A stretch of 64,000 nt of DNA from assembly GCA_965207455.1 (NCBI GenBank), contig CBDBMJ010000001.1, positions 32,001 through 96,000 on the forward strand. Direction: 5' to 3'. The translations under genes and the position numbers were made by a program. Positions within the stretch are counted from its first letter, which is position 1. Every line of letters begins with the position of its first letter. Source of the DNA: Bdellovibrionota bacterium. Its GTDB lineage: Bacteria; Bdellovibrionota; UBA1018; CAIPTA01; JAALKR01. A model generated the notes under the pieces. It did no database searches, was not told the DNA's origin, and was given only the letters and a program-made list of their open reading frames with translations. Shown here one piece after another: positions 1 to 64,000 of this stretch.

Positions 1-44
1 TGCACGTTATGGGACCAGATCCCGACGATGAAAGTGCGCTCTAG
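1..44 (+). CDS. fabI: 3' end of an upstream second copy of enoyl-ACP reductase (partial, runs off window start)
   Basis: nt 1-53 are identical to 2923-2975, i.e. the last codons (..HVMGPDPDDESAL*) and 9 nt downstream of the fabI at 2070-2966. Confidence 0.85.
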   Translation, partial: HVMGPDPDDESAL

Positions 45-86
45 CCTAATTTTTTCTATAACGGCGTGATTTGAAATTACTTGGCA

Positions 87-731
87 TTATTCTTTTAATA
101 GAGCAGGTTCCTCATCAGGCTTTTCTGACATGAATCGGATAAAATCTTCTACTGATCCGGAAACAGGAAGATTGAAATGTGTAGTAACCCTAGAAGAATT
201 GGAATCCTTCCAACTACTAACTGTCTTGTCACTGTAAGCACTTAAGGAAACCAGATCTTTAAAACTTCTAACAAACTTTGTTTTCTCCAATGCTGTTTTA
301 AATCTTTCAAGAAATTTAAAATACTCATAATCGTCTATATGCGGGCGCTCTCTGGATTTTGTCAATAAAAACCAGTAACCCATTTTATAATCATGACTCT
401 TTTCCATTCTTTCCATAATCTCTGAATCTAGTTTGTTTGTGGCTTTTCTTAACTCAGCAGCGCTTTGGCATGTAAACTCAAAGTTAGGGTTAGCTCTTAA
501 TGCCGCATCATTGCGTAACAGAGCAACAGGGTGAGTATAAATTATGTTAAAGTTAACCATTATTCCTTCATATGCATATCTGGAATTTAGTGTATCCGTA
601 ATTTTTCCAGAATTCACCACATCCACAAATTTTTTCATTTCGTAATTAGACATTTCGCTAGTATATACTGAAAGACTTCTCATCAAGTCTTTTTTGTCCT
701 CATCACATAAATGTTCAAACTCATCCGGCAC
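87..731 (-). CDS. Hypothetical protein, possibly the frameshifted C-terminal half of the 737-1549 gene
   Basis: 214-aa ORF; its frame stays open upstream to 767, overlapping the end of the preceding ORF; AT-rich. Confidence 0.55.
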   Translation of the reverse strand: MPDEFEHLCDEDKKDLMRSLSVYTSEMSNYEMKKFVDVVNSGKITDTLNSRYAYEGIMVNFNIIYTHPVALLRNDAALRANPNFEFTCQSAAELRKATNKLDSEIMERMEKSHDYKMGYWFLLTKSRERPHIDDYEYFKFLERFKTALEKTKFVRSFKDLVSLSAYSDKTVSSWKDSNSSRVTTHFNLPVSGSVEDFIRFMSEKPDEEPALLKE

Positions 732-736
732 TCTTT

Positions 737-1549
737 TTAACTCATCGGGAACTTGTCTTTCAAGCTGTTAAGAGTAATTTCTTCTAAAATATCTTGTTTT
801 GCTATCTGTTGAGACCAAATTTGTGCTTCTGTCATAACAGATTCAGCTATTGACTGAAGTTTCGCCTGATCTCTCATTATAAGTTTTTGTATAGATCTTG
901 CTCCTCCATCCATCATAGTTATGTCCTCAGCAGAGAGTGTCACCATCCACCTCCACGTAGTTTCCTGCGCCATTTCCTCATCAGACGTTCCATCTCCTCT
1001 GTAAGGATCAAACGCCTCTTTTTGCGCAGCGCCACGAAACATTATTACTATTTTGGTTGGTGTACGTTGCCATATTTCCCATATTTCTTTAAATGTTACT
1101 TTTCTTGTTGGCTCTTCCGTATATCCACAATTTACATTAGAAAGAGTACTCACAAATTTCCTCCAAGATGAAGAATCTAGTCTGTAGCTCATTGAATGAG
1201 GATTGACTGCTACTGACACTTCATTCACAGTACAGTTCTTCGTGCCAAAAGATAATTGACCTGGTCTGTCTTCATAAGTAACAGTGCAATTATTCAACTT
1301 TGAAATTTCCCGACTCTCCATTTTATGAGTTTTATTATTATACATAACCACCTTTCCCAACTTCGCTCTTGTAGTTACACCAGTAGGGAGGCTTTCTGGC
1401 AAAGCATCGAGACTAAACGTATTATTATATTCTCTAAGAACGTAATTTGTTCCTGTTAATTCTAGGTCACAAAAATACTTTTCCTCTTCCGCTAACGCTA
1501 CATTTGAACATAGGGCTATTAAACCCACTCCTATAATTATATTTTTCAT
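737..1549 (-). CDS. Secreted hypothetical protein, copy 1 (270 aa from ATG 1549)
   Basis: AAGGAG RBS before ATG; signal peptide MKNIIIGVGLIALCSNVALA; near-identical to 3092-3841. Confidence 0.8.
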   Translation of the reverse strand: MKNIIIGVGLIALCSNVALAEEEKYFCDLELTGTNYVLREYNNTFSLDALPESLPTGVTTRAKLGKVVMYNNKTHKMESREISKLNNCTVTYEDRPGQLSFGTKNCTVNEVSVAVNPHSMSYRLDSSSWRKFVSTLSNVNCGYTEEPTRKVTFKEIWEIWQRTPTKIVIMFRGAAQKEAFDPYRGDGTSDEEMAQETTWRWMVTLSAEDITMMDGGARSIQKLIMRDQAKLQSIAESVMTEAQIWSQQIAKQDILEEITLNSLKDKFPMS

Positions 1550-1736
1550 CTTTCGTTCTCCTTTATTATATGGGTTGCGCTGCCGCTTATGAGACAACGC
1601 AACGCGTTTTTGTTTTAATTGATTTACATCATAGAGGAGGTATTGCGATAAGTCAAATATTTTTTGAAGCAAAGCAAAAAAAATAAATGCCTGATTTTAT
1701 TGGATTATTTGAGAAATTTAGCTCTTTTTATTCAAT
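820..1736. repeat. Direct repeat copy A (secreted gene body + promoter + last codons of tatD)
   Basis: Near-identical to 3106-4029; differences are a few SNPs, one 6-bp indel and one extra A in a poly-A run. Confidence 0.95.
1628..1656 (-). promoter_or_regulatory. Sigma70-type promoter of secreted gene copy 1
   Basis: TTGACT-17 nt-TATGAT on minus strand; same at 3920-3948. Confidence 0.65.
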
Positions 1737-2083
1737 GTAGAGGAAAGCTTATTTCCATGGGGTTTGCCATAAAAGATGGTTATATTTTTCATGGATTTTC
1801 CATAAACATTACGAACCAATGTTTAGGAGGGTTTAGTGTAATACAACCTTGTGGTGTAAATAACTGTCCCATTACTTCCTTGGAAGCAGAAAATGTTTCC
1901 GTTAAAGATCCTTTGGAGCTTACCCAAACGATTGCTCCCTATTTAAGTAATTTATTTAGCCGCACGGATGGGCAAGAAAGATTTAATTATAAGGATGTTT
2001 ATCCCAGCATTGAGTCTATTTTTTCTAAAGATTATGTGTCTTCAAAAAAAATAGGCATTAAGGAAAGCCATGCTGAAAATTGA
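1737..2083 (+). pseudogene. lipB: 5'-truncated lipoyl(octanoyl) transferase (C-terminal part only)
   Basis: KLISMGFAIKDGYIFHGFSINI..F.VIQPCG matches the LipB K..HG...N..PCG motifs; homology starts at the duplication junction. Confidence 0.75.
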
Positions 2084-2966
2084 TTTGAGTGGGAAGTTAG
2101 CTTTAGTGGCAGGTGTTGCTGACGATCAAGGTTTTGGTTGGGCGATTACTAAATCCTTAGCAGCAGCGGGAGCGAAAATTATTCTTGCAGCTTGGCCTCC
2201 TGCCTTTAAGATATTGGAAATGTCCCTTAATCGAGGAAAGCTGAACACAGCCTTACCCGAAGGCAAAGAACTGTCTGTGGAACATATCTATCCCTTGGAC
2301 GCTGTCTACGATCGACGCGAAGATGCTCCAGAAGAAATACGCACCAATAAAAGATACTCTGCCTTAGGTGATTTCAGTATTCAGGGTTTGCGAAAAAACA
2401 TAGAGCGAGATTATGGAAAAGACAGTCTTGCCGTTGTAGTGCATTCGTTAGCCAATGGTCCTGAGGTGTCCAAGCCCCTTATGCAAACCTCCCGTACTGG
2501 TTACTTGGCAGCGAACTCTGCCAGTGCCTATTCGTTTGTAAGTATGATCCAAAACCTATCGCCCATAATGCCCAAGGGAGGAGCTTTTTTAGCCCTATCT
2601 TACTTGGCAGCCCATAGGGCAGTTCCGGGTTACGGTGGAGGAATGTCATCGGCAAAAGCTAGCCTAGAATCAGATACAAAAACTCTTTCCTACGAGGCAG
2701 GACGTGAGTTTGGTCATCGTGTAAATACAATTAGTGCTGGACCACTGGCTTCCCGAGCAGCCCGCTCCATTGGCTTTGTGGATGCAATGATATCGTACAG
2801 TGAAGCCCATGCACCACTACAGGATTCCCTCAAAGCGGCAGATGTGGGAAACACCGCTGCCTTTCTTTGCTCCCCCTTAGCGGCAGGTATTACGGGCAGT
2901 ACGGTGTATGTGGACAAAGGCATGCACGTTATGGGACCAGATCCCGACGATGAAAGTGCGCTCTAG
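2070..2966 (+). CDS. fabI: Enoyl-[ACP] reductase (NADH), chlamydial/plastid-type
   Basis: MLKIDLSGKLALVAGVADDQGFGW, HSLANGPEV, YGGGMSSAKA, ISAGPLASRAA motifs. Confidence 0.93.
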   Translation: MLKIDLSGKLALVAGVADDQGFGWAITKSLAAAGAKIILAAWPPAFKILEMSLNRGKLNTALPEGKELSVEHIYPLDAVYDRREDAPEEIRTNKRYSALGDFSIQGLRKNIERDYGKDSLAVVVHSLANGPEVSKPLMQTSRTGYLAANSASAYSFVSMIQNLSPIMPKGGAFLALSYLAAHRAVPGYGGGMSSAKASLESDTKTLSYEAGREFGHRVNTISAGPLASRAARSIGFVDAMISYSEAHAPLQDSLKAADVGNTAAFLCSPLAAGITGSTVYVDKGMHVMGPDPDDESAL

Positions 2967-2978
2967 CCTAATTTTAGG

Positions 2979-3020
2979 CACAAAAAAAGCCTTCTTCATT
3001 TCTAAAGAAAGCTTTCTTGT
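2979..3020. terminator. Imperfect hairpin between convergent fabI and secreted gene
   Basis: CAAAAAAAGCCTTCTT...AAGAAAGCTTTCTTGT inverted repeat with A/T tails. Confidence 0.5.
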
Positions 3021-3091
3021 ATTCTAGAGTAAATAAATACTTATCGGTCGAGGCCAAGCATTCGTCTGACATTATCGGCTGGATCAGTTTT

Positions 3092-3841
3092 TTATTCTTT
3101 TAATTTTTGTGCTTCCGCCTTAACAGATTCAGCTATTGACTGAAGTTTCGCCTGATCTCTCATTATAAGCTTTTGTATAGATCTTGCTCCTCCATCCATA
3201 TCCATCATAGTTATGTCCTCAGCAGAGAGTGTCACCATCCACCTCCACGTAGTTTCCTGCGTCATTTCCTCATCAGACGTTCCATCTCCTCTGTAAGGAT
3301 CAAACGCCTCTTTTTGCGCAGCGCCACGAAGCATTATTACTATTTTGGTTGGTGTACGTTGCCATATTTCCCATATTTCTTTAAATGTTACTTTTCTTGT
3401 TGGCTCTTCCGTATATCCACAATTTACATTAGAAAGAGTACTCACAAATTTCCTCCAAGATGAAGAATCTAGTCTGTAGCTCATTGAATGAGGATTGACT
3501 GCTACTGACACTTCATCTACAGTACAGTTCTTCGTGCCAAAAGATAATTGACCTGGTCTGTCTTCATAAGTAACAGTGCAATTATTCAACTTTGAAATTT
3601 CCCGACTCTCCATTTTATGAGTTTTATTATTATACATAACCACCTTTCCCAACTTCACTCTTGTAGTTACACCAGTAGGGAGGCTTTCTGGCAAAGCATC
3701 GAGACTAAACGTATTATTATATTCTCTAAGAACGTAATTTGTTCCTGTTAATTCTAGGTCACAAAAATACTTTTCCTCTTCCGCTAACGCTACATTTGAA
3801 CATAGGGCTATTAAACCCACTCCTATAATTATATTTTTCAT
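3092..3841 (-). CDS. Secreted hypothetical protein, copy 2 (249 aa)
   Basis: Same RBS, signal peptide and body as 737-1549, but a different C-terminus. Confidence 0.8.
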   Translation of the reverse strand: MKNIIIGVGLIALCSNVALAEEEKYFCDLELTGTNYVLREYNNTFSLDALPESLPTGVTTRVKLGKVVMYNNKTHKMESREISKLNNCTVTYEDRPGQLSFGTKNCTVDEVSVAVNPHSMSYRLDSSSWRKFVSTLSNVNCGYTEEPTRKVTFKEIWEIWQRTPTKIVIMLRGAAQKEAFDPYRGDGTSDEEMTQETTWRWMVTLSAEDITMMDMDGGARSIQKLIMRDQAKLQSIAESVKAEAQKLKE

Positions 3842-4029
3842 CTTTCGTTCTCCTTTATTATATGGGTTGCGCTGCCGCTTATGAGACAACGCAACGCGTT
3901 TTTGTTTTAATTGATTTACATCATAGAGGAGGTATTGCGATAAGTCAAATATTTTTTGAAGCAAAGCAAAAAAAAATAAATGCCTGATTTTATTGGATTA
4001 TTTGAGAAGTTCAGCTCTTTTTATTCAAT
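3106..4029. repeat. Direct repeat copy B
   Basis: Near-identical to 820-1736; ends in TTATTCAAT, the last codons of tatD. Confidence 0.95.
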
Positions 4030-4818
4030 TGGGAGTTGAAAAAGATGGATGGTATTTTTTCGCGTAACTTGTGCCACTTCTTCCAGAGTCACTCCTTTGA
4101 TTTCTGCAACTTTTTCTGCGACCTCACGGGTGTACTGAGGTTTGTTTTTTTTTCCCCGGTAGGGGATGGGAGCTAAAAAGGGCGAGTCTGTTTCCACCAG
4201 CATTTTATCCAAAGGAACAATATCTCGAACAGTGGCACGGACCTCGTCGGCTTTTTTAAATGTAATCATACCAGAAAAGGAAACATAGTAGCCAAGCTCT
4301 AAGGCTTTTTCAGCTAACCAACCTTGGGAACTAAAGCAATGGAGAACGCCGGGGGGGCGGTTAGAGGGTTTCCACGCTTGGGAGTGTTCTTTGAGTAGGG
4401 GAAGGGTGTCGTCCTCTGACTCTCGGGTGTGGAGAACAATGGGCTTTTCACTTTCTACGGATAACTCCAACTGTCTTTGCATGGCCGTTTGTTGCGCTTT
4501 TTTGGGAGAGTGGTTGTAGTGGTAGTCTAGGCCAAGTTCTCCAATGGCAACACAACGCTTGCTCTTAGCGTAGTGCTTTACCTTTTCAAATAAATCGTCG
4601 GTGAGGTCTTTGGCTTCGTGGGGATGGATTCCTGAAGTATGAAATACGTTATCAAAGGTGGAGGCAATGGAATGGGCGCGCTCCAGGCTGTCGGGTTCTG
4701 CTGAGATGGTAATAATATGCTCAATGCCTGCTTCTTTTGCGTCGTCTATGAGGGTTTGGGTGCTGACGTCGTAGTCGTAGTCGAGGTGGGCGTGGCTATC
4801 AATCAGTCCTAGTTTCAT
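4021..4818 (-). CDS. tatD: TatD family deoxyribonuclease
   Basis: IDSHAHL, GIHPH, AIGELGLDY, HCFS, ETDSPFL motifs; ATG 4818 overlaps the upstream stop (TAATG). Confidence 0.93.
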   Translation of the reverse strand: MKLGLIDSHAHLDYDYDVSTQTLIDDAKEAGIEHIITISAEPDSLERAHSIASTFDNVFHTSGIHPHEAKDLTDDLFEKVKHYAKSKRCVAIGELGLDYHYNHSPKKAQQTAMQRQLELSVESEKPIVLHTRESEDDTLPLLKEHSQAWKPSNRPPGVLHCFSSQGWLAEKALELGYYVSFSGMITFKKADEVRATVRDIVPLDKMLVETDSPFLAPIPYRGKKNKPQYTREVAEKVAEIKGVTLEEVAQVTRKNTIHLFQLPIE

Positions 4819-6035
4819 TATTTTTTTTCTTGTTTGGCTACAAAATCTAGAAGTGCTTGCCACTGTTCTGGAGAAAGTCCACCTCCCATTTTTCGTCCAT
4901 TTACCCAGTAGGTTGGAGTGGAATTTACGTCGATGGACGCACCCCAAGCAATATCTCTCTCTATACTTTCTTTTGTTTTTTTATCCGTTAAGCAGGATGT
5001 GTCTATGCCTAATCTTTTCATTTCTTCGTCTATCCATTCCTTGGAGAGGTCCTCTTGTTTATCGAAGATACGATTATGAGCGTTTTGGAACATGCCTTTT
5101 TTTCCAGCACAGTAAGATGCAGCCGCCGCCGTACAAGCCATAAGGTGGTTTCCACCCGACGCATTGGGGTTGCAGGTGCTGTCCAGGGGAAAGTGACGGT
5201 ATACGAACAGCACTCGATCTTTATTTTTTAGAAAAAAGGGTTTAAATGCCTGCGAGGCTTTTTTACAGGCAGGACACTGGAAGTCGCTAAACTTTACAAT
5301 TTTTAATATGGCCTTGTCTTTCTTTGCACCTTTGGCAGAAGGACCCTCAAAAGCTTCTTCGGGTAAAAAGACAGGGCTTGTTTGGGTATATTTTAAAATT
5401 CCACGATTTAAAGCACCACTGTTGTATTTTGCTTTTGTATTGGACTCCACAGCGGTGGAAAACCCAGCCGCTCCTAATACTAATACTGTTGCCAGTATGT
5501 ATGCACTCTTTACGCGTGGGAAGTTTAACTGCATGTCTTTATGGGAAAAGGTTTCCCCATTAGCCATAAGAGCATTTCCCCAATGTAATCCCAAGGCTTT
5601 TACTAAGACGGGCCAAATGCATAGATTGATCAACCAAAGGGCAGCACATCCCACACAAAAGCCTCCCACGATAAAGCGGGAAATAAATGCCATAACCATA
5701 GTTACGATAATGGCAACGGTGGCAAGGTTAAAGGCAGTGTATAGTGGCTCAAAACGGGTTTGCACATTCTGCATGGACCACACGAAGAGACTCATTAAGG
5801 CGATGTAGTAACCTAGGGCAATACCAGCTAAGGGAAAAATCCAAACCTTGGAAAAGGGGGATAGGGCAATTTCCTCACAGCCAGAGGAGGCGTCTGTGAA
5901 AATAGAGCAGCTGCTTTCCAAGCTTCCCGTGCCTGTGATCAGTTCAATATGGATGGTCAGGAGCCAGACGGAAACTGCGGCTCCAGCAAGGGCAAGGAAT
6001 AAAAGTATTCGTAAAAAAAGTTTTTCATTGTTCAT
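4818..6035 (-). CDS. VKOR-family disulfide formation protein fused to a DsbA/thioredoxin domain
   Basis: TM helices with loop Cys pair and CVGC; FSDFQCPAC, YRHFPL, NSTPT in C-terminal domain. Confidence 0.85.
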   Translation of the reverse strand: MNNEKLFLRILLFLALAGAAVSVWLLTIHIELITGTGSLESSCSIFTDASSGCEEIALSPFSKVWIFPLAGIALGYYIALMSLFVWSMQNVQTRFEPLYTAFNLATVAIIVTMVMAFISRFIVGGFCVGCAALWLINLCIWPVLVKALGLHWGNALMANGETFSHKDMQLNFPRVKSAYILATVLVLGAAGFSTAVESNTKAKYNSGALNRGILKYTQTSPVFLPEEAFEGPSAKGAKKDKAILKIVKFSDFQCPACKKASQAFKPFFLKNKDRVLFVYRHFPLDSTCNPNASGGNHLMACTAAAASYCAGKKGMFQNAHNRIFDKQEDLSKEWIDEEMKRLGIDTSCLTDKKTKESIERDIAWGASIDVNSTPTYWVNGRKMGGGLSPEQWQALLDFVAKQEKK

Positions 6036-6044
6036 ATGGATAAT

Positions 6045-6722
6045 TTATCCCAGCATAGAAATGAAAGCAAGAATCCGTTCTTGACCCGGTCCGTCGCGAC
6101 GGTAGGAAGGAAATTCTGTGGGATTGCTATAGGTGCAAGCTCCTAAACAATCCACCTCCAAGGGGATATCCAACTGTTTTGCAGCGGTCTGTAACTGCTC
6201 CTTGTTCTCTCTTTCCAAGTTAAATAAATATTTTTTCTTCCCGAGAAGTTTTAAACAGGAGGGAGAGAAATGTTGAGCCACCTCTTTTCCCACCTCAAAG
6301 ACTTTGAAACTAATGCAAGGGCCGATGCAAGCATGCACACCGCTTATTTCTGTTTGTATTTCTGCTTGCTCCACCAAGCTATGCAAGCTTTTTCCAGCGA
6401 TATTCTTTGCCGTTCCGCGCCAGCCAGCATGAACAGCCATGATGGCCCTTGCTTTTTGATTCTTATCCACAGCACATAATAAAATGGGTGCACAATCGGC
6501 AACACGCACTCCTATGGGTAGGGTTCTTTCTTCGGTTGCAATGGCATCTGCCTCTTTTTCTCGAAAAGGTTTGGAACGAATCCAATTAATAGTATCTCCA
6601 TGTACTTGCTTGGGGAAACTCACAAAGCCCCCGAAGTCAATCCTGTCTGAGCTTTGACTTTTGCGTGTGATAAAGCCATGGCGTAAATTTTTTATTTTTT
6701 CTAACTGGGTGGAATGTATCAT
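6045..6722 (-). CDS. pgeF: Peptidoglycan editing factor / YfiH laccase-domain protein
   Basis: QVHG, ADCAPIL, HAGWRG, IGPCI, PSYRRD motifs. Confidence 0.88.
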   Translation of the reverse strand: MIHSTQLEKIKNLRHGFITRKSQSSDRIDFGGFVSFPKQVHGDTINWIRSKPFREKEADAIATEERTLPIGVRVADCAPILLCAVDKNQKARAIMAVHAGWRGTAKNIAGKSLHSLVEQAEIQTEISGVHACIGPCISFKVFEVGKEVAQHFSPSCLKLLGKKKYLFNLERENKEQLQTAAKQLDIPLEVDCLGACTYSNPTEFPSYRRDGPGQERILAFISMLG

Positions 6723-7732
6723 AATTTACTTTCTTGTTTTGTGGCTCGAAGCTGATTCAGTATACTCTGAAAACTCTTGGGACTTGCTATGGAAAATTCA
6801 CATTTTTCTTTTTTTATGGGGTGATAGAAGGATAAAAAAGAGGAGTGGAGGAGTTGTTGACATTCCGACTCATGATCTTTAATAGCTTTACTCAGTTCAG
6901 GATGGTGCCTAGAAATGGATTGAAGTCCGCTATGGGCTTGTTTGCGAGCGGCTCTTGTGGAGTTATAGTATATGCTGTCTCCCAATAGGGGGTAGCCGTG
7001 GTGGGCTGCATGCACTCGAATTTGATGGGTGCGCCCTGTTTTTAACTGGGCAGAAAAAAAAGAAGATAGGGTAAACTCCTCTATACGTTTAAATGTGGTG
7101 TGAGCATTTTTTCCGTCGGCTTGAACACTCATTTTCCGACGTTGCTTTTTACTCCGTCCAATAGACTCATCCCAAACTCCCTCAGGCGGAAGCACCCCCC
7201 AGCATATCCCCAAGTAGATTCGTTTGACGGTTCGGGATTGGAACTGTTTGGATAGGGCCGTTTGCACGGCATCTGTTTTAGCAATGAGAAGTAAGCCACT
7301 GGTGTTTTTATCGATACGGTGTACGATGCCCGGTCTTTTTTCCTCTCCCATGGAAAGTACTCCACTTTGAATTTCTTTCCTACAGTGGTACATAATGGCG
7401 TTTACCACAGTGCCAGTCCAATTCCCTATTGCTGGATGCACCACCATTCCCGTGGGCTTGTTAATGACTAAAAGGGATTCATCTTCATGGACCACAGAAA
7501 GAGGGATATTCTCTTCTATTAGGGTGGTGGACGAATCCTTGGGAAAGTAAACAGAAATGCTCATCCCCACTGCCACAGAGGCACTCGCTTTTACTTTTTT
7601 TTGATTCAAGCAAGCATGGCCTTCTCGAATTAATTGCTGGGCGTAAGAGCGGCTAATGTCAGGAAAATAAAGAGCTAGATAGGCATCGAAACGTGAACTT
7701 TTTTCTTTTGCTATATGTTCTGAATCTTCCAT
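6719..7732 (-). CDS. rluD: 23S rRNA pseudouridine synthase RluD family
   Basis: S4 domain, NKPTGMVVHP, GIVHRIDKNTSG, TGRTHQIRVH; upstream of pgeF. Confidence 0.9.
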   Translation of the reverse strand: MEDSEHIAKEKSSRFDAYLALYFPDISRSYAQQLIREGHACLNQKKVKASASVAVGMSISVYFPKDSSTTLIEENIPLSVVHEDESLLVINKPTGMVVHPAIGNWTGTVVNAIMYHCRKEIQSGVLSMGEEKRPGIVHRIDKNTSGLLLIAKTDAVQTALSKQFQSRTVKRIYLGICWGVLPPEGVWDESIGRSKKQRRKMSVQADGKNAHTTFKRIEEFTLSSFFSAQLKTGRTHQIRVHAAHHGYPLLGDSIYYNSTRAARKQAHSGLQSISRHHPELSKAIKDHESECQQLLHSSFLSFYHPIKKEKCEFSIASPKSFQSILNQLRATKQESKL

Positions 7733-7734
7733 AC

Positions 7735-8403
7735 TTAGGTTTTTTGAATGGACTGGAGTTGACGTATATAAATTGGAGCTATTCGTTCACTATTGAGTTG
7801 CAAGCCCTTTGCATATTGAGTAACAAAACCTCGAACATAGACCAAGGCAGGTAGCATTTGAATATTCATTTCCTCCATGGCCGTAATATAGCGCTCCGTG
7901 AGTTTTGTATATGTCATCATTTCCTTTATGGTTATATTTTTATACTCGCGTACAGATTTTAGAAAATCACCGTCTATTAGGTCCGCCTTTTCAATTTTTT
8001 CTTCCATTTTAAGGTCCGTAGTATATTCCTTATGAATGTATAGGTCAAAGCTCGCCACACTGGGTTTTTTTAGGTGGACTGGGGTCTGGGGTTCTTGTGC
8101 TTCTGGCTCTATACTTGTTTGCACCTTCAAGTTAGTCACATCTTGCAAACCCTTGGAGTACCACTGGTCCTGTACGTTGTCGTATTTTTTTCGAAGAGTG
8201 GGATTGGTTAGGGTCTTGTAGGCCTGGGATAATTCCTCCAGTATGGCTTTAGGCTGTTCGGAGTCCATTAAACCATAGGATGCTAGGGAATTGGATCGGA
8301 GAGAACTCTTTGCTTCGAAATAGGCTTTTTCGATCACTTCCCTAGAAGCGCTGGGGGAAATATTTAAAATAGCATAGTATGAATCCATATTTGTTTTGTC
8401 CAT
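7735..8403 (-). CDS. DnaJ-like N-domain + RodZ-type HTH protein
   Basis: YYAILNISPSAS..IEKAY and AYKTLTNP..RKKYD (no HPD motif); C-terminal LKSVRE..LPALVYVRGFV..YA..L. Confidence 0.75.
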   Translation of the reverse strand: MDKTNMDSYYAILNISPSASREVIEKAYFEAKSSLRSNSLASYGLMDSEQPKAILEELSQAYKTLTNPTLRKKYDNVQDQWYSKGLQDVTNLKVQTSIEPEAQEPQTPVHLKKPSVASFDLYIHKEYTTDLKMEEKIEKADLIDGDFLKSVREYKNITIKEMMTYTKLTERYITAMEEMNIQMLPALVYVRGFVTQYAKGLQLNSERIAPIYIRQLQSIQKT

Positions 8404-8418
8404 TGAGCTTCCTTTCTT

Positions 8419-9453
8419 TTAGTACTTTCGATAAGCTTGTTCTTTTTCTTCCTCTAGCAGAGTATCTATAAAGCCTTGGATTTTCGGCAGTAGTGGGCTG
8501 GAGGGAAATGCTAGAGCAAGGGGACGACGGCTTCGGACAGACTGCCAAACAGCGCTGTCGTATTCTAAGTAGCCCAAGTAATCCATATGAATACCAAAGT
8601 ACTTACGACATACGTTTCGAATACCAATACCGAGTTCTCCGTCCATTTGGGTGCGCGCCTGGTTAATAGCAAATTTTATATTAAAATCAGTAATTGCTTC
8701 TCGAACCTCCCCCCCAAGCTCAGGGTATTGTCGTTCTAACTCCACTAAAAATCCCGCCGGGGTGGCAATATTTAACTTACCCTGTGAATCCACACGATCT
8801 TTGAGTTCGTTGATAATCTTGTTGGAATTTTCATCACGAGCAACCGTATTGAGTTTTCGAAAGAAAGCACTTTTAATAAAACGATACGTGTTTTCTATGC
8901 TGGTGGGTTCAGGAAGAATTGTTAAAATGCCCACATCCCCTGCTAGAAAAAAATCCAATGTATTAAAGGAAGTTCCTGCACCCAAGTCGAGGATAACGTA
9001 GTCTGCCTTTAAGTTTTTAATTTGAGCTAAGAAGCTTTGTTTTTGGTCGTGGGTGATGTTGGCCACATGGAGTGTGTCGCAAGCACCGCTAATCATGGAT
9101 AGGTTGGGAATGTTTGTGGGGCAAACGATGTCGGAAAATTGCTTTACTTTTTGCTCAAAGAAATCGGTAAGGGTGGGTAGACTTTCGTTGTAAGGTTCTC
9201 CTAGACAGGTGTGCATATTGGCAGCTCCCAGATCCAAATCTATTACGATAACGGAAAATTTCCTTTGTGCTAGGGCAATGCTGAGGTTGGCAGCAAGGAG
9301 CGTTTTGCCCACACCACCCTTTCCTCCACCAACGGACCAAATTTTTAGGCTCCGAGTATCTCGTTTCGCGGACAGCTCGTTTTCGCCTGTGGGAAAGGGA
9401 AACTCAAACTGCTCATCCGCTGTAGTTAACTCTTCTTTTTGCAATGCATCCAT
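8419..9453 (-). CDS. MinD/FlhG (ParA family) P-loop ATPase
   Basis: GGGKGGVGKT, IDLDLGAAN, ILDLGAGT, PEPTSIEN. Confidence 0.88.
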   Translation of the reverse strand: MDALQKEELTTADEQFEFPFPTGENELSAKRDTRSLKIWSVGGGKGGVGKTLLAANLSIALAQRKFSVIVIDLDLGAANMHTCLGEPYNESLPTLTDFFEQKVKQFSDIVCPTNIPNLSMISGACDTLHVANITHDQKQSFLAQIKNLKADYVILDLGAGTSFNTLDFFLAGDVGILTILPEPTSIENTYRFIKSAFFRKLNTVARDENSNKIINELKDRVDSQGKLNIATPAGFLVELERQYPELGGEVREAITDFNIKFAINQARTQMDGELGIGIRNVCRKYFGIHMDYLGYLEYDSAVWQSVRSRRPLALAFPSSPLLPKIQGFIDTLLEEEKEQAYRKY

Positions 9454-9585
9454 GATCGTTCCCTATCTTTTCCTGTTTTTTCCTATTTTTTCCCCTAACT
9501 TAAATTATTCCTTGCAGCAACGCATAAAGTCAACAACTAAGATGAATTTTCAGTTGCGAAAAGAATATTTTTTGCGCATCTTTAA

Positions 9586-10233
9586 GTGATTATGGAGGAA
9601 ATAAATTTACACCAACGTAGTGATTTACACTTATTAAGGAAAACCTTTCATATTTGCTTTGGTATCGCCTTGCTCTACCCCCTCTGGTACGAGCAAAAAA
9701 GTAGGGAATGGATGGCTGCCTTTTTGGGTACTTTGCTGGCTTTGGTGATGTCCATTGAATATATGCGCAGCCACTGGAAAGAGGTTAATCAATGGATGGT
9801 ACGGATTATGGGTCCTGTAATGCGGGAGAGTGAGGTGACGGCTATTTCTGGTATTCCTTTCTACCTTGGCTCTTTCCTCTTTTCCGTGTTGGTTTTCCCG
9901 GAACACATTACAATCATCGCTATGCTACACCTTATATTTGGAGACCCCAGTTCCAGTTTTTTTGGTGTCCTGTGGGGACGGGACAAACTGTTTCCCCATA
10001 AAAGTCTTCAGGGTGCTTTGGGTGGCTTTGCTGTGTGTACAACCACAACGGCCCTTTACCTGCATATAGCTCAGATCGGGGATGGGAAAATTGTGATTCT
10101 TTCGATCATTGGTGGATTGGCAGGTGCCATTGCAGAGTTATTGCCTTTAAATATTGATGATAACTTTTCCATCCCAGTTGTGAGCGGAGGGATTATATCT
10201 CTAACGTTTTGGTGTGGAGGGATAGTGGTCTAG
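9586..10233 (+). CDS. Dolichol/phytol/diacylglycerol kinase family (CTP_transf_1) membrane protein
   Basis: RKTFH, FGDPSSSFFG, KSLQG, AELLPLNIDDNFSIP motifs. Confidence 0.82.
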   Translation: MIMEEINLHQRSDLHLLRKTFHICFGIALLYPLWYEQKSREWMAAFLGTLLALVMSIEYMRSHWKEVNQWMVRIMGPVMRESEVTAISGIPFYLGSFLFSVLVFPEHITIIAMLHLIFGDPSSSFFGVLWGRDKLFPHKSLQGALGGFAVCTTTTALYLHIAQIGDGKIVILSIIGGLAGAIAELLPLNIDDNFSIPVVSGGIISLTFWCGGIVV

Positions 10234-12113
10234 TCTTCTTTAGTATCCGTTGCTGGCGTTTCTTCTTCTGCTGCTTTTTTTGCTGGTGCTTTCTCTGCTG
10301 GTTCTTTTTTTGCTGCCGGTTTTGTTTTCAACTTGAGTTTGCCGCCAAATAACTTTCCTAACGTACTGGTAGTAGTTTTCTTTTCTCCCATATAGGTTTC
10401 AATATCAGCTCGCTCTTTCATTTCTTTGTAAGCTTTAACGGAGAGGTTGATTTTGCGTTCCTTGGGATCGATGGTGGTGATTTGTGCTTTGGTAACGTCG
10501 CCCACGTTTAGCACATCGGTTATTTTGTCTACTTTCTCAGGTGAGCCTGTCTCGGAAATATGAATAAAGCCCTCCAGACGAGTCTCTATTTCTAAAAAGG
10601 CACCATGGTTATTCGTTCTTGTAATTTTGCCTTCTATCACTTGACCCATCTTGTATCGATCTTTAACGCCTTCCCATGGGTCATGCTCCAATTGCTTGAT
10701 ACCCAGAGAAAACTTTTCCGTTTCTTTGTCGATGGAAAGTACCAGGGCTTGAATTTTTTGGCCTTTTTCTAACATTTCAGAAGGGTGGTTTACTTTCTTT
10801 GTCCAAGAAAGGTCGCTCACATGAACGAGACCGTCAATTTTTTCATCAATGTCCACGAAGGCACCAAAATCAGTGACATTTTTAACAGTACCCTCAACCG
10901 TAGATCCAACAGGGAATTTTTGCTCCAAGAGATCCCATGGGTTTACTGTCAACTGCTTTAAGCCCAGAGAAATGCGGTGGTTTTTAACATCAACATCGAG
11001 AACTTGACATTCCAACTCTTCATTTTCATCGGTGTTAAGCATTTTTGATGGATGCTTAACCCGGTTTGTCCAACTCATCTCACTCACATGGATTAAGCCC
11101 TCAATACCATCTTGCAATTCCACAAAAACGCCGTAGTCCTTAACGGAGATTACCTTACCTTTAACTTTATCGCCGATCTGGTAAACTTCTCCAACCTTGT
11201 CCCATGGGTTATCTTGAACTTGCTTTATGCCAAGGGATACTCGCTCGCGCTCTTTGTCGTATTTTAAAATTCTAACGGTGATTTCATCGCCCACACTAAA
11301 TATTTCCGTGGGGTGCTTGATGCGTCCCCAACTCATATCTGTAATGTGAAGAAGACCATCCATACCGCCAAGGTCGACAAAGGCACCATAGTCAGTGATA
11401 TTTTTCACCACACCTTGAACCACTTGCCCTTCTTGTAATTGTCCCAATGTTTCCTCTCTAAGTTTTTCATGCTCTTTTAATAGAAGAGTCTTACGGGAGA
11501 GAACAATATTTCCTCGCTGCTTATTGAATTTGATTACTTTAAAATTTAGTTTTTTCCCAACATATTTATCCAAATTGCGGACAGGGCGAATGTCTATTTG
11601 TGAGCCGGGAAGGAATGCCTTGACTCCAATATCCACAGACAAGCCTCCTTTTATCTTAGAGAGAACGGTGCCAGAAATAATCTCGTCTTTTTCACAGGCA
11701 TGGGCAATGGTATCCCAAGCTAACATTACCTCTGCCTTGTCTTTAGAGAGGATCATGTGACCACTCTCATTCTCCACACATTCAAGGTAGACACTGATCG
11801 TATCCCCTGGAACAACAGACACTTCATTTCTTATATTGCGAAACTCTGCGATGGGAACCAGCCCTTCACTTTTGTAACCAATGTCCACGGTTACATAGTC
11901 GTTCATAACAGTGATTACTTTTCCTTGAACAACTTCGCCTTCTTTAATTCCAGAAAGGCCGTCATCGCCTTTTTCAAACAGCTCTTTAAACGAAGGTCCC
12001 GTATCTCCTGTGGCAAATTGTTTTTTATCCCGAGCTTCAATATCCTGCTGGTCGATTTGATTCGCTTCATCCAGGCCTACTGTCTCAAAATCGTTTATCC
12101 ACTTATTTTCCAT
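10230..12113 (-). CDS. rpsA: 30S ribosomal protein S1 (true start may be ATC at 12173)
   Basis: Six S1 repeats (VDIGYKSEG, YGAFVDLGGMDGLLHITDMSW etc.). Confidence 0.97.
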   Translation of the reverse strand: MENKWINDFETVGLDEANQIDQQDIEARDKKQFATGDTGPSFKELFEKGDDGLSGIKEGEVVQGKVITVMNDYVTVDIGYKSEGLVPIAEFRNIRNEVSVVPGDTISVYLECVENESGHMILSKDKAEVMLAWDTIAHACEKDEIISGTVLSKIKGGLSVDIGVKAFLPGSQIDIRPVRNLDKYVGKKLNFKVIKFNKQRGNIVLSRKTLLLKEHEKLREETLGQLQEGQVVQGVVKNITDYGAFVDLGGMDGLLHITDMSWGRIKHPTEIFSVGDEITVRILKYDKERERVSLGIKQVQDNPWDKVGEVYQIGDKVKGKVISVKDYGVFVELQDGIEGLIHVSEMSWTNRVKHPSKMLNTDENEELECQVLDVDVKNHRISLGLKQLTVNPWDLLEQKFPVGSTVEGTVKNVTDFGAFVDIDEKIDGLVHVSDLSWTKKVNHPSEMLEKGQKIQALVLSIDKETEKFSLGIKQLEHDPWEGVKDRYKMGQVIEGKITRTNNHGAFLEIETRLEGFIHISETGSPEKVDKITDVLNVGDVTKAQITTIDPKERKINLSVKAYKEMKERADIETYMGEKKTTTSTLGKLFGGKLKLKTKPAAKKEPAEKAPAKKAAEEETPATDTKED

Positions 12114-12403
12114 TTTTTTGTGTTGTCTTAGATTGGCTTTATCTGAAGAAGCCGTATTCGATGTAGTGCTGATTGTAGAGTCCCCCTTTCAAAGGTCTTG
12201 ATACCCTTTAAAACATAAAAAACCGAATTGATCAATAAATTTTATGCGCCTGCCAGAAACACTTAGCAGAGACGCCCACCAGAGACACCTACCAGAGGCA
12301 TGGCGTAAGAAAGCCACATATAGATAGGGCAGAAAGTGGAATATTTTATTAAGTTAAGGAAAACAGGGATTTAGAAAAAATACGGTCCTGGTTACAATAG
12401 TAC

Positions 12404-12432
12404 TTGACTAATTAAATGATTTGATGCATGAT
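12404..12432 (+). promoter_or_regulatory. Putative sigma70 promoter, possibly giving a leaderless transcript
   Basis: TTGACT-17 nt-CATGAT ending 5 nt before ATG 12438. Confidence 0.45.
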
Positions 12433-12437
12433 GCGCT

Positions 12438-12887
12438 ATGGAAGAAGAGAAGACGAAAAAGCAAAAAATACATTATGCCTATTTAGGTCTACTACGTATT
12501 CTCAGCCTTACGGCAGCGATGCTGCTGTATACATATAGCATTGGTTCTACAGGGAAAGATCAGAGAAATTATTCTGATACAGGTGATTGCAAATTTCACC
12601 TTCCGTCGCAAGACATCTTATCCCAAATAGGACAGGGCAATCATCAAAGAGATTACGAAATTATAGTCGAAGAGTGCGGTGCCACAGCATCTACAGTAGA
12701 GGACTATGTGAGCGGTAATATTTACGATGCTTACAACTACAAGGGGGAAATAATTGAGAACTATAGCAGCTATGGTTGCGCCGGCTATAGAGCCTCTCTA
12801 GACAAAAACCGGGCAAGCATACAGAATCTCGATGATCGGAAGGTATGCGAAACAAACACTGATTATTACTCTCTGTACAATAGGTAG
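12438..12887 (+). CDS. Hypothetical membrane-anchored/exported protein, 4 Cys
   Basis: 149-aa ORF with one N-terminal hydrophobic segment. Confidence 0.6.
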   Translation: MEEEKTKKQKIHYAYLGLLRILSLTAAMLLYTYSIGSTGKDQRNYSDTGDCKFHLPSQDILSQIGQGNHQRDYEIIVEECGATASTVEDYVSGNIYDAYNYKGEIIENYSSYGCAGYRASLDKNRASIQNLDDRKVCETNTDYYSLYNR

Positions 12888-12982
12888 AGAGAGATTTCGG
12901 CAGCCAGAAACAAAAAAATATCAGATTAAATTAATAAAAACAATAGGTTATAAATTTCTGATAAAAACAGTCAAAGTAGTAC

Positions 12983-13011
12983 TTGACCGTCACTGTATTT
13001 TATGGCATAAT
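12983..13011 (+). promoter_or_regulatory. Putative sigma70 promoter
   Basis: TTGACC-17 nt-CATAAT upstream of the lipoprotein gene. Confidence 0.55.
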
Positions 13012-13085
13012 GCACCATACTGGCTTTGATGCATAGTGCGTCTTTGGCAGCAGAAATTAATAAACTAACAAATGGGGATAAGAAA

Positions 13086-13364
13086 ATGAAGAAACAAAAT
13101 AATACAATAGTAATAGCAACAGCAATGCTTGCAATAGCATTATCAGGGTGTGGTGGATTGTCTGGATCTAAGCAACAGGATTGGAAGCCTGTGATCGAGC
13201 AATCTGATACCTTGGAATTAGAAAACAGATCTGATGATAATGGAAATTTCAGCTTAGCAGATGATGAGGGAAATATCATCGTAGCAGATGATGAGGGAAA
13301 TGCTAAAGGAAGAGTACAAATAACAATAGGAAGATTTCCATCTTTTGGAAATCCCAACTTGTAA
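13086..13364 (+). CDS. Small acidic lipoprotein
   Basis: GGGGA RBS; MKKQ..hydrophobic..LSGC lipobox; ADDEGN repeated twice. Confidence 0.7.
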   Translation: MKKQNNTIVIATAMLAIALSGCGGLSGSKQQDWKPVIEQSDTLELENRSDDNGNFSLADDEGNIIVADDEGNAKGRVQITIGRFPSFGNPNL

Positions 13365-13524
13365 TGTGGATAGTGCTGTAGTAATTGATTACCTTCAAAA
13401 ACAATAGATCAGCATTCATTCAATACTCAGGTTTCGTGAAAATATTCAGGAAAAGGCTTGCAATTTAATGCGATGCAGTGTACTGTTTGTAGGTAATTTT
13501 TAATGAATAAAAGGATGGTTTCCC

Positions 13525-13818
13525 ATGGGTACAGTTATTTCTCTACAAGCATACAAAAAGCTTAAAGAATGCCACAAGCGTTGCTTGGGCTATCAGAAAA
13601 AGCTGATGGGTATGGACAATATGGAGCTAATTTTGGAACTGGAGCGCTATAGCGAGGAGTTTGATAAAGACTCCCATAGCTTTATGACGGTTGTGAAGGG
13701 GAGGCTTTTGATGAGGATTCTTAAGCAAAAATCTCTTACCAATATATTGAAGAAGTATGTGGCCAGTGAGGAGGCTCGGATTCAGAATCGGCAGCGGTGG
13801 ATATCCGAGGAGATCTAA
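13525..13818 (+). CDS. Hypothetical protein
   Basis: 97-aa ORF with AAGGA RBS; MGTVISLQAYKK N-terminus. Confidence 0.6.
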   Translation: MGTVISLQAYKKLKECHKRCLGYQKKLMGMDNMELILELERYSEEFDKDSHSFMTVVKGRLLMRILKQKSLTNILKKYVASEEARIQNRQRWISEEI

Positions 13819-13826
13819 TTGTGGTT

Positions 13827-15179
13827 TTACATAAGGTGTGTGGCCAGTTCTGAGAGCTCAGATCGTTCCCCTTTTGTGAGTATCACGCTTCCAGCGATGG
13901 CTTCATTTTTAAAGCGTTCCACCACATAGCTTAGGCCGTTGCTTGCTTCATCGAGGTAGGGGCTATCGATTTGGAGAGTGTCTCCAGTGATCACAATTTT
14001 TGTACGTTCTCCAGCCCGGGTGATGATGGTTTTCATTTCGTGGGGGGAGAGGTTTTGGGCTTCGTCGATAATCATAAATTGTTGGGGGATGGATCGTCCC
14101 CGGATATAGGTCAGTGGTTCGATATTTAGGATTCCCTGATCCACGAGTTCTTGGCAGCCCCTATCGATACTTCCCCTTCGTCGGTTTTTTGTGACGGAGC
14201 TTGAACCCAGGAGGAAGTCGATATTATCAAATACGGGTTGCATATAGGGGTGGAGTTTTTCCTCTACGGTTCCAGGGAGGAAGCCGATGTCCTTACCAAG
14301 GGGCATGACGGGTCTACTCACCAGTAGGCGATTGTATATATTATCGTCCACGGTTTTCGACAATCCAGCGGCAAGCGTGAGGAGGGTCTTTCCCGTGCCT
14401 GCTTTGCCCACTAGGCTTACGAGTTTTATTTTGTCGTTGAGTAGCAGATCGACGGCAAAGGTTTGCTCCACATTTCTGGGAAAAATACCCCAGAGTCCTT
14501 TTACAAATTTATGGACGGGAACAATCGCGTCCTCCTCTTTGTCAAAACGACCAATGGCTGTGTGGGTGGGGTTGCTCTCGTCCTTTAATACGACAAACTG
14601 ATTGGGGAATAATTGGATCTTGGGGAGAGTTAGCTTTTTCTCTAAGAAAAGTGTGTCGATACTTTCTCCTGGGACAAGCTGGGTGCTGATGCCCGAAAAG
14701 AGTTGATCGTCTCCTTCCTGGTCCATTTGGCCAGAGAATTGTTTGAGCTGGTAGTCTTGCGCTTGAATGCCAAAGGCGTCCGCCTTGATACGAAGGTTTA
14801 TATCCTTGGAAATAAGCTTGGTTTGGTGGTCTGGGTGTTCTTCCTGGAGATTGGCTGCTACGGAAAGCATTTGATTGTCCGCTTTACTCACATCAAAGCC
14901 TGGACCCAAGGCAGAGACATTTGTCATTTCCACCCTCAGGAGTCCGCCTCCATTGGGTAGGGTAACTCCTTTGTTGAGAGCTCCCTGTTTGCGAAGTCCA
15001 TCGATGAGGCGAGAGAAGGTGCGAGCACTACGTCCGTTTTCCGTCATGCTGTGCTTGAAGCGGTCAATTTCCTCAATGACGATAATGGGGATAACCACAT
15101 CATTTTTTTGAAATTTAAAAATAGCGTGGGGGTCGAAGAGAACAACGTTGGTATCAATAACGACAATAGATTTTTTCAA
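13827..15179 (-). CDS. PIN-domain PhoH family ATPase (PhoH2/YlaK)
   Basis: IDTNV PIN motif; GKAGTGKT; IGFLPG; YIRGRS; IIDEAQN; TTG start with GGAGG RBS. Confidence 0.92.
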   Translation of the reverse strand: MKKSIVVIDTNVVLFDPHAIFKFQKNDVVIPIIVIEEIDRFKHSMTENGRSARTFSRLIDGLRKQGALNKGVTLPNGGGLLRVEMTNVSALGPGFDVSKADNQMLSVAANLQEEHPDHQTKLISKDINLRIKADAFGIQAQDYQLKQFSGQMDQEGDDQLFSGISTQLVPGESIDTLFLEKKLTLPKIQLFPNQFVVLKDESNPTHTAIGRFDKEEDAIVPVHKFVKGLWGIFPRNVEQTFAVDLLLNDKIKLVSLVGKAGTGKTLLTLAAGLSKTVDDNIYNRLLVSRPVMPLGKDIGFLPGTVEEKLHPYMQPVFDNIDFLLGSSSVTKNRRRGSIDRGCQELVDQGILNIEPLTYIRGRSIPQQFMIIDEAQNLSPHEMKTIITRAGERTKIVITGDTLQIDSPYLDEASNGLSYVVERFKNEAIAGSVILTKGERSELSELATHLM

Positions 15180-15334
15180 TATTCCTCCAGCTGGGTTAAC
15201 TCATAGCATTATGTTGGGTTTTCCAAAGCTCCCCACCACATACTAATAAAATAGTATCTTAGGTGGAGCATTTTGCGCAAGAGGGGAGAAAAGTGTGGCA
15301 TTTTTTTTTATTCTATCGTACCTTTCTATTACTT

Positions 15335-15529
15335 ATGGCTGTTCCAAAGAAAAAAATATCCCAATCTCGAAGAGACATGCGCCGTTACTCCAATCGCTGG
15401 AAGCTAGAGGCCGTACATACTGTAGCGTGTTCCCATTGCAGCGGACCTGTTCGTCCACACTGCATCTGCGATAACTGCGGCTACTACTCCAAACGCCTAG
15501 CCATTCATCCTCAAAACGGAGATGTATAG
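15335..15529 (+). CDS. rpmF: 50S ribosomal protein L32 (Zn-binding form)
   Basis: MAVPKKKISQSRRDMRR; CxxC..CxxCGYY. Confidence 0.93.
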   Translation: MAVPKKKISQSRRDMRRYSNRWKLEAVHTVACSHCSGPVRPHCICDNCGYYSKRLAIHPQNGDV

Positions 15530-15547
15530 TTTTTCTAGGATTTTTAA

Positions 15548-16609
15548 ATGAATACCCCTACTGCCACAATTTATTTGGATGCTATGGGAGGCGACCTAGC
15601 TCCTGGTATTAATATTCAGGGTGCGGTACTTGCCCTAGAAGCCTGTAACTCTACGGTTGTACTGGTGGGAGATCGCGCTCAAATTGAGCCGCTACTGGAA
15701 GAGGCAATAAAAAAAAGTAATCTCCAAGATACGGCTCATCGGATTCGCATAGAGCACACCACTGAGGTGATTGCCATGGACGATCATCCCTCCAAGGCAG
15801 TGCGTTCTAAAAAAAATGCATCCCTAAATATAGCCATGCGATTGGCTGCTGCCGATAAGAATTCAGCTTTTTTAAGCGCAGGAAATTCTGGAGCCGCGCT
15901 TGCCTCAGGAGTGTTTCACATGAAGCGTCTGCCAGGAGTAGAGCGTCCTGCCATTGCAGCATCCTTGCCAACAAGGACGGATCACCGTACTTTATTGGTG
16001 GATGCGGGAGCCAATACTCAGTGCAATCCCAGTCAATTGGTTCAGTTTGCCCTCTTGGGTTCCACAATGGTCCAACAGCTTTTTCCCGGTCGTGAGGGTT
16101 CCATTGGAGTATTGTCCAACGGGGAGGAAGACACGAAGGGAACGGATCTTACGCGAGAGACGAGTCGTATTTTAAGAAAACTGGAATCCATGGACCTTAT
16201 TCCTAAGGGGATCTTTCGTGGGTATACCGAGGGAAAAAAATGTATTGATGGTGCGGTGGATGTGCTAGTTTGCGACGGTTTCACAGGTAATATTTTACTG
16301 AAATCCTTGGAGGGTTGTGTTTCCACGGTAGCCTATATCCTCAAGGAAGCAGTGAGGACAAACTACTTAGCAAAAATTGGCATGCTCTTGGCAAGCGGAC
16401 CGCTGAAAAAATTACGAGCCAAGCTGGACTACTCTGAGGTGGGAGGGGCTCCTCTGATTGGCCTGAATGGGCAGGCATTTATTGCCCATGGAGGCTCCCA
16501 ACCCCGAGCCATTAAAAATGCAATTTTACAAGCATCTAGGGCAGTGGAAACTAATTTACCCGATATGTTAGTTAGCATTATTAATAAAACAAAGCCCCAT
16601 CTGCAGTGA
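15548..16609 (+). CDS. plsX: Phosphate acyltransferase
   Basis: LDAMGGD, SAGNSGA, DAGAN, CDGFTGN, GGAPLIGL. Confidence 0.95.
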   Translation: MNTPTATIYLDAMGGDLAPGINIQGAVLALEACNSTVVLVGDRAQIEPLLEEAIKKSNLQDTAHRIRIEHTTEVIAMDDHPSKAVRSKKNASLNIAMRLAAADKNSAFLSAGNSGAALASGVFHMKRLPGVERPAIAASLPTRTDHRTLLVDAGANTQCNPSQLVQFALLGSTMVQQLFPGREGSIGVLSNGEEDTKGTDLTRETSRILRKLESMDLIPKGIFRGYTEGKKCIDGAVDVLVCDGFTGNILLKSLEGCVSTVAYILKEAVRTNYLAKIGMLLASGPLKKLRAKLDYSEVGGAPLIGLNGQAFIAHGGSQPRAIKNAILQASRAVETNLPDMLVSIINKTKPHLQ

Positions 16610-16628
16610 TGATTTATGGAGGTATTCC

Positions 16629-17615
16629 TTGCAGCATTCTAAAGTTCTTTCTCTGGGGTCTTATTTCCCTGAGCAAATTGTAACAAATCGTGATTTAGAA
16701 AAAATAATAGATACCACAGATGAATGGATTGCGGACCGTTCTGGAATTCATGCTCGTCGAAAAATAGCTCCAGGACAAAGCAATAGTGATATGGGTGCCA
16801 TTGCTGCTAAACAGGCTCTTAAGAGAGCAAATGTGGACCCCATGGACGTGGACCTTATCATCTACTGTACCGCTTCTCCAGATAAGCTATTGCCCAGCAC
16901 GGGTTGTATTATGCAACCAAAAATTGGAGCCATGAATGCGGCTGCCTTTGATTTAGCGGCTGCTTGTTGTGGCTGGTTGCTGGGTCTTTCCGTGGCGGAT
17001 CAGTATATTCGCTCAGGAGCCTATAAAAATATTTTAATCATGGGTGTGGAGGCCCTTTCTCGTGTAACAAACTGGAAGGATCGCAATACTTGTGTGCTAT
17101 TTGGAGATGGAGCTGGTTGTTGCCTTTTAACTCCTAGGGAGCAGGGGGAGTCCAGTCAAATATACTCTCCGCACATGAAATCCGATGGACGCTATGAAGG
17201 GATTTTAGATATACCCGCTGGGGGATCGAGCACGTCTCTCACTAAGGAACTTTTAGAGGCGAATGAGCACTGTATACACATGAGGGGCAGGGAAGTGTTT
17301 AAGCTGGCAGTAACAGCCCTAGCAGAGCGCTCTCAGGAAGCCCTAGACGGTGCTGGGTATTCGGTTGACGATGTTGACTGGTTTATTCCCCACCAAGCCA
17401 ATATTCGCATCATCGAGGTGGTGGCAAAAAAGCTCAATGTTCCTAAAGAAAAGATTCTTATTAACTTAGATAGGTACGGAAACACAAGTGCTGCCACCAT
17501 TCCAACAGTAATGGATGAGGCTGTGGAGCAGGGAAAAATTAAACGGGGTCAACTGCTTTTGCTGGCCTCCTTTGGTGGAGGACTCACTTCGGCGGGTCAG
17601 TTGATTCGATGGTAG
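16629..17615 (+). CDS. fabH: 3-oxoacyl-ACP synthase III
   Basis: AACCG, LFGDGAG, PHQANIRII, YGNTSAA; TTG start with GGAGG. Confidence 0.95.
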   Translation: MQHSKVLSLGSYFPEQIVTNRDLEKIIDTTDEWIADRSGIHARRKIAPGQSNSDMGAIAAKQALKRANVDPMDVDLIIYCTASPDKLLPSTGCIMQPKIGAMNAAAFDLAAACCGWLLGLSVADQYIRSGAYKNILIMGVEALSRVTNWKDRNTCVLFGDGAGCCLLTPREQGESSQIYSPHMKSDGRYEGILDIPAGGSSTSLTKELLEANEHCIHMRGREVFKLAVTALAERSQEALDGAGYSVDDVDWFIPHQANIRIIEVVAKKLNVPKEKILINLDRYGNTSAATIPTVMDEAVEQGKIKRGQLLLLASFGGGLTSAGQLIRW

Positions 17616-17621
17616 AAATAG

Positions 17622-18407
17622 ATGGTCGGTATGAATAAAAAATATTTAGAAGGAAAGACTGCGATTGTTACGGGCGCCTCCCAAGGGATTGGAGCAGCCA
17701 TTGCTATTAAGCTTGCAAGAGCAGGTGCTTGGGTACTGATCAATTGTTCTAAAAGTAGGGATAAGGCAGAGGGTGTGTTGGAGGAAATAATGCGCCTAAA
17801 GGCGGAAAAGTTAGCGCCAGAGAGCGCTGGGGGTGCGGTGAGCCTGTTTTCCGTTTCCGACGCCACAGCCGTCAATGAGGCTGTTACCACGCTTTGTAAG
17901 GAAAGGGGTGGAGTCCAAGTGCTGGTCAACAATGCAGGTATTACACGCGATGGGCTTGTGATTCGTCAAAGTGAGGAAGATTGGAATGCGGTTATGGACA
18001 CGAACCTCAAGGGAGCGTTTCTTTGCACAAAGGCTTTGGCTCGTCCCATGCTAAAGGCACGGCAAGGATCCATTATCAATATCAGCAGTGTGGTGGGTGA
18101 GATGGGAAACCCAGGACAGGTATCCTACTGTGCCAGTAAGGCTGGGATGCTAGGACTCACAAAGTCCATGGCAAAGGAGCTGGGGCCTAGGGGAATTCGG
18201 GTCAATGCAATTACCCCTGGTTTTATAGAAACAAAAATGACGAGCGGCATCGATCCTGCCTCTAAAGAAAAAATGTTGGAAAATGTGTATTTAAGGCGTT
18301 TTGGGCGACCGGAAGAGGTTGCAAACCTTGTGGCTTGGTTGGCTTCTGAGGAGAGCAGTTATTTAACTGGGCAAGTCATTGGGGTAAACGGAGGACTTTA
18401 TATGTAA
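17622..18407 (+). CDS. fabG: 3-oxoacyl-ACP reductase
   Basis: TGASQGIG, NNAGITRD, YCASK, VNGGLYM. Confidence 0.95.
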   Translation: MVGMNKKYLEGKTAIVTGASQGIGAAIAIKLARAGAWVLINCSKSRDKAEGVLEEIMRLKAEKLAPESAGGAVSLFSVSDATAVNEAVTTLCKERGGVQVLVNNAGITRDGLVIRQSEEDWNAVMDTNLKGAFLCTKALARPMLKARQGSIINISSVVGEMGNPGQVSYCASKAGMLGLTKSMAKELGPRGIRVNAITPGFIETKMTSGIDPASKEKMLENVYLRRFGRPEEVANLVAWLASEESSYLTGQVIGVNGGLYM

Positions 18408-18487
18408 CTTGGCATCAAGCCTCTTGCACCCACGGAAAAGGGGTGTTATGGAATCATTGAAACGTAAACCTTAGGATATTTAAAATT

Positions 18488-18724
18488 ATGAATGTTGAAG
18501 ATCGAGTAAAAAATATTGTTTGTGAGCAATTAGCTGTAGAGGCAGATAAGGTGACAGAAACTGCTTCTTTTATCGACGATTTAGGGGCAGATAGCCTCGA
18601 CATTGTGGAGCTAGTAATGGTTATGGAAGAGCGCTTTGAGGTGGATATACCCGACTCAGATGCGGAGAAGATGCAAACCGTTGGCGATGCCATTAACTAC
18701 ATTAAAGAAAAAAAAGCTAATTAA
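18488..18724 (+). CDS. acpP: Acyl carrier protein
   Basis: [14 protein letters not shown]. Confidence 0.97.
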
Positions 18725-18738
18725 ACAGGAGGAACTCT

Positions 18739-20010
18739 GTGAGCCTAGCAAATTGGCCTCACTTAGGTCGTAGAGTTGTTGTTACAGGTCTGGGTGCTAT
18801 TACCCCCTTGGGGCATACGGTCTCTGAGACTTGGACAAATTTAATAGCCGGAAAATCTGGTGCTGCTCCTATTACCCTATTTGATGCCGCAGAACATTCT
18901 GTGCGTTTTGCCTGTGAAGTAAAAGACTATTCTTTTGACCAGCATCTCTCTAGGAAAGAACAGCGAAAAATGGGTCGCTTTATGCGGTTTGGTGTATGCG
19001 CATCTCTAGATGCTTGGAAAGACGCCGGTTTTGAGGGACGATCTGAGAATAATAAATTGGATCCTTTTCGTGTGGGCACCTATTTGGGTTCTGGCATAGG
19101 CGGTATTACTCTTATTGAAAATGCCTACAAGACAGCCATGGAGAAATCTCCCAAGCGAATTAGTACTTTCTTTATTCCGGGAACTATTTCTAATTTAATT
19201 AGCGGTCATGTGTCCATTTTATTAGGAGCCCAAGCCCATTGCGCCAGTGTGGTGAGTGCCTGTGCTTCTGGAAATCACAGCATTGGAGAGTCTGCCCTTT
19301 TAATCTCCAGAGGAGACGCAGATATTATGATCGCAGGAGGTGCAGAAGAAGGGGTGGGTATATGTAGTGTGGGAGGATTTGCTTCCATGAAAGCTCTTTC
19401 TACCCGTAACGACGATCCATCTAGGGCTTCCCGTCCCTTCGATAGGGATAGAGATGGTTTTGTGGTGGGTGAGGGCAGTGGAGTTCTTGTTTTAGAGGAG
19501 TATGAACATGCAAAGAAAAGAAATGCCCGCATTTATGGGGAGGTTACAGGTTATGCCAGCAATGCAGATGCCTACCATATGACTGCACCTAGTCCCAGTG
19601 GCGGTGGTGCCTATCACTGCATGAAACAAGCACTTGCTCACGGAAAGATTTCCTTAGAGTCGGTGGATTATATCAATACCCACGGTACATCTACTCCTTT
19701 AGGAGATCTTACCGAGTCTCAGAATATTGAATTATTATTCCAGGATCATGCAAAGAAAATGGCTTTATCGTCTACAAAAAGTATGACAGGGCACTTATTA
19801 GGTGCGGCTGGAGGAATAGAATCCTGCTTTAGTCTTAAGGCTTTAGAAACAGGAGAAATTCCTCCCACAATTAATTTAGAGAACCAGGATGAGGAGTGTC
19901 GCTTGAACTATACACCCAACGAGGCTGTACAGAAAAAATGCACAACAGTGCTCAATAACAGTTTTGGTTTTGGTGGCACCAATTCTTGTTTGGTTTTTTC
20001 TAAGGTATGA
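18739..20010 (+). CDS. fabF: 3-oxoacyl-ACP synthase II
   Basis: SACASG, HGTST, KSMTGHLLGAAG, NSFGFGGTN. Confidence 0.96.
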   Translation: MSLANWPHLGRRVVVTGLGAITPLGHTVSETWTNLIAGKSGAAPITLFDAAEHSVRFACEVKDYSFDQHLSRKEQRKMGRFMRFGVCASLDAWKDAGFEGRSENNKLDPFRVGTYLGSGIGGITLIENAYKTAMEKSPKRISTFFIPGTISNLISGHVSILLGAQAHCASVVSACASGNHSIGESALLISRGDADIMIAGGAEEGVGICSVGGFASMKALSTRNDDPSRASRPFDRDRDGFVVGEGSGVLVLEEYEHAKKRNARIYGEVTGYASNADAYHMTAPSPSGGGAYHCMKQALAHGKISLESVDYINTHGTSTPLGDLTESQNIELLFQDHAKKMALSSTKSMTGHLLGAAGGIESCFSLKALETGEIPPTINLENQDEECRLNYTPNEAVQKKCTTVLNNSFGFGGTNSCLVFSKV

Positions 20011-20021
20011 GGGTCTAGGGT

Positions 20022-20486
20022 ATGGAGAAATTATTTATTGCTGCCGATCATGCAGGCAAAGCGCTGAAAGATTTTTTATGCAATAACCTCAAAGAGTATA
20101 GTGTGGAAAACTTGGGCACTAATTTATTAGAACCAATGGACTATCCCGACCTTGCCAAACAACTATGTGAAAAAATCAAGGAAGGGAACGCCAAAGGTAT
20201 TTTAATTTGTGGCAGTGGAATTGGTATGAGTATTGCTGCTAATAAATGCACGGGTATTCGTGCAGCCCATGTGGAGAGTTTGCTCACAGCACGTTTAGCA
20301 GGAGAGCATAATCGAGCCAATGTGCTTTGTTTAGGGGAGCGAATAACTGCCCCTCACCATGCATTGGAAATTAGTAGGGCCTGGTTAACGGCAGAATTCG
20401 GAGGCAAAGGGGACGACGAAGCTGCAAAGTCCCGTCACCAAAGGCGCATTGATAAAATACACGACCTAGAAAGAGAGTCCCATTGA
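20022..20486 (+). CDS. rpiB: Ribose-5-phosphate isomerase B
   Basis: [34 protein letters not shown]. Confidence 0.94.
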
Positions 20487-21808
20487 AAGAGTCTGTGTTT
20501 TCTTATTCTTTGCCAAATTTTTTAAAGGAACAGGATCCGGAAATTGCCCAAGCTATGGGTTTAGAGCTTTCTCGTCAGGAGGAGGGTTTAGAACTCATTG
20601 CTTCGGAAAATTATGTGAGTGAATCGGTGATGGCTGCCATGGGTTCCATACTTACCAATAAATATGCGGAAGGCTATCCAGGTAAACGCTACTATGGAGG
20701 CTGCCAGCATGTGGATACCTGTGAGACCCTTGCCTGTGATCGACTACGAGAACTTTTTTCTTGCGACGATAACTCTTCCCATCCCTATATGGCAAATGTT
20801 CAGCCCCATAGTGGAGCTCAGGCCAATATGGCTGTGTTTTTAGCCATGCTGGAACCAGGGGATAGTTTGTTGGGTTTGGATTTAAGTCATGGTGGTCACC
20901 TCACCCACGGTTCTCCCGTAAATTTTTCTGGAAAATTATTCCGCTCCCATCACTATGAAGTGGATAAAGAAACGGAACTCCTAAACTACGAGTCTATTTA
21001 TAGGCAAGCCATGGAGTTCAAACCAAAAATGATTATAGGGGGAGCTAGTGCCTATTCCCAGTTATGGGATTTTGAAAAACTAAGCAAGATTGCAAAAGAA
21101 GCAAACGCATACTTGCTGGTAGACATGGCTCATATTGCTGGACTTGTGGCCGCAGGCCTGCACCCATCGCCCATTGGTCACGCCGACTTTATAACTAGCA
21201 CTACCCACAAAACTCTCCGAGGTCCCCGGGGAGGAATTATTTTGTCCAAGCCGGAGTATGCAAAAAAAATAAACTCCGCTGTATTTCCGGGCATGCAGGG
21301 TGGTCCACTGATGCATGTGATTGGAGCAAAAGCAGTTGCCTTTCAAGAGGCGCTCTCTCCTAAGTTTAAGCAATACCAAGGGAGGGTTTTGGAAAATGCC
21401 TCTGCCTTGGCAAACAGTTTAGCGTCTGGGGGCTTACGTATTGTCAGTGGGGGAACAAAAAATCACCTTGTTTGTGTGCACACCAAGGAACTTACGGGTA
21501 AGGAAGTGGAGCGAGTACTGGATACTGTGCATATTACCGTGAATAAAAATACAATTCCCTTTGAAACCCGATCTCCTTTTGTTACCAGCGGAATTCGTTT
21601 GGGCACTCCTGCGGTAACCACCCGTGGGCTGGGTGTGAAGGAAATGAACCAAATAGGCCAGGCCATTGCTACCGTATGCAAAGAATTAGCCCAACAAACA
21701 GACACTACACAGGAGCGCACACTTTCAAGTGCCACCACGAGGAATGTGCAAGAGTTGGTGGCAGAAATATGCTATGCATTTCCTGTGTATGGTTTGAAAA
21801 CGCGTTAG
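20483..21808 (+). CDS. glyA: Serine hydroxymethyltransferase
   Basis: [33 protein letters not shown]. Confidence 0.97.
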
Positions 21809-21818
21809 GGAGAGAGCA

Positions 21819-22757
21819 ATGAATATTCTTATTGTATCGGATCCTATTCAAGGTCTTCATCCCGAATCGGACACAGGACTATCCATGCTTCGTTATTCTT
21901 TGATGAAAGGAAGTTCAGTCTTTTGGTGTATTGTCGATGATATTTCCGCAGAAAATTTCACTCTGGTGGTGCAAGCTCAAAAGGTGCAGTCCTGTGAGAG
22001 AAAACAATTGCCAGAGTTGGATCCACCTGAGCCACAAAACCTTGATTTTTTTCATACGGTTTGGATTCGTAAGGACCCTCCTTTCGACGGGTCGTATGTA
22101 ACCCTTTGTTGGTTGTTATGCTTGCGGGAAGGGAAGCAGCTTTTTATTAACTCACCATCGCTACTTCTTCGTCACCATGAAAAGTTTCTTCCGTTAGAGG
22201 CACTGGATGGCGGCTTTCTTTTGGAAAGGGATATTATTCCCACATGGGTTTGTGGTTCTTCTAGTGGAGACAGTAAGTCGCCTAGCTTTCTTTCTGGAGA
22301 GGTGATCCGCAAGCCATGGTTTGGTCATGGGGGCGCAGGAGTGCAAAAATTTTCATCCATAGAAGAGGCATTGAAAGATAGCTCTTCCCTTCATTATATT
22401 TACCAACCCTTTCTTCCCATGGTTACCCAAACAGGAGACAAAAGAATTTTTTTCTTCGACGGTGAGTATATGGGAGATTTTGTGCGTATTCCGAAAAAAG
22501 GCTCCATAGTGGCAAACCTTGCCCAAGGGGGGCATGGAATTTTAAAACCATTGAAGCCAGAGGAAAAAAATACCTGCGATCGGGTGGGTAAATTTTTAAA
22601 GCATTTGGGCATTGCTATTGCTGGAGTGGACATGATCGACGGGAAAATTTCAGAAATTAATATTACTGCACCCACTGGTTTTGAAACATTAAGAGAATTG
22701 GGTGGTCCTCCCATGGATGAAAAATTTTTTCAAATGGTGGAACGTCAACTTACATAA
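21819..22757 (+). CDS. gshB: Glutathione synthetase (ATP-grasp)
   Basis: RKDPPFD, GDKRI, NLAQGG, EINITAPTG. Confidence 0.85.
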   Translation: MNILIVSDPIQGLHPESDTGLSMLRYSLMKGSSVFWCIVDDISAENFTLVVQAQKVQSCERKQLPELDPPEPQNLDFFHTVWIRKDPPFDGSYVTLCWLLCLREGKQLFINSPSLLLRHHEKFLPLEALDGGFLLERDIIPTWVCGSSSGDSKSPSFLSGEVIRKPWFGHGGAGVQKFSSIEEALKDSSSLHYIYQPFLPMVTQTGDKRIFFFDGEYMGDFVRIPKKGSIVANLAQGGHGILKPLKPEEKNTCDRVGKFLKHLGIAIAGVDMIDGKISEINITAPTGFETLRELGGPPMDEKFFQMVERQLT

Positions 22758-22767
22758 GCTGGGAAAT

Positions 22768-24036
22768 TTAGGAAAAATGCTTTTTAGCTAGGTTGGAAAA
22801 GGCTTGCCCCCGTTCTTCAAAGTTTTTAAATTCGTCATAGCTCGTACCACCTGGGCTTAATAATACGGTATCTCCTGGTTTCGTTATGGATGGAATATTT
22901 TCCATGGCGCTTGCTAAAGAAGAGCATTCCATGCCCTCCATGCCTGTACGTGTTTTAATCTTTTGAGCCGACTCTCCAAAAAACACACAATAAAGATTGG
23001 GAAGGGAATGGAGGTATTGCAATTCCTCCCAGGGAAGGTTTTTATCTCGACCACCTAAGAGGAGAATAGTCTTTTTCCCCTGCTCTTGGCCTAAACTTTC
23101 CACAGCCGTGCGTATGCTTTGAATAGTAGTGGACTTGCTGTCGTTGATAAAAGAAATATTTTTATATTGCCCCACATTTTCCATGCGATGGGGAAGACCG
23201 GAAAAATCGAGCATGCCTTTTTTATAGGATTCTGGCCAGCCACAATTTTTGGCAATCGTACTGGCAAGGGCAAGGTTGTCTTTACCGTGTTTGCCTAAAA
23301 GTTTGGCATGTTTCCATTCCTCCTGTGTGAACGTGTCTTCCTTTGACCAGACAAAAGGGATGGAAATGTGGTTTTGTGCGTATTTTTTTAAATCACCTCC
23401 CCTAGCGTTTCCAAACATTTTTTTCTTTGTATGGCGAGTAAGGGACCACTTACAAGCATAATAGACGTTTAAATCTTTATACCTTTCCAGATGGTTGGGA
23501 GCAAAATAGGTAAACACACCATAATCGCACTCTAATCCCTTAGAATTTTCCAATTGAAAACTGGAGAGTTCCAATACAATCCATTGTGCTCGTTCTCTTT
23601 TCTTTTTTCTGAGAGCCAGCGCATAATCACCCAAAGGGATTCCGATATTTCCTCCCATACAATACGGTAAGCGGGAAGTTTCCAGCCCTGCGCCCAAAAG
23701 GGAAACAACGGTGCTTTTTCCCAGCGACCCGGTAACTCCAATAATTTTCTCGTCGCTGATATCTTCAAGCGCTAGACTTAATTCACTACTAATGTGATGG
23801 CCTTCTTGTTTGGCAAAGGTTTGGATCCATGGGGTGCTAAGGGGTATGCCTGGAGAGACAATTAATGTTCGAGGATTAGCTTTTTGAAGCATTTTTTTCT
23901 CGCATTGGAATTCTCCAAGGGAGGGGTCTTTATCAAAGGTTACTAATTTGTTGTTGGGAATTCCCCGTGCTTGTAATAGGGCGTGGGCAGATTGTCCGCT
24001 CAATCCCATACCAATGAGGGCAATTGGATTGTCCAT
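22768..24036 (-). CDS. murD: UDP-MurNAc-L-Ala:D-Glu ligase
   Basis: IGMGLSG, VSPGI, GVTGSLGKST, ELSSFQL, NDSKST, LLSPG..SYDEF; start placed at ATG 24036 right after the gloB stop. Confidence 0.92.
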   Translation of the reverse strand: MDNPIALIGMGLSGQSAHALLQARGIPNNKLVTFDKDPSLGEFQCEKKMLQKANPRTLIVSPGIPLSTPWIQTFAKQEGHHISSELSLALEDISDEKIIGVTGSLGKSTVVSLLGAGLETSRLPYCMGGNIGIPLGDYALALRKKKRERAQWIVLELSSFQLENSKGLECDYGVFTYFAPNHLERYKDLNVYYACKWSLTRHTKKKMFGNARGGDLKKYAQNHISIPFVWSKEDTFTQEEWKHAKLLGKHGKDNLALASTIAKNCGWPESYKKGMLDFSGLPHRMENVGQYKNISFINDSKSTTIQSIRTAVESLGQEQGKKTILLLGGRDKNLPWEELQYLHSLPNLYCVFFGESAQKIKTRTGMEGMECSSLASAMENIPSITKPGDTVLLSPGGTSYDEFKNFEERGQAFSNLAKKHFS

Positions 24037-24037
24037 C

Positions 24038-24805
24038 TTATTGGAAGTCATTCTTGAGTTTCCGTATTTTTGTAAATACATCCACGGGATTGGATCCCAA
24101 CATATTCAGGCGCTGTTGTATTTCAGTGGTATCGGCTCTCAGGAAAGGGTTCGCTTCGCACTCGTCCTGTAGGGTTGTGGGGACAGTGGGAAGTCCTGCA
24201 TTTGCCTGCTTCTGGGCTCTTTTCACATATTTTTTTAGTTTTGCATTTTCCGGGTCAATATACTCGGCAAACCTGGCATTCTTTACTGTATATTCATGAC
24301 CGCAGTAGACTTTGGTGTCGGCAGGTAGTTTCCGCAAGCGGTCTAGGCTATGCCACATTTGTTGGGGAGTGCCTTCAAATAAAAAGCCACAACCTAGGGT
24401 GAAGAGAGTGTCTCCACAGAACAAGGCCTTGGATTGGGAAAAATAAAAAGCGGTGTGCCCGGTGGTATGTCCCGGAACATGTATGGCTGTTGCTGGAGAA
24501 CCTTTCCAGTTAAAACTTTCTCCGTCGCCCAGAGTATGGTCTATTCCTGGAATGCGATCTTTATCTGAGGCCGGTCCCACAATAGTACAGCCCGTGGCTT
24601 TTTTTATTTCCAGATTGCCATTTGTATGATCCCAGTGGTGATGAGTATTGAGAATGAAATCTAATTTTTTCTTTTTTTGCTCCAGCAGCTCCAAAATAGG
24701 GGCACTCTCGGAAGGATCAATGATGGCAGTTTGACCCGCAGTATCTTCCAGAAAATAAGCGTAGTTATCTTCTAAAAGAGGAATAAGCTCGATAGCCATG
24801 GTCAT
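24038..24805 (-). CDS. gloB: Hydroxyacylglutathione hydrolase (glyoxalase II)
   Basis: DNYAY, THHHWDH, PGHT.GH, GDTLF, CGHEYT, NPFLR. Confidence 0.93.
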   Translation of the reverse strand: MTMAIELIPLLEDNYAYFLEDTAGQTAIIDPSESAPILELLEQKKKKLDFILNTHHHWDHTNGNLEIKKATGCTIVGPASDKDRIPGIDHTLGDGESFNWKGSPATAIHVPGHTTGHTAFYFSQSKALFCGDTLFTLGCGFLFEGTPQQMWHSLDRLRKLPADTKVYCGHEYTVKNARFAEYIDPENAKLKKYVKRAQKQANAGLPTVPTTLQDECEANPFLRADTTEIQQRLNMLGSNPVDVFTKIRKLKNDFQ

Positions 24806-25082
24806 AGCTTCTTTATATCATATTATGATATTTTTTTACATTGCGTAGTATACAGCACCCACTTGGCTGTTGAAAAATAGTATAGTCGAATAAAAATTCA
24901 ATATGATATTTGCTCAATGAGAAGATATGGCAAATTCTAAACTGCCGAGTGCGTTAAAATATTCTTTATTTAGTTGTGCCAAGAACATAGTGTGTTGAAT
25001 AAATTGCAAAATTCATCGATAAAATGATTAAAAATACGATTAAAAACAAAATAAACGAAACTAAAATAAAGGAGAATAAAAA

Positions 25083-25643
25083 ATGATGAAAAATAATATA
25101 AAACACTATGTACTGATATTTTTATGTGCGTTTTCTGTGTCAGCAATGGCCGATGTACAGAATAATGGTCCGTTAGATCATGGGGCGAGTGATAAATCTT
25201 ACTTCGATCAACTGGGAGAGGCTTTTGACAATGCAGCACCAGTACAGGAGAGTGATGTTCTTGATTGGACAAGTGGACGATGCTTTTATAAAAGCACACC
25301 AAACAGGGCTAGGAACTCATTAATTGCTGGATTTATTGATGATGATTTGGTTGATTACGGCTTAACTCCGCGACATAAATATTCAATCATTGAGAGTAGC
25401 TCCACACATGCGAACTACTTTGATAATTTTATTGATGACAATCCTAACTTAGTAGAACTTATGGAGAGTCTTATAATAAATGAAGCAAAACCATCAACTC
25501 AGGAGGACGGAAGCCTTGTAGCTTATTTTAGTTCTAATACTAGATGGAATGTAAGGAAAGGAACAATAGGTCTAGAGTCAGATACAGAATATCTTTTGTT
25601 AGGAATATCCTATCCAGATGGCACAAAAGTCACTCCATACTGA
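25083..25643 (+). CDS. Secreted hypothetical protein, paralog 1 (3' end cut by IS630)
   Basis: AAGGAG RBS, signal peptide; shares NGPLDHGASD..YF.QL.EAF.NAAP.QESDVL.WT.GRCFYK with 27303-27887; its stop codon lies inside the IS inverted repeat. Confidence 0.75.
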   Translation: MMKNNIKHYVLIFLCAFSVSAMADVQNNGPLDHGASDKSYFDQLGEAFDNAAPVQESDVLDWTSGRCFYKSTPNRARNSLIAGFIDDDLVDYGLTPRHKYSIIESSSTHANYFDNFIDDNPNLVELMESLIINEAKPSTQEDGSLVAYFSSNTRWNVRKGTIGLESDTEYLLLGISYPDGTKVTPY

Positions 25644-26870
25644 AAATAACTATGACGATCCGTGAACTTGATATATCCGTTCGATAATACGAAAGTGTAG
25701 CAGATTCCCCGGATGGCTCACCATCTGGATAAAATTAAGTCATTTTTCATCTGAGCCATAGATATGAACTGCCTGTAATAAACTCAAGCCACGTCTTTTT
25801 GCGGAATGGATCTTAAAATATGAGAGTTTCTAAAGTCCGAGTGCAGAGCTTCTTAATAGCCGTCACTATCACAGAATGGATTCCATGCTTCACAACAGGT
25901 ATTCACAATATGCTCATAGTTTTTAAAACAAGTATTAGATAATTTTATTTTCCGGAGCTGTTGCCATACTTGCGTAGGATTGAGTCTCTGGGGTGGAGGT
26001 ACATTAAGGAAATATTTTTGGGAATAATCAATGCTCTGTTGTATGCCAGCTTGCCCTATCCATTAGAATAATCCCATGGTACCCCTCTTGAACTTCTTCG
26101 GAAATTTGCAAGTGAATTTTCATTCCAGAATTACATTCCGGCAAAATAAGTGCACAGCCAACATCTCTGTTGGGCAAACTGCTCCAAAAATATAGGTCGA
26201 TAAAAATTGTCTTCTTGGTCTTGTTCCCTTCGCAGCCCAAATTCTAGAAAGACTTCCCTGTTGCCCTACCCGGCATTCATCTTGCCACCAAATCTCTATT
26301 TTTTCAGAATCCAGCTTTTCTTTTATTTTCTCCGTTGCCTCTGGGAACTTTGCCTTTGTTCAATTGCTTCCACTTTGCTTGTCCGGATATCCAAACAATA
26401 TTAAGCCTATCTAGGAGAGCATACACTCCCGATAACGAATAACAGGAGTCGAATTTATTGCTAATAAATCCCGAATCTCCTGTTATCCTTCCACCATCCT
26501 TAGATTCTTGGAGATCCAGCTCTAATTTTGATTCCTCTGCATCAGGGGGTAAGCGAGGCTTTCTGCCACGACCTTCTCTACATATAAGACCCTCATAGTC
26601 ATAGGCTGCAAAACGCTCTAGCCAAGATTTCACAGATTTGTCACTATACCGAACAATACATGCAACTTCCTCGACTGTTTTCCCTTCTTGAAAATTTAAT
26701 AGAGCCAGCAACTTTACTTTTATTGAAGTTCTTTCCACCTTGTAGGTAGCTAAGAAATTATAATCATGAATTTTACTGGTTAGTTCCTTTATTTTTAGCA
26801 CTCAAAAAGAATAACCCCATTTTATCAAAAACACTCCCAGTGCGTCAGAAAACCGTAGTTATTTTCTGTA
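25638..26870 (-). mobile_element. Degraded IS630-family insertion sequence
   Basis: Imperfect 17-bp TIRs (TACTGAAAATAACTATG / CGTAGTTATTTTCTGTA, 15/17) ending in TA; HTH ORF 26304-26801 (GRKPRL, YSLSGVYALLDRLNIVW); DDE remnants (IILMDRASWH, LNP..QVWQQLR) with many frameshifts. Confidence 0.85.
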
Positions 26871-26884
26871 AGTATAATAAACAA

Positions 26885-26920
26885 CAAAATCCTCTGTCCT
26901 CGTAATAGGCAGGGGATTTG
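26885..26920 (+). terminator. Hairpin, probably the displaced terminator of paralog 1
   Basis: AAATCCTCTG..CAGGGGATTT, nearly the same as 27914-27948. Confidence 0.6.
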
Positions 26921-27302
26921 AACGCAAATGCAGGGCTGCGACGCGTGAGGTCTCTGTGACAAAAAAATCTCGAGAAAGTTATCCCTATTAAAGCAATTTA
27001 AAAAAGGAAGAAAAACTTACTATATAGGTTCTGGGTTTCATTTAGGTAATTAAACGCCTGTTACTTTGCTTTGTTTCCATTTCTGCTTTTATATTCAAAG
27101 CAATTTTTTTGTAATATTCCATCATTTGTGGATCCTTGGATTAACGCTAATTGACATAAATTTTTTTTATTACAGGGAACAAATAATATCATTATATTTA
27201 TTTTTAAGTTTGTCCGATAGTAACTACAGAAGCAAAATCAATTTAACATGGCTTATGGACACTTGCTTTCGTGTATTAAGTCAAAAAGAAAGGAATAGAA
27301 TT

Positions 27303-27887
27303 ATGAAAAGTATAATAGCAGTAATTTTTTTATGTACGTTTTCCGTAACAGCAGCAGCAACAATGCAGGAGCGAGATAATGGTCCGTTAGATCATGGGGC
27401 AAGTGATAACACTTACTTCGGTCAACTAGAAGAGGCTTTCAATAATGCAGCGCCAGCACAGGAGAGTGATGTTCTTGGTTGGACAGCTGGACGATGCTTT
27501 TATAAAGATCAACCAAACTTTGCTAAGAACGGAGCACTTGCTGGATTTACGGCTAGCGGTCATCCAGCTGGTCCTGGATTAGAGTCAGATCATATGTATG
27601 TAACCATGAACTCTCCGCTCAAAGCAGAGAGTTATTATGACGATTTTGCGCCGTCTGGCCACGACAATCTTATGGCAATAGTTGCCGCATCAAGATCAGC
27701 GCAGAGGGATGGAAGTCTTGTGGAGAGTCATCCTAGATTCGCTAACACGCACGCCATAAGAAAGGGAGTGATAATAGGTCCAAAATCAGATACAGAGTAT
27801 CTCCTGTCAAGAGGCAATAATAAACATGTTATCGGAGTCGCCTACAGCTACTGCTATTACTTTAAGAAATTAGATTTTAAAGACTAA
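27303..27887 (+). CDS. Secreted hypothetical protein, paralog 2 (194 aa)
   Basis: AAGGA RBS; signal peptide MKSIIAVIFLCTFSVTAAA; intact YSYCYYFK C-terminus. Confidence 0.8.
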   Translation: MKSIIAVIFLCTFSVTAAATMQERDNGPLDHGASDNTYFGQLEEAFNNAAPAQESDVLGWTAGRCFYKDQPNFAKNGALAGFTASGHPAGPGLESDHMYVTMNSPLKAESYYDDFAPSGHDNLMAIVAASRSAQRDGSLVESHPRFANTHAIRKGVIIGPKSDTEYLLSRGNNKHVIGVAYSYCYYFKKLDFKD

Positions 27888-27913
27888 AAATATTCCAATA
27901 GCAAATCAAAATG

Positions 27914-27948
27914 AAATCCTCTGCTTAGTAACAGGCAGGGGATTTTTT
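27914..27948 (+). terminator. Intrinsic terminator
   Basis: AAATCCTCTGC-loop-GCAGGGGATTTTTT. Confidence 0.7.
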
Positions 27949-28059
27949 GTTTCATGTCTTGGCTATCAACGCAAATAAAAACATTGGATATTAAAAATAG
28001 AATTTTTTTTCATCTTATAGTAGTTTAGGAGCTATATAAAAACAGATAGGAGACTTTAT

Positions 28060-28410
28060 ATGAACAATGAAAATCGAGAAAAAAATGATTTAGGTATTTG
28101 GGAGATAGGGGTAGACGAGGTGCGTGAGAACCGTAACGCTCTTCAATTAGTGGACGTGCGAGAGCCAGACGAGTTTGTGGGAGAACTGGGTCATATCGAC
28201 GGAGCAAACTCATCTTCCATACAAACAGCCCTAATGGATTACCTTCCCACCCTGTCCAAAGAACAAACCTATGTATTTATTTGCAGGAGCGGTAAGCGTT
28301 CTTCCCGAGCGGCTAAGCTGGCAGTAGAGCAAGGCTTCCCCCATGTTTATAATATGAAGGGTGGCATGATGGAGTGGAATCGCCGTTCTTTTCCCGTAAC
28401 CTCGGATTAA
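28060..28410 (+). CDS. Rhodanese-like sulfurtransferase
   Basis: [29 protein letters not shown]. Confidence 0.9.
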
Positions 28411-30527
28411 AGGCGGTAGGGCTTGTGGTCCTCAGCCATTTTCTTTAATTTTTTTATTTCTGTTGTGGGTTGCTTGCAGGTATGGTTTTCACAAACATAG
28501 GCAGTGGTTTTTTTATCGATTATTTTCTTTCCCCAAAATAGGGGAGAGGAGCTTTTATCCTCGAAGGGAGTTCCTTGTCCCATGGCCACCACTTTGTTTG
28601 GTAAAAAAGAATGATATATCCAAGAACGCATTTCGTTTGTTGGGGTAAGGGCAGATTTTTCGTCTATAATTACTAATTCTTTGGTTTGGTCCAGGTAGTA
28701 GTCCAGTGCTATGAGTCCTTGGGCGTAGCCGCTGGGAGATCGCACATAAAATCGAGAAAGAAATGTTAGTAATTCCTTGGCTCTTTGTTTATAGGTTTCT
28801 TGAAAGGTAAAACCTTGGAGTCGCAAAAGATTTAAGGCAGCAATGGTATTGCCGGAGGGGATGGCTCCATCGTAGGTATCTTTGCGTTTGTAGATGAGGG
28901 TGCTGTCCGACGATTCGCTGGTAAAGTATCCACCTTCCTTAGTGTCCCAGAAAAGCTTGTCCTGTGTTTTTTGCAGGTCGATAGCCCAGTCTAGCCACTC
29001 TTGATTGAAGTCACTTTCATATAAATGGAGTAGGCCATAGATGAGAAAAGCATAATCGCTAATTGTTCCAGAGAACCGACTATCTCCATCCCTATATCGT
29101 CTCAGTAATACATTATTTTTCCAAAGATTTTCTTTCAAAAATCGTGCACTTTTTTGAGCTGCTTTTTTGTAGCGAACATCTTGGGTAATTTGAAATCCTC
29201 GAGACAGAGCCGCAATCATTAAGCCGTTCCAGGCAGTGAGCACTTTGTCGTCCTTATGGGGATTTTCTCGCTGAGAACGTTTTTGAAAGAGTTTTTTTCT
29301 AGCTGCAACCATGGGCGCTTGCTGGCTTTTATTCCAATCTGTTTCGGGATCAATATTTAAAATACTATGTCCTTCAAAATTTCCTTTGGAGGTAACACCA
29401 TAAAAAGAAATGAGTGGAGCAGCGTTTGTTTTACCTAAGATTTGTTCTATCTCCTCCATTGTCCAAACATAAAACTCACCTTCTTTGCCCACCTCTCCTG
29501 CATCTTGGGCAGAATAAAATCCACCTTGTGGATGGGTCATTTCTTTTAGCACATAATCTAGGGTTTCCTTTGCCACTGACTTGTACATTTCTTTTTTTGT
29601 TACTTGCCATGCCTCTAAGTAGGTAAAGGCAAGGAGTGCATTATCATAGAGCATTTTTTCAAAATGGGGAGCTAGCCATTTCTTGTCTGTGGAATAGCGA
29701 TGAAAGCCTCCTCCCAGTTGATCATAGATGCCTCCGGAGGCCATGCTATCCAAGGTATGGGTGACCATTTGTAGGGCCTCTTTGTTTCCTGTTCGACGAT
29801 AAATTCTTAATAAAAGAGAAATTCCCATGCTGGGGGGAAATTTAGGAGCGGATCCAAAGCCACCGTCGATGGGATCGAATCGACCTTTTAGTTCCAAGAA
29901 CGCCTTCTTTAATGTTTCTTCACTTAAACTAATGGGAGAGTTCAGTTGTGCTTTTTCAAAATGGTCAAGAATTTTTTGTCCTGAATCTATTATGGCAGGT
30001 TGATCGTTTTTCCAAGCGTTTTGTATTTGTGACAGGAGGTTTAGAAACTGATCTTTGGGAAAATAGGTTCCACCAAAAAAAGGGTTTCCGTTGGGTGTTA
30101 AAAACACGCTCATGGGCCATCCACCTCTACCCGTAAGTGCTGTAACGGCATCCATATAAATATCATCCACATCCGGGCGTTCTTCTCTATCCACTTTAAT
30201 ACTAATGAAATTACGATTTAAAACATCAGCCACGTCCTGTTGTTCAAAAGATTCTTTTTCCATTACATGGCACCAGTAGCAAGTGGAATAGCCGATGGAC
30301 AGAAAAATGGGTTTATTTTCTTTTTGAGCGGACTGGAAGGCTTCCTCTCCCCAAGCATACCAATGCACGGGGTTTTCCCTGTGTTGTAATAGGTAAGGGC
30401 TTTTCTCTTTTCCCAGTCGGTTGTATTTTTTCTCCATATTTATACCTCCCGTATCCACATAATACCCGAAAGCTACCCAAAGGGAGAGACAAAGGAAGGA
30501 GCTTAGGAGAATTATTTTTTTATTCAT
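28407..30527 (-). CDS. Thioredoxin (DUF255) + six-hairpin glycosidase-like protein, YyaL/SPATA20 family, with N-terminal signal/TM
   Basis: [54 protein letters not shown]. Confidence 0.92.
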
Positions 30528-31272
30528 TTGTTACGTTAGAAATCTTTAGGCAATGATGCTGTATAAGAAATTGGATTAGGTTTGTTATTTGAAGTTTTGT
30601 TTTTTCTTGTTCTATAAGTTGGGCTAGGGATTTTAGGGGAGTACTCTTCTGCGCACTCAACAAGAAAGACCAAAGATCCAGGCTAAATGTTTGGTAATAT
30701 ATTGTTTCCTGCTGACGAACAATTACCAGAACGCTTTCTTTTTCTGGGGTAATTTCTCCTTCTTTGCGGTGGAGTGTGGCTAACCAAATTTGTTGCACAG
30801 GATGGGATATTTTCATGATCTTTGCATTCACTAGTCGTATGCTTTGATCATCTTCTAATTGGTTGAGTTCTCGTACATATTCTGTTTGCGGTGTCTCTAG
30901 GAAGAGTTCTTTTATTTTCCATTCCAAGCGGGCGAGTTCAGGTAGGAATGGAATTTCTTCTACCAGTTCTTTCAGGCTGTGGAGGTAGTCGGGAAAGGAA
31001 GAACCGTAATCGATAATGTTTGGGCTTACTAACGAGTTCGTTTGAATATAGCGAGGAGTAATTTTTTTAAAGAAATCTTCTCCCAGTATTTCTTGAATGG
31101 CTTCAAATGTATTGGCAAGAGATTCATTTAGATTTTGAAAATAATTATTTTGATAGATACTGATAGCTTGACTTACAGATAGATCACCACATGCAGTTAA
31201 TGTTTCTGAGGAGATGGGAGTGTTTTTTCCAAAATGTAAAAATTTTTCCTGAAATTCTGTATTAGTTTTCAT
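30520..31272 (-). CDS. DUF2063 (BufC/HvfC-like) MNIO partner protein
   Basis: [41 protein letters not shown]; directly follows DUF692. Confidence 0.82.
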
Positions 31273-32053
31273 TATAAATAGCGTCTACTGTTTTTACTTC
31301 GTTCAGCATGCTGTCTAGAGAGGGTATATTGCTATCCCTCTCAATTGTGGCAGGTGTGTGAGGAATATCTTTTGCGATTCTCCTATACAATTCCAGCACT
31401 GGAGGATGGATATTTTCTCCGTGTGTATCAATAATATGGGAGCCATAATCCGTATAACCGGCTAGGTGAATTTGTTGAATGGAGTTTTTTGGGAGACGGC
31501 AAAAAGCTTCATAAGCATCAAAGTGAAAGTTTGTGCTATTGACATAGATATTATTCACATCCAGAAGTAAAGAGCAATTATACCTTTGGGTGAGTTGGTG
31601 GAGGAATTCTTCTTCAGTACTGCGTTCTTCTTTTTCACGCAAGTATACGGAGACATTTTCCACTAGGAAGGGAATTTGGAGCAGATCCTGGATTTGTTTA
31701 ATTTTCTCTCCTATTCGTTGGAGCATTTTATCTGTATAGGCAATGGGTAATAGATCGGGGCTGTACTCACCGTGGTTACCGCAAAAGCATAGGTGATCGG
31801 ATATCCATTTTGGTTGAAAGGTTTTTACTAAGGTGTGCATGCCTTCCAAGTAAGATTTATGTAGAGGTTCGGGGGAACCCAGATTAAAACCGACACAATG
31901 AAATACAAGGGGATAAATATCCGCCAAGCGCTCTAATTTATCGTAGGCTGGTGATCCTTTGTATTGATAATTATCTGCCAACACCTCGATCCAAGGCACT
32001 TGTTTTTTTTCCAGCAGACCGGAGAAATGTTGGGGGCGGGCGCTTAGGCCCAC
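31262..32053 (-). CDS. DUF692 multinuclear non-heme iron oxidative enzyme (MNIO, BufB-like); start uncertain
   Basis: EVLADNY, HCVG..LGS, SDHL, LVENVS, LLDVNNIYV, QIHLAG, IDTH, IERD motifs; nearest in-frame canonical start after the precursor stop is GTG 32053. Confidence 0.9.
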   Translation of the reverse strand: MGLSARPQHFSGLLEKKQVPWIEVLADNYQYKGSPAYDKLERLADIYPLVFHCVGFNLGSPEPLHKSYLEGMHTLVKTFQPKWISDHLCFCGNHGEYSPDLLPIAYTDKMLQRIGEKIKQIQDLLQIPFLVENVSVYLREKEERSTEEEFLHQLTQRYNCSLLLDVNNIYVNSTNFHFDAYEAFCRLPKNSIQQIHLAGYTDYGSHIIDTHGENIHPPVLELYRRIAKDIPHTPATIERDSNIPSLDSMLNEVKTVDAIYNEN

Positions 32054-32070
32054 TCCTTTAATTACGTTTG

Positions 32071-32409
32071 TTAGAATTCTTTCCCACCCTTCGAGGCAGC
32101 CACAGAGCGATCTCGTATTTTCAGAACATAGTCTTTTACCGCGGTGTGTTTCAGGGCTGCCTTCACCGCATCGCAGTCTTTTTGGGTCATACGGAGCCAT
32201 TTGTTGGGGGCAAAATCATTCCGAGCAACGGTGGCACAATTATGGCCATGCGATGCACAGTTATGACCGCTTGCACTGCAATCATTTACCCATTTCGTAG
32301 ATACTCCATGACATTTTATTTTTTCTGCACTTGAGGCTTCTGCTAGAGGGGCAATTAATCCCACAGCAGCAATTCCTAAGATACTAGATATAATATTTTT
32401 TTTATTCAT
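32071..32409 (-). CDS. DUF2282/BufA-like secreted precursor 3 (5 Cys, duplicated GHNCA)
   Basis: GGAGG RBS, signal peptide; KC.GV....NDC...GHNCA..GHNCA....DF.P..W....C. Confidence 0.82.
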   Translation of the reverse strand: MNKKNIISSILGIAAVGLIAPLAEASSAEKIKCHGVSTKWVNDCSASGHNCASHGHNCATVARNDFAPNKWLRMTQKDCDAVKAALKHTAVKDYVLKIRDRSVAASKGGKEF

Positions 32410-32460
32410 TGTTGTTCCTCCATAGTTTTGTTTATGTTGTAGCTTATATCGATAAAGATA

Positions 32461-32491
32461 AAAAAAGGCTACAGTGTTTGTAGCCTTTTTT
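32461..32491 (-). terminator. Intrinsic terminator after precursor 2
   Basis: AAAAAAGGCTACA-GTGTT-TGTAGCCTTTTTT perfect stem with tails on both sides. Confidence 0.8.
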
Positions 32492-32515
32492 AATGTATTT
32501 CATTTAACAGTTTTG

Positions 32516-32836
32516 TTAAAATTCTTTTCCCTTACCAGAAGCAGTTACAGTGCCATCTCGTACGGTTAGAACATAGTTCTTTACCGCAGGGTTCATCAAG
32601 GCATTTTGAACTGCGTTACAGTCGTTTTGAGTCATAAGTAGCCATTCGTTGGGGTCAAAGTCAGTTTGAGCAGCACCTGAGCACGCGTGCCCATTTGCGT
32701 CACAGCCATTTACCCATTTTGTTGATACTCCCTTACACTTTACTTCTTCTGTACCTGAGGCTTCTGCTAGAGGGGCAGTTAATCCCGCAGCAGCAATTCC
32801 TAGGATGGTAGATATAATTATACTTTTTTTGTTCAT
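32516..32836 (-). CDS. DUF2282/BufA-like secreted precursor 2 (4 Cys)
   Basis: Signal peptide; KCKGV..NGC..GHACSG..DFDPNEW..C. Confidence 0.85.
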   Translation of the reverse strand: MNKKSIIISTILGIAAAGLTAPLAEASGTEEVKCKGVSTKWVNGCDANGHACSGAAQTDFDPNEWLLMTQNDCNAVQNALMNPAVKNYVLTVRDGTVTASGKGKEF

Positions 32837-32918
32837 TGTTTGTTCTCCTGTTATGTTATGTTAAGTTTTCGTTTCTCTATCTTCATAGTCTATATAACAT
32901 AGTACGGAGAAGGGCAAG

Positions 32919-32946
32919 AAAAAAAAGGCTACAGAATTGTAGCCTT
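32919..32946 (-). terminator. Intrinsic terminator after precursor 1
   Basis: AAGGCTACA-ATTC-TGTAGCCTTTTTTTT on minus strand; same stem as 32461-32491. Confidence 0.8.
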
Positions 32947-32953
32947 GTCTTTG

Positions 32954-33289
32954 CTAGATTTTTTTAATATTCCTTTTAACGTGAACGATGGTTTTCTTTT
33001 GAACCGCCGTTACATAATCTTTTACATGGCCATTAGTCAACGCTGATTGAATACTCTTGCATGCCGCTTTATTATAAGCATACATCCACTCCATCGGGTC
33101 AAAATTTTTCTTCGCCTTTCCTGCACACTGATGACCGCGCGCAGCACAGTCGTTTCCTCCTTTTACAGCAATACCTTCACAACGGTATTTGCCCGTTTTT
33201 GCTTTTGCTATTGCGTCTGAGGAAGTGGCGCAACCAGTTGCGATAATTCCTGCTAACGCAGATACTATAATCATGTTTGTCTGCTTCAT
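32954..33289 (-). CDS. DUF2282/BufA-like precursor 1, possible lipoprotein
   Basis: RCEGIA.KG.NDCA..GHQCAG.A..NFDPMEW..C; IATGC lipobox-like motif. Confidence 0.82.
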   Translation of the reverse strand: MKQTNMIIVSALAGIIATGCATSSDAIAKAKTGKYRCEGIAVKGGNDCAARGHQCAGKAKKNFDPMEWMYAYNKAACKSIQSALTNGHVKDYVTAVQKKTIVHVKRNIKKI

Positions 33290-33301
33290 ATTTTTTTTCT
33301 C

Positions 33302-33982
33302 CTATTTCTTTTGTTTTTGTTTATTTTTTTTGTAGGGCTCAAAGAGCAAACTAATTGTTAGTGTCACTTCGTTACCTACAAATCTTCCGGCTATTTTTTT
33401 TGTTATGCTAGTGCCCTCTTTTTGCCAGTTCAGACCAAACGTACGCCGGTCGATCTTTCCAGTGGCCTCTACTCCAAGAACCTTTTTTTTGTTTTTTACT
33501 TTGGTTTTTGTTTTTACTTTTAGAGTTACTTGTCGTTTGGTTTTTAAAATCTTTAACTCTCCTTTGATTGTGGGAGAGTTGCGTTTATAAGAGGAAGCGC
33601 GAAACTCTATATAACGGTTCTTTGGAATAATATCGTACACATCATCTCGAACATGAAAGAAATCTTCACCCCTGAGATGGGCGTCCCTGTCCTTTTCATT
33701 AGTGTCGATTTTGTCCACATCTATTTTGATATAGATATCTTTTATCTCATTTTTTGTAAGAGTTGCGGTTCCTTCAAATACTTTAAATCTTCCTGTCACA
33801 GGCACGAGTCCCAGGTGCTTCACACTAAATGTAACGGAAGAATGGGCTTGGTCTACTTTTAGTGGCGTGCTGGAAATGGCAAAGCTCGTAGCAAAATGGG
33901 GCATAACAACGACGGCTGCATAGAGAGCAATGGTAAGAGCAATGGATATTCCTATTATTTTGCTTATTGAGAATGTTTTCAT
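33302..33982 (-). CDS. YceI family periplasmic lipid/polyisoprenoid-binding protein
   Basis: DQAHSSVTFSVKHLG, V.GRF, IDTNEKDRDAHLR..DFF, IDRRTFGL. Confidence 0.9.
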   Translation of the reverse strand: MKTFSISKIIGISIALTIALYAAVVVMPHFATSFAISSTPLKVDQAHSSVTFSVKHLGLVPVTGRFKVFEGTATLTKNEIKDIYIKIDVDKIDTNEKDRDAHLRGEDFFHVRDDVYDIIPKNRYIEFRASSYKRNSPTIKGELKILKTKRQVTLKVKTKTKVKNKKKVLGVEATGKIDRRTFGLNWQKEGTSITKKIAGRFVGNEVTLTISLLFEPYKKNKQKQKK

Positions 33983-34004
33983 AATAATCTCCTAGGGTAT
34001 GTGT

Positions 34005-34397
34005 TTATAGATTGTCTCCAATCAGTGGCAATTGCTTTCTGCGAATCCAAACAATGGGTAGGCAAGAGGCAAGCACAATAATCAAGAGGATGATATGTTT
34101 GCCGTTGTCTCCCTGTATGTCTATTCCCAGGGTAGTGGCATGGGCTAAAATTGCTCCACACATTACGCCGATACTGAGGAAGGCACCAGTGGCAGAAAAA
34201 ATTTCAGTCATAAGGAGTAGACCGGACAGAACCTCCAACGCTCCAATGATATAACGACCAGAGGGTTCCATCTCCAGTGTGGAAAAGATATAAAGGTCTG
34301 TGGGGTTGTCGCCAAATTTCCAAAAACCCACGGGTAGGAGAATTGCGGCAGCCATAATTTGTAGGCACCAAGCGAGTATTTTTTTCTTTTTATCCAT
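34005..34397 (-). CDS. DoxX family membrane protein
   Basis: Four TM helices; KF..P, GRYIIGALE, MCGAILAH. Confidence 0.8.
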   Translation of the reverse strand: MDKKKKILAWCLQIMAAAILLPVGFWKFGDNPTDLYIFSTLEMEPSGRYIIGALEVLSGLLLMTEIFSATGAFLSIGVMCGAILAHATTLGIDIQGDNGKHIILLIIVLASCLPIVWIRRKQLPLIGDNL

Positions 34398-34429
34398 CTG
34401 TATTTCTCAAAGCTGTATCATATCATATA

Positions 34430-35929
34430 TTAGTAATATTGAGGTATGTAAAGGTTATCTTTATTTAATTCACGGTGACTATATTTTCCCATGGAAACAA
34501 GCATTTCTTCATGCTCATGGCAAAGATTGTGCACATAGTTTGCTACCTGACTTGATTTATTTTCTATAGCTAAACCTTTGTACAAACGGGGATCGTGGGT
34601 GGTGATTCCCACGGGGCAAGTATTGGAATTGCATTGCAGTGCTTGAATGCATCCCAGGGACAACATAAATCCTCTGGCAGAATAGATGGCATGGGCGCCA
34701 AAGGACATGGCCATGATCTGTCTTCCCACGTTGATAAGTTTTCCTGCAGCTACCAGTTTTAGCTTGTCCCTTAGTCCTATTTCCTCTAGTAGTTTGCGCA
34801 CCTCAGGAAGTGCTTTAAAAATAGGTATTCCAACGTCGTCCATAAATGCTTTGGGTGCGGCTCCAGTGCCGCCCTCAGCACCGTCAATGGAAATATAATC
34901 CGGGTGTACGTTTTGCTTTTTCATTTCTTTTAACAAATCGGATAATTCCTCCGGTCTACCGAGACATAATTTCATCCCAACGGGTAGAGCAGAAACCTCT
35001 TGCACTCTTCGTATAAATTGCACTGTTTTACTGGGAGAGCTGCACTCCATATGACCGGGAGGGGAAACAACATCTTGATCCATGGGTACTCCTCGTAGCT
35101 GGGAAATTTCCTCCGTAATTTTTTCTTTAGGAAGGAGGCCACCTTTTCCGGGCTTTGCTCCCTGGGACATTTTAATCTCAATCATTTTCACTTGATCTAG
35201 GTCAGCGATTTCTTCCAATTTTTTATCGTTTAGGCTAGCATCCTCATTACGCACACCAAATTTAGCGGTGCCCATTTGGAAGATAAGTTTACAATCCTCC
35301 TCGATATGGTGTTTGGGATAGCCACCCTCTCCAGTGTTCATGGGTATGTCGGCTTTTTTTGCTCCTCTGGCTAAGCTTCGAACAGCAGGAATGCTTAGAG
35401 CTCCATAGCTCATAGCACTTATCATCATGGGTTTTGTAATGGTAAACGCAGAACTGATGCCACGCTCTTCGCCGAAGATTACGGAAAAAGGCTTGAATTT
35501 GGATTTGTCCACTGGATACATGGAGTGGCGAAGTTTTACTTCATCGTTATTAAAATTATATAACGATCCAAATGCGGCAGAGGAGTCCACGTTTTTTGAT
35601 TTCCGGTATACCTCGGCTCTTTCCACTCGATTAAAGGGGCGTTCCTCCGTATCACTCATATAAAGGTATTGACGGAACTCTGGTCCAATACTTTCAATGA
35701 TATAGCGAAGCTGGGCAACAAAACCGAAGTTACTCAAAAGGGTATGTTCTTTTTGAATATGGAGGAAATAGATATTGATGAGTGTGAGAAGAAAAAATGC
35801 GACAGTTAGGAAATGAAAATAAAAGGAAACATAGGTTCCCATCATTATGAAGATTACCAGTGCAATATACAGGGATTTGTTTGCTATTTGAGAAATTTTT
35901 TCTAAATTTACGGTGATTTTTGCTGACAT
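34430..35929 (-). CDS. FMN-binding glutamate synthase family protein with N-terminal TM helices
   Basis: ISAMSYGALS, NTGEGG, EIKMSQGAKPGKGG, DGAEGGTGA, GCIQALQCNSNTCP. Confidence 0.9.
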   Translation of the reverse strand: MSAKITVNLEKISQIANKSLYIALVIFIMMGTYVSFYFHFLTVAFFLLTLINIYFLHIQKEHTLLSNFGFVAQLRYIIESIGPEFRQYLYMSDTEERPFNRVERAEVYRKSKNVDSSAAFGSLYNFNNDEVKLRHSMYPVDKSKFKPFSVIFGEERGISSAFTITKPMMISAMSYGALSIPAVRSLARGAKKADIPMNTGEGGYPKHHIEEDCKLIFQMGTAKFGVRNEDASLNDKKLEEIADLDQVKMIEIKMSQGAKPGKGGLLPKEKITEEISQLRGVPMDQDVVSPPGHMECSSPSKTVQFIRRVQEVSALPVGMKLCLGRPEELSDLLKEMKKQNVHPDYISIDGAEGGTGAAPKAFMDDVGIPIFKALPEVRKLLEEIGLRDKLKLVAAGKLINVGRQIMAMSFGAHAIYSARGFMLSLGCIQALQCNSNTCPVGITTHDPRLYKGLAIENKSSQVANYVHNLCHEHEEMLVSMGKYSHRELNKDNLYIPQYY

Positions 35930-35934
35930 ATTTT

Positions 35935-37332
35935 TTATCTCTTTAGGTGGGGGGATTGAATGACGGTCATTTTCTCTAAACTCATATCTTTAATGGACTC
36001 TCCGATGCCTCCTAGGCCTAAACCGGATTGTTTGTAGCCACCAAAAGGCATCCAGTCTGTACGGAAGGCACTGTGATCATTTACCATGGTGGCTAAGCCC
36101 TCCAATTCCTGGGAAGCCCAAAGAGCGGCGTCCAGGTTTTGGGTAAATACACTGGCTTGGAATGCATACTCCACATTATTCGCTCTATGAACCGCATCTT
36201 GAAAATTTTTAAAACTCTGAACTAAAACAACGGGGCCGAAAACTTCTTTCTTAGCAATAGTAGCCTCTTCCGGAGTATCCACAAGAATGGTTGGAGCAAA
36301 AACAGTATTGGATATTTTCTTACCACCCAGTACGGCTTTAGCGCCCATGGAAATGGCTTCTTTTACCCAAGCCTCCACTCTGTCCACCTCCCGGGGCAGG
36401 ATTAAGGGACCCACGTCCGTATCTTTTTTCAAAGGATCTCCCACATTCAATTCGGAACTTAGTTTTATGAAACCATCGAGAAAAGAATTTAGAATAGATT
36501 CGTGTACAAAAACTCGTTGCACGGATACACAAACTTGCCCAGCATGGTAGAAACCACCTTTAACTAAAAGAGGAAGGCAGGAGGCAAGATCGGCCGTTTC
36601 ATCTACGATAGTTGGAGCAGATCCGCCGTGTTCAAGAGCACACTTGGCTCCGTCAGGTAGTTTCGATCGTAAGAACCAACCCACTTTGCTGGAACCAATA
36701 AAACTTAAAAAACTGTTATGGGGATGGGTTACTAGTTTTTCCGCAACTTCATTGTCACAAACCACACTATGGCAATAGTCCTTATCTAGCCCAGCCTCAT
36801 ACAGGTAATTTACAATAGATTTACAGGAAAGAGGAGTGGTTAGGGCTGGCTTAATAATTACTGGGCACCCTGCTGCTATTCCAGGAATTACCTGATGGAT
36901 AATTAAATTAAAAGGATGGTTGAAAGCACTAATGGCCACCACCATTCCTCTAGGTCGATGATGGGTGTAGGCTATGCGCCCTTGAGAGGATGGAGTAATA
37001 TTCATGGGCACCTCCCTTCCTGAGAGGGCTTTTATTTCATCTATGGCAACACCCACACCGTTAATACCTCTTTCCACTTCCACCATAGAATCTTTATAAG
37101 GCTTGCCACCCTCTAAGATAGCTTGCTCCACAAGGGAAGGCTTATTATTTATAAGAATGGTTTTAAATTTTTCTAGGATTTCTATCCGTTCCACTTTAGG
37201 AAGCCATTTCTTTTTATTGTCCACAATATTTTGTGCACGCTCAATGTACTGAAGAAGGGTATCCTCAGAGACAAACTCTTCCTCTTTTATGGTTTCCAGA
37301 TTAAAGGGATTTTCTATTGATAATTTTTCCAA
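35935..37332 (-). CDS. Aldehyde dehydrogenase family protein
   Basis: AFNHP, FIGS, LEHGG, AGQVCVSVQR, EVFGP, PFGGYKQSG. Confidence 0.93.
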   Translation of the reverse strand: MEKLSIENPFNLETIKEEEFVSEDTLLQYIERAQNIVDNKKKWLPKVERIEILEKFKTILINNKPSLVEQAILEGGKPYKDSMVEVERGINGVGVAIDEIKALSGREVPMNITPSSQGRIAYTHHRPRGMVVAISAFNHPFNLIIHQVIPGIAAGCPVIIKPALTTPLSCKSIVNYLYEAGLDKDYCHSVVCDNEVAEKLVTHPHNSFLSFIGSSKVGWFLRSKLPDGAKCALEHGGSAPTIVDETADLASCLPLLVKGGFYHAGQVCVSVQRVFVHESILNSFLDGFIKLSSELNVGDPLKKDTDVGPLILPREVDRVEAWVKEAISMGAKAVLGGKKISNTVFAPTILVDTPEEATIAKKEVFGPVVLVQSFKNFQDAVHRANNVEYAFQASVFTQNLDAALWASQELEGLATMVNDHSAFRTDWMPFGGYKQSGLGLGGIGESIKDMSLEKMTVIQSPHLKR

Positions 37333-37352
37333 GTCAGAATCCTTGCATTTAC

Positions 37353-38996
37353 TTAGACCAAGCAGGTTTTATTTTTTAACTCCTCTAAGAATACTTTTTC
37401 ATTCTCAGAATAGTCAATAGGAACTTCAATCAAATGCACTCCCCCATCATTTAAACATTTTTTTAGTGTGGGCGTTAATTCGCCAGGGGCGGATATGCGG
37501 TGCCCTTTTGCGCCATAGCTTTCTGCATACAGGACAAAATCTGGGTTTCCAAAGTCTAAACCAAAATCTTCAAAGTCCATTCCCAGTTGTTTCCATTTGA
37601 TCATTCCGTACGCGTTATCTCTTAGGACTAAAACAACAATATTTAGACCAAGGCGCACCGCTGTTTCCATTTCCTGAGAATTCATCATAAATCCCCCATC
37701 ACCACAAATAGCCACCACCTCTTTTTTGGGATTACAAATTTTTACTCCCATGGCCACAGGCAGGCCAGCGCCCATTGTGGCAAGGGCATTATCTAGGAGA
37801 AGAGTATTGGGTTCGTGAGCGTTATAATTTCTTGCAAACCAGATCTTATACATCCCATTGTCTAGGGATAGAAAACCATCTGAGGCAACGGCTGCGCGCA
37901 CGTCTGCAACCAATCGCTGAGGTACGAGGGGAAACCCAGTGTGGTCGCTTTTTTCTTGAATATTCCCATCCACCTCTACTTTCACACGTTTAAAGTAGGA
38001 AAAATCCCAGTTCTTAGAAGTGGAGATGGTATTTCTTAGGCAAGACATGCTATGAAAAATATCTCCCACAATTTCATGTTGGGGGAAATAAACGTCGTCA
38101 ATTTCTGCGGAGAAAAAGGAAACATGGATAACTTTCTTTGCATTTCGTTCCATAAAAAATGGAGGTTTCTCCACCACATCGTGTCCGATATTGAGAATGA
38201 GGTCTGCCCGGGCCACGGCACAGTGTAAGTAGTCATGGTCGGAAAAAGCAGCGGTACCCAGGTAATTGGGATGCCTTTCATCCATTACACCTTTGCCCAT
38301 CTGTGTGCAGAAAAAATACATTCCTGTTTTTTCGATAAATTCCCCGATTATTTTACGAACACGTCCACAACGATTGGCTCCTGATGCCACCAATAAAAGG
38401 GGCATCTTAGCCTCACCAAGCATTTGAATTGCAGTGGCAATATCCGTCTCGGGTGCTTGCTCTCTGGAAACGGATGTTATGGGGAAGGGTTCTTGATCCA
38501 CTGTTTCTCTTGCAATGTCTTCAGGGAGTTCCAAGTGCACAGGCCCAGGTTTCTCACGCTGTGCGATTCGAAAACAATTTCGCACTAGAGAAGGAATTGT
38601 ATTTCCGTTTACAATTTGTCGAGTAAATTTTGTGACTGGCTTCATCATTTCCACAATATCGATGATTTGGAAGCGACCCTGCTTGCTTCTTTTAATGGGT
38701 TTTTGTCCTGTGATAAATAAAAGAGGCATTCCCCCCAACTGGGCATAAGAGGCACAGGTCATAAAATTTGTAGCTCCAGGACCTAGTGTGGCCATTGCTA
38801 CTCCCGCCTTTCCTGTGAGTCGTCCATAGGCTGCTGCCATAAAGCCAGCCCCTTGCTCATGGCGAGTAAGGATTAATTTTATGGAAGAACTCTTTAGGCT
38901 GTTTAGCATGTCCAGATTCTCCTCTCCGGGGATTCCAAATATATATTCCACGCCCTCATCCTCTAGGCACTTTATGAATAGATCGCTTGCTTTCAT
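37353..38996 (-). CDS. Acetolactate synthase large-subunit-like ThDP enzyme
   Basis: MKASDLF, FGIPGEEN, RHEQGA, GDGGFMM..N; no small subunit adjacent. Confidence 0.9.
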   Translation of the reverse strand: MKASDLFIKCLEDEGVEYIFGIPGEENLDMLNSLKSSSIKLILTRHEQGAGFMAAAYGRLTGKAGVAMATLGPGATNFMTCASYAQLGGMPLLFITGQKPIKRSKQGRFQIIDIVEMMKPVTKFTRQIVNGNTIPSLVRNCFRIAQREKPGPVHLELPEDIARETVDQEPFPITSVSREQAPETDIATAIQMLGEAKMPLLLVASGANRCGRVRKIIGEFIEKTGMYFFCTQMGKGVMDERHPNYLGTAAFSDHDYLHCAVARADLILNIGHDVVEKPPFFMERNAKKVIHVSFFSAEIDDVYFPQHEIVGDIFHSMSCLRNTISTSKNWDFSYFKRVKVEVDGNIQEKSDHTGFPLVPQRLVADVRAAVASDGFLSLDNGMYKIWFARNYNAHEPNTLLLDNALATMGAGLPVAMGVKICNPKKEVVAICGDGGFMMNSQEMETAVRLGLNIVVLVLRDNAYGMIKWKQLGMDFEDFGLDFGNPDFVLYAESYGAKGHRISAPGELTPTLKKCLNDGGVHLIEVPIDYSENEKVFLEELKNKTCLV

Positions 38997-39202
38997 TTTT
39001 ATTTCCTTCCGTTTCTTAATCCTAAACAATAAATGAAAAATATCCAGATATTAAATAAAAAAATCCCTTTCAATTTGCCCTTCTCTCTCGGAAGAAAGAA
39101 AGGAACCTTGCGGTATAAAGAGCATGTTGAGGTTTGAGACCTTTAATAGATACACGGTAAACAGTCAAAGCCTCACGGGCAGTTGATTTATTTTTCCATG
39201 TT

Positions 39203-39345
39203 TAGAAAACAAAAAACATGCCAAAAAAATACACAGCAAAAATATGCAGAAAAAAACACACAGTAAAACATACACAGAAAAAAAACATACATAGAAAAAA
39301 CACACGAACACGTGCGTCCACACACGCCCCGGCAGAGAAAAAAAA
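39203..39345. repeat. Degenerate A-tract/ACAC low-complexity tandem repeat
   Basis: Repeated (A)4-8-CA(T/C)ACACAG-like units in an intergenic region. Confidence 0.6.
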
Positions 39346-39432
39346 ACGGGTAGTATTTTCATTTGATACTTAGTGCAGTTTTCGTTTACTATTATTAAAT
39401 ATATTTTGTTTTTCTAAATTTTTATCCGTTAC

Positions 39433-40992
39433 ATGAATAGGAGAGTGTCCATGACCCAGTTGTTGAGTAAGGAAGTAAGCCATGATTTAAGTGATAGAAT
39501 TAAAGTTCTTCTTATTGGTGGCCATGAGATGGATTATATAAAAGTTCACCATGATTTTTCTATGGCAGTGAAGAGAAAATATGAGATAAGTTGGGAGAAA
39601 AAATATAATAATGCTTTAGGTATGGTTAATAAAAATCAGTATCACATATATTTACTTGGCTATGATCAAAAAATAGAACAAGCCTGGGATTTCATTAATC
39701 GGATAGAGAGTATTGGAAGCAAGGGGCCTGTTATCCTTATTGGAAATTCCAGTAAACCAAAAAATATTCATGAAACTTTGCGTTTGGGAGCCAGTGACTA
39801 CTTGGATAAGAAAACAATGAATACAGCATTGGTGGAAAATGTTGTGCTATATTCCCTAGAAAGAAAGAAGAGGGAAGAACAGGTTTTAGAACAACAAAAG
39901 CAGTTTACAGGAGCCGTTAAAATGTTTTCTCTTGGAAAAATGGCTCTTAACATTGCCCATGAAATTAATAATCCCTTAACTGTATTGATAATGAGGCTAG
40001 AGGAAATGCGCCAAAAATTGGTGCGGAAGGTTCCGGACTTGGCAGGAGCGTTAATCTGTGTGGATAAGCTAGAAGCCATGGCAAATAAAATCGAAGATAT
40101 TGTGGGCAAGATAAAATATAGTTCCAGAGATGGCTCAGATGATCCGTTTGAAAAAGTATATATTAAAGATATATTTTCTTATGTGCATGAAATGTGTGAG
40201 CCGAGATTTAAGGTTCTTGATATTAAATTTACACTGGATTCCGTTGAAGATGATTGTGTTTGTGAGTGCAGGCCCACAGAAATTTCTCAAGTACTCTTGA
40301 ATCTTATACATAATTCTTGCGACGCCATTAAAGATCAATCTGAAAAATATATTCAAGTGGAGTTAAAAGATTTAGGAAAAATGCTGCAAATATCTGTGCG
40401 AGATAGTGGAACAGGTGTACCTAAAAATATTATGAAAAAAATAATGAATCCATTTTTCACCACAAAGAAAATGGGTGAAGGTACGGGCTTGGGTTTGAGT
40501 ATTTGCCGGGAAATAGTGCGGAGTCATGGTGGCACTCTTGATTTAGAAGATAAATGTAAAAACACTTGTTTTTCCATCAACATACCCAAGAAACAGGAGA
40601 CAAAAGAAGATAAAAAAATGTATAAAGTGGTTGTGGTGGACGATGAACCAGAAATTCGCACAATGGTGGCAGAGCGATTTCAAGATAATGGATTTAGTGT
40701 GTTTAGTGCTGGTGATGGGTTGGAGGCATTTGAAGTGGTCCAAGCAAATGGAATAGACCTAGTGATAACGGATTATAAAATGCCCAAAGGGAATGGAGCT
40801 GAGCTTGTATCTCGTTTAAAGAAACTTGGTAGAGATAATCAACCTCAGGTTTTAATGATGACAGCTTTTTATGGTAAGGAACTCCATGCCATAGAAGGAG
40901 AAAGTGTTACGATTTTTCGCAAGCCATTTAATATGGATGATCTTGTTGATACGGCAAAAGATTTTAGGAGCAAGTTATACGCATTGAAATAA
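39433..40992 (+). CDS. Cytoplasmic hybrid histidine kinase (degenerate REC-HisKA-HATPase-REC)
   Basis: IAHEINNPL, NLIHNSCDA, DSGTG, FFTTK, GTGLGL; C-terminal VVDDE..DLVITD..KPF. Confidence 0.9.
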   Translation: MNRRVSMTQLLSKEVSHDLSDRIKVLLIGGHEMDYIKVHHDFSMAVKRKYEISWEKKYNNALGMVNKNQYHIYLLGYDQKIEQAWDFINRIESIGSKGPVILIGNSSKPKNIHETLRLGASDYLDKKTMNTALVENVVLYSLERKKREEQVLEQQKQFTGAVKMFSLGKMALNIAHEINNPLTVLIMRLEEMRQKLVRKVPDLAGALICVDKLEAMANKIEDIVGKIKYSSRDGSDDPFEKVYIKDIFSYVHEMCEPRFKVLDIKFTLDSVEDDCVCECRPTEISQVLLNLIHNSCDAIKDQSEKYIQVELKDLGKMLQISVRDSGTGVPKNIMKKIMNPFFTTKKMGEGTGLGLSICREIVRSHGGTLDLEDKCKNTCFSINIPKKQETKEDKKMYKVVVVDDEPEIRTMVAERFQDNGFSVFSAGDGLEAFEVVQANGIDLVITDYKMPKGNGAELVSRLKKLGRDNQPQVLMMTAFYGKELHAIEGESVTIFRKPFNMDDLVDTAKDFRSKLYALK

Positions 40993-41001
40993 GGCTGGCT
41001 G

Positions 41002-42417
41002 TTATATTCTAGGTCTAGAGGAGCCTTTAAACCGCTCAAAGAAATTAAAACCTTGTAAGTAACTCGCAGCCTTTTGCACTTGGTAGTCTGAGTGGGGGTC
41101 GATTTTTCGTGAATTTTTTTTACTCTTCTTTTTATTTTTAGATAGTATGAGTTCTTTAATTTTCTCTCCATTGGAGGAGAGTCCTGAGATGGTTCGCTTC
41201 AGGTCTGCTTCGCGTAGGTAGGTATTTTCTTTTTTGGCCTTTTTAAATAGCTCGGGGTCTATGTCATCGAGAAGTATATGGGGGTTAATGCCTTTTTTAT
41301 GAATGGAGATGCCGTTGGGGGTATGATAGGCAGCGATGGTTAGCTTGAGTCCCATTTTGTTACCAATGGGGCTTATTTGTTGTACAGAGCCTTTGCCAAA
41401 GGTTCTACTCCCAAGGATTAAGGCTCGGTTATGGTCCTTTAGAGCACCAGCTACAATTTCTGCAGCAGAAGCGGAATTCCCATTCACCAGTATAGCTAGT
41501 GGTAAATTTTTTCGAGCCATACCAGAGCGAGCTGTTTTCACTTCTTTTAGTTCCTTATTTCTTCCTATGATGGAAACAATGGTGCCGCTATCTAAAAAAA
41601 GATTCGTTACTTCCACGGCTTGACTCAAAAGTCCTCCTGGATTATTACGCAAGTCTAGGATCAGCCCAGAAAGTTTTTCTTTTTTCTCCATTTTGTTAAG
41701 GGCACGTTTAATATCTCTAGAAGATTTTTCTTGAAAATGACTCAATCGGATATAGGCAATATTATCCTTTAAGATTGCGTGGTGTACGCTGGGTATTTTT
41801 ATTACGGATCGTACAACTTTAAATTTTTTCATTTCCTTGCTGGAACTGCGATAAATAATGAGTTCAATGGCTGTGCCATTCTTGCCTCGCATTTTAGTGG
41901 CAGCCTCTAACAAGCTCAGTCCCTTTGTTTCTTCTCCGTTAATTTTAATAATTTTATCTTGTGCCATTATGCCTGCCTTCCATGCAGGAGTGTTTTCAAT
42001 GGAATGGCTGATGGTTAAAAGCCCATCTTTTCCCAAAAGTATATCTATTCCTATTCCTCCAAAGGTTCCCGATGTTTCCATTTTCATTTGACGGTAAATT
42101 TCTGGATTTAGGAGGCTGGAATGGGAGTCTAGGGTTTGGAGCATTCCCTGGATAGCACCATTGATAAGTTTTTCCGTATCTACTGGGTTTGCGTATTGAG
42201 TTTCCACAAAATTTAATACACGGCTGAAAAAGGCTATTTGCTTATATTTTTTTTCTGTGACCGCTGGTTTTGGTGCAGCAGTGGCATTGGGGTGGGAATG
42301 GAGAATGGGGAGCAGGAGGAGGATGGGGAGGAGGAACGCTATCCTTTTGTCGTTTAATGGATTTGGTAACGGATTTGGTAACGGACTTCGTTTATTTTGC
42401 TCATGTTGGTTTGTCAT
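41002..42417 (-). CDS. ctpA: Carboxy-terminal processing protease, S41 family
   Basis: FGGIG PDZ, DLRNNPGGLL, SASAAEI, TFGKGSVQ. Confidence 0.9.
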   Translation of the reverse strand: MTNQHEQNKRSPLPNPLPNPLNDKRIAFLLPILLLLPILHSHPNATAAPKPAVTEKKYKQIAFFSRVLNFVETQYANPVDTEKLINGAIQGMLQTLDSHSSLLNPEIYRQMKMETSGTFGGIGIDILLGKDGLLTISHSIENTPAWKAGIMAQDKIIKINGEETKGLSLLEAATKMRGKNGTAIELIIYRSSSKEMKKFKVVRSVIKIPSVHHAILKDNIAYIRLSHFQEKSSRDIKRALNKMEKKEKLSGLILDLRNNPGGLLSQAVEVTNLFLDSGTIVSIIGRNKELKEVKTARSGMARKNLPLAILVNGNSASAAEIVAGALKDHNRALILGSRTFGKGSVQQISPIGNKMGLKLTIAAYHTPNGISIHKKGINPHILLDDIDPELFKKAKKENTYLREADLKRTISGLSSNGEKIKELILSKNKKKSKKNSRKIDPHSDYQVQKAASYLQGFNFFERFKGSSRPRI

Positions 42418-42456
42418 TATTGCCTTTGCTCCTCTTGATTTAGTATAGCTTGAGAT

Positions 42457-43617
42457 TTATCGTTTTGCCTGTAGTTTTTCCCCATTTTTTAACCAAGGCA
42501 GGGGATTCATAGCCACATGACGTTTTCGAATCTCAAAGTACAGGGGGGCATTGTCTAGGGCAGTTTTGCCAATCACTTCTCCTTTTCTCACCCACTCTCC
42601 CGTGTTTTTTAAAATTTCTCCTAAGTGACCCATGAGGGTATAGTATTCCTTTCCATGCTCCATGATTAGTAATTGCTGGAAGCCTGCGAGTCTCCCGGAG
42701 TAAACTACTTTCCCGGGGTAAACAGCCTGAACAGGAGCACCTCCCTCTTTAGGTTGTATTTCAATTCCTTTATGGAAGCGGTATAGATTTGTTTTAGGGT
42801 CGTATTTTTTACCGAACTTACTCAGTAATATACCTTCGATGGGCGAGGGCAACTTGCCTTTGCGGGAGAGAAAATCCAAGGTATTTGTTTTTCTTTTTTT
42901 GGGAGAGGGCTCATTTTTTGCTATTTGGAGTATCCGGTGAATACCTTGTTTCATTTTTTCTATCTTTTGCAGCTTGCGGATTTGCTTAGCTAAAAAACGT
43001 GTATTTTTTCCTAATTGTTTTTGTTTAGAGCTCTTATTGGCTGCCAATACACTTTGTTTTTCCTTTAAACCGTTTACACGGTTGCGTATTTGTTCGTGTT
43101 TATGGCGAAGGCTCTCATCCAGATCGCTTAGTTTTTTGGATAGGCCCTTTAAGTGGGTCACCTCATCTGCATATTGAGATATGGATGCATCTATGGTGGC
43201 GTGTAGCATGGATCTCAGGGAGAGTTCTTTGCTTTTCATATTGGATATGGGTGTTTCATAGCGAAGAAGGAAGAATTCACTTAAGTATTTTTTTATGGTG
43301 CTCTTTCGTTGATGGATCATTTCCATTAAACTTTCTTTTCTTTGTTCCATTTCTTTTACTTTAATTTCAGTTTCTTGGAGTTCTAGGATGCTTAACTGGA
43401 TTTCCATTGCTTGCAGTCGCATTAATTTTTCTAATTTTTTCAGAATAGTCTGAGTGGATACTTTTTTTTGGCGTGCTTTTCGTATCTTACGCTTCATTAT
43501 TCCCACACGTTTTTGAGAATTTTTTAGTTCTGCGGACTGGGGACTTGTATTGGAAAGGGCTGCCTTGGGTGTTACTGCACACAGGAGTAAGGCATATAAT
43601 AGAATGTGCTTAAGCAA
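42457..43617 (-). CDS. envC: Murein hydrolase activator, coiled coil + M23 domain
   Basis: Signal peptide, long coiled coil, KGKLPSP, HKGIEI, LYFEIR; after ftsEX. Confidence 0.85.
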   Translation of the reverse strand: MLKHILLYALLLCAVTPKAALSNTSPQSAELKNSQKRVGIMKRKIRKARQKKVSTQTILKKLEKLMRLQAMEIQLSILELQETEIKVKEMEQRKESLMEMIHQRKSTIKKYLSEFFLLRYETPISNMKSKELSLRSMLHATIDASISQYADEVTHLKGLSKKLSDLDESLRHKHEQIRNRVNGLKEKQSVLAANKSSKQKQLGKNTRFLAKQIRKLQKIEKMKQGIHRILQIAKNEPSPKKRKTNTLDFLSRKGKLPSPIEGILLSKFGKKYDPKTNLYRFHKGIEIQPKEGGAPVQAVYPGKVVYSGRLAGFQQLLIMEHGKEYYTLMGHLGEILKNTGEWVRKGEVIGKTALDNAPLYFEIRKRHVAMNPLPWLKNGEKLQAKR

Positions 43618-44494
43618 AGGAGTTCCTCATAAATGCTATGGCAGCCCCCAGTGTATGGGCCACAAGTCCAGCCAAGAACATGGCAACTAGAGCCCATAGA
43701 AGGAGTGTATTGTCTAGCATAAAGGGGTCATAGCCCAAGGCTGTGAAAAATTGGTTAAATAGAAGAATAATAAAGTTTCGTCCATATAAAAGAATCCCTG
43801 CGGCACCCAAGGATCCCACGGTGGCGTAGAGCACAGACTCAGTCACCCATGGAAGTAATATCCACCTGGGACTAGCTCCAAAGCTTTGGATAAGGTAGAT
43901 TTCTTGGGCATCTTGGGACTGAATATTTTGGTAGTGGTTGGTGGCCATAATAACAAGCACTAACCATAGGGCAATGGCAAGCATTACCCCACCTACACTG
44001 AGCCAGTATAGGGGTTTTTTTGCACCTCCAATGCGTTTGTTTCCACTTTCTACACGGGATACGCCGGGGAATGTTTTAATCTTATTGATGGCATTGTTCT
44101 GTTGTTTTCTGGAGTATAGGGAAGGAAAGGTAACCTCCACCACTCTAGGAAAAATATCCTCTCCCACGCCGTCTAGGATTTGAAAAATTTCAGGAAATTT
44201 TTTGGAAAGGTAGGTTTTAAATTCCCGTACTCCAATAATTTGGATAGTCGATACTTCTTTTAAATCTCGGATCTTTTCTGAAATAGAAGAAAGGGAATTT
44301 GTGTTTGTGGGATCCACAAATACGGCAAGCATTCGGTTGGCTTTTAAATTTATTTGATCCCCTCCCTGTATCCAATAGGACCAAAAACCAAGGCTGGTAG
44401 CACTTAGGAGTATGGCTGTTGTGGAGAATAGGGCTAGTATGGAAGCAAAAAGTCTACGACGCATTCCGTGAATAGTGTTCTTTAAAAAATACAT
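43610..44494 (-). CDS. ftsX: Cell division permease
   Basis: TM1-periplasmic-TM topology; EIYLIQSFGASPRWILLP; between ftsE and envC. Confidence 0.8.
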   Translation of the reverse strand: MYFLKNTIHGMRRRLFASILALFSTTAILLSATSLGFWSYWIQGGDQINLKANRMLAVFVDPTNTNSLSSISEKIRDLKEVSTIQIIGVREFKTYLSKKFPEIFQILDGVGEDIFPRVVEVTFPSLYSRKQQNNAINKIKTFPGVSRVESGNKRIGGAKKPLYWLSVGGVMLAIALWLVLVIMATNHYQNIQSQDAQEIYLIQSFGASPRWILLPWVTESVLYATVGSLGAAGILLYGRNFIILLFNQFFTALGYDPFMLDNTLLLWALVAMFLAGLVAHTLGAAIAFMRNSFA

Positions 44495-45192
44495 ATACCT
44501 TCCCTGTTATCTAGGCGTAGCCGTCCTCCACTCAGGTGGCCCGTCTGTTTGCGAACTTTTCTTACAATATCCTGATCGTGGGTAGCCACAATGATGGACA
44601 TTCCCTTTAGGTTGAGTTTTTGGAATAGGTCCATGATGCTCCAAGTGTGATCGTGGTCGAGGCTTCCCGTGGGTTCGTCTGCGATTAAAAAATCAGGCTT
44701 ATTGATAATGGCGCGAGCAATGGCAATACGCTGTTTTTCTCCACCTGAGAGTTCCTTGAGAGGTGTGTAGAGAGCTTTTTTAGAAATGCCGACGTCTTCG
44801 GCAGTGGAGTAGACCAGTTTTTTTGCCTTTGGATCTGTGGGAGAGACGGGAGCCACCCCTGTGCCAGCGCGACCAAAATATAAGGGTAGTACGATGTTTT
44901 CATAGGCACTACGGTCATGGAGAAGGCGCAGGTCTTGGTAAACAATTCCCAAGGTTCGTCGCAATTGCAATATGTTGGACGACAGTTTTCCCACAGGGTA
45001 GGTGCCGTGAAGAAGCACGTCTCCTTCCGATGGCTTTTCTTCTCCAGAGAGCATTTTGAGAAGAGTTGTTTTTCCTGCACCACTGTCTCCCACGATAAAG
45101 AGAAAATCCCCGGGCTTCCATTCTAGGGAGATTTGATGGAGCGTGGGGGTGTTTTGGTAGTAGGTTTTTGATGCGCGTCGCATTGAAATCAT
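44482..45192 (-). CDS. ftsE: Cell division ATP-binding protein
   Basis: [31 protein letters not shown]. Confidence 0.9.
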
Positions 45193-45251
45193 AGGCGTCC
45201 TCTAAAAAAATTTTAGCATCGTTCTCCCTCCTTTGGTAGTCTATAAAGGTT

Positions 45252-46751
45252 ATGATACTTGAAAAGGAAAAAGTAAATCATCCTAGGATGTTTATGCGCT
45301 GTGGGCGAGGTGCCATTCTCCTTTTTCTCTCCACCACACTTGTAGTATGGGTTTTCCATGAACCCAGCTCATGGGCCGGCAAAAAATCCCCAGAGCTTCA
45401 AGTGAGTGGGGGTTTGGTGGACTTGCAAAAAGCACCACTTTTTTATTCCAAATCCTATTCCTTGGCGAAGACTTGGGGGCCTAGCATTCCTTTAGATAAT
45501 GCTTTTTCTGTGAAAAAAACATACGGGCGTTGGATATACGGTCAACCGGTACCGTTAAAAAGGATGCTCGTTAAGGATTATGCTCCCAATGGGTGGGTGT
45601 ATAGTCTTATGTTGCTTTCCTCTGGAGAGAGGGCTTCCCGCAGTAAGGCTATTCGTCAGCTTATTTTCTCTTCTGGTTTTTACGGTAAAGATCTTTGGAA
45701 AGGAAGGAAGGTATCTTGGGAAGCTCACCACTATTTAAATTTTTTGGATAGCTTAGTCCTTAGTAAGAAGACATTGGATATTTTTTCTGGTGGTGCAGTG
45801 GCAGAGGTACCTGTTAAGCCATTTTCTCTTTTTCCGTTGGCCATGGCAGAAACGGCAGAAAAAAAGGAGAAGGGCTTGGGGCTCACGGGGGTAAGCTTTC
45901 ATTTTTTAAGAGAGGCCTCCAATCAATTAAAAAAACAGCGAGCACAAAAAAGAAAGCGGGTACGTGCTCTTAAGTTACAGCCGAGGAAAGTTCCTTTGCC
46001 TAGTCTTGAGGTGAAAAAAAATATTTTAGGTCATTATCTGAGTGCTAAACGTTTAGTATTTCCAAGGTTAAGTCATAATACGGTAGATACCCATTTATAT
46101 CTCAGGGCGATTACTGCCCGTCTGCTCCAACATTGCCCTCAATCCGTTCGCAAGTTTTGGAAGAATAAGCATTGGTCTACCTACCAGATAGAAACAATTC
46201 AAGGTGAAGGCAAGGACGTTTGGTCTCAGTTGACTTTGTCGGGAGGAAATTTTTTTTACAGTAACCAGGCACTTCGTTTAGCTAAGAATGAGGCTGAGCT
46301 TGCCTATCTTCTTATTCGTCCATTTATATTGACATCACGACTCAAGGAAATTCCATTGAAATTTCAAAAATCTTGGTTGCCAAATATCTATGCTCAAGAG
46401 GAGTTGCTATGGAAGAAACAGTTGGAGTACCAGTCCACCAAGTATAATCCAAAATTGGATGTGGGCGACGATATTGCGGTGGACTTGATAGCTTCCCGTT
46501 GCCTAGCAGGTGAAGGTTATGATTATTGGGCGGGTGTGGAGTATATAAAAAAATTCAGGGACTATCAGAAAGCTACTGAGGGTAAGAAATCCTCAGCTGT
46601 TTGGGATTATAATCAATTCAAGGGACTCAACTATCGCCTAGAAAATGTGATACGTAGGCTTAAGGTGTGGGAGAAGAGTAATAACTTGAGTGGTGTGAGA
46701 AAGAAAAATGTGAAACGTTTTCAAATAGCACGTTCATTGTGGAATTTCTAA
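45252..46751 (+). CDS. Exported basic protein with degenerate M48-peptidase-like C-domain
   Basis: N-terminal hydrophobic segment; GGNFF..ALRLAKNEAELAYLL and D..A...L..EGYD resemble M48, but HEXXH is absent. Confidence 0.55.
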   Translation: MILEKEKVNHPRMFMRCGRGAILLFLSTTLVVWVFHEPSSWAGKKSPELQVSGGLVDLQKAPLFYSKSYSLAKTWGPSIPLDNAFSVKKTYGRWIYGQPVPLKRMLVKDYAPNGWVYSLMLLSSGERASRSKAIRQLIFSSGFYGKDLWKGRKVSWEAHHYLNFLDSLVLSKKTLDIFSGGAVAEVPVKPFSLFPLAMAETAEKKEKGLGLTGVSFHFLREASNQLKKQRAQKRKRVRALKLQPRKVPLPSLEVKKNILGHYLSAKRLVFPRLSHNTVDTHLYLRAITARLLQHCPQSVRKFWKNKHWSTYQIETIQGEGKDVWSQLTLSGGNFFYSNQALRLAKNEAELAYLLIRPFILTSRLKEIPLKFQKSWLPNIYAQEELLWKKQLEYQSTKYNPKLDVGDDIAVDLIASRCLAGEGYDYWAGVEYIKKFRDYQKATEGKKSSAVWDYNQFKGLNYRLENVIRRLKVWEKSNNLSGVRKKNVKRFQIARSLWNF

Positions 46752-46775
46752 GCTGAATGGGGCATAGCGAGATAT

Positions 46776-47702
46776 ATGGAAAGAGTTACATTAAGTAGAA
46801 AAATAGCAGCTCCAGTATTCCTGTCCCTATTTTATTTATTTATATCAAAGGTATGTTTTTATTTTCTACTGACGATTGTAACCAGTCTTGTGCTTTTCGA
46901 TGGAGATGATCAAGCCAGTAAAACCATTCATGAGATTTCCAATCAATATATTTTTTTATCTTATAGTTTAGGAGCTATTATCACATTGCTTATTTGTTGG
47001 GCCAATGATCATGTTTTAGATGGATACCTTCCCCTGTCCAGTCAGTCCAGTAAAAAGCCTTGGAGTTTTCGTTTGAGTCGTCCCGCTAGGTTGAATTTCT
47101 GGCGAGGAGTGGGAAGTGGCATGATTATTTCCTTCAGCGTGATTTTTTTATTGTATTTTTCTGGGCAATCTTTGTTTTTAGGAAGTTTTATTAGCCCCTT
47201 TACCCATGCACCGATTTTCTTTTTATTTTTAGCAAATTCTGTATCTCTTGGGTTTATGGTTCTCTGTGAGGAATATATATTTCGCCATAAGGTGCTGGGG
47301 TTATTGAAAGAGCGAATTGCTCCCTTTTACGCTATTTTTGTGAGCTCACTTATTTATGTACTCATAAAGCATTTTCAGTTCCAACTGGCATGTATCGACT
47401 ATTTAAGTCTTTTTATTGTAAATTTTTCTGCTGGATTTTTTTACTTAAGAACAAAAAATATTTTTCGTGGTGTGGGCTTTTTAGGTACTTTATACGGCTT
47501 TACCCATTTTGTTTTTGGGCTTACCCTTTGGGGGCATGCTGGTGCGGGTCTTTTTTTAATTAAAGATTCCAGCTTTGCTTTTCCCATTATTACGGGAGGC
47601 AAGGACGGTCCCTTGGCAGGGTTAGCTATGGTGGGAGCTCTATTATTACTAACGATTTCAAGCTATTGGGGTTGGAGGCAGTCGAGAGTTAGGGTACAAT
47701 AA
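46776..47702 (+). CDS. CPBP (Abi/CAAX) intramembrane protease family
   Basis: Multi-TM; EEYIFR, SSLIY..KH, GG..GP motifs. Confidence 0.78.
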   Translation: MERVTLSRKIAAPVFLSLFYLFISKVCFYFLLTIVTSLVLFDGDDQASKTIHEISNQYIFLSYSLGAIITLLICWANDHVLDGYLPLSSQSSKKPWSFRLSRPARLNFWRGVGSGMIISFSVIFLLYFSGQSLFLGSFISPFTHAPIFFLFLANSVSLGFMVLCEEYIFRHKVLGLLKERIAPFYAIFVSSLIYVLIKHFQFQLACIDYLSLFIVNFSAGFFYLRTKNIFRGVGFLGTLYGFTHFVFGLTLWGHAGAGLFLIKDSSFAFPIITGGKDGPLAGLAMVGALLLLTISSYWGWRQSRVRVQ

Positions 47703-47722
47703 AGAAAAAGGAGTATGGTGGT

Positions 47723-48397
47723 ATGGAAGATAATAGTCTTGGTGTTTTAAATCTTATTTTGCACGCAGGTCCAGTTGTAAAATTAACGATGATGGTGTTG
47801 TTCGTTGCCAGTATTGGCACATGGGCTATTATTTTTTTTAAGTGGAGAATTTTTAAAAATGCAAAAAGACAAAACAGAGAATTTTTAAAAGGTTTTTGGA
47901 GTGGACGCAGTTTAGGGGAGTCATTTATTCGAGCAGAAGATTTCCCTCTGAGTCCGGTTGCAAAGTCTTTTATGGAAGTTATTCGAGAATCCCGTCTTAA
48001 TCATACAAAAAATAAGGTGGAAAGTTTGGAAGTACGAACAGCTATCATTATGCGTACGTTGCAAAAATCCAATACGGGAGAGCTATCCTCTCTGGAGTAT
48101 GCCCTTACTTGGTTGGCCACAACGGCAAGCGCCTCTCCCTTTATTGGCTTATTTGGAACGGTTTGGGGAATTATGGGTAGTTTTCAATCCATTGGGATTT
48201 CCGGTTCTGCCAATTTAGCAGTCGTGGCGCCAGGTATTAGTGAAGCATTGGTGGCCACTGCTTTGGGTTTAGTGGCAGCTGTTCCTGCAGCAATTGCCTA
48301 TAATTATTTTAATAGTAAGGTGAAGAGTCAGGCAATAGCGTTGGATTCTTTTAGTCGAGACTTAATGAATTTGCTCCAGCGGCAGGAGGCAATTTAA
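47723..48397 (+). CDS. tolQ: Tol-Pal system protein TolQ
   Basis: PFIGLFGTVWGIM, VAPGISEALVATA.GL..AVPA. Confidence 0.92.
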   Translation: MEDNSLGVLNLILHAGPVVKLTMMVLFVASIGTWAIIFFKWRIFKNAKRQNREFLKGFWSGRSLGESFIRAEDFPLSPVAKSFMEVIRESRLNHTKNKVESLEVRTAIIMRTLQKSNTGELSSLEYALTWLATTASASPFIGLFGTVWGIMGSFQSIGISGSANLAVVAPGISEALVATALGLVAAVPAAIAYNYFNSKVKSQAIALDSFSRDLMNLLQRQEAI

Positions 48398-48403
48398 GCA
48401 TTT

Positions 48404-48835
48404 ATGAAAGAAGACTTTTCCAGTTTTGTTCCTCCTCGTATGCTTTCAGAAATTAATGTAACGCCATTTGTGGACGTTATGTTGGTTCTGTTAATTGTTT
48501 TTATGATTTCTGCTCCCTTGATGCAACAAGGGGTTCAGGTGGATCTGCCTCAAACCAATGCTCGTCCATTGACGGAACAGCAGCAACCCATCATACTTAC
48601 GGTTCGTAGGGATGGACAAGTGCGTATCAACAAGAATAGAGTTCCTTTGGGTAAGCTGTCCAGTAAATTACGAGCAATTTATAAAGATAGGAAAAAAAAG
48701 GAAATATTTATTCAAGCAGATCGAAAGGCTGCTTATGGAATGGTGGCTAAGGTGCTTTCCGCAGTGCAACTTGCAGGAGTTTATAAGATAGGCTTAGTAA
48801 CCAAACCAAACAAGCGCCGTAGAAATAAAAAGTAA
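48404..48835 (+). CDS. tolR: Tol-Pal system protein TolR
   Basis: EINVTPFVDVMLVLLIVFM, VDLP, ADR..YG. Confidence 0.92.
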   Translation: MKEDFSSFVPPRMLSEINVTPFVDVMLVLLIVFMISAPLMQQGVQVDLPQTNARPLTEQQQPIILTVRRDGQVRINKNRVPLGKLSSKLRAIYKDRKKKEIFIQADRKAAYGMVAKVLSAVQLAGVYKIGLVTKPNKRRRNKK

Positions 48836-48841
48836 AAAAAC

Positions 48842-49588
48842 ATGGTCTCCCCATCCTTATCCAATCCAGCCATTCTTCCCAGAAGCTATATTCGATTTTC
48901 CATTATCCTTCACTTAGTTTTTTTCTTATTGCTTTTTTTGGGTGAAACGTTCTTTTCTAGAGATATTATTGTGATCCCGCCTTCAGTACAAATCGAGATG
49001 GTGGCCCTACCCGATTTAGTGAAAAATCGAGGCGCTCCTGTAAAGGTCCAGGATCCCATTCGTGATATTGCGCCTCGAAAATCTCCACCTCCTCCAAAGA
49101 AAGCGGATAGAATGAAGCTTTCCACTAGGAAGAAAACAAAAAAGAGTAATCTAGGCGCGTTACGTAATTTTCGTAAAAAAGTACAAAAAAAAAATAAAAA
49201 ACTTTTGGAGAGAAAGAAAAAAGAACTGGAGCGTTTAGAGACTAATTTTCGTCGGCCGTTAAAAGGAAATCAATTACATCAAGGTAGTAGCAGCTCAGGG
49301 GAGCGCACAAAAATACTGGATAAATACCTGGGGTATATTCGAGGAAAAATCCAATCCAATTGGACGATTCCTCCCTATTTGGAGTCTAAAAATTTAAAAG
49401 CGACAGTGCGTTTATATATTGATGCTCAAGGAAAAATTCGCTATTCTTTAAAAGAGAGTTCGGGTAATAAAGTATTTGATACTCAGGTGAAGGAATCATT
49501 GGAGAAAAGCAACCCATTTGATGCGCCACCCGTGGATATGCGTATGGATTTGATGAAAAGAGGATTGGATTTAGGGTTTCCCCTATGA
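48842..49588 (+). CDS. tolA: TolA/TonB C-terminal domain protein
   Basis: TM with S..LH, Lys/Pro-rich linker, IQSNW.IP..SSGN..FD; between tolR and tolB. Confidence 0.78.
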   Translation: MVSPSLSNPAILPRSYIRFSIILHLVFFLLLFLGETFFSRDIIVIPPSVQIEMVALPDLVKNRGAPVKVQDPIRDIAPRKSPPPPKKADRMKLSTRKKTKKSNLGALRNFRKKVQKKNKKLLERKKKELERLETNFRRPLKGNQLHQGSSSSGERTKILDKYLGYIRGKIQSNWTIPPYLESKNLKATVRLYIDAQGKIRYSLKESSGNKVFDTQVKESLEKSNPFDAPPVDMRMDLMKRGLDLGFPL

Positions 49589-50916
49589 TGAAGCAATTAT
49601 GGATTATCTGTGGCTTGTACTTCTTTTTTCTGGAGGTGGCATTTGGGCAAGTAGGAAAGCCACTCCTAAGGTTGGAGGTGGGAAAACCGCGCACCCAACG
49701 TTCCCAAATAGCATTTCCCCCTGTGCGCTATCTTCCTAAGTCAAAAGATCCTAAGGGGCATGTTCGTCTCACCCGTGATGTAATTGTGGAAGATCTTGCT
49801 TTCTCCGGTTTATTTACTTTTATCAGTCCAACTGCATTTTTAGAAAAAAAATCTGCTGGAGTGAAGTTAGGTGAATTTAAATTTTCCAACTGGAGTGCTA
49901 TCAATGCCCAGTTTTTAATTAAAACCACTGGAGAGGTAAAAGGAAAGAATATTTTCATGAATATATATTTGTATGCAGTGAATACGAAAAAAGAGCTTTT
50001 CTCTAAACGCTATATTTCCGTAGTGGGGTCAGTACGAAGATTGGCTCATACAATTGCAGGAGATATTTTTTATAAGCTCACAGGTATTAAGGCACCCTTC
50101 ACATCCAAGGTTGCTTTTGTGAGTGATAGAACAGGAAAAAAAGAAATTTATGTGATGGATTATGATGGTCATAATGTTATCCAAATTACTCGTCGGAGGT
50201 CGGTGGCCATGGGACCTGCATGGTCTCCAGATGGAAGGACTCTTCTCTTTTCCTCCATAACCAAAAATAAAAAGAATGTGGAAAATCATAATCTATTTAG
50301 CTACGGGCTGAGTACAGGAAAAATTCGCTTGCTTTCCAATCGTAAGGGCTTAAATGCGGGCGCTGATTATTCCCCCGATGGGAAAAAGATTGCACTTACC
50401 ATGAGCTTTTTACGGGGAAATCCAGATATATTTACCATGGATCCTAAAACAAGAAAGGCAACTCGATTAACGAGAGCTGCTGGCTCTGATGTGGACCCCA
50501 GTTGGAGTGCCGACGGGAAGAAAATTGCATTTATTTCGGATCGTTCGGGCAAGTCCATGGTTTATGTAATGGATAGTAACGGGAAAAACCAAAAACGAAT
50601 TACTTATGCAGGAGTTTACAATGCCACTCCCAGTTGGTCCCCCACTGGTAAGAAAATTGCTTTCGCTGGCTGGAAAGATAAGCATTTTGATATTTTTATT
50701 ATGAATGCTGATGGCACAAAAATTGAGCGCCTCACGAACAAATCAGGGAATAATGAAGACCCTCACTTTGCCTCTGATGGGTATTTTATTATTTACAGTT
50801 CCAATCGATTGGGGAAACGAAATCTTTATATTACAAATATCGATAATACCGTCCATCGCAGAATTACCCACAGGTCAGGGAATAATGAATCTCCCAAGTG
50901 GGGGCCGCCGTTGTAG
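49585..50916 (+). CDS. tolB: Tol-Pal beta-propeller protein TolB
   Basis: MDYDG and repeated PxWSPDG (PD40) motifs. Confidence 0.92.
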   Translation: MMKQLWIICGLYFFFLEVAFGQVGKPLLRLEVGKPRTQRSQIAFPPVRYLPKSKDPKGHVRLTRDVIVEDLAFSGLFTFISPTAFLEKKSAGVKLGEFKFSNWSAINAQFLIKTTGEVKGKNIFMNIYLYAVNTKKELFSKRYISVVGSVRRLAHTIAGDIFYKLTGIKAPFTSKVAFVSDRTGKKEIYVMDYDGHNVIQITRRRSVAMGPAWSPDGRTLLFSSITKNKKNVENHNLFSYGLSTGKIRLLSNRKGLNAGADYSPDGKKIALTMSFLRGNPDIFTMDPKTRKATRLTRAAGSDVDPSWSADGKKIAFISDRSGKSMVYVMDSNGKNQKRITYAGVYNATPSWSPTGKKIAFAGWKDKHFDIFIMNADGTKIERLTNKSGNNEDPHFASDGYFIIYSSNRLGKRNLYITNIDNTVHRRITHRSGNNESPKWGPPL

Positions 50917-50930
50917 TTATAACCACAACC

Positions 50931-51887
50931 ATGAATAATTACTTGCCTTGTCTCTTTCGGAAAATGTCCATATTATTTTTGTTATTGGTGCCTGCCTGTA
51001 GTATAAAAAATATTTCCCTCATTTCTGAGGACTTAGGCAAAATGGGAATTTCGAAAGCCGCAGAGAAAGAATTTAAAGTAAGCGAGACATCCCCGGAAAT
51101 TAAACAGGAAACTAAGCGAGTAAAAAAAACGTCCAGAAGAAAAAATAAATTTTCTTTTAGAAAAGAAAATAAAGGTAAGCTTCCCTTTCGCATTGGAGAG
51201 ACTTTGAGATTTTCAGCCACATTTTGGGGCTTAGAGGGAGGCACGCTGTATCTTAATGTATTGCCAACTAAACATATACGAGGGAGAGAGGCGTTGCATA
51301 TTCGAGCTAGAATAATATCCTCTCCCTTGCTGGGCTTATTTTATCGAATGGACAACACAATGGAGACTCTTATGGATCGGGAAGGTCTTTTTAGCCATAG
51401 GTTTCACTTGAAGCAAGATGAATCCAAAAAGAAAGTGGATCAAATTGAATTTTTCGACCAAGAAAAGCACCTTATTCATTATTGGAAAAAACAAGTTCAT
51501 AGAGAAAAAGGATTTAAACTTCGTCAATTTACAAAAAAAACAAAAGACTATGTACAGGATACCCTATCTGTTATGTACTATGTGCGTACCCTAGATTTAA
51601 AGGTAGGGGAGAAACATAAATTCCCCGTGGTTTCCAATGGGAAAACATGGGATATATCGGTGAATGTTTTACGAAAAGAAGAGATAGAAACCACGGTGGG
51701 CACTTTTCCTGCGATAGCCTTGGATATGGAAGCCTATTTCGAAGGTAAGCTAGAGAAAAAGAAAGAGACCTTGTTGTGGTTAAGTGATGATACCAATAGA
51801 TATATATTGCAGATGGAGATAAAAATTAAAATAGGCAGACTCACAGCTTACCTCGAGGAAATCCTTCATGGAACACGAAGCATCTAG
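50931..51887 (+). CDS. DUF3108-like exported protein, possible lipoprotein
   Basis: VPAC lipobox-like; PFRIGETL, D.LS..YYVR, E.IET.VGTF, WLSDD. Confidence 0.68.
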   Translation: MNNYLPCLFRKMSILFLLLVPACSIKNISLISEDLGKMGISKAAEKEFKVSETSPEIKQETKRVKKTSRRKNKFSFRKENKGKLPFRIGETLRFSATFWGLEGGTLYLNVLPTKHIRGREALHIRARIISSPLLGLFYRMDNTMETLMDREGLFSHRFHLKQDESKKKVDQIEFFDQEKHLIHYWKKQVHREKGFKLRQFTKKTKDYVQDTLSVMYYVRTLDLKVGEKHKFPVVSNGKTWDISVNVLRKEEIETTVGTFPAIALDMEAYFEGKLEKKKETLLWLSDDTNRYILQMEIKIKIGRLTAYLEEILHGTRSI

Positions 51888-52923
51888 AATTCTTGTTATC
51901 CAAACTGCCTTTATTGGAGATATTGTTCTGTGCACTTCTTTTCTGCGTTCCCTGCGCACACTTTTTCCAAAGGCAAGTATTTATTGTCTTACCACCAGTG
52001 CAGGCAAAAGCATTTTAGAAAACAATCCATGGGATGTGAAGATTTTGATATTTGATAAGCGGAAGAGTGAGAGTGGCCTGAGAGGCTTGTGGAGGAAAAT
52101 AAAGGAACTAAGGGAGTTAGACTTAGATATTGTCTATTGCTTGCACCGGTCGATTCGCTCCACTCTTTTAGCGTATTTTTCTCAAGCTAGGCGTATAGAG
52201 GGCTTTCAAGAAGGGGCGGCCTCCTGGCTTTTTCATGCCAAGGTTTCCCGCACATCGAAGCTCTATGAGGCAGAGAAAAATCAATTATTCCTAGACGCCA
52301 TAACGGGAAAAAATATTTCATCCCAAAGCTTATATCCAGAACTTGCCCACGGAATAGAGGATAAAGCCATGGGCGACACTTTGTTAAAACCCCTAGAAGG
52401 AAAACCGTTTCTAGCGATATGTCCTTGCTCCGTATGGCGAACGAAGCGTTGGCTGCCTGAGCGTTTTGCGGAAATTATCCACTGGGCATGGACCCAGCAT
52501 GAGCTTCCCTGTGTGCTGATTGGCTCTTCCATGGACTATGAAGTGGTACAAACTGTATTGGATGCCTATCCTGGACCACCTCCCAGCCCATGCCTGAATG
52601 TATGTGGAAAAACAAGCTTAGGAACCTTGAAATATATCTTAGGAAAGGCCAAAGCGGTGCTTTCCAACGATAGCGCTCCTCTACATATTGCTAACGCCAT
52701 GGGAGCGCCTGTGGTGGGTGTTTTTGGCCCCACTACCAAGGAACTGGGCTTTTTCCCCATGGCTCCTAAGGGCAGGGCTTTTGTGGCAGAGCTATCTCTT
52801 GCTTGCCGTCCTTGCGGAAAGCATGGGCACCAGAGCTGTCCTTTAGGTCATTTTCGTTGCATGGGCGAGCTTTCCACAGCAAGGGTTCAGTCCCTGCTTG
52901 GTGTTGTGCTGAGAGATTCATAA
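51868..52923 (+). CDS. Glycosyltransferase family 9, LPS heptosyltransferase II-like
   Basis: IQTAFIGD, TKRW, NDSAPLHIA, FGPT, CRPC..CPLGHFRCM. Confidence 0.88.
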   Translation: MEHEASRILVIQTAFIGDIVLCTSFLRSLRTLFPKASIYCLTTSAGKSILENNPWDVKILIFDKRKSESGLRGLWRKIKELRELDLDIVYCLHRSIRSTLLAYFSQARRIEGFQEGAASWLFHAKVSRTSKLYEAEKNQLFLDAITGKNISSQSLYPELAHGIEDKAMGDTLLKPLEGKPFLAICPCSVWRTKRWLPERFAEIIHWAWTQHELPCVLIGSSMDYEVVQTVLDAYPGPPPSPCLNVCGKTSLGTLKYILGKAKAVLSNDSAPLHIANAMGAPVVGVFGPTTKELGFFPMAPKGRAFVAELSLACRPCGKHGHQSCPLGHFRCMGELSTARVQSLLGVVLRDS

Positions 52924-52933
52924 TAGACAATGG

Positions 52934-53338
52934 CTAGGATAATTTTGCAGCTTTTTTCAATCGTTTTAGCATGTCTGGGGGAATGGAAACGCCGGTATTT
53001 TTTGCATGGGAGATCAGACTAGATATATAGGCCTTTCTGCTGGAAGGTTGAATCTGCTGAAACAGAAATTCCAAATCCATAGCGATAGATTTTTTAGGAG
53101 GTTCCACGCCCTTTTGTGCCAAGCTTGCCCGGCAACTTATCATTTGATTTATATCCAGTCCTAATTTTTTCCAGAGTAAGAGGAAGAGGTCTAGGCGTAG
53201 CATGGTATTTCCTTTTAGGAATCGATGTAGGGCAACTCTTGTAATTCCCGTAATACGCCCCAACTCCGATTGGGAGATATTACAGTTTTTTGCCATTTTT
53301 GCGGTAATGAGACCTGGGTGTTTTACTTTAAGTTGCAT
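52934..53338 (-). CDS. XRE-type HTH transcriptional regulator
   Basis: ISQSELGRITGITRVALHRFLKG. Confidence 0.72.
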   Translation of the reverse strand: MQLKVKHPGLITAKMAKNCNISQSELGRITGITRVALHRFLKGNTMLRLDLFLLLWKKLGLDINQMISCRASLAQKGVEPPKKSIAMDLEFLFQQIQPSSRKAYISSLISHAKNTGVSIPPDMLKRLKKAAKLS

Positions 53339-53363
53339 GGGTATAGTCTATTAGAACATGGAT

Positions 53364-53458
53364 AATATGTATATACCCGTATACTATTTTTTGATCACAA
53401 TAGTGCTTTTTTTCAATATGTATAGCTCCGTATACTATTTTTTCATCAGAATAGTTCT
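53364..53458. promoter_or_regulatory. Two 44-bp direct repeats (51-bp period), each with internal palindromes; operator-like
   Basis: 53364-53407 vs 53415-53458, 38/44 identical; each has GTATA..TATAC and ACTATT-N10-AATAGT. Confidence 0.65.
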
Positions 53459-53609
53459 AAATAGTGCTGTTTTTTCAGGCAGATATAAATAAGTTCCTTT
53501 TTTTACCCACTGGGATTAGAGCAGTCCTATTTTTATGTTGCATTGCATTAACATGGGTGGTATTACTGTATGTGAAAGAAACGAAAACAATAGAACAAAG
53601 GAGGCAACA

Positions 53610-54158
53610 TTGAGAACGCAAACAATAGAAAAAAATAATATGTACCCTTTAGGTATAAAGGATACAAGTACGAGTAATGAAAAAGACATGAGTGTTTTTT
53701 CCAATAGCTGGGAATGTAGGGCCATCGATCAATATCTTACAAGTAAGATTGCTGATCCATCTACAGAAAAAATAGCAAGCTATTTTGGTTTAAGCCAAGA
53801 GGAAACGCTGAGGTCATTGCAGGTGCTGGAGCGCCTGAAAATAACTAAACAAAAACCGGATGGAACATGGGGGCCTGATGATATTGCAAAAAATGTAAAA
53901 ACAATGCTAGGAAAGAGAGCACAGTTTGAAGCCCATAGAATATCAACAGCAGAAATCACTACGAAAATGGAGAATATAAAAAATTCGAAATTTTCCAGTT
54001 CCTATTTCATCATGAGTAGAGACAGGCTGAAAACCTATCTCAAGAAAACAAATGAGTTGTTTAAACAATTATCGTTACACGATGAAGAAGATAGCAAGAA
54101 ACCACAGGAAATATTTGCGCTTTCTTTCTCATTGGTAAGTTTAAAAAATAACAAGTAA
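53610..54158 (+). CDS. DUF4423-like protein (C-terminal part of TIGR02147-type family)
   Basis: AAGGAGG RBS + TTG; W..AI, IA..FGLS..E...SL..LERL, H, FSS, K...F, FALSFSL pattern. Confidence 0.6.
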   Translation: MRTQTIEKNNMYPLGIKDTSTSNEKDMSVFSNSWECRAIDQYLTSKIADPSTEKIASYFGLSQEETLRSLQVLERLKITKQKPDGTWGPDDIAKNVKTMLGKRAQFEAHRISTAEITTKMENIKNSKFSSSYFIMSRDRLKTYLKKTNELFKQLSLHDEEDSKKPQEIFALSFSLVSLKNNK

Positions 54159-54169
54159 AGGTGGATATA

Positions 54170-54382
54170 ATGAATAAAATAATAATAATAATCGCAATAG
54201 CAACCCTTAACCTACCGAACGCATTTGCTGGAGGCAAGGAAGATTTTGTTACAGGAGGTGGGCTTGGTTTAGTAAATCAAAGTCATGTACAAGTACAGGA
54301 TTATGTACAAAATCAAGCACAGGGTCATGTACAAAATCAAGCACAGGATAAAGCGAATGATGAGCCAAGCAATCCCTGGTAG
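54170..54382 (+). CDS. Small secreted Gln-rich peptide (70 aa)
   Basis: Signal peptide ending AFA; VQNQAQ repeated with 24-bp period. Confidence 0.65.
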   Translation: MNKIIIIIAIATLNLPNAFAGGKEDFVTGGGLGLVNQSHVQVQDYVQNQAQGHVQNQAQDKANDEPSNPW

Positions 54383-54440
54383 TCTTGATTATTGGTGGTC
54401 TTGATCACTGGATATATGGTGCTGGATAGAATAAAAAAGC

Positions 54441-54950
54441 TTACTCTTGTGTGGAGCTGGAAAATAAAACCTCGGTGAGGTCATATTCCACATCTGCCGT
54501 AGAGGATCCATTGGCAATAGATATTTCCTGGATTAATAGTTTTTTTGTTATGTTCAGTACCTCTCTTTCACTAAAGCTTAGGGTTTTAAGGTTTTTTAGG
54601 AGGAAGAGGTTTCTTAGTACCTCTGCAACTTCTACGAGGGATCCTGTTTGGATTTTTTCCATATACCTTCGGCTTCGACTATTCCAATTGGACTGGTCCA
54701 CACTGGGATCTTTTTTCTTTAGGGTCTCAAATATATCATTGATGTCTTTGGCAGAGGCAAGAGAGCGCATACCTATACTGGTGGCTCTATCTTGAGAGAC
54801 CATAATATTCATTTTGTTGTTTTTTAGTCGAATGGTGTAGAATTTATGGGTCTTTCCTCCCACTTCTTTTTCTGTGATTTTTTGGATCACACCCACACCG
54901 TAGACAGGATATGCCACATGGTCTCCAATATTAAAAATTGCTACTGTCAT
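54441..54950 (-). CDS. carD: CarD/CdnL family RNA-polymerase-binding regulator
   Basis: FNIGDHVAYP.YGVG, W..R.R...KI.TG, EVAEVLRNL, LSFSER. Confidence 0.88.
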   Translation of the reverse strand: MTVAIFNIGDHVAYPVYGVGVIQKITEKEVGGKTHKFYTIRLKNNKMNIMVSQDRATSIGMRSLASAKDINDIFETLKKKDPSVDQSNWNSRSRRYMEKIQTGSLVEVAEVLRNLFLLKNLKTLSFSEREVLNITKKLLIQEISIANGSSTADVEYDLTEVLFSSSTQE

Positions 54951-55178
54951 TTTTCTCTCCTCCTTCCCATAGACGAGCCGCGCAATCCTGATATTTCAAT
55001 AATATTAGGCACATAGCTTCATCATATAACACATTGTACCATATACAATCATTTTTGTCAACTTTATTTACGTCTATTCTATAGACAGCCGAATTGACTC
55101 ACAAAAATTGCAGCACAGGGCCGTTCTGGGCACTCTGGAGTGGGAAGAGAAGCGCAGTTAGGGACAGGTTTTGCCACT

Positions 55179-57518
55179 CTATTGAGGTGACAGAACCTCC
55201 CAGTCCTCTTTCTTCCAGGCGGGTTGTTCTCCCATATAAACCTGAATATGGTGAAATTCGTCTTTCTTAATGGTCGATTTTTTTTTAGGATATCCAAACT
55301 CTCTATCATAGTGTGGCTGGTTTGTTAGTGTCGCAACTCCATCTTTTATTTCCAGTACATATCTTATCACCTGTTCATGTTCATTTAATTGGGTTACATT
55401 TCCAAGCGGTAGCTTTTTAATGCGTTTCCTCCAATTTGTTTTCTCCCATGTATCTATAAGGACAGCTTGATACTCCCTAATTTCTCCAGCATTATATTTA
55501 GCTTGAAAATTATATAGATTCTCGTATGCTAGATTTTCTAGATCTGTCTCCTTTTTTCCCATCAATCTCACAAGACCGAGCTCAAGAACTTTTGGTTCTA
55601 TTAGTAATTCGCCATGGTCAAATCTTACTATTTTTAATTTTCTACCTGATGTTTGAAAAATCTGTGCAGGATCTAAAAACGCCAAAGAATCTTTATGACT
55701 TTTTGGCATAATAGCAGTTGACATGCGAACAAATTTACCGTCAATTTCTCCAGCATTATGGAGCTCCACTATTTTATCGATATACTCAAATTGACTAATA
55801 GATTTTTTGTTTACACGAATAAGGGATATGTTTTTTGGAGTTATTTTCATTTCATGAATAGAATCTTTATATGGGAATACGAGATTACGACTTTCATGCA
55901 TGCTTGTATCCATCGCAAGAAGTAATGTATTCCTACCAAAAAGTTTTTTATTAATTTGAATAACCTTTGCATATTCCGATATCCCATTGTATGTATCTAT
56001 GCTGATATACCGATTGTCTCCAGTAATCTTTCCAGACAAAAGGGCTTGCCAAAAAATCTCATAGTCATTTGTAGGCTTTTGATTGGGATTTTTACGGAAT
56101 TTAGAATAGCTTTTTAACTTTGCTAATTTAAATAAACGTTCAAGAATAGGATTCGTTAGCTTGTCAAGCCAAGCTTTTTCATTAATTGTGACATGCACTT
56201 CTTTTGATTTCTTATATTTCTTATAAGTTAACAATTTGAGAATGTGGTATGCATTTTCAAATTTTATTGTTTGAAATTCGCTATCCCTAGTTACCATATC
56301 TTGAATTTCACTCCTGATAGTAGATAAAATTTTTGTAAAATAAGGATCATGGCTTTTATCGGCGCGTAGTATTGTCTTATAATAAAAGTTAGTAGCGTCC
56401 TCGATTTTTTTCTTACTAGTCGACTCAGGGTTTTCCATCGATTTTTTTCGCTCTTCAACAATACGTTTCGTTTCTGCCTCTACATTCTGATTATTTTTTG
56501 CTTGCTCTTTCTCTCTCTCCTTTTCTTGGTATGCAAGTGCTTTAGTGTGCGCCTGAATTAATTCCTTTTCAGAAACCCCTTGAATTTTTGCTATCTTGAG
56601 TAAGAACTCAAAAGATCCTTGTTCAGAATCTCCTAGTATTTTTAGAAGTTTATGCCTGTTGGTAGGAAGAAAAATCTGTAATATAGTATCTACAACCTGA
56701 CCACCGCCTTTAAGATTTCTTGATATACTTTCGTAATAGTTTTCAATAATACGTTTCGTTTCTGTCTCTACCTTATTTTGATTATTTTTTGCTTGCTCTT
56801 TCTCTCTCTCCTTTTCTTGGTATGCAAGTGCTTTAGTGTGCGCCTGAATTAATTCCTTTTCAGAAACCCCTTGAATTTTTGCTATCTTGAGTAAGAACTC
56901 AAAAGATACTTGTTCAGAATCTCCTAGTATTTTTAGAAGTTTATGCCTGTTGGTAGGAAGAAAAATCTGTAATATAGTATCTACAACCTGACCACCGCCT
57001 TTAAGATTTCTTGATATACTTTCGTAATAGTTTTCAATAATACGTTTCGTTTCTGTCTCTACCTTATTTTGATTATTTTTTGCCTGCTCTTTCTCCCTTT
57101 CTCGTTTTGCTGCTACCCTCTCCTTCATCTCGGTTAGTTTTTGATTAGTAATTCCTTGAACTCTCGCTATTTCATTTAAAAGATCCATTAATACCTTTTC
57201 TGAACCCTCAGATTTTATTTGTCTAGATTCAGGATTTTTCAGCATTTTCAAAAGTCGATTCTTGTAGGTAGGGGAAAAAAACTGTAATATAATTTTGCTA
57301 GTTTGACCTCCACCCTCAATTTTTCTAGATATCCTTTCGTAAAGGTCTTGAATAACATCTGCCATTTCTTTCACATGCTGGTTACTTACAGCATCTTTTC
57401 TTCTTTGCTCCATTTCACGCTCTGATTTTTTCGCAGGCTTTGATCTTTGTGCTTCCACACTTTTAGCAAAGCTGATAGAGATAAGTCCTGCCAGTAGATA
57501 GTGTTTAATATTTTTCAT
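55179..57518 (-). CDS. Large secreted hypothetical protein with 97-aa tandem repeats
   Basis: AAGGAG RBS, signal peptide ending VEA; 779 aa; AT-rich. Confidence 0.8.
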   Translation of the reverse strand: MKNIKHYLLAGLISISFAKSVEAQRSKPAKKSEREMEQRRKDAVSNQHVKEMADVIQDLYERISRKIEGGGQTSKIILQFFSPTYKNRLLKMLKNPESRQIKSEGSEKVLMDLLNEIARVQGITNQKLTEMKERVAAKREREKEQAKNNQNKVETETKRIIENYYESISRNLKGGGQVVDTILQIFLPTNRHKLLKILGDSEQVSFEFLLKIAKIQGVSEKELIQAHTKALAYQEKEREKEQAKNNQNKVETETKRIIENYYESISRNLKGGGQVVDTILQIFLPTNRHKLLKILGDSEQGSFEFLLKIAKIQGVSEKELIQAHTKALAYQEKEREKEQAKNNQNVEAETKRIVEERKKSMENPESTSKKKIEDATNFYYKTILRADKSHDPYFTKILSTIRSEIQDMVTRDSEFQTIKFENAYHILKLLTYKKYKKSKEVHVTINEKAWLDKLTNPILERLFKLAKLKSYSKFRKNPNQKPTNDYEIFWQALLSGKITGDNRYISIDTYNGISEYAKVIQINKKLFGRNTLLLAMDTSMHESRNLVFPYKDSIHEMKITPKNISLIRVNKKSISQFEYIDKIVELHNAGEIDGKFVRMSTAIMPKSHKDSLAFLDPAQIFQTSGRKLKIVRFDHGELLIEPKVLELGLVRLMGKKETDLENLAYENLYNFQAKYNAGEIREYQAVLIDTWEKTNWRKRIKKLPLGNVTQLNEHEQVIRYVLEIKDGVATLTNQPHYDREFGYPKKKSTIKKDEFHHIQVYMGEQPAWKKEDWEVLSPQ
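56458..57098. repeat. 291-bp intragenic tandem repeat (about 2.2 near-identical units)
   Basis: Offset 291 nt (e.g. 56531 vs 56822); the two full units differ at GATCCT/GATACT (G/V). Confidence 0.95.
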
Positions 57519-57554
57519 TTTCTTTTCTCCTTTGTTACCGTAGTTGATTGATGC

Positions 57555-57583
57555 ACTATACCAGAATAAATCAGTTTTATCAA
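57555..57583 (-). promoter_or_regulatory. Putative sigma70 promoter of the repeat protein
   Basis: TTGATA-17 nt-TATAGT. Confidence 0.55.
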
Positions 57584-57703
57584 GTGTTAATTTGACTATT
57601 TTTATCTGAAATTTATAAATTATTGGTTTTATTCAATTAATTCAGTTTTCTCTTTTGCCCTCTGCTTCGTTCCTTGCTTGAATCGAGGATCCGAAACACA
57701 GGG

Positions 57704-59290
57704 CTATAGGATGGTGTCCTTTTGGAATAGGGGGTCTGTATGGGGGTGATCCAGGTTTTGGTGGAGTCCGCGGCTTTCTTTGCGCATTTGAGCTGAGGTG
57801 ATAATGAGTTGGGCGATGGTCGCAATATTACGTAGTTCGATTAAATTTTTAGATAGGTAGCGCTCCCAGTAATTTTGTTGAACCTCTTGGGCTATGAGGG
57901 ATAGCCTCCGGGAAGCGTAGCCTAGTCGACGGTCGGTTCGCACAATTCCTACGTAATTCCACATCAGCGTGCGAATTTCGTCCCAGCAGTGTCGGATGAT
58001 AATCTTTTCTTCTCCCTTTTGGGCAAAGCCATGATCCCAGGCAGGGATTTTTTTTTGGGAGTGGTGAATATGGGAACAGGCAGTTTTGGCAGCACGGGTG
58101 GAGAATACGAGGGACTCCAAAAGAGAGTTGGAGGCTAGGCGGTTAGCTCCATGAAACCCAGTATGGGCCACCTCCCCAGCAGCTAGGAGTGATCCTATAT
58201 TGGTCTCTCCATTTTCATTTGTCATCAAACCCCCACAGGTATAGTGAGCAGCAGGAACCACAGGTATGGGTTCTTGGGTGAGGTCGAATCCAAACTTTTT
58301 GCAAGTTTCGTAGTTATGGGGAAAACACTCTCGAATAAAGGAAGTGCCTTTGTGACGAATATCTAAGTACACACATTCATTTCCCGTGCGCTTCATTTCT
58401 TTATCGATGGAAAGGGATACTACGTCCCTGGGAGCTAGTTCCTTTTGGGGATGGTATTTTTCCATAAATCGCTCCCCTTTGGAATTGACTAGAAAGGCAC
58501 CTTCTCCTCGGAGAGCTTCACTTAGGAGAGAGTTTTTGGCTTGGGGATGGTATAGGCAGGTGGGGTGGAATTGGGTGAATTCCATATTGGCTACTCTGGC
58601 ACCACAGCGGTAGGCCATGGCGATTCCGTCGCCCGTATTGGTATCCGGGTTGGAGGTGTATTTATATACCTTGCTGGCACCGCCGGTAGCTAGAAATGTA
58701 ACTTTGGCTTCGATGGGAAATACTTTTTTTTTCTTCGTATGGAAAAAATAAGCGCCTTGGCAGGTATTTGTTTCTGTGTCTTTCACCAAGTCTATGGCAA
58801 TGGAGTGGAAGAGAATATGAATATTTTTTTGTTCTTTCAGTTGGGAGATGAGGGAGTTCACAATGGTTTGACCAGTGCGATCAGCGGCGTGGAAGATTCT
58901 CCGAAAGGAGTGGCCTCCTTCTAGGGTGAGGTCGTAGGGGCTTGTGTGATCCGCCTTGGTGGTGGTGAACTGTACACCCTGGTCAATAAGGTTTTTAATG
59001 GCAGCGGGCCCCTCTTGGACACAATTTCGCACTACCTCTGAGTCACAAAGCCCTGCACCTGCTTTTTTTGTGTCCTCTACATGTGCGTTAAAAGAATCTT
59101 CTAAAGAAAAGACAGAAGCAATTCCACCTTGGGCAAGGTTAGTGGTAGAATGTTCTAGAGCCGAAGTTTTTGTGACGATGGTAATTTTCAGTTCAGGGTT
59201 CGTTTTCGACAGTGTTAGAGCAAAGTTGAGTCCCGACAACCCAGACCCAATTACTAAGACATCACTATAAATTTCGTGCGGAAAGTCCAT
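57704..59290 (-). CDS. nadB: L-aspartate oxidase
   Basis: IGSGLSG, AQGGIA, EGGHS.RRI.H, QFHPT, PAAHYTCGG, HGANRLASNSL, ESRGLH. Confidence 0.95.
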   Translation of the reverse strand: MDFPHEIYSDVLVIGSGLSGLNFALTLSKTNPELKITIVTKTSALEHSTTNLAQGGIASVFSLEDSFNAHVEDTKKAGAGLCDSEVVRNCVQEGPAAIKNLIDQGVQFTTTKADHTSPYDLTLEGGHSFRRIFHAADRTGQTIVNSLISQLKEQKNIHILFHSIAIDLVKDTETNTCQGAYFFHTKKKKVFPIEAKVTFLATGGASKVYKYTSNPDTNTGDGIAMAYRCGARVANMEFTQFHPTCLYHPQAKNSLLSEALRGEGAFLVNSKGERFMEKYHPQKELAPRDVVSLSIDKEMKRTGNECVYLDIRHKGTSFIRECFPHNYETCKKFGFDLTQEPIPVVPAAHYTCGGLMTNENGETNIGSLLAAGEVAHTGFHGANRLASNSLLESLVFSTRAAKTACSHIHHSQKKIPAWDHGFAQKGEEKIIIRHCWDEIRTLMWNYVGIVRTDRRLGYASRRLSLIAQEVQQNYWERYLSKNLIELRNIATIAQLIITSAQMRKESRGLHQNLDHPHTDPLFQKDTIL

Positions 59291-59378
59291 GCTCCCTTGT
59301 ATAATAAGACTGCTGGGAATAGTAGTCTATTGATAGGGATAGCTGTGGATAAGGGGATAGGGGATATAGGGGGTATAT

Positions 59379-61013
59379 ATGAAAAAAATATATAAAATTG
59401 TAGCTGTATTATGTCTTTTGGTCTCAGGGGTTTATTTTTATTTAGGCCTAGAAACTGGGGACACGGACGAAGCGATGGCAGAAATTCGTCGAGCCATGCG
59501 GACTCAGGTGAAGTTAATGATTCGAGAGGTGAATGGAATTGCCAAGGAGATGGATACCCAACTCCATACATTTACAAAGACGAGGCAAGCTTCCAAATAT
59601 TCTTTTTTAATGGGCGCGAAAGCACCCTCATATGTACTTTTATTGACGAAAGGGAAGGAAAAAAAGTTTGCGGCACCAAAGTTACCCAAGGATTCTGCTA
59701 CTTCTATACACCAAGCCCTAAGGGCCCACCTCCATTCTGGTCCGCCCATGGCGTACTATGAGGACGCAAGAAAAAAATCCTATATCCTTTTAAAGGGTCT
59801 GATTAAGAAAGTTCAGTATGGCGCGGCTTTTCCTCAAGCGAGTTTCTTTCGATCCCTGAAAAATAGGGGTTTTATTTCTCCATGGGTCATTACCAGAGAT
59901 GGCACGTTTTTATACCATTCGTCCCCTCGTTTTGTGGGTAAGGATGCTGCATGGATCCGTCCCGTGGCTTTGAGTGAGGAGAGTTTAAGCACTAGGCAGC
60001 GCACAGAAATGGTCGCAGAGTATAAGAGTTTCGACGGGAAAGAGGCCCTGGGAGCATGGATCACCTCACCCAAGTTAGGGGTGATTGTGGGCTTGGAGTG
60101 GCCTTGGTCTTGGTCGGGAAAGAAGAAAAGTGCTTCCATTTTATGGATAGCCATTGGGTCTCTTTTTATGGGATCCCTTTGTTTGGGCCTAGCCCTTCGT
60201 TCCTCTAGGACAGCGTCGGTTATGGCTCAGGATAGGCCTAAGGAAGACGACAAGGAGGAGAGTAATATAGTTCTGGGCCATGAGGCAGAGAAATTTATTC
60301 GTCGAGCGGAGCGATCAGCAGAGCTTTCCGCAAAGTATGCCAAGGAGAAAGAGGAGAAGTATTTGGAGTTAGAGGGTCGAGCGAGGGAAAAAATAGCCCA
60401 TGCGGAGAGGGTTCGTTGGGTTTTTGATCAGACCAATCATTTTCTCGATGCGGTTATGAACACAGAGGAGGAGCAGGATGTGTGGAGAATTCTAGCCCGT
60501 TCCCTTTCTTCCATGGCGATGCACGTTCCTGTTGCCATTTACCAGTACTCGTCCACCACTTGCAGTCTTTTTCCTGTGGCTACCGCTGGAGTAGAGGAGT
60601 TGAACGAGGAGGCTTCCCAATTTTTTGGGGATGCACGGATTATGATTGGTGGTTCTAGGCACATAGCGAATATTCATAAAACAAAAGCCTTTCAGGCCTG
60701 GCACGAGCGTTGTGAGAAGTATGTATCTTTAGAAAATACGGATATTTTGTCCATACCTTTTAAGAGTTCCAGCGGATCGCAAGGGGTTGCTATTTTTCTC
60801 CTGGATAAGGAGGCCATGCTTGGTGTAGAGCTCCAGCAACAGCAAAAGTTATGGAATTTATTTTGTTATAGAGCTGCTTGGCTTTACGATATGAAACGTC
60901 GCCTGATACAATTTAAACATGAACATGGTTCGAGAAAAATTTCCACCAGTACGCTCGACTCAATTGGAAGTGCACCTTCCAAATTTGAGGAAAAACTTCC
61001 TCCAACTGTATAA
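59379..61013 (+). CDS. Membrane sensor-like protein (TM-Cache-like-TM-coiled coil-GAF-like) with no obvious output domain
   Basis: Two TM segments; WVITRDGTFLYHS Cache-like motif; coiled coil; ILSIPF..GV GAF-like end. Confidence 0.5.
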   Translation: MKKIYKIVAVLCLLVSGVYFYLGLETGDTDEAMAEIRRAMRTQVKLMIREVNGIAKEMDTQLHTFTKTRQASKYSFLMGAKAPSYVLLLTKGKEKKFAAPKLPKDSATSIHQALRAHLHSGPPMAYYEDARKKSYILLKGLIKKVQYGAAFPQASFFRSLKNRGFISPWVITRDGTFLYHSSPRFVGKDAAWIRPVALSEESLSTRQRTEMVAEYKSFDGKEALGAWITSPKLGVIVGLEWPWSWSGKKKSASILWIAIGSLFMGSLCLGLALRSSRTASVMAQDRPKEDDKEESNIVLGHEAEKFIRRAERSAELSAKYAKEKEEKYLELEGRAREKIAHAERVRWVFDQTNHFLDAVMNTEEEQDVWRILARSLSSMAMHVPVAIYQYSSTTCSLFPVATAGVEELNEEASQFFGDARIMIGGSRHIANIHKTKAFQAWHERCEKYVSLENTDILSIPFKSSSGSQGVAIFLLDKEAMLGVELQQQQKLWNLFCYRAAWLYDMKRRLIQFKHEHGSRKISTSTLDSIGSAPSKFEEKLPPTV

Positions 61014-62055
61014 ACAGGCAAGCCCAGCAGAAATCCTAGTTTCATTGAAGGCCAATGCGTATGGATGTGGCGCAGGGGTCATTGCTCGCTATTTAGAGAA
61101 AACCTGCACTTCGGGCTTACACGGTTTTGCGGTGGCCAACGTAGAAGAAGCCTTGGAGTTAAGGGAGGACAAGGTAAGTAGGCCCATATATATTCTTTCC
61201 GGAGTTCAATCGCCCACAAAGGAAGTATTTCGTTATTTAGTCACCCACTCGCTCGTACCTATTATTTCTTCCATATCCGTATTGCGTGTATTGGCAGAAC
61301 TTTCCTCCCAGGAATCTTCCCCCATACCCATACATTTAAAATTTAATACAGGAATGAATCGTCTGGGCATAAACCTGGATGAATGGAAGGTGGCTCAGGA
61401 AATTCTGCTCAATAGTAAGGGTTTGGTAATGGAGGGGGTGCTAAGCCATTATGCTTCCTCCAATAAGCCCAATGCTCTATTGACTCGCAAGCAGACCAAG
61501 CTTTTTATTGGCGTATTGGAGACGATAAAGTCCTGTGGTTTTGATCCAAAATTTATCCATATGTCCAACTCAGCTGGGATCCATAACAAGTGTTTTCCTT
61601 TGGGCAATCTTGTTCGACCGGGCTTGTATTTATATGGGGAGGGGGACGACGGATTGGAGCCAGTGCTTCAATGGTCAGCGCAGATTTACGATATTCGCAC
61701 AGTGGGCAAGGGGGAGGGTATTGGTTACGGTCCTCTCTATCGTGCTTCCCGAAAGTCAAAAATTGCCACCCTTGGGGTGGGCTATGCCGACGGTTACCCA
61801 CGAGTACTATCCAATAAATCTCATGTATTGATACGGGGAAAAAAATGCTCCATTGTGGGGGCGGTTAGCATGGATCTATTGGCGGTGGATGTTACTAAAC
61901 TTTCCAATGTGAGTGTACAGGAAAGTGCTATACTATTGGGGAGAGACGGAAAGGAAAGGATAACAGCCGTGGATCTAGCCCAAAAAGCCAAAACAATTCC
62001 CTGGGAAATCCTTACTAGTATTTCTTCACGAGTACCTAGATTATTTATACGATGA
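60919..62055 (+). CDS. alr: Alanine racemase
   Basis: LKANAYGCG, HLKFNTGMNRLG, VRPGLYLYG, GYADGYPR, VSMD, SSRVPR. Confidence 0.94.
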   Translation: MNMVREKFPPVRSTQLEVHLPNLRKNFLQLYKQASPAEILVSLKANAYGCGAGVIARYLEKTCTSGLHGFAVANVEEALELREDKVSRPIYILSGVQSPTKEVFRYLVTHSLVPIISSISVLRVLAELSSQESSPIPIHLKFNTGMNRLGINLDEWKVAQEILLNSKGLVMEGVLSHYASSNKPNALLTRKQTKLFIGVLETIKSCGFDPKFIHMSNSAGIHNKCFPLGNLVRPGLYLYGEGDDGLEPVLQWSAQIYDIRTVGKGEGIGYGPLYRASRKSKIATLGVGYADGYPRVLSNKSHVLIRGKKCSIVGAVSMDLLAVDVTKLSNVSVQESAILLGRDGKERITAVDLAQKAKTIPWEILTSISSRVPRLFIR

Positions 62056-63872
62056 ATACCCATGAAAATTATTGGATTGTTCGAGACCCGAAATTTCATA
62101 TTTCTGGTCCCATGTCTCGTGCAGAGTTGGTGGACAAAGTTAAAAAGCAAGAGATTGATGTTGATTATGAAATAGCCCATTCTGCGGGTTATTGGTTTAA
62201 GGTGGAAAACAAGGAAGAGATACGAAGGCTTTTACCAGAGTTGCTTGGCGATGTGGAACGTTTAGTTCAGGATAAAACAGAGATAGATGTGAAGGAGAAA
62301 ACATCCAAGATATATTTGGATGGAGAAAGTTCTATGGATGGCACTAGTGTTGCTCAAAAAAAGCGCATGAAAGTACAAGAGGAGTTTACTGTTATTGGGG
62401 GAGAGCCTAGCGGGAATGTTTCTAAAGGTTCCAGTATGGAAATATTGAATGAGCCTCGAAGGGGACCCAAAAGGAAGTTCATGGTAGAAGAGGAGGAGAA
62501 ATTTGGCCTTTCTTTTTTGCTGGCTTGGCTGAAAAAGGAGAAAAAGAAAGCTATTGGGTTTTCTTGTTTTCTTTTGATTCTTTTAGTGAGTGGCATTTCC
62601 TGGTTTGTGCAAAAGCCGGCTACTGAGGAAGATATAAAGCAGGCTAGCATAGAAACCGACCTCAATAAATTCATTGATTTAAAAGGAACTTTTTTATTAA
62701 ATCAAGCCGAAGGTGCCAGAAGAATTTTAAGCGATCTTGAAAACAATAAATCCATAGAATGGCTTATGGCAAGAGCCTTATTTAACAGTCATTTTCTATT
62801 TAATTCCAGAGAGGCGATTCGAATACTTAAAACAACAGAGAATCGTTACAGCAAAAAAATGGATAAGAAAGAGGCATTGGAGATACACAATCTCATTGGA
62901 ATATATTCCTTAGATTGGAAACCTTCCCAGGCCTTGTATCGTCTGCAATTAGCGCAAGTGCTTGCTCCCAAAGATTTTATTATTCAATATAACTATGGTC
63001 TTGCTTTAGTAATGAGTAAAAAATATTCTGAAGCAAGACAGCACTTCAATTTAATTGCATTAAAAATAAAGGACGTACATTTATTGTCTCAAGTTTATTT
63101 TATGCTTGGAACTGTTCGCAACAAAGAATCTAAGGAGAATTATCAAAAAGCATTGGAATATAATCCATTCTATGGAGAGGCACGGATTATGTTGGCTCTT
63201 GATCAATGGGGAAGTAGGGAATTTGAAAAATCGCGAAATAATTTTCAATTGTTTTTAAATGGACTGCCGGGCTTTGTAGATGAACTCAATGTAAAGAATT
63301 ATCGTAAAGGTAAAATTAATAAAATATACGATAAAGCGAGAAATAAAGTGCGAGATTTGCTTATAAATCAGAAACCAGATGCCTTGCTTTTATCTGTAGA
63401 AGGAATGCTTTCCCTATTGCTAGGAGATCATGAAAAGGCCATTCGATCGTTTGAGCGTTCCCTTGGGCTTGAGCCAGGAAACATTTACGCACTCAATGGC
63501 ATTGCTTATTTTAAATTGAAGGAAGGAAAGGAAGCAGAAATTGAGGCTTTATTATTGGAAAAGACAAGAGATAATGAAAATAATTTTGCATCCTCTGTTC
63601 TTCTTGGTCAATCCTATTTAAAACAGGGAAAGTATAAAGAAGCTGCTATTGCATACACACAAATGACAAAAGAGTATTCCAATTTTAGTTATGCTTGGTC
63701 CTGGCTTGGATTAAGTGTGTTAAGTCTTGGCAATAAAGGGCAAAGCTTAGATTTTTTTAAAAACGCAAGGAAACGAAATCCTTTGGATTCCGTTGTTCTA
63801 GAAGTATTTACTAGAGTACAAAATCGATTTTATTTCAAGCCATACCAAGCTTATAATTTATTCCCCTTTTAG
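62052..63872 (+). CDS. Membrane-anchored TPR protein with N-terminal GYF-like domain
   Basis: W.VR...SGPMS..EL N-domain, single TM, multiple TPR-like helices. Confidence 0.7.
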   Translation: MNTHENYWIVRDPKFHISGPMSRAELVDKVKKQEIDVDYEIAHSAGYWFKVENKEEIRRLLPELLGDVERLVQDKTEIDVKEKTSKIYLDGESSMDGTSVAQKKRMKVQEEFTVIGGEPSGNVSKGSSMEILNEPRRGPKRKFMVEEEEKFGLSFLLAWLKKEKKKAIGFSCFLLILLVSGISWFVQKPATEEDIKQASIETDLNKFIDLKGTFLLNQAEGARRILSDLENNKSIEWLMARALFNSHFLFNSREAIRILKTTENRYSKKMDKKEALEIHNLIGIYSLDWKPSQALYRLQLAQVLAPKDFIIQYNYGLALVMSKKYSEARQHFNLIALKIKDVHLLSQVYFMLGTVRNKESKENYQKALEYNPFYGEARIMLALDQWGSREFEKSRNNFQLFLNGLPGFVDELNVKNYRKGKINKIYDKARNKVRDLLINQKPDALLLSVEGMLSLLLGDHEKAIRSFERSLGLEPGNIYALNGIAYFKLKEGKEAEIEALLLEKTRDNENNFASSVLLGQSYLKQGKYKEAAIAYTQMTKEYSNFSYAWSWLGLSVLSLGNKGQSLDFFKNARKRNPLDSVVLEVFTRVQNRFYFKPYQAYNLFPF

Positions 63873-63875
63873 TTC

Positions 63876-64000
63876 ATGAAACTCAAGACCTTTCAAGCAG
63901 CCTATTACTCTAAAAAATTGCACAAAGAACTGCCTGAGATTGCCATACCCACTTGGTCCGTGGAAGAACTATGGGGAAAGAAAGATGGTGAGTATTGTTT
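63876..64000 (+). CDS. Partial ORF, hypothetical (runs off window end)
   Basis: ATG 3 nt after the previous stop; open to the end (MKLKTFQAAYYSKK...). Confidence 0.5.
   Translation, partial: MKLKTFQAAYYSKKLHKELPEIAIPTWSVEELWGKKDGEYC

What the first reader, a model, noticed from the sequence alone, without database searches (positions are those of the whole stretch)
28407..34397. Multi-precursor bufferin-like MNIO RiPP locus with three diverged, C-terminally extended precursors
Seen: co-directional DoxX-YceI-A1-A2-A3-DUF692-DUF2063-DUF255. All three A peptides have a signal peptide and the C..NxC..GHxC..DFxPxxW..C pattern. Established: DUF2282 + DUF692 + DUF2063 + DoxX loci make bufferins, copper-binding peptides whose central Cys residues become thiooxazoles. 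Unusual here: three precursors served by one enzyme pair, and a shared tail of about 33 aa after the last Cys (V/I-x-x-A-L...V-K-x-Y-V) that I do not recall from short bufferins. Net charge also differs (A1 very basic, A2 acidic, A3 basic), YceI and DUF255 are embedded, and no ECF sigma/anti-sigma is adjacent. Inference: a diversified metal-chelating RiPP cocktail, possibly a new subfamily.
Basis: partly seen in the sequence, partly recalled or inferred. Interest (0 to 1): 0.85.

Follow-up and report, generated by a model that had tools for sequence, protein, structure and literature searches.

The report
Helix-tailed bufferin metal-peptide cluster
This is a gene cluster of the known bufferin type, whose exported peptides likely bind copper; its three peptides share a conserved 33-residue tail, predicted to be helical, that marks a small subfamily we did not find described, and its one modifying enzyme has no standard start codon in the usual place, so it may be weakly made here.

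Summary
DoxX-YceI-A1-A2-A3-MNIO-DUF2063-DUF255 lie on the minus strand, and all three precursors pass the Pfam DUF2282 cut-off, so this is a bufferin-1 locus.

The tail is the real novelty. It is a conserved ~33-residue module after CysIV, predicted as two helices (pLDDT 93-98). It occurs in 19 of 150 representative hits and in 7 of 400 other genomes of the phylum, and travels with its own MNIO clade. None of 11 subfamily motifs occurs in a published list of about 24,000 candidate precursors.

The rest is less unusual. Tandem precursors are published. The other tailed loci have one intact copy, so triplication is local. YceI and DUF255 recur beside other bufferin operons.

Verdict: new variant of a known kind. 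Copper buffering is inferred and the tail's function is untested.

The parts
34005..34397 (-). DoxX-family membrane protein (BufD-like), 130 aa
   Evidence: Pfam DoxX_2 27.3 bits vs cut-off 26.3; 54-63% identical to syntenic genes in G262, G304 and G342
33302..33982 (-). YceI-family protein, 226 aa, likely exported; a recurrent neighbour of bufferin precursors in this phylum
   Evidence: Pfam YceI 107.1 bits; upstream of the precursor in 5 of 5 class loci; within 1.5 kb in 6 of 29 bufB loci
32954..33289 (-). Precursor A1, 111 aa, DUF2282, net +13; lipobox-like IATGC, so likely a lipoprotein; tail at 32957-33058
   Evidence: orthologue P0006 at 100/95 support; lipoprotein call is from the motif only, no predictor was run
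32925..32946 (-). Terminator-like hairpin (AAGGCTAC...GTAGCCTT, then a T run) after A1
   Evidence: the same hairpin follows A2
32516..32836 (-). Precursor A2, 106 aa, DUF2282, four Cys, net -1; Sec-type signal ending A-E-A (by eye); tail at 32519-32617
   Evidence: AF2 model: beta strands 31-35 and 65-69, helices 70-80 and 83-101
32461..32491 (-). Terminator-like hairpin after A2; none after A3
   Evidence: alignment of the repeat units
32071..32409 (-). Precursor A3, 112 aa, DUF2282, net +8, 66% identical to A2; tail at 32074-32172
32236..32277 (-). 7-residue tandem repeat in the A3 metal loop (SASGHNC / ASHGHNC), giving a second His-x-Cys and a fifth Cys; a possible third thiooxazole (inferred)
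   Evidence: absent from the other 25 rows of alignment A5
32053..32077 (-). A3/bufB junction without a canonical start. ACA at 32071 overlaps the A3 stop, where the sister protein has Met. ATT at 32077 has a Shine-Dalgarno-like match (-7.4 kcal/mol); GTG at 32053 lies inside the GVGL motif and has none.
   Evidence: one read-derived contig spans it without gaps
31262..32077 (-). MNIO (DUF692) maturase BufB, about 263-271 aa depending on the start; the only MNIO gene in the genome
   Evidence: PF05114 286.5 bits; NF050167 284.9 vs cut-off 310; invariant H57, D91, H92, E137, D170, N173, H201, D214, H216, E243 present
30520..31272 (-). DUF2063 partner protein BufC (PME type 1), 250 aa; overlaps the bufB end and has no SD, so likely translationally coupled
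28407..30527 (-). DUF255 thioredoxin-domain / alpha-alpha barrel protein, 706 aa; overlaps bufC by 8 nt; accessory, not core
   Evidence: beside buf operons in 3 of 29 loci; absent from the tailed loci of G262, G218, G304 and G342
34430..39029 (-). Upstream block (acetolactate-synthase-like, aldehyde-dehydrogenase-like and FMN glutamate-synthase-like genes) that travels with DoxX-YceI-bufA in a genus of another class; likely a horizontally moved block
   Evidence: 60-76% identity in G262, G304 and G342 vs 60-62% for SHMT; the GltS-like gene was not found in closer relatives G001 and G004. ALS and ALDH labels are recognised from sequence; only GltS has a Pfam call.

Best explanation
This is a bufferin-1 (DUF2282) gene cluster whose three precursors carry a conserved 33-residue tail, predicted to fold as two helices, and whose products would be exported and likely chelate excess copper in the cell envelope.

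Mechanism, by analogy with Caulobacter Buf1 (inferred): BufB with BufC converts the two central Cys of each precursor into 5-thiooxazoles (-4 Da each). Sec export and signal cleavage follow, CysI-CysIV form a disulfide, and the peptide folds round Cu. A1 would be lipid-anchored through its lipobox-like Cys; A2 and A3 would be soluble. A3, with a duplicated His-x-Cys, could take a third ring.

The tail replaces the short C-x-K-I-x-G-G end of ordinary Buf1. It most likely stays in the mature protein as a basic, amphipathic helical hairpin that stabilises the fold and holds it on membranes or on another copy of itself (inferred, about 0.4 for this step).

The three copies are local duplicates of a gene-plus-terminator unit in a block that was likely acquired horizontally. 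In this strain BufB is probably made at a low level, from a non-canonical ATT start or by coupling to A3.
For: Family: all three precursors pass DUF2282, BufB and BufC pass their Pfam cut-offs, and the gene order is A-B-C. The predicted core has the two short beta strands (31-35, 65-69) reported for Buf1, with invariant Trp65. Chemistry and function come from bioRxiv 2024.03.18.585515 (whole text).

Tail: it is sharply bimodal. 19 of 150 representatives score 34-59 bits and the other 131 score under 4 bits; 17 of the 19 were in the training set. It is predicted at pLDDT 93-98, has net charge +1 to +12, and a best 11-residue hydrophobic moment of 0.46-0.84. It is internally duplicated in P0009 and P0126. 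KGTVVATKRGKKF is kept in G304 and G342, where no bufB follows, so it is conserved as protein.

Duplication: the same hairpin follows A1 and A2, and the A2/A3 clade has 100/99 support. No P-type ATPase was found in this genome, while 14 of 14 controls have one, so a copper sink would fill a gap.
Against: No modification or metal binding was tested. BufB scores under the NCBIfam bufferin-maturase cut-off (284.9 vs 310), and no precursor hits an NCBIfam BufA1 model at E<=0.1. The Met two residues after the conserved Trp, which the Buf1 paper places on the copper-facing side, is Leu, Tyr or Arg here. bufB lacks a canonical start, unlike 29 of 29 other bufB loci. Five of the seven tailed genes in the phylum sample have no bufB beside them. 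No copper-responsive regulator is adjacent, and no NrsF was found. The membrane or oligomer role of the tail rests on composition alone.
Confidence: 0.7

Rival explanations
1. In this strain the cluster is decaying. bufB lost its ATG, perhaps by conversion from the A2 3' end, so little or no maturase is made and A1-A3 stay plain disulfide/thiol peptides. bufC and DUF255, which depend on coupling, would fall with it.
For: The sister BufB (88.6% identical) begins MDLIQGVGL where the window reads TNVIKGVGL, with the Thr codon ACA overlapping the A3 stop. The bases after the A3 stop (TAACAAAC) match those after the A2 stop (TAACAAAA). 29 of 29 other bufB loci have a canonical start within 25 codons of the GxG motif. 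The GTG at 32053 has no SD. A read-derived contig confirms the sequence. G304 and G342 carry the same block without bufBC.
Against: The bufB frame and all invariant residues are intact. ATT at 32077 has an SD as strong as those of A1, A2 and YceI (-7.4 vs -7.3 to -7.4). It is the only MNIO gene in the genome. The sister's DNA was not seen, so the lost ATG is inferred from protein alignment.
Confidence: 0.2
2. The tail is a follower (recognition) sequence for a dedicated BufB/BufC clade rather than a functional part of the mature metallophore.
For: [quoted passage not shown] The MNIOs nearest to this BufB sit behind tailed precursors: a +1-frame G-K-K-F-stop signature is in 15 of 16 eligible near-clade N-termini vs 2 of 77 others (signature chosen after seeing the alignment, and the sequences are related).
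Against: The tail is kept in G304, G342, G240, G184 and G408, where no BufB/BufC is adjacent. It is predicted as an ordered part of the fold. Clade linkage is also expected from simple co-inheritance of an operon.
Confidence: 0.15
3. The three peptides are a selected cocktail with different metal specificity or stoichiometry, for example A3 binding two Cu ions or another soft metal.
For: Core charges differ (+2, -3, +2) and A3 has an extra His-x-Cys. In the sister set, paralogues P0004/P0005 are 62.5% identical in the core vs 91% in the flanks (p=0.0008), with one Cys gained and one lost. Both related loci keep three copies.
Against: The window's A2/A3 pair shows no core-specific acceleration (p=1.0). 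Loss of CysII in P0005 also fits relaxed selection. The other tailed loci have one intact copy. This genome readily multiplies genes for secreted proteins (a family of about 20), so dosage or drift explains the copies as well.
Confidence: 0.2
4. The tail's conserved end is only a by-product of overlap with the bufB start (the SD and start codon are encoded within the last codons of the precursor).
For: In G262, bufB starts at a TTG 15 codons before the GVG motif, inside the tail, with AAAGGA upstream. The +1-frame overlap is general in the near clade.
Against: The same C-terminus is kept where bufB is absent, where bufB has its own downstream ATG (G218), and in A2, which is followed by a terminator. 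The first 20 residues of the tail lie outside the overlap and are conserved too.
Confidence: 0.05

Closest known systems
Bufferin 1 (BufA1/B1/C1/D1, DUF2282 family; Caulobacter vibrioides buf1; bioRxiv 2024.03.18.585515, whole text read)
   Same: DUF2282 precursor with an N-terminal signal and CysI-CysIV; MNIO, DUF2063 and DoxX genes; order A-B-C; predicted two-stranded core with conserved Trp; length within the published 80-120 aa.
   Different: A conserved 33-aa helical tail in place of the short GG end; three tandem precursors, one lipoprotein-like and one with an extra His-x-Cys; DoxX upstream of the precursors; YceI and DUF255 present; no SigF/NrsF-type regulators found; BufB under the NCBIfam cut-off and without a canonical start.
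Bufferin/MNIO landscape of PMC12452194 (parts 2, 3 and 5 of 8 read; word searches of the main text and two spreadsheets; the supplementary PDF was not readable)
   Same: Reports tandem precursor genes, stand-alone precursors, Buf1 lengths of 30-835 aa, Buf1/Buf1 fusions, lipoprotein signals in about 16% of Buf2, and up to five DUF2282 genes per genome.
   Different: The main text has no hit for YceI, DUF255, thioredoxin, extension or Bdellovibrio, and no tailed subfamily is described in the parts read.
Captophorins (5-thiooxazole metallophores; PMC13097082; passages and two spreadsheets searched; the PDF was not readable)
   Same: MNIO plus PME1 partner plus a Cys-rich exported precursor; DUF2282 is one of its three precursor groups.
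   Different: 0 hits for 11 exact tail or subfamily motifs in its 24,106-row precursor list, against 2,094 hits for the ordinary motif KAGKNDC. That list is RefSeq-only, and this subfamily was found mostly in unnamed assemblies.
Bufferin 2 (Buf_6/12Cys) loci of the same phylum
   Same: YceI directly upstream, tandem precursors in L006 and L007, and lipobox-like signals in some.
   Different: Six-Cys precursors without the tail; A1 scores only 15.1 bits vs a cut-off of 60 on the BufA2 model.

Membership tests
Bufferin 1 (DUF2282) | Precursor matches DUF2282 (PF10048) | tested here: met
   42.7, 33.1 and 27.0 bits vs cut-off 22.4; the Atlas's nearest clusters are BufA1
Bufferin 1 (DUF2282) | Four conserved Cys (I-IV) | tested here: met
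   All four are present in A1-A3; A3 has a fifth in the loop and A1 a fifth in the lipobox
Bufferin 1 (DUF2282) | N-terminal Sec (or lipoprotein) signal peptide | tested here: inconclusive
   Basic N-terminus, hydrophobic stretch and A-E-A or IATGC are seen by eye and by regular expression; no signal-peptide predictor was available
Bufferin 1 (DUF2282) | MNIO gene directly downstream, with the family's conserved residues | tested here: met
   PF05114 286.5 bits; the invariant His/Asp/Glu columns are present; their role as iron ligands is recalled, not tested
Bufferin 1 (DUF2282) | MNIO is of the bufferin-maturase subgroup (NCBIfam NF050167) | tested here: inconclusive
   Best NCBIfam hit, but 284.9 bits is under the curated cut-off of 310
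Bufferin 1 (DUF2282) | DUF2063 (PME type 1) partner after the MNIO; DoxX in the cluster | tested here: met
   DUF2063 62.9 bits, 250 aa; DoxX_2 27.3 bits vs 26.3
Bufferin 1 (DUF2282) | Two-stranded beta core as in Buf1 | tested here: met
   AF2 strands 31-35 and 65-69 at pLDDT 96-98, matching the strands described for Buf1; no solved bufferin structure was found to superpose
Bufferin 1 (DUF2282) | CysII and CysIII converted to 5-thiooxazole | not testable with these tools
   Needs MS, UV or NMR
Bufferin 1 (DUF2282) | Copper binding, copper induction and protection | not testable with these tools
   Needs experiments
Bufferin 2 (Buf_6/12Cys) | Six or twelve conserved core Cys; BufA2 model | tested here: not met
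   Four or five core Cys; NF050166 gives 15.1 bits vs 60 for A1 and no hit for A2 or A3
EGKCG/oxazolin captophorins | Repeated EGKCG motifs | tested here: not met
   No such motif in A1-A3; the HvfB model gives 213 bits vs 360

The most novel reading that the evidence does not exclude
A separate bufferin subfamily, found here only in Bdellovibrionota-type genomes and unnamed assemblies, has gained a 33-residue helical domain and its own MNIO clade. The domain anchors or oligomerises the metallophore. In this lineage the precursor has triplicated into a lipid-anchored form, a soluble form and a three-thiooxazole form with different metal handling, and the shared maturase is throttled by a non-canonical ATT start.
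Probability: 0.2. Interest if true: 0.65.

Novelty: new variant of a known kind. Interest (0 to 1): 0.42.

Why it matters
Bufferins are the largest MNIO-modified RiPP family, and how BufBC recognises its folded substrates is still open, because the signal peptide is dispensable. A natural subfamily with a discrete, ordered C-terminal module, a matching enzyme clade, stand-alone members and natural core variants (an extra His-x-Cys in A3, a lost CysII in P0005) is a ready-made swap-and-delete series. It can test substrate recognition, ring number and metal stoichiometry, and it suggests a membrane-held or oligomeric form of the metallophore. It does not point to new chemistry or a new kind of system.

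Tried and rejected
Pattern scans for loci found nothing: genome contigs, metagenome contigs and viral contigs. These are weak negatives, because the genome contigs patterns did not fit G262, G218 or G304, which genome search then found.

The class search found the tail only in the window's own genome: 6 of 127 genomes matched, and only G000 matched beyond profile position 86. A search for longer fused forms found none among 8,000 candidates, which is weak evidence. Plasmids gave one partial DUF2282 hit, with 58% of the query covered; it was not opened.

Structure: no PDB sequence relative, no Foldseek match at E<=0.001, and best VIA Z 3.4. This shows neither a new fold nor a function. The Atlas search with the tail region gave only scores of 0.80-0.81 to short DUF2282 clusters. 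The first AF2 model, from 9 sequences, was poor (pLDDT 57) and was superseded. Earlier scan findings were not open. No RNA holder was listed.

Rejected: (1) An assembly indel at the bufB junction: one contig of run X1 spans 30682-32986 without gaps, though X1 may be the source sample. (2) A programmed +1 frameshift making a precursor-MNIO fusion: canonical starts exist inside or after the tail in G262, G218 and P0274, the frame differs between loci, and a fusion would export the enzyme. (3) The ATG at 32200 as the bufB start: it is 48 codons before the motif, inside A3, with a weak and distant SD; unlikely but not excluded. (4) DUF255 as a core gene: it is absent from the G262, G218, G304 and G342 loci. 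(5) One clade for all six window and sister precursors: neither shown nor rejected (p-AU 0.075).
Full report
**Observation.** The eight genes are present and co-directional on the minus strand. All three precursors pass the Pfam DUF2282 cut-off, and the MNIO, DUF2063, DoxX, YceI and DUF255 assignments hold. The genome is 2.38 Mb in 3 contigs and 94.7% complete. It has no other DUF2282 or MNIO gene, no NrsF, and two Sigma70_r4_2 hits, both far from the locus. It is unnamed. Proteins from family f22 of the same phylum are named Bacteriovoracaceae or Halobacteriovoraceae, so the phylum is likely Bdellovibrionota (inferred), with the window in a different class.

A1 has a lipobox-like IATGC; 4 of 26 tailed precursors match the same expression. 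A3 carries a 7-residue tandem repeat with a second His-x-Cys. The same terminator-like hairpin follows A1 and A2 but not A3, so the copies look like duplicated gene-plus-terminator units. A2 and A3 are 66% identical, and A1 is about 36% identical to either. Net charges are +13, -1 and +8.

**The tail is real and defines a subfamily.** A profile of A1-A3 found 592 representatives at E<=0.001, of which the best 150 were examined. A tail-only HMM splits them sharply: 19 score 34-59 bits and 131 score under 4 bits. Seventeen of the 19 were training rows; the other two, P0009 and P0126, carry the tail twice. Length alone is not special, since 48 of 150 have 25 or more residues after the last Cys, the others mostly low-complexity. 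With 26 sequences, AF2 models residues 31-106 at pLDDT 93-98 as the Buf1-like two-stranded core plus helices 70-80 and 83-101. No solved structure matches clearly. In a tree that includes the tail columns, 9 tail-less rows separate from 27 tailed rows at 99/95. Tailed genes occur in 7 of 400 other genomes of the phylum sample and in 9 of 237 genomes of family f22, with one full-length match each. None was seen in the other 126 genomes of the window's class.

**How unusual is the layout?** Three tandem copies are rare. Of 25 genomes with DUF2282 among 401 searched, only this one has adjacent copies. A second trio (P0004-P0006) lies on an 8,061-bp contig, inferred from equal contig lengths. Its BufB is 88.6% identical to the window's, so it is kin and not an independent case. 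P0004 and P0005 group with each other rather than with A2 and A3 (99/89), which points to repeated duplication or gene conversion. Two-copy tandems of Buf2 type occur in L006 and L007, and tandem precursors are in print (PMC12452194). YceI is upstream in 5 of 5 class loci. Within 1.5 kb of bufB, YceI appears in 6 of 29 loci and DUF255 in 3 of 29.

**Related loci.** G262, in another class, has the same block ALS-ALDH-GltS-DoxX-YceI-bufA-bufB-bufC with one tailed precursor and no DUF255. G304 and G342 have the block without bufBC. G218 has a tailed precursor before a BufB-BufC fusion. G240, G184 and G408 have stand-alone tailed genes. Block proteins are 60-76% identical to the window's, against 60-62% for SHMT, and the GltS-like gene was not found in two closer relatives. 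Horizontal transfer is therefore likely, on the strength of one control gene.

**The enzyme.** The nearest MNIOs form a group at 52-59% identity. Their called N-termini read as the +1 frame of the tail's end: the signature is in 15 of 16 eligible near-clade proteins against 2 of 77 others. Three near-clade and nine other proteins had too short an N-terminus or no motif and were dropped; the signature is post hoc and the sequences are related. G262 shows the overlap directly, with a TTG inside the tail. So the tailed precursors have their own maturase lineage. The tail is not a mere overlap artefact, because its end is intact where bufB is absent.

**The missing start codon.** In the window, bufB has no canonical start within 25 codons of its GxG motif, whereas 29 of 29 other loci do. 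The sister protein's Met aligns with an ACA codon that overlaps the A3 stop, and the bases after that stop match those after the A2 stop. A contig from run X1 spans the junction without gaps (X1 may be the source sample). An in-frame ATT at 32077 has an SD match as strong as those of A1 and A2, while the GTG at 32053 has none. The frame and conserved residues are intact. Low-level expression is my best guess; silencing is the main rival.

**Mechanism.** Shown: family membership by profile, gene order, tail conservation, duplication traces and the start-codon anomaly. Predicted: the helical fold. Inferred from Caulobacter Buf1 (bioRxiv 2024.03.18.585515, all four parts read): thiooxazole formation on CysII and CysIII, a CysI-CysIV disulfide, Sec export and periplasmic copper sequestration. 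No P-type ATPase was found in this genome, nor in G001, G262 or G304, while 14 of 14 controls have one; this is consistent with a copper-sink role but does not show it. The tail is basic (+1 to +12) and amphipathic and can be duplicated, which suggests a membrane-binding or self-packing module. Evidence for a functional cocktail is mixed: core-specific divergence in the sister pair (p=0.0008) but none in A2/A3 (p=1.0).

**Literature.** Four full-text searches were run. PMC12452194: parts 2, 3 and 5 of 8, a word search and two spreadsheets (one cut when stored) were seen; the main text does not mention YceI, DUF255 or an extension. PMC13097082: passages and two spreadsheets were seen; 11 exact motifs of this subfamily have 0 hits in 24,106 rows, against 2,094 for a control motif. 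Both papers' supplementary PDFs were unreadable and may show alignments that include tailed members. Other papers were seen only as search listings, and subscription journals are largely not covered.

**Verdict.** A bufferin-1 locus by every feature testable here, belonging to a small helix-tailed subfamily that I did not find described. The three-precursor layout is a local expansion, and the maturase start is anomalous.

Noticed in passing
L093 (G541:C112) 80-234, 1205-1359, 2166-2308, 4340-4479, 6658-6812: The 3' 140-155 nt of a tailed bufA gene occurs five times in a 7-kb contig (81-90% identical to the copy in the intact gene); only one copy is a whole gene. The copies are interleaved with ORF6N-like, Fic/Doc-antitoxin-like and NrfA/NrfH-like cargo (labels by eye). 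It looks like repeated integration into the tail-coding end, or a cassette array; an assembly artefact is not excluded.
   Followed up: partly
window 25083-25643 and 27303-27887: Two secreted-looking proteins of about 190 aa with no Pfam hit above cut-off belong to a paralogous family with about 20 tblastn matches across this genome (25-90% identity), several in tandem.
   Followed up: partly
L050 5950-7629 (G218): A natural BufB-BufC fusion of about 550 aa, with PF05114 and DUF2063 in one frame, behind a tailed precursor.
   Followed up: partly
whole genome G000; also G001, G262, G304: No P-type ATPase (PF00122) was found in these four genomes (88-98% complete), while 14 of 14 control genomes have one.
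   Followed up: partly
window 737-1672 and 3092-3964: Two near-duplicate minus-strand ORFs with identical starts, flanking an enoyl-ACP-reductase-like gene; no Pfam hit for the first.
   Followed up: no
window 26028-26801: Broken IS630-like transposase remnant: HTH hits below cut-off, with a DDE-like fragment in another ORF (label recalled). It lies about 1.6 kb downstream of the cluster.
   Followed up: no
L051 2098-8732 (G164): A tail-less bufferin operon preceded by DUF255, an ECF sigma/anti-sigma pair, and SCO-like and PCu(A)C-like genes (labels by eye): a copper context that supports a recurring DUF255 link.
   Followed up: partly
P0005 and P0140: Tailed precursors that have lost a central Cys (P0005 lacks CysII; P0140 lacks the His-x-CysIII segment) but keep the tail.
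   Followed up: no
window 28060-28410: A single-domain rhodanese on the plus strand converges on and overlaps the DUF255 stop by 4 nt; no link to the cluster was seen in other loci.
   Followed up: partly
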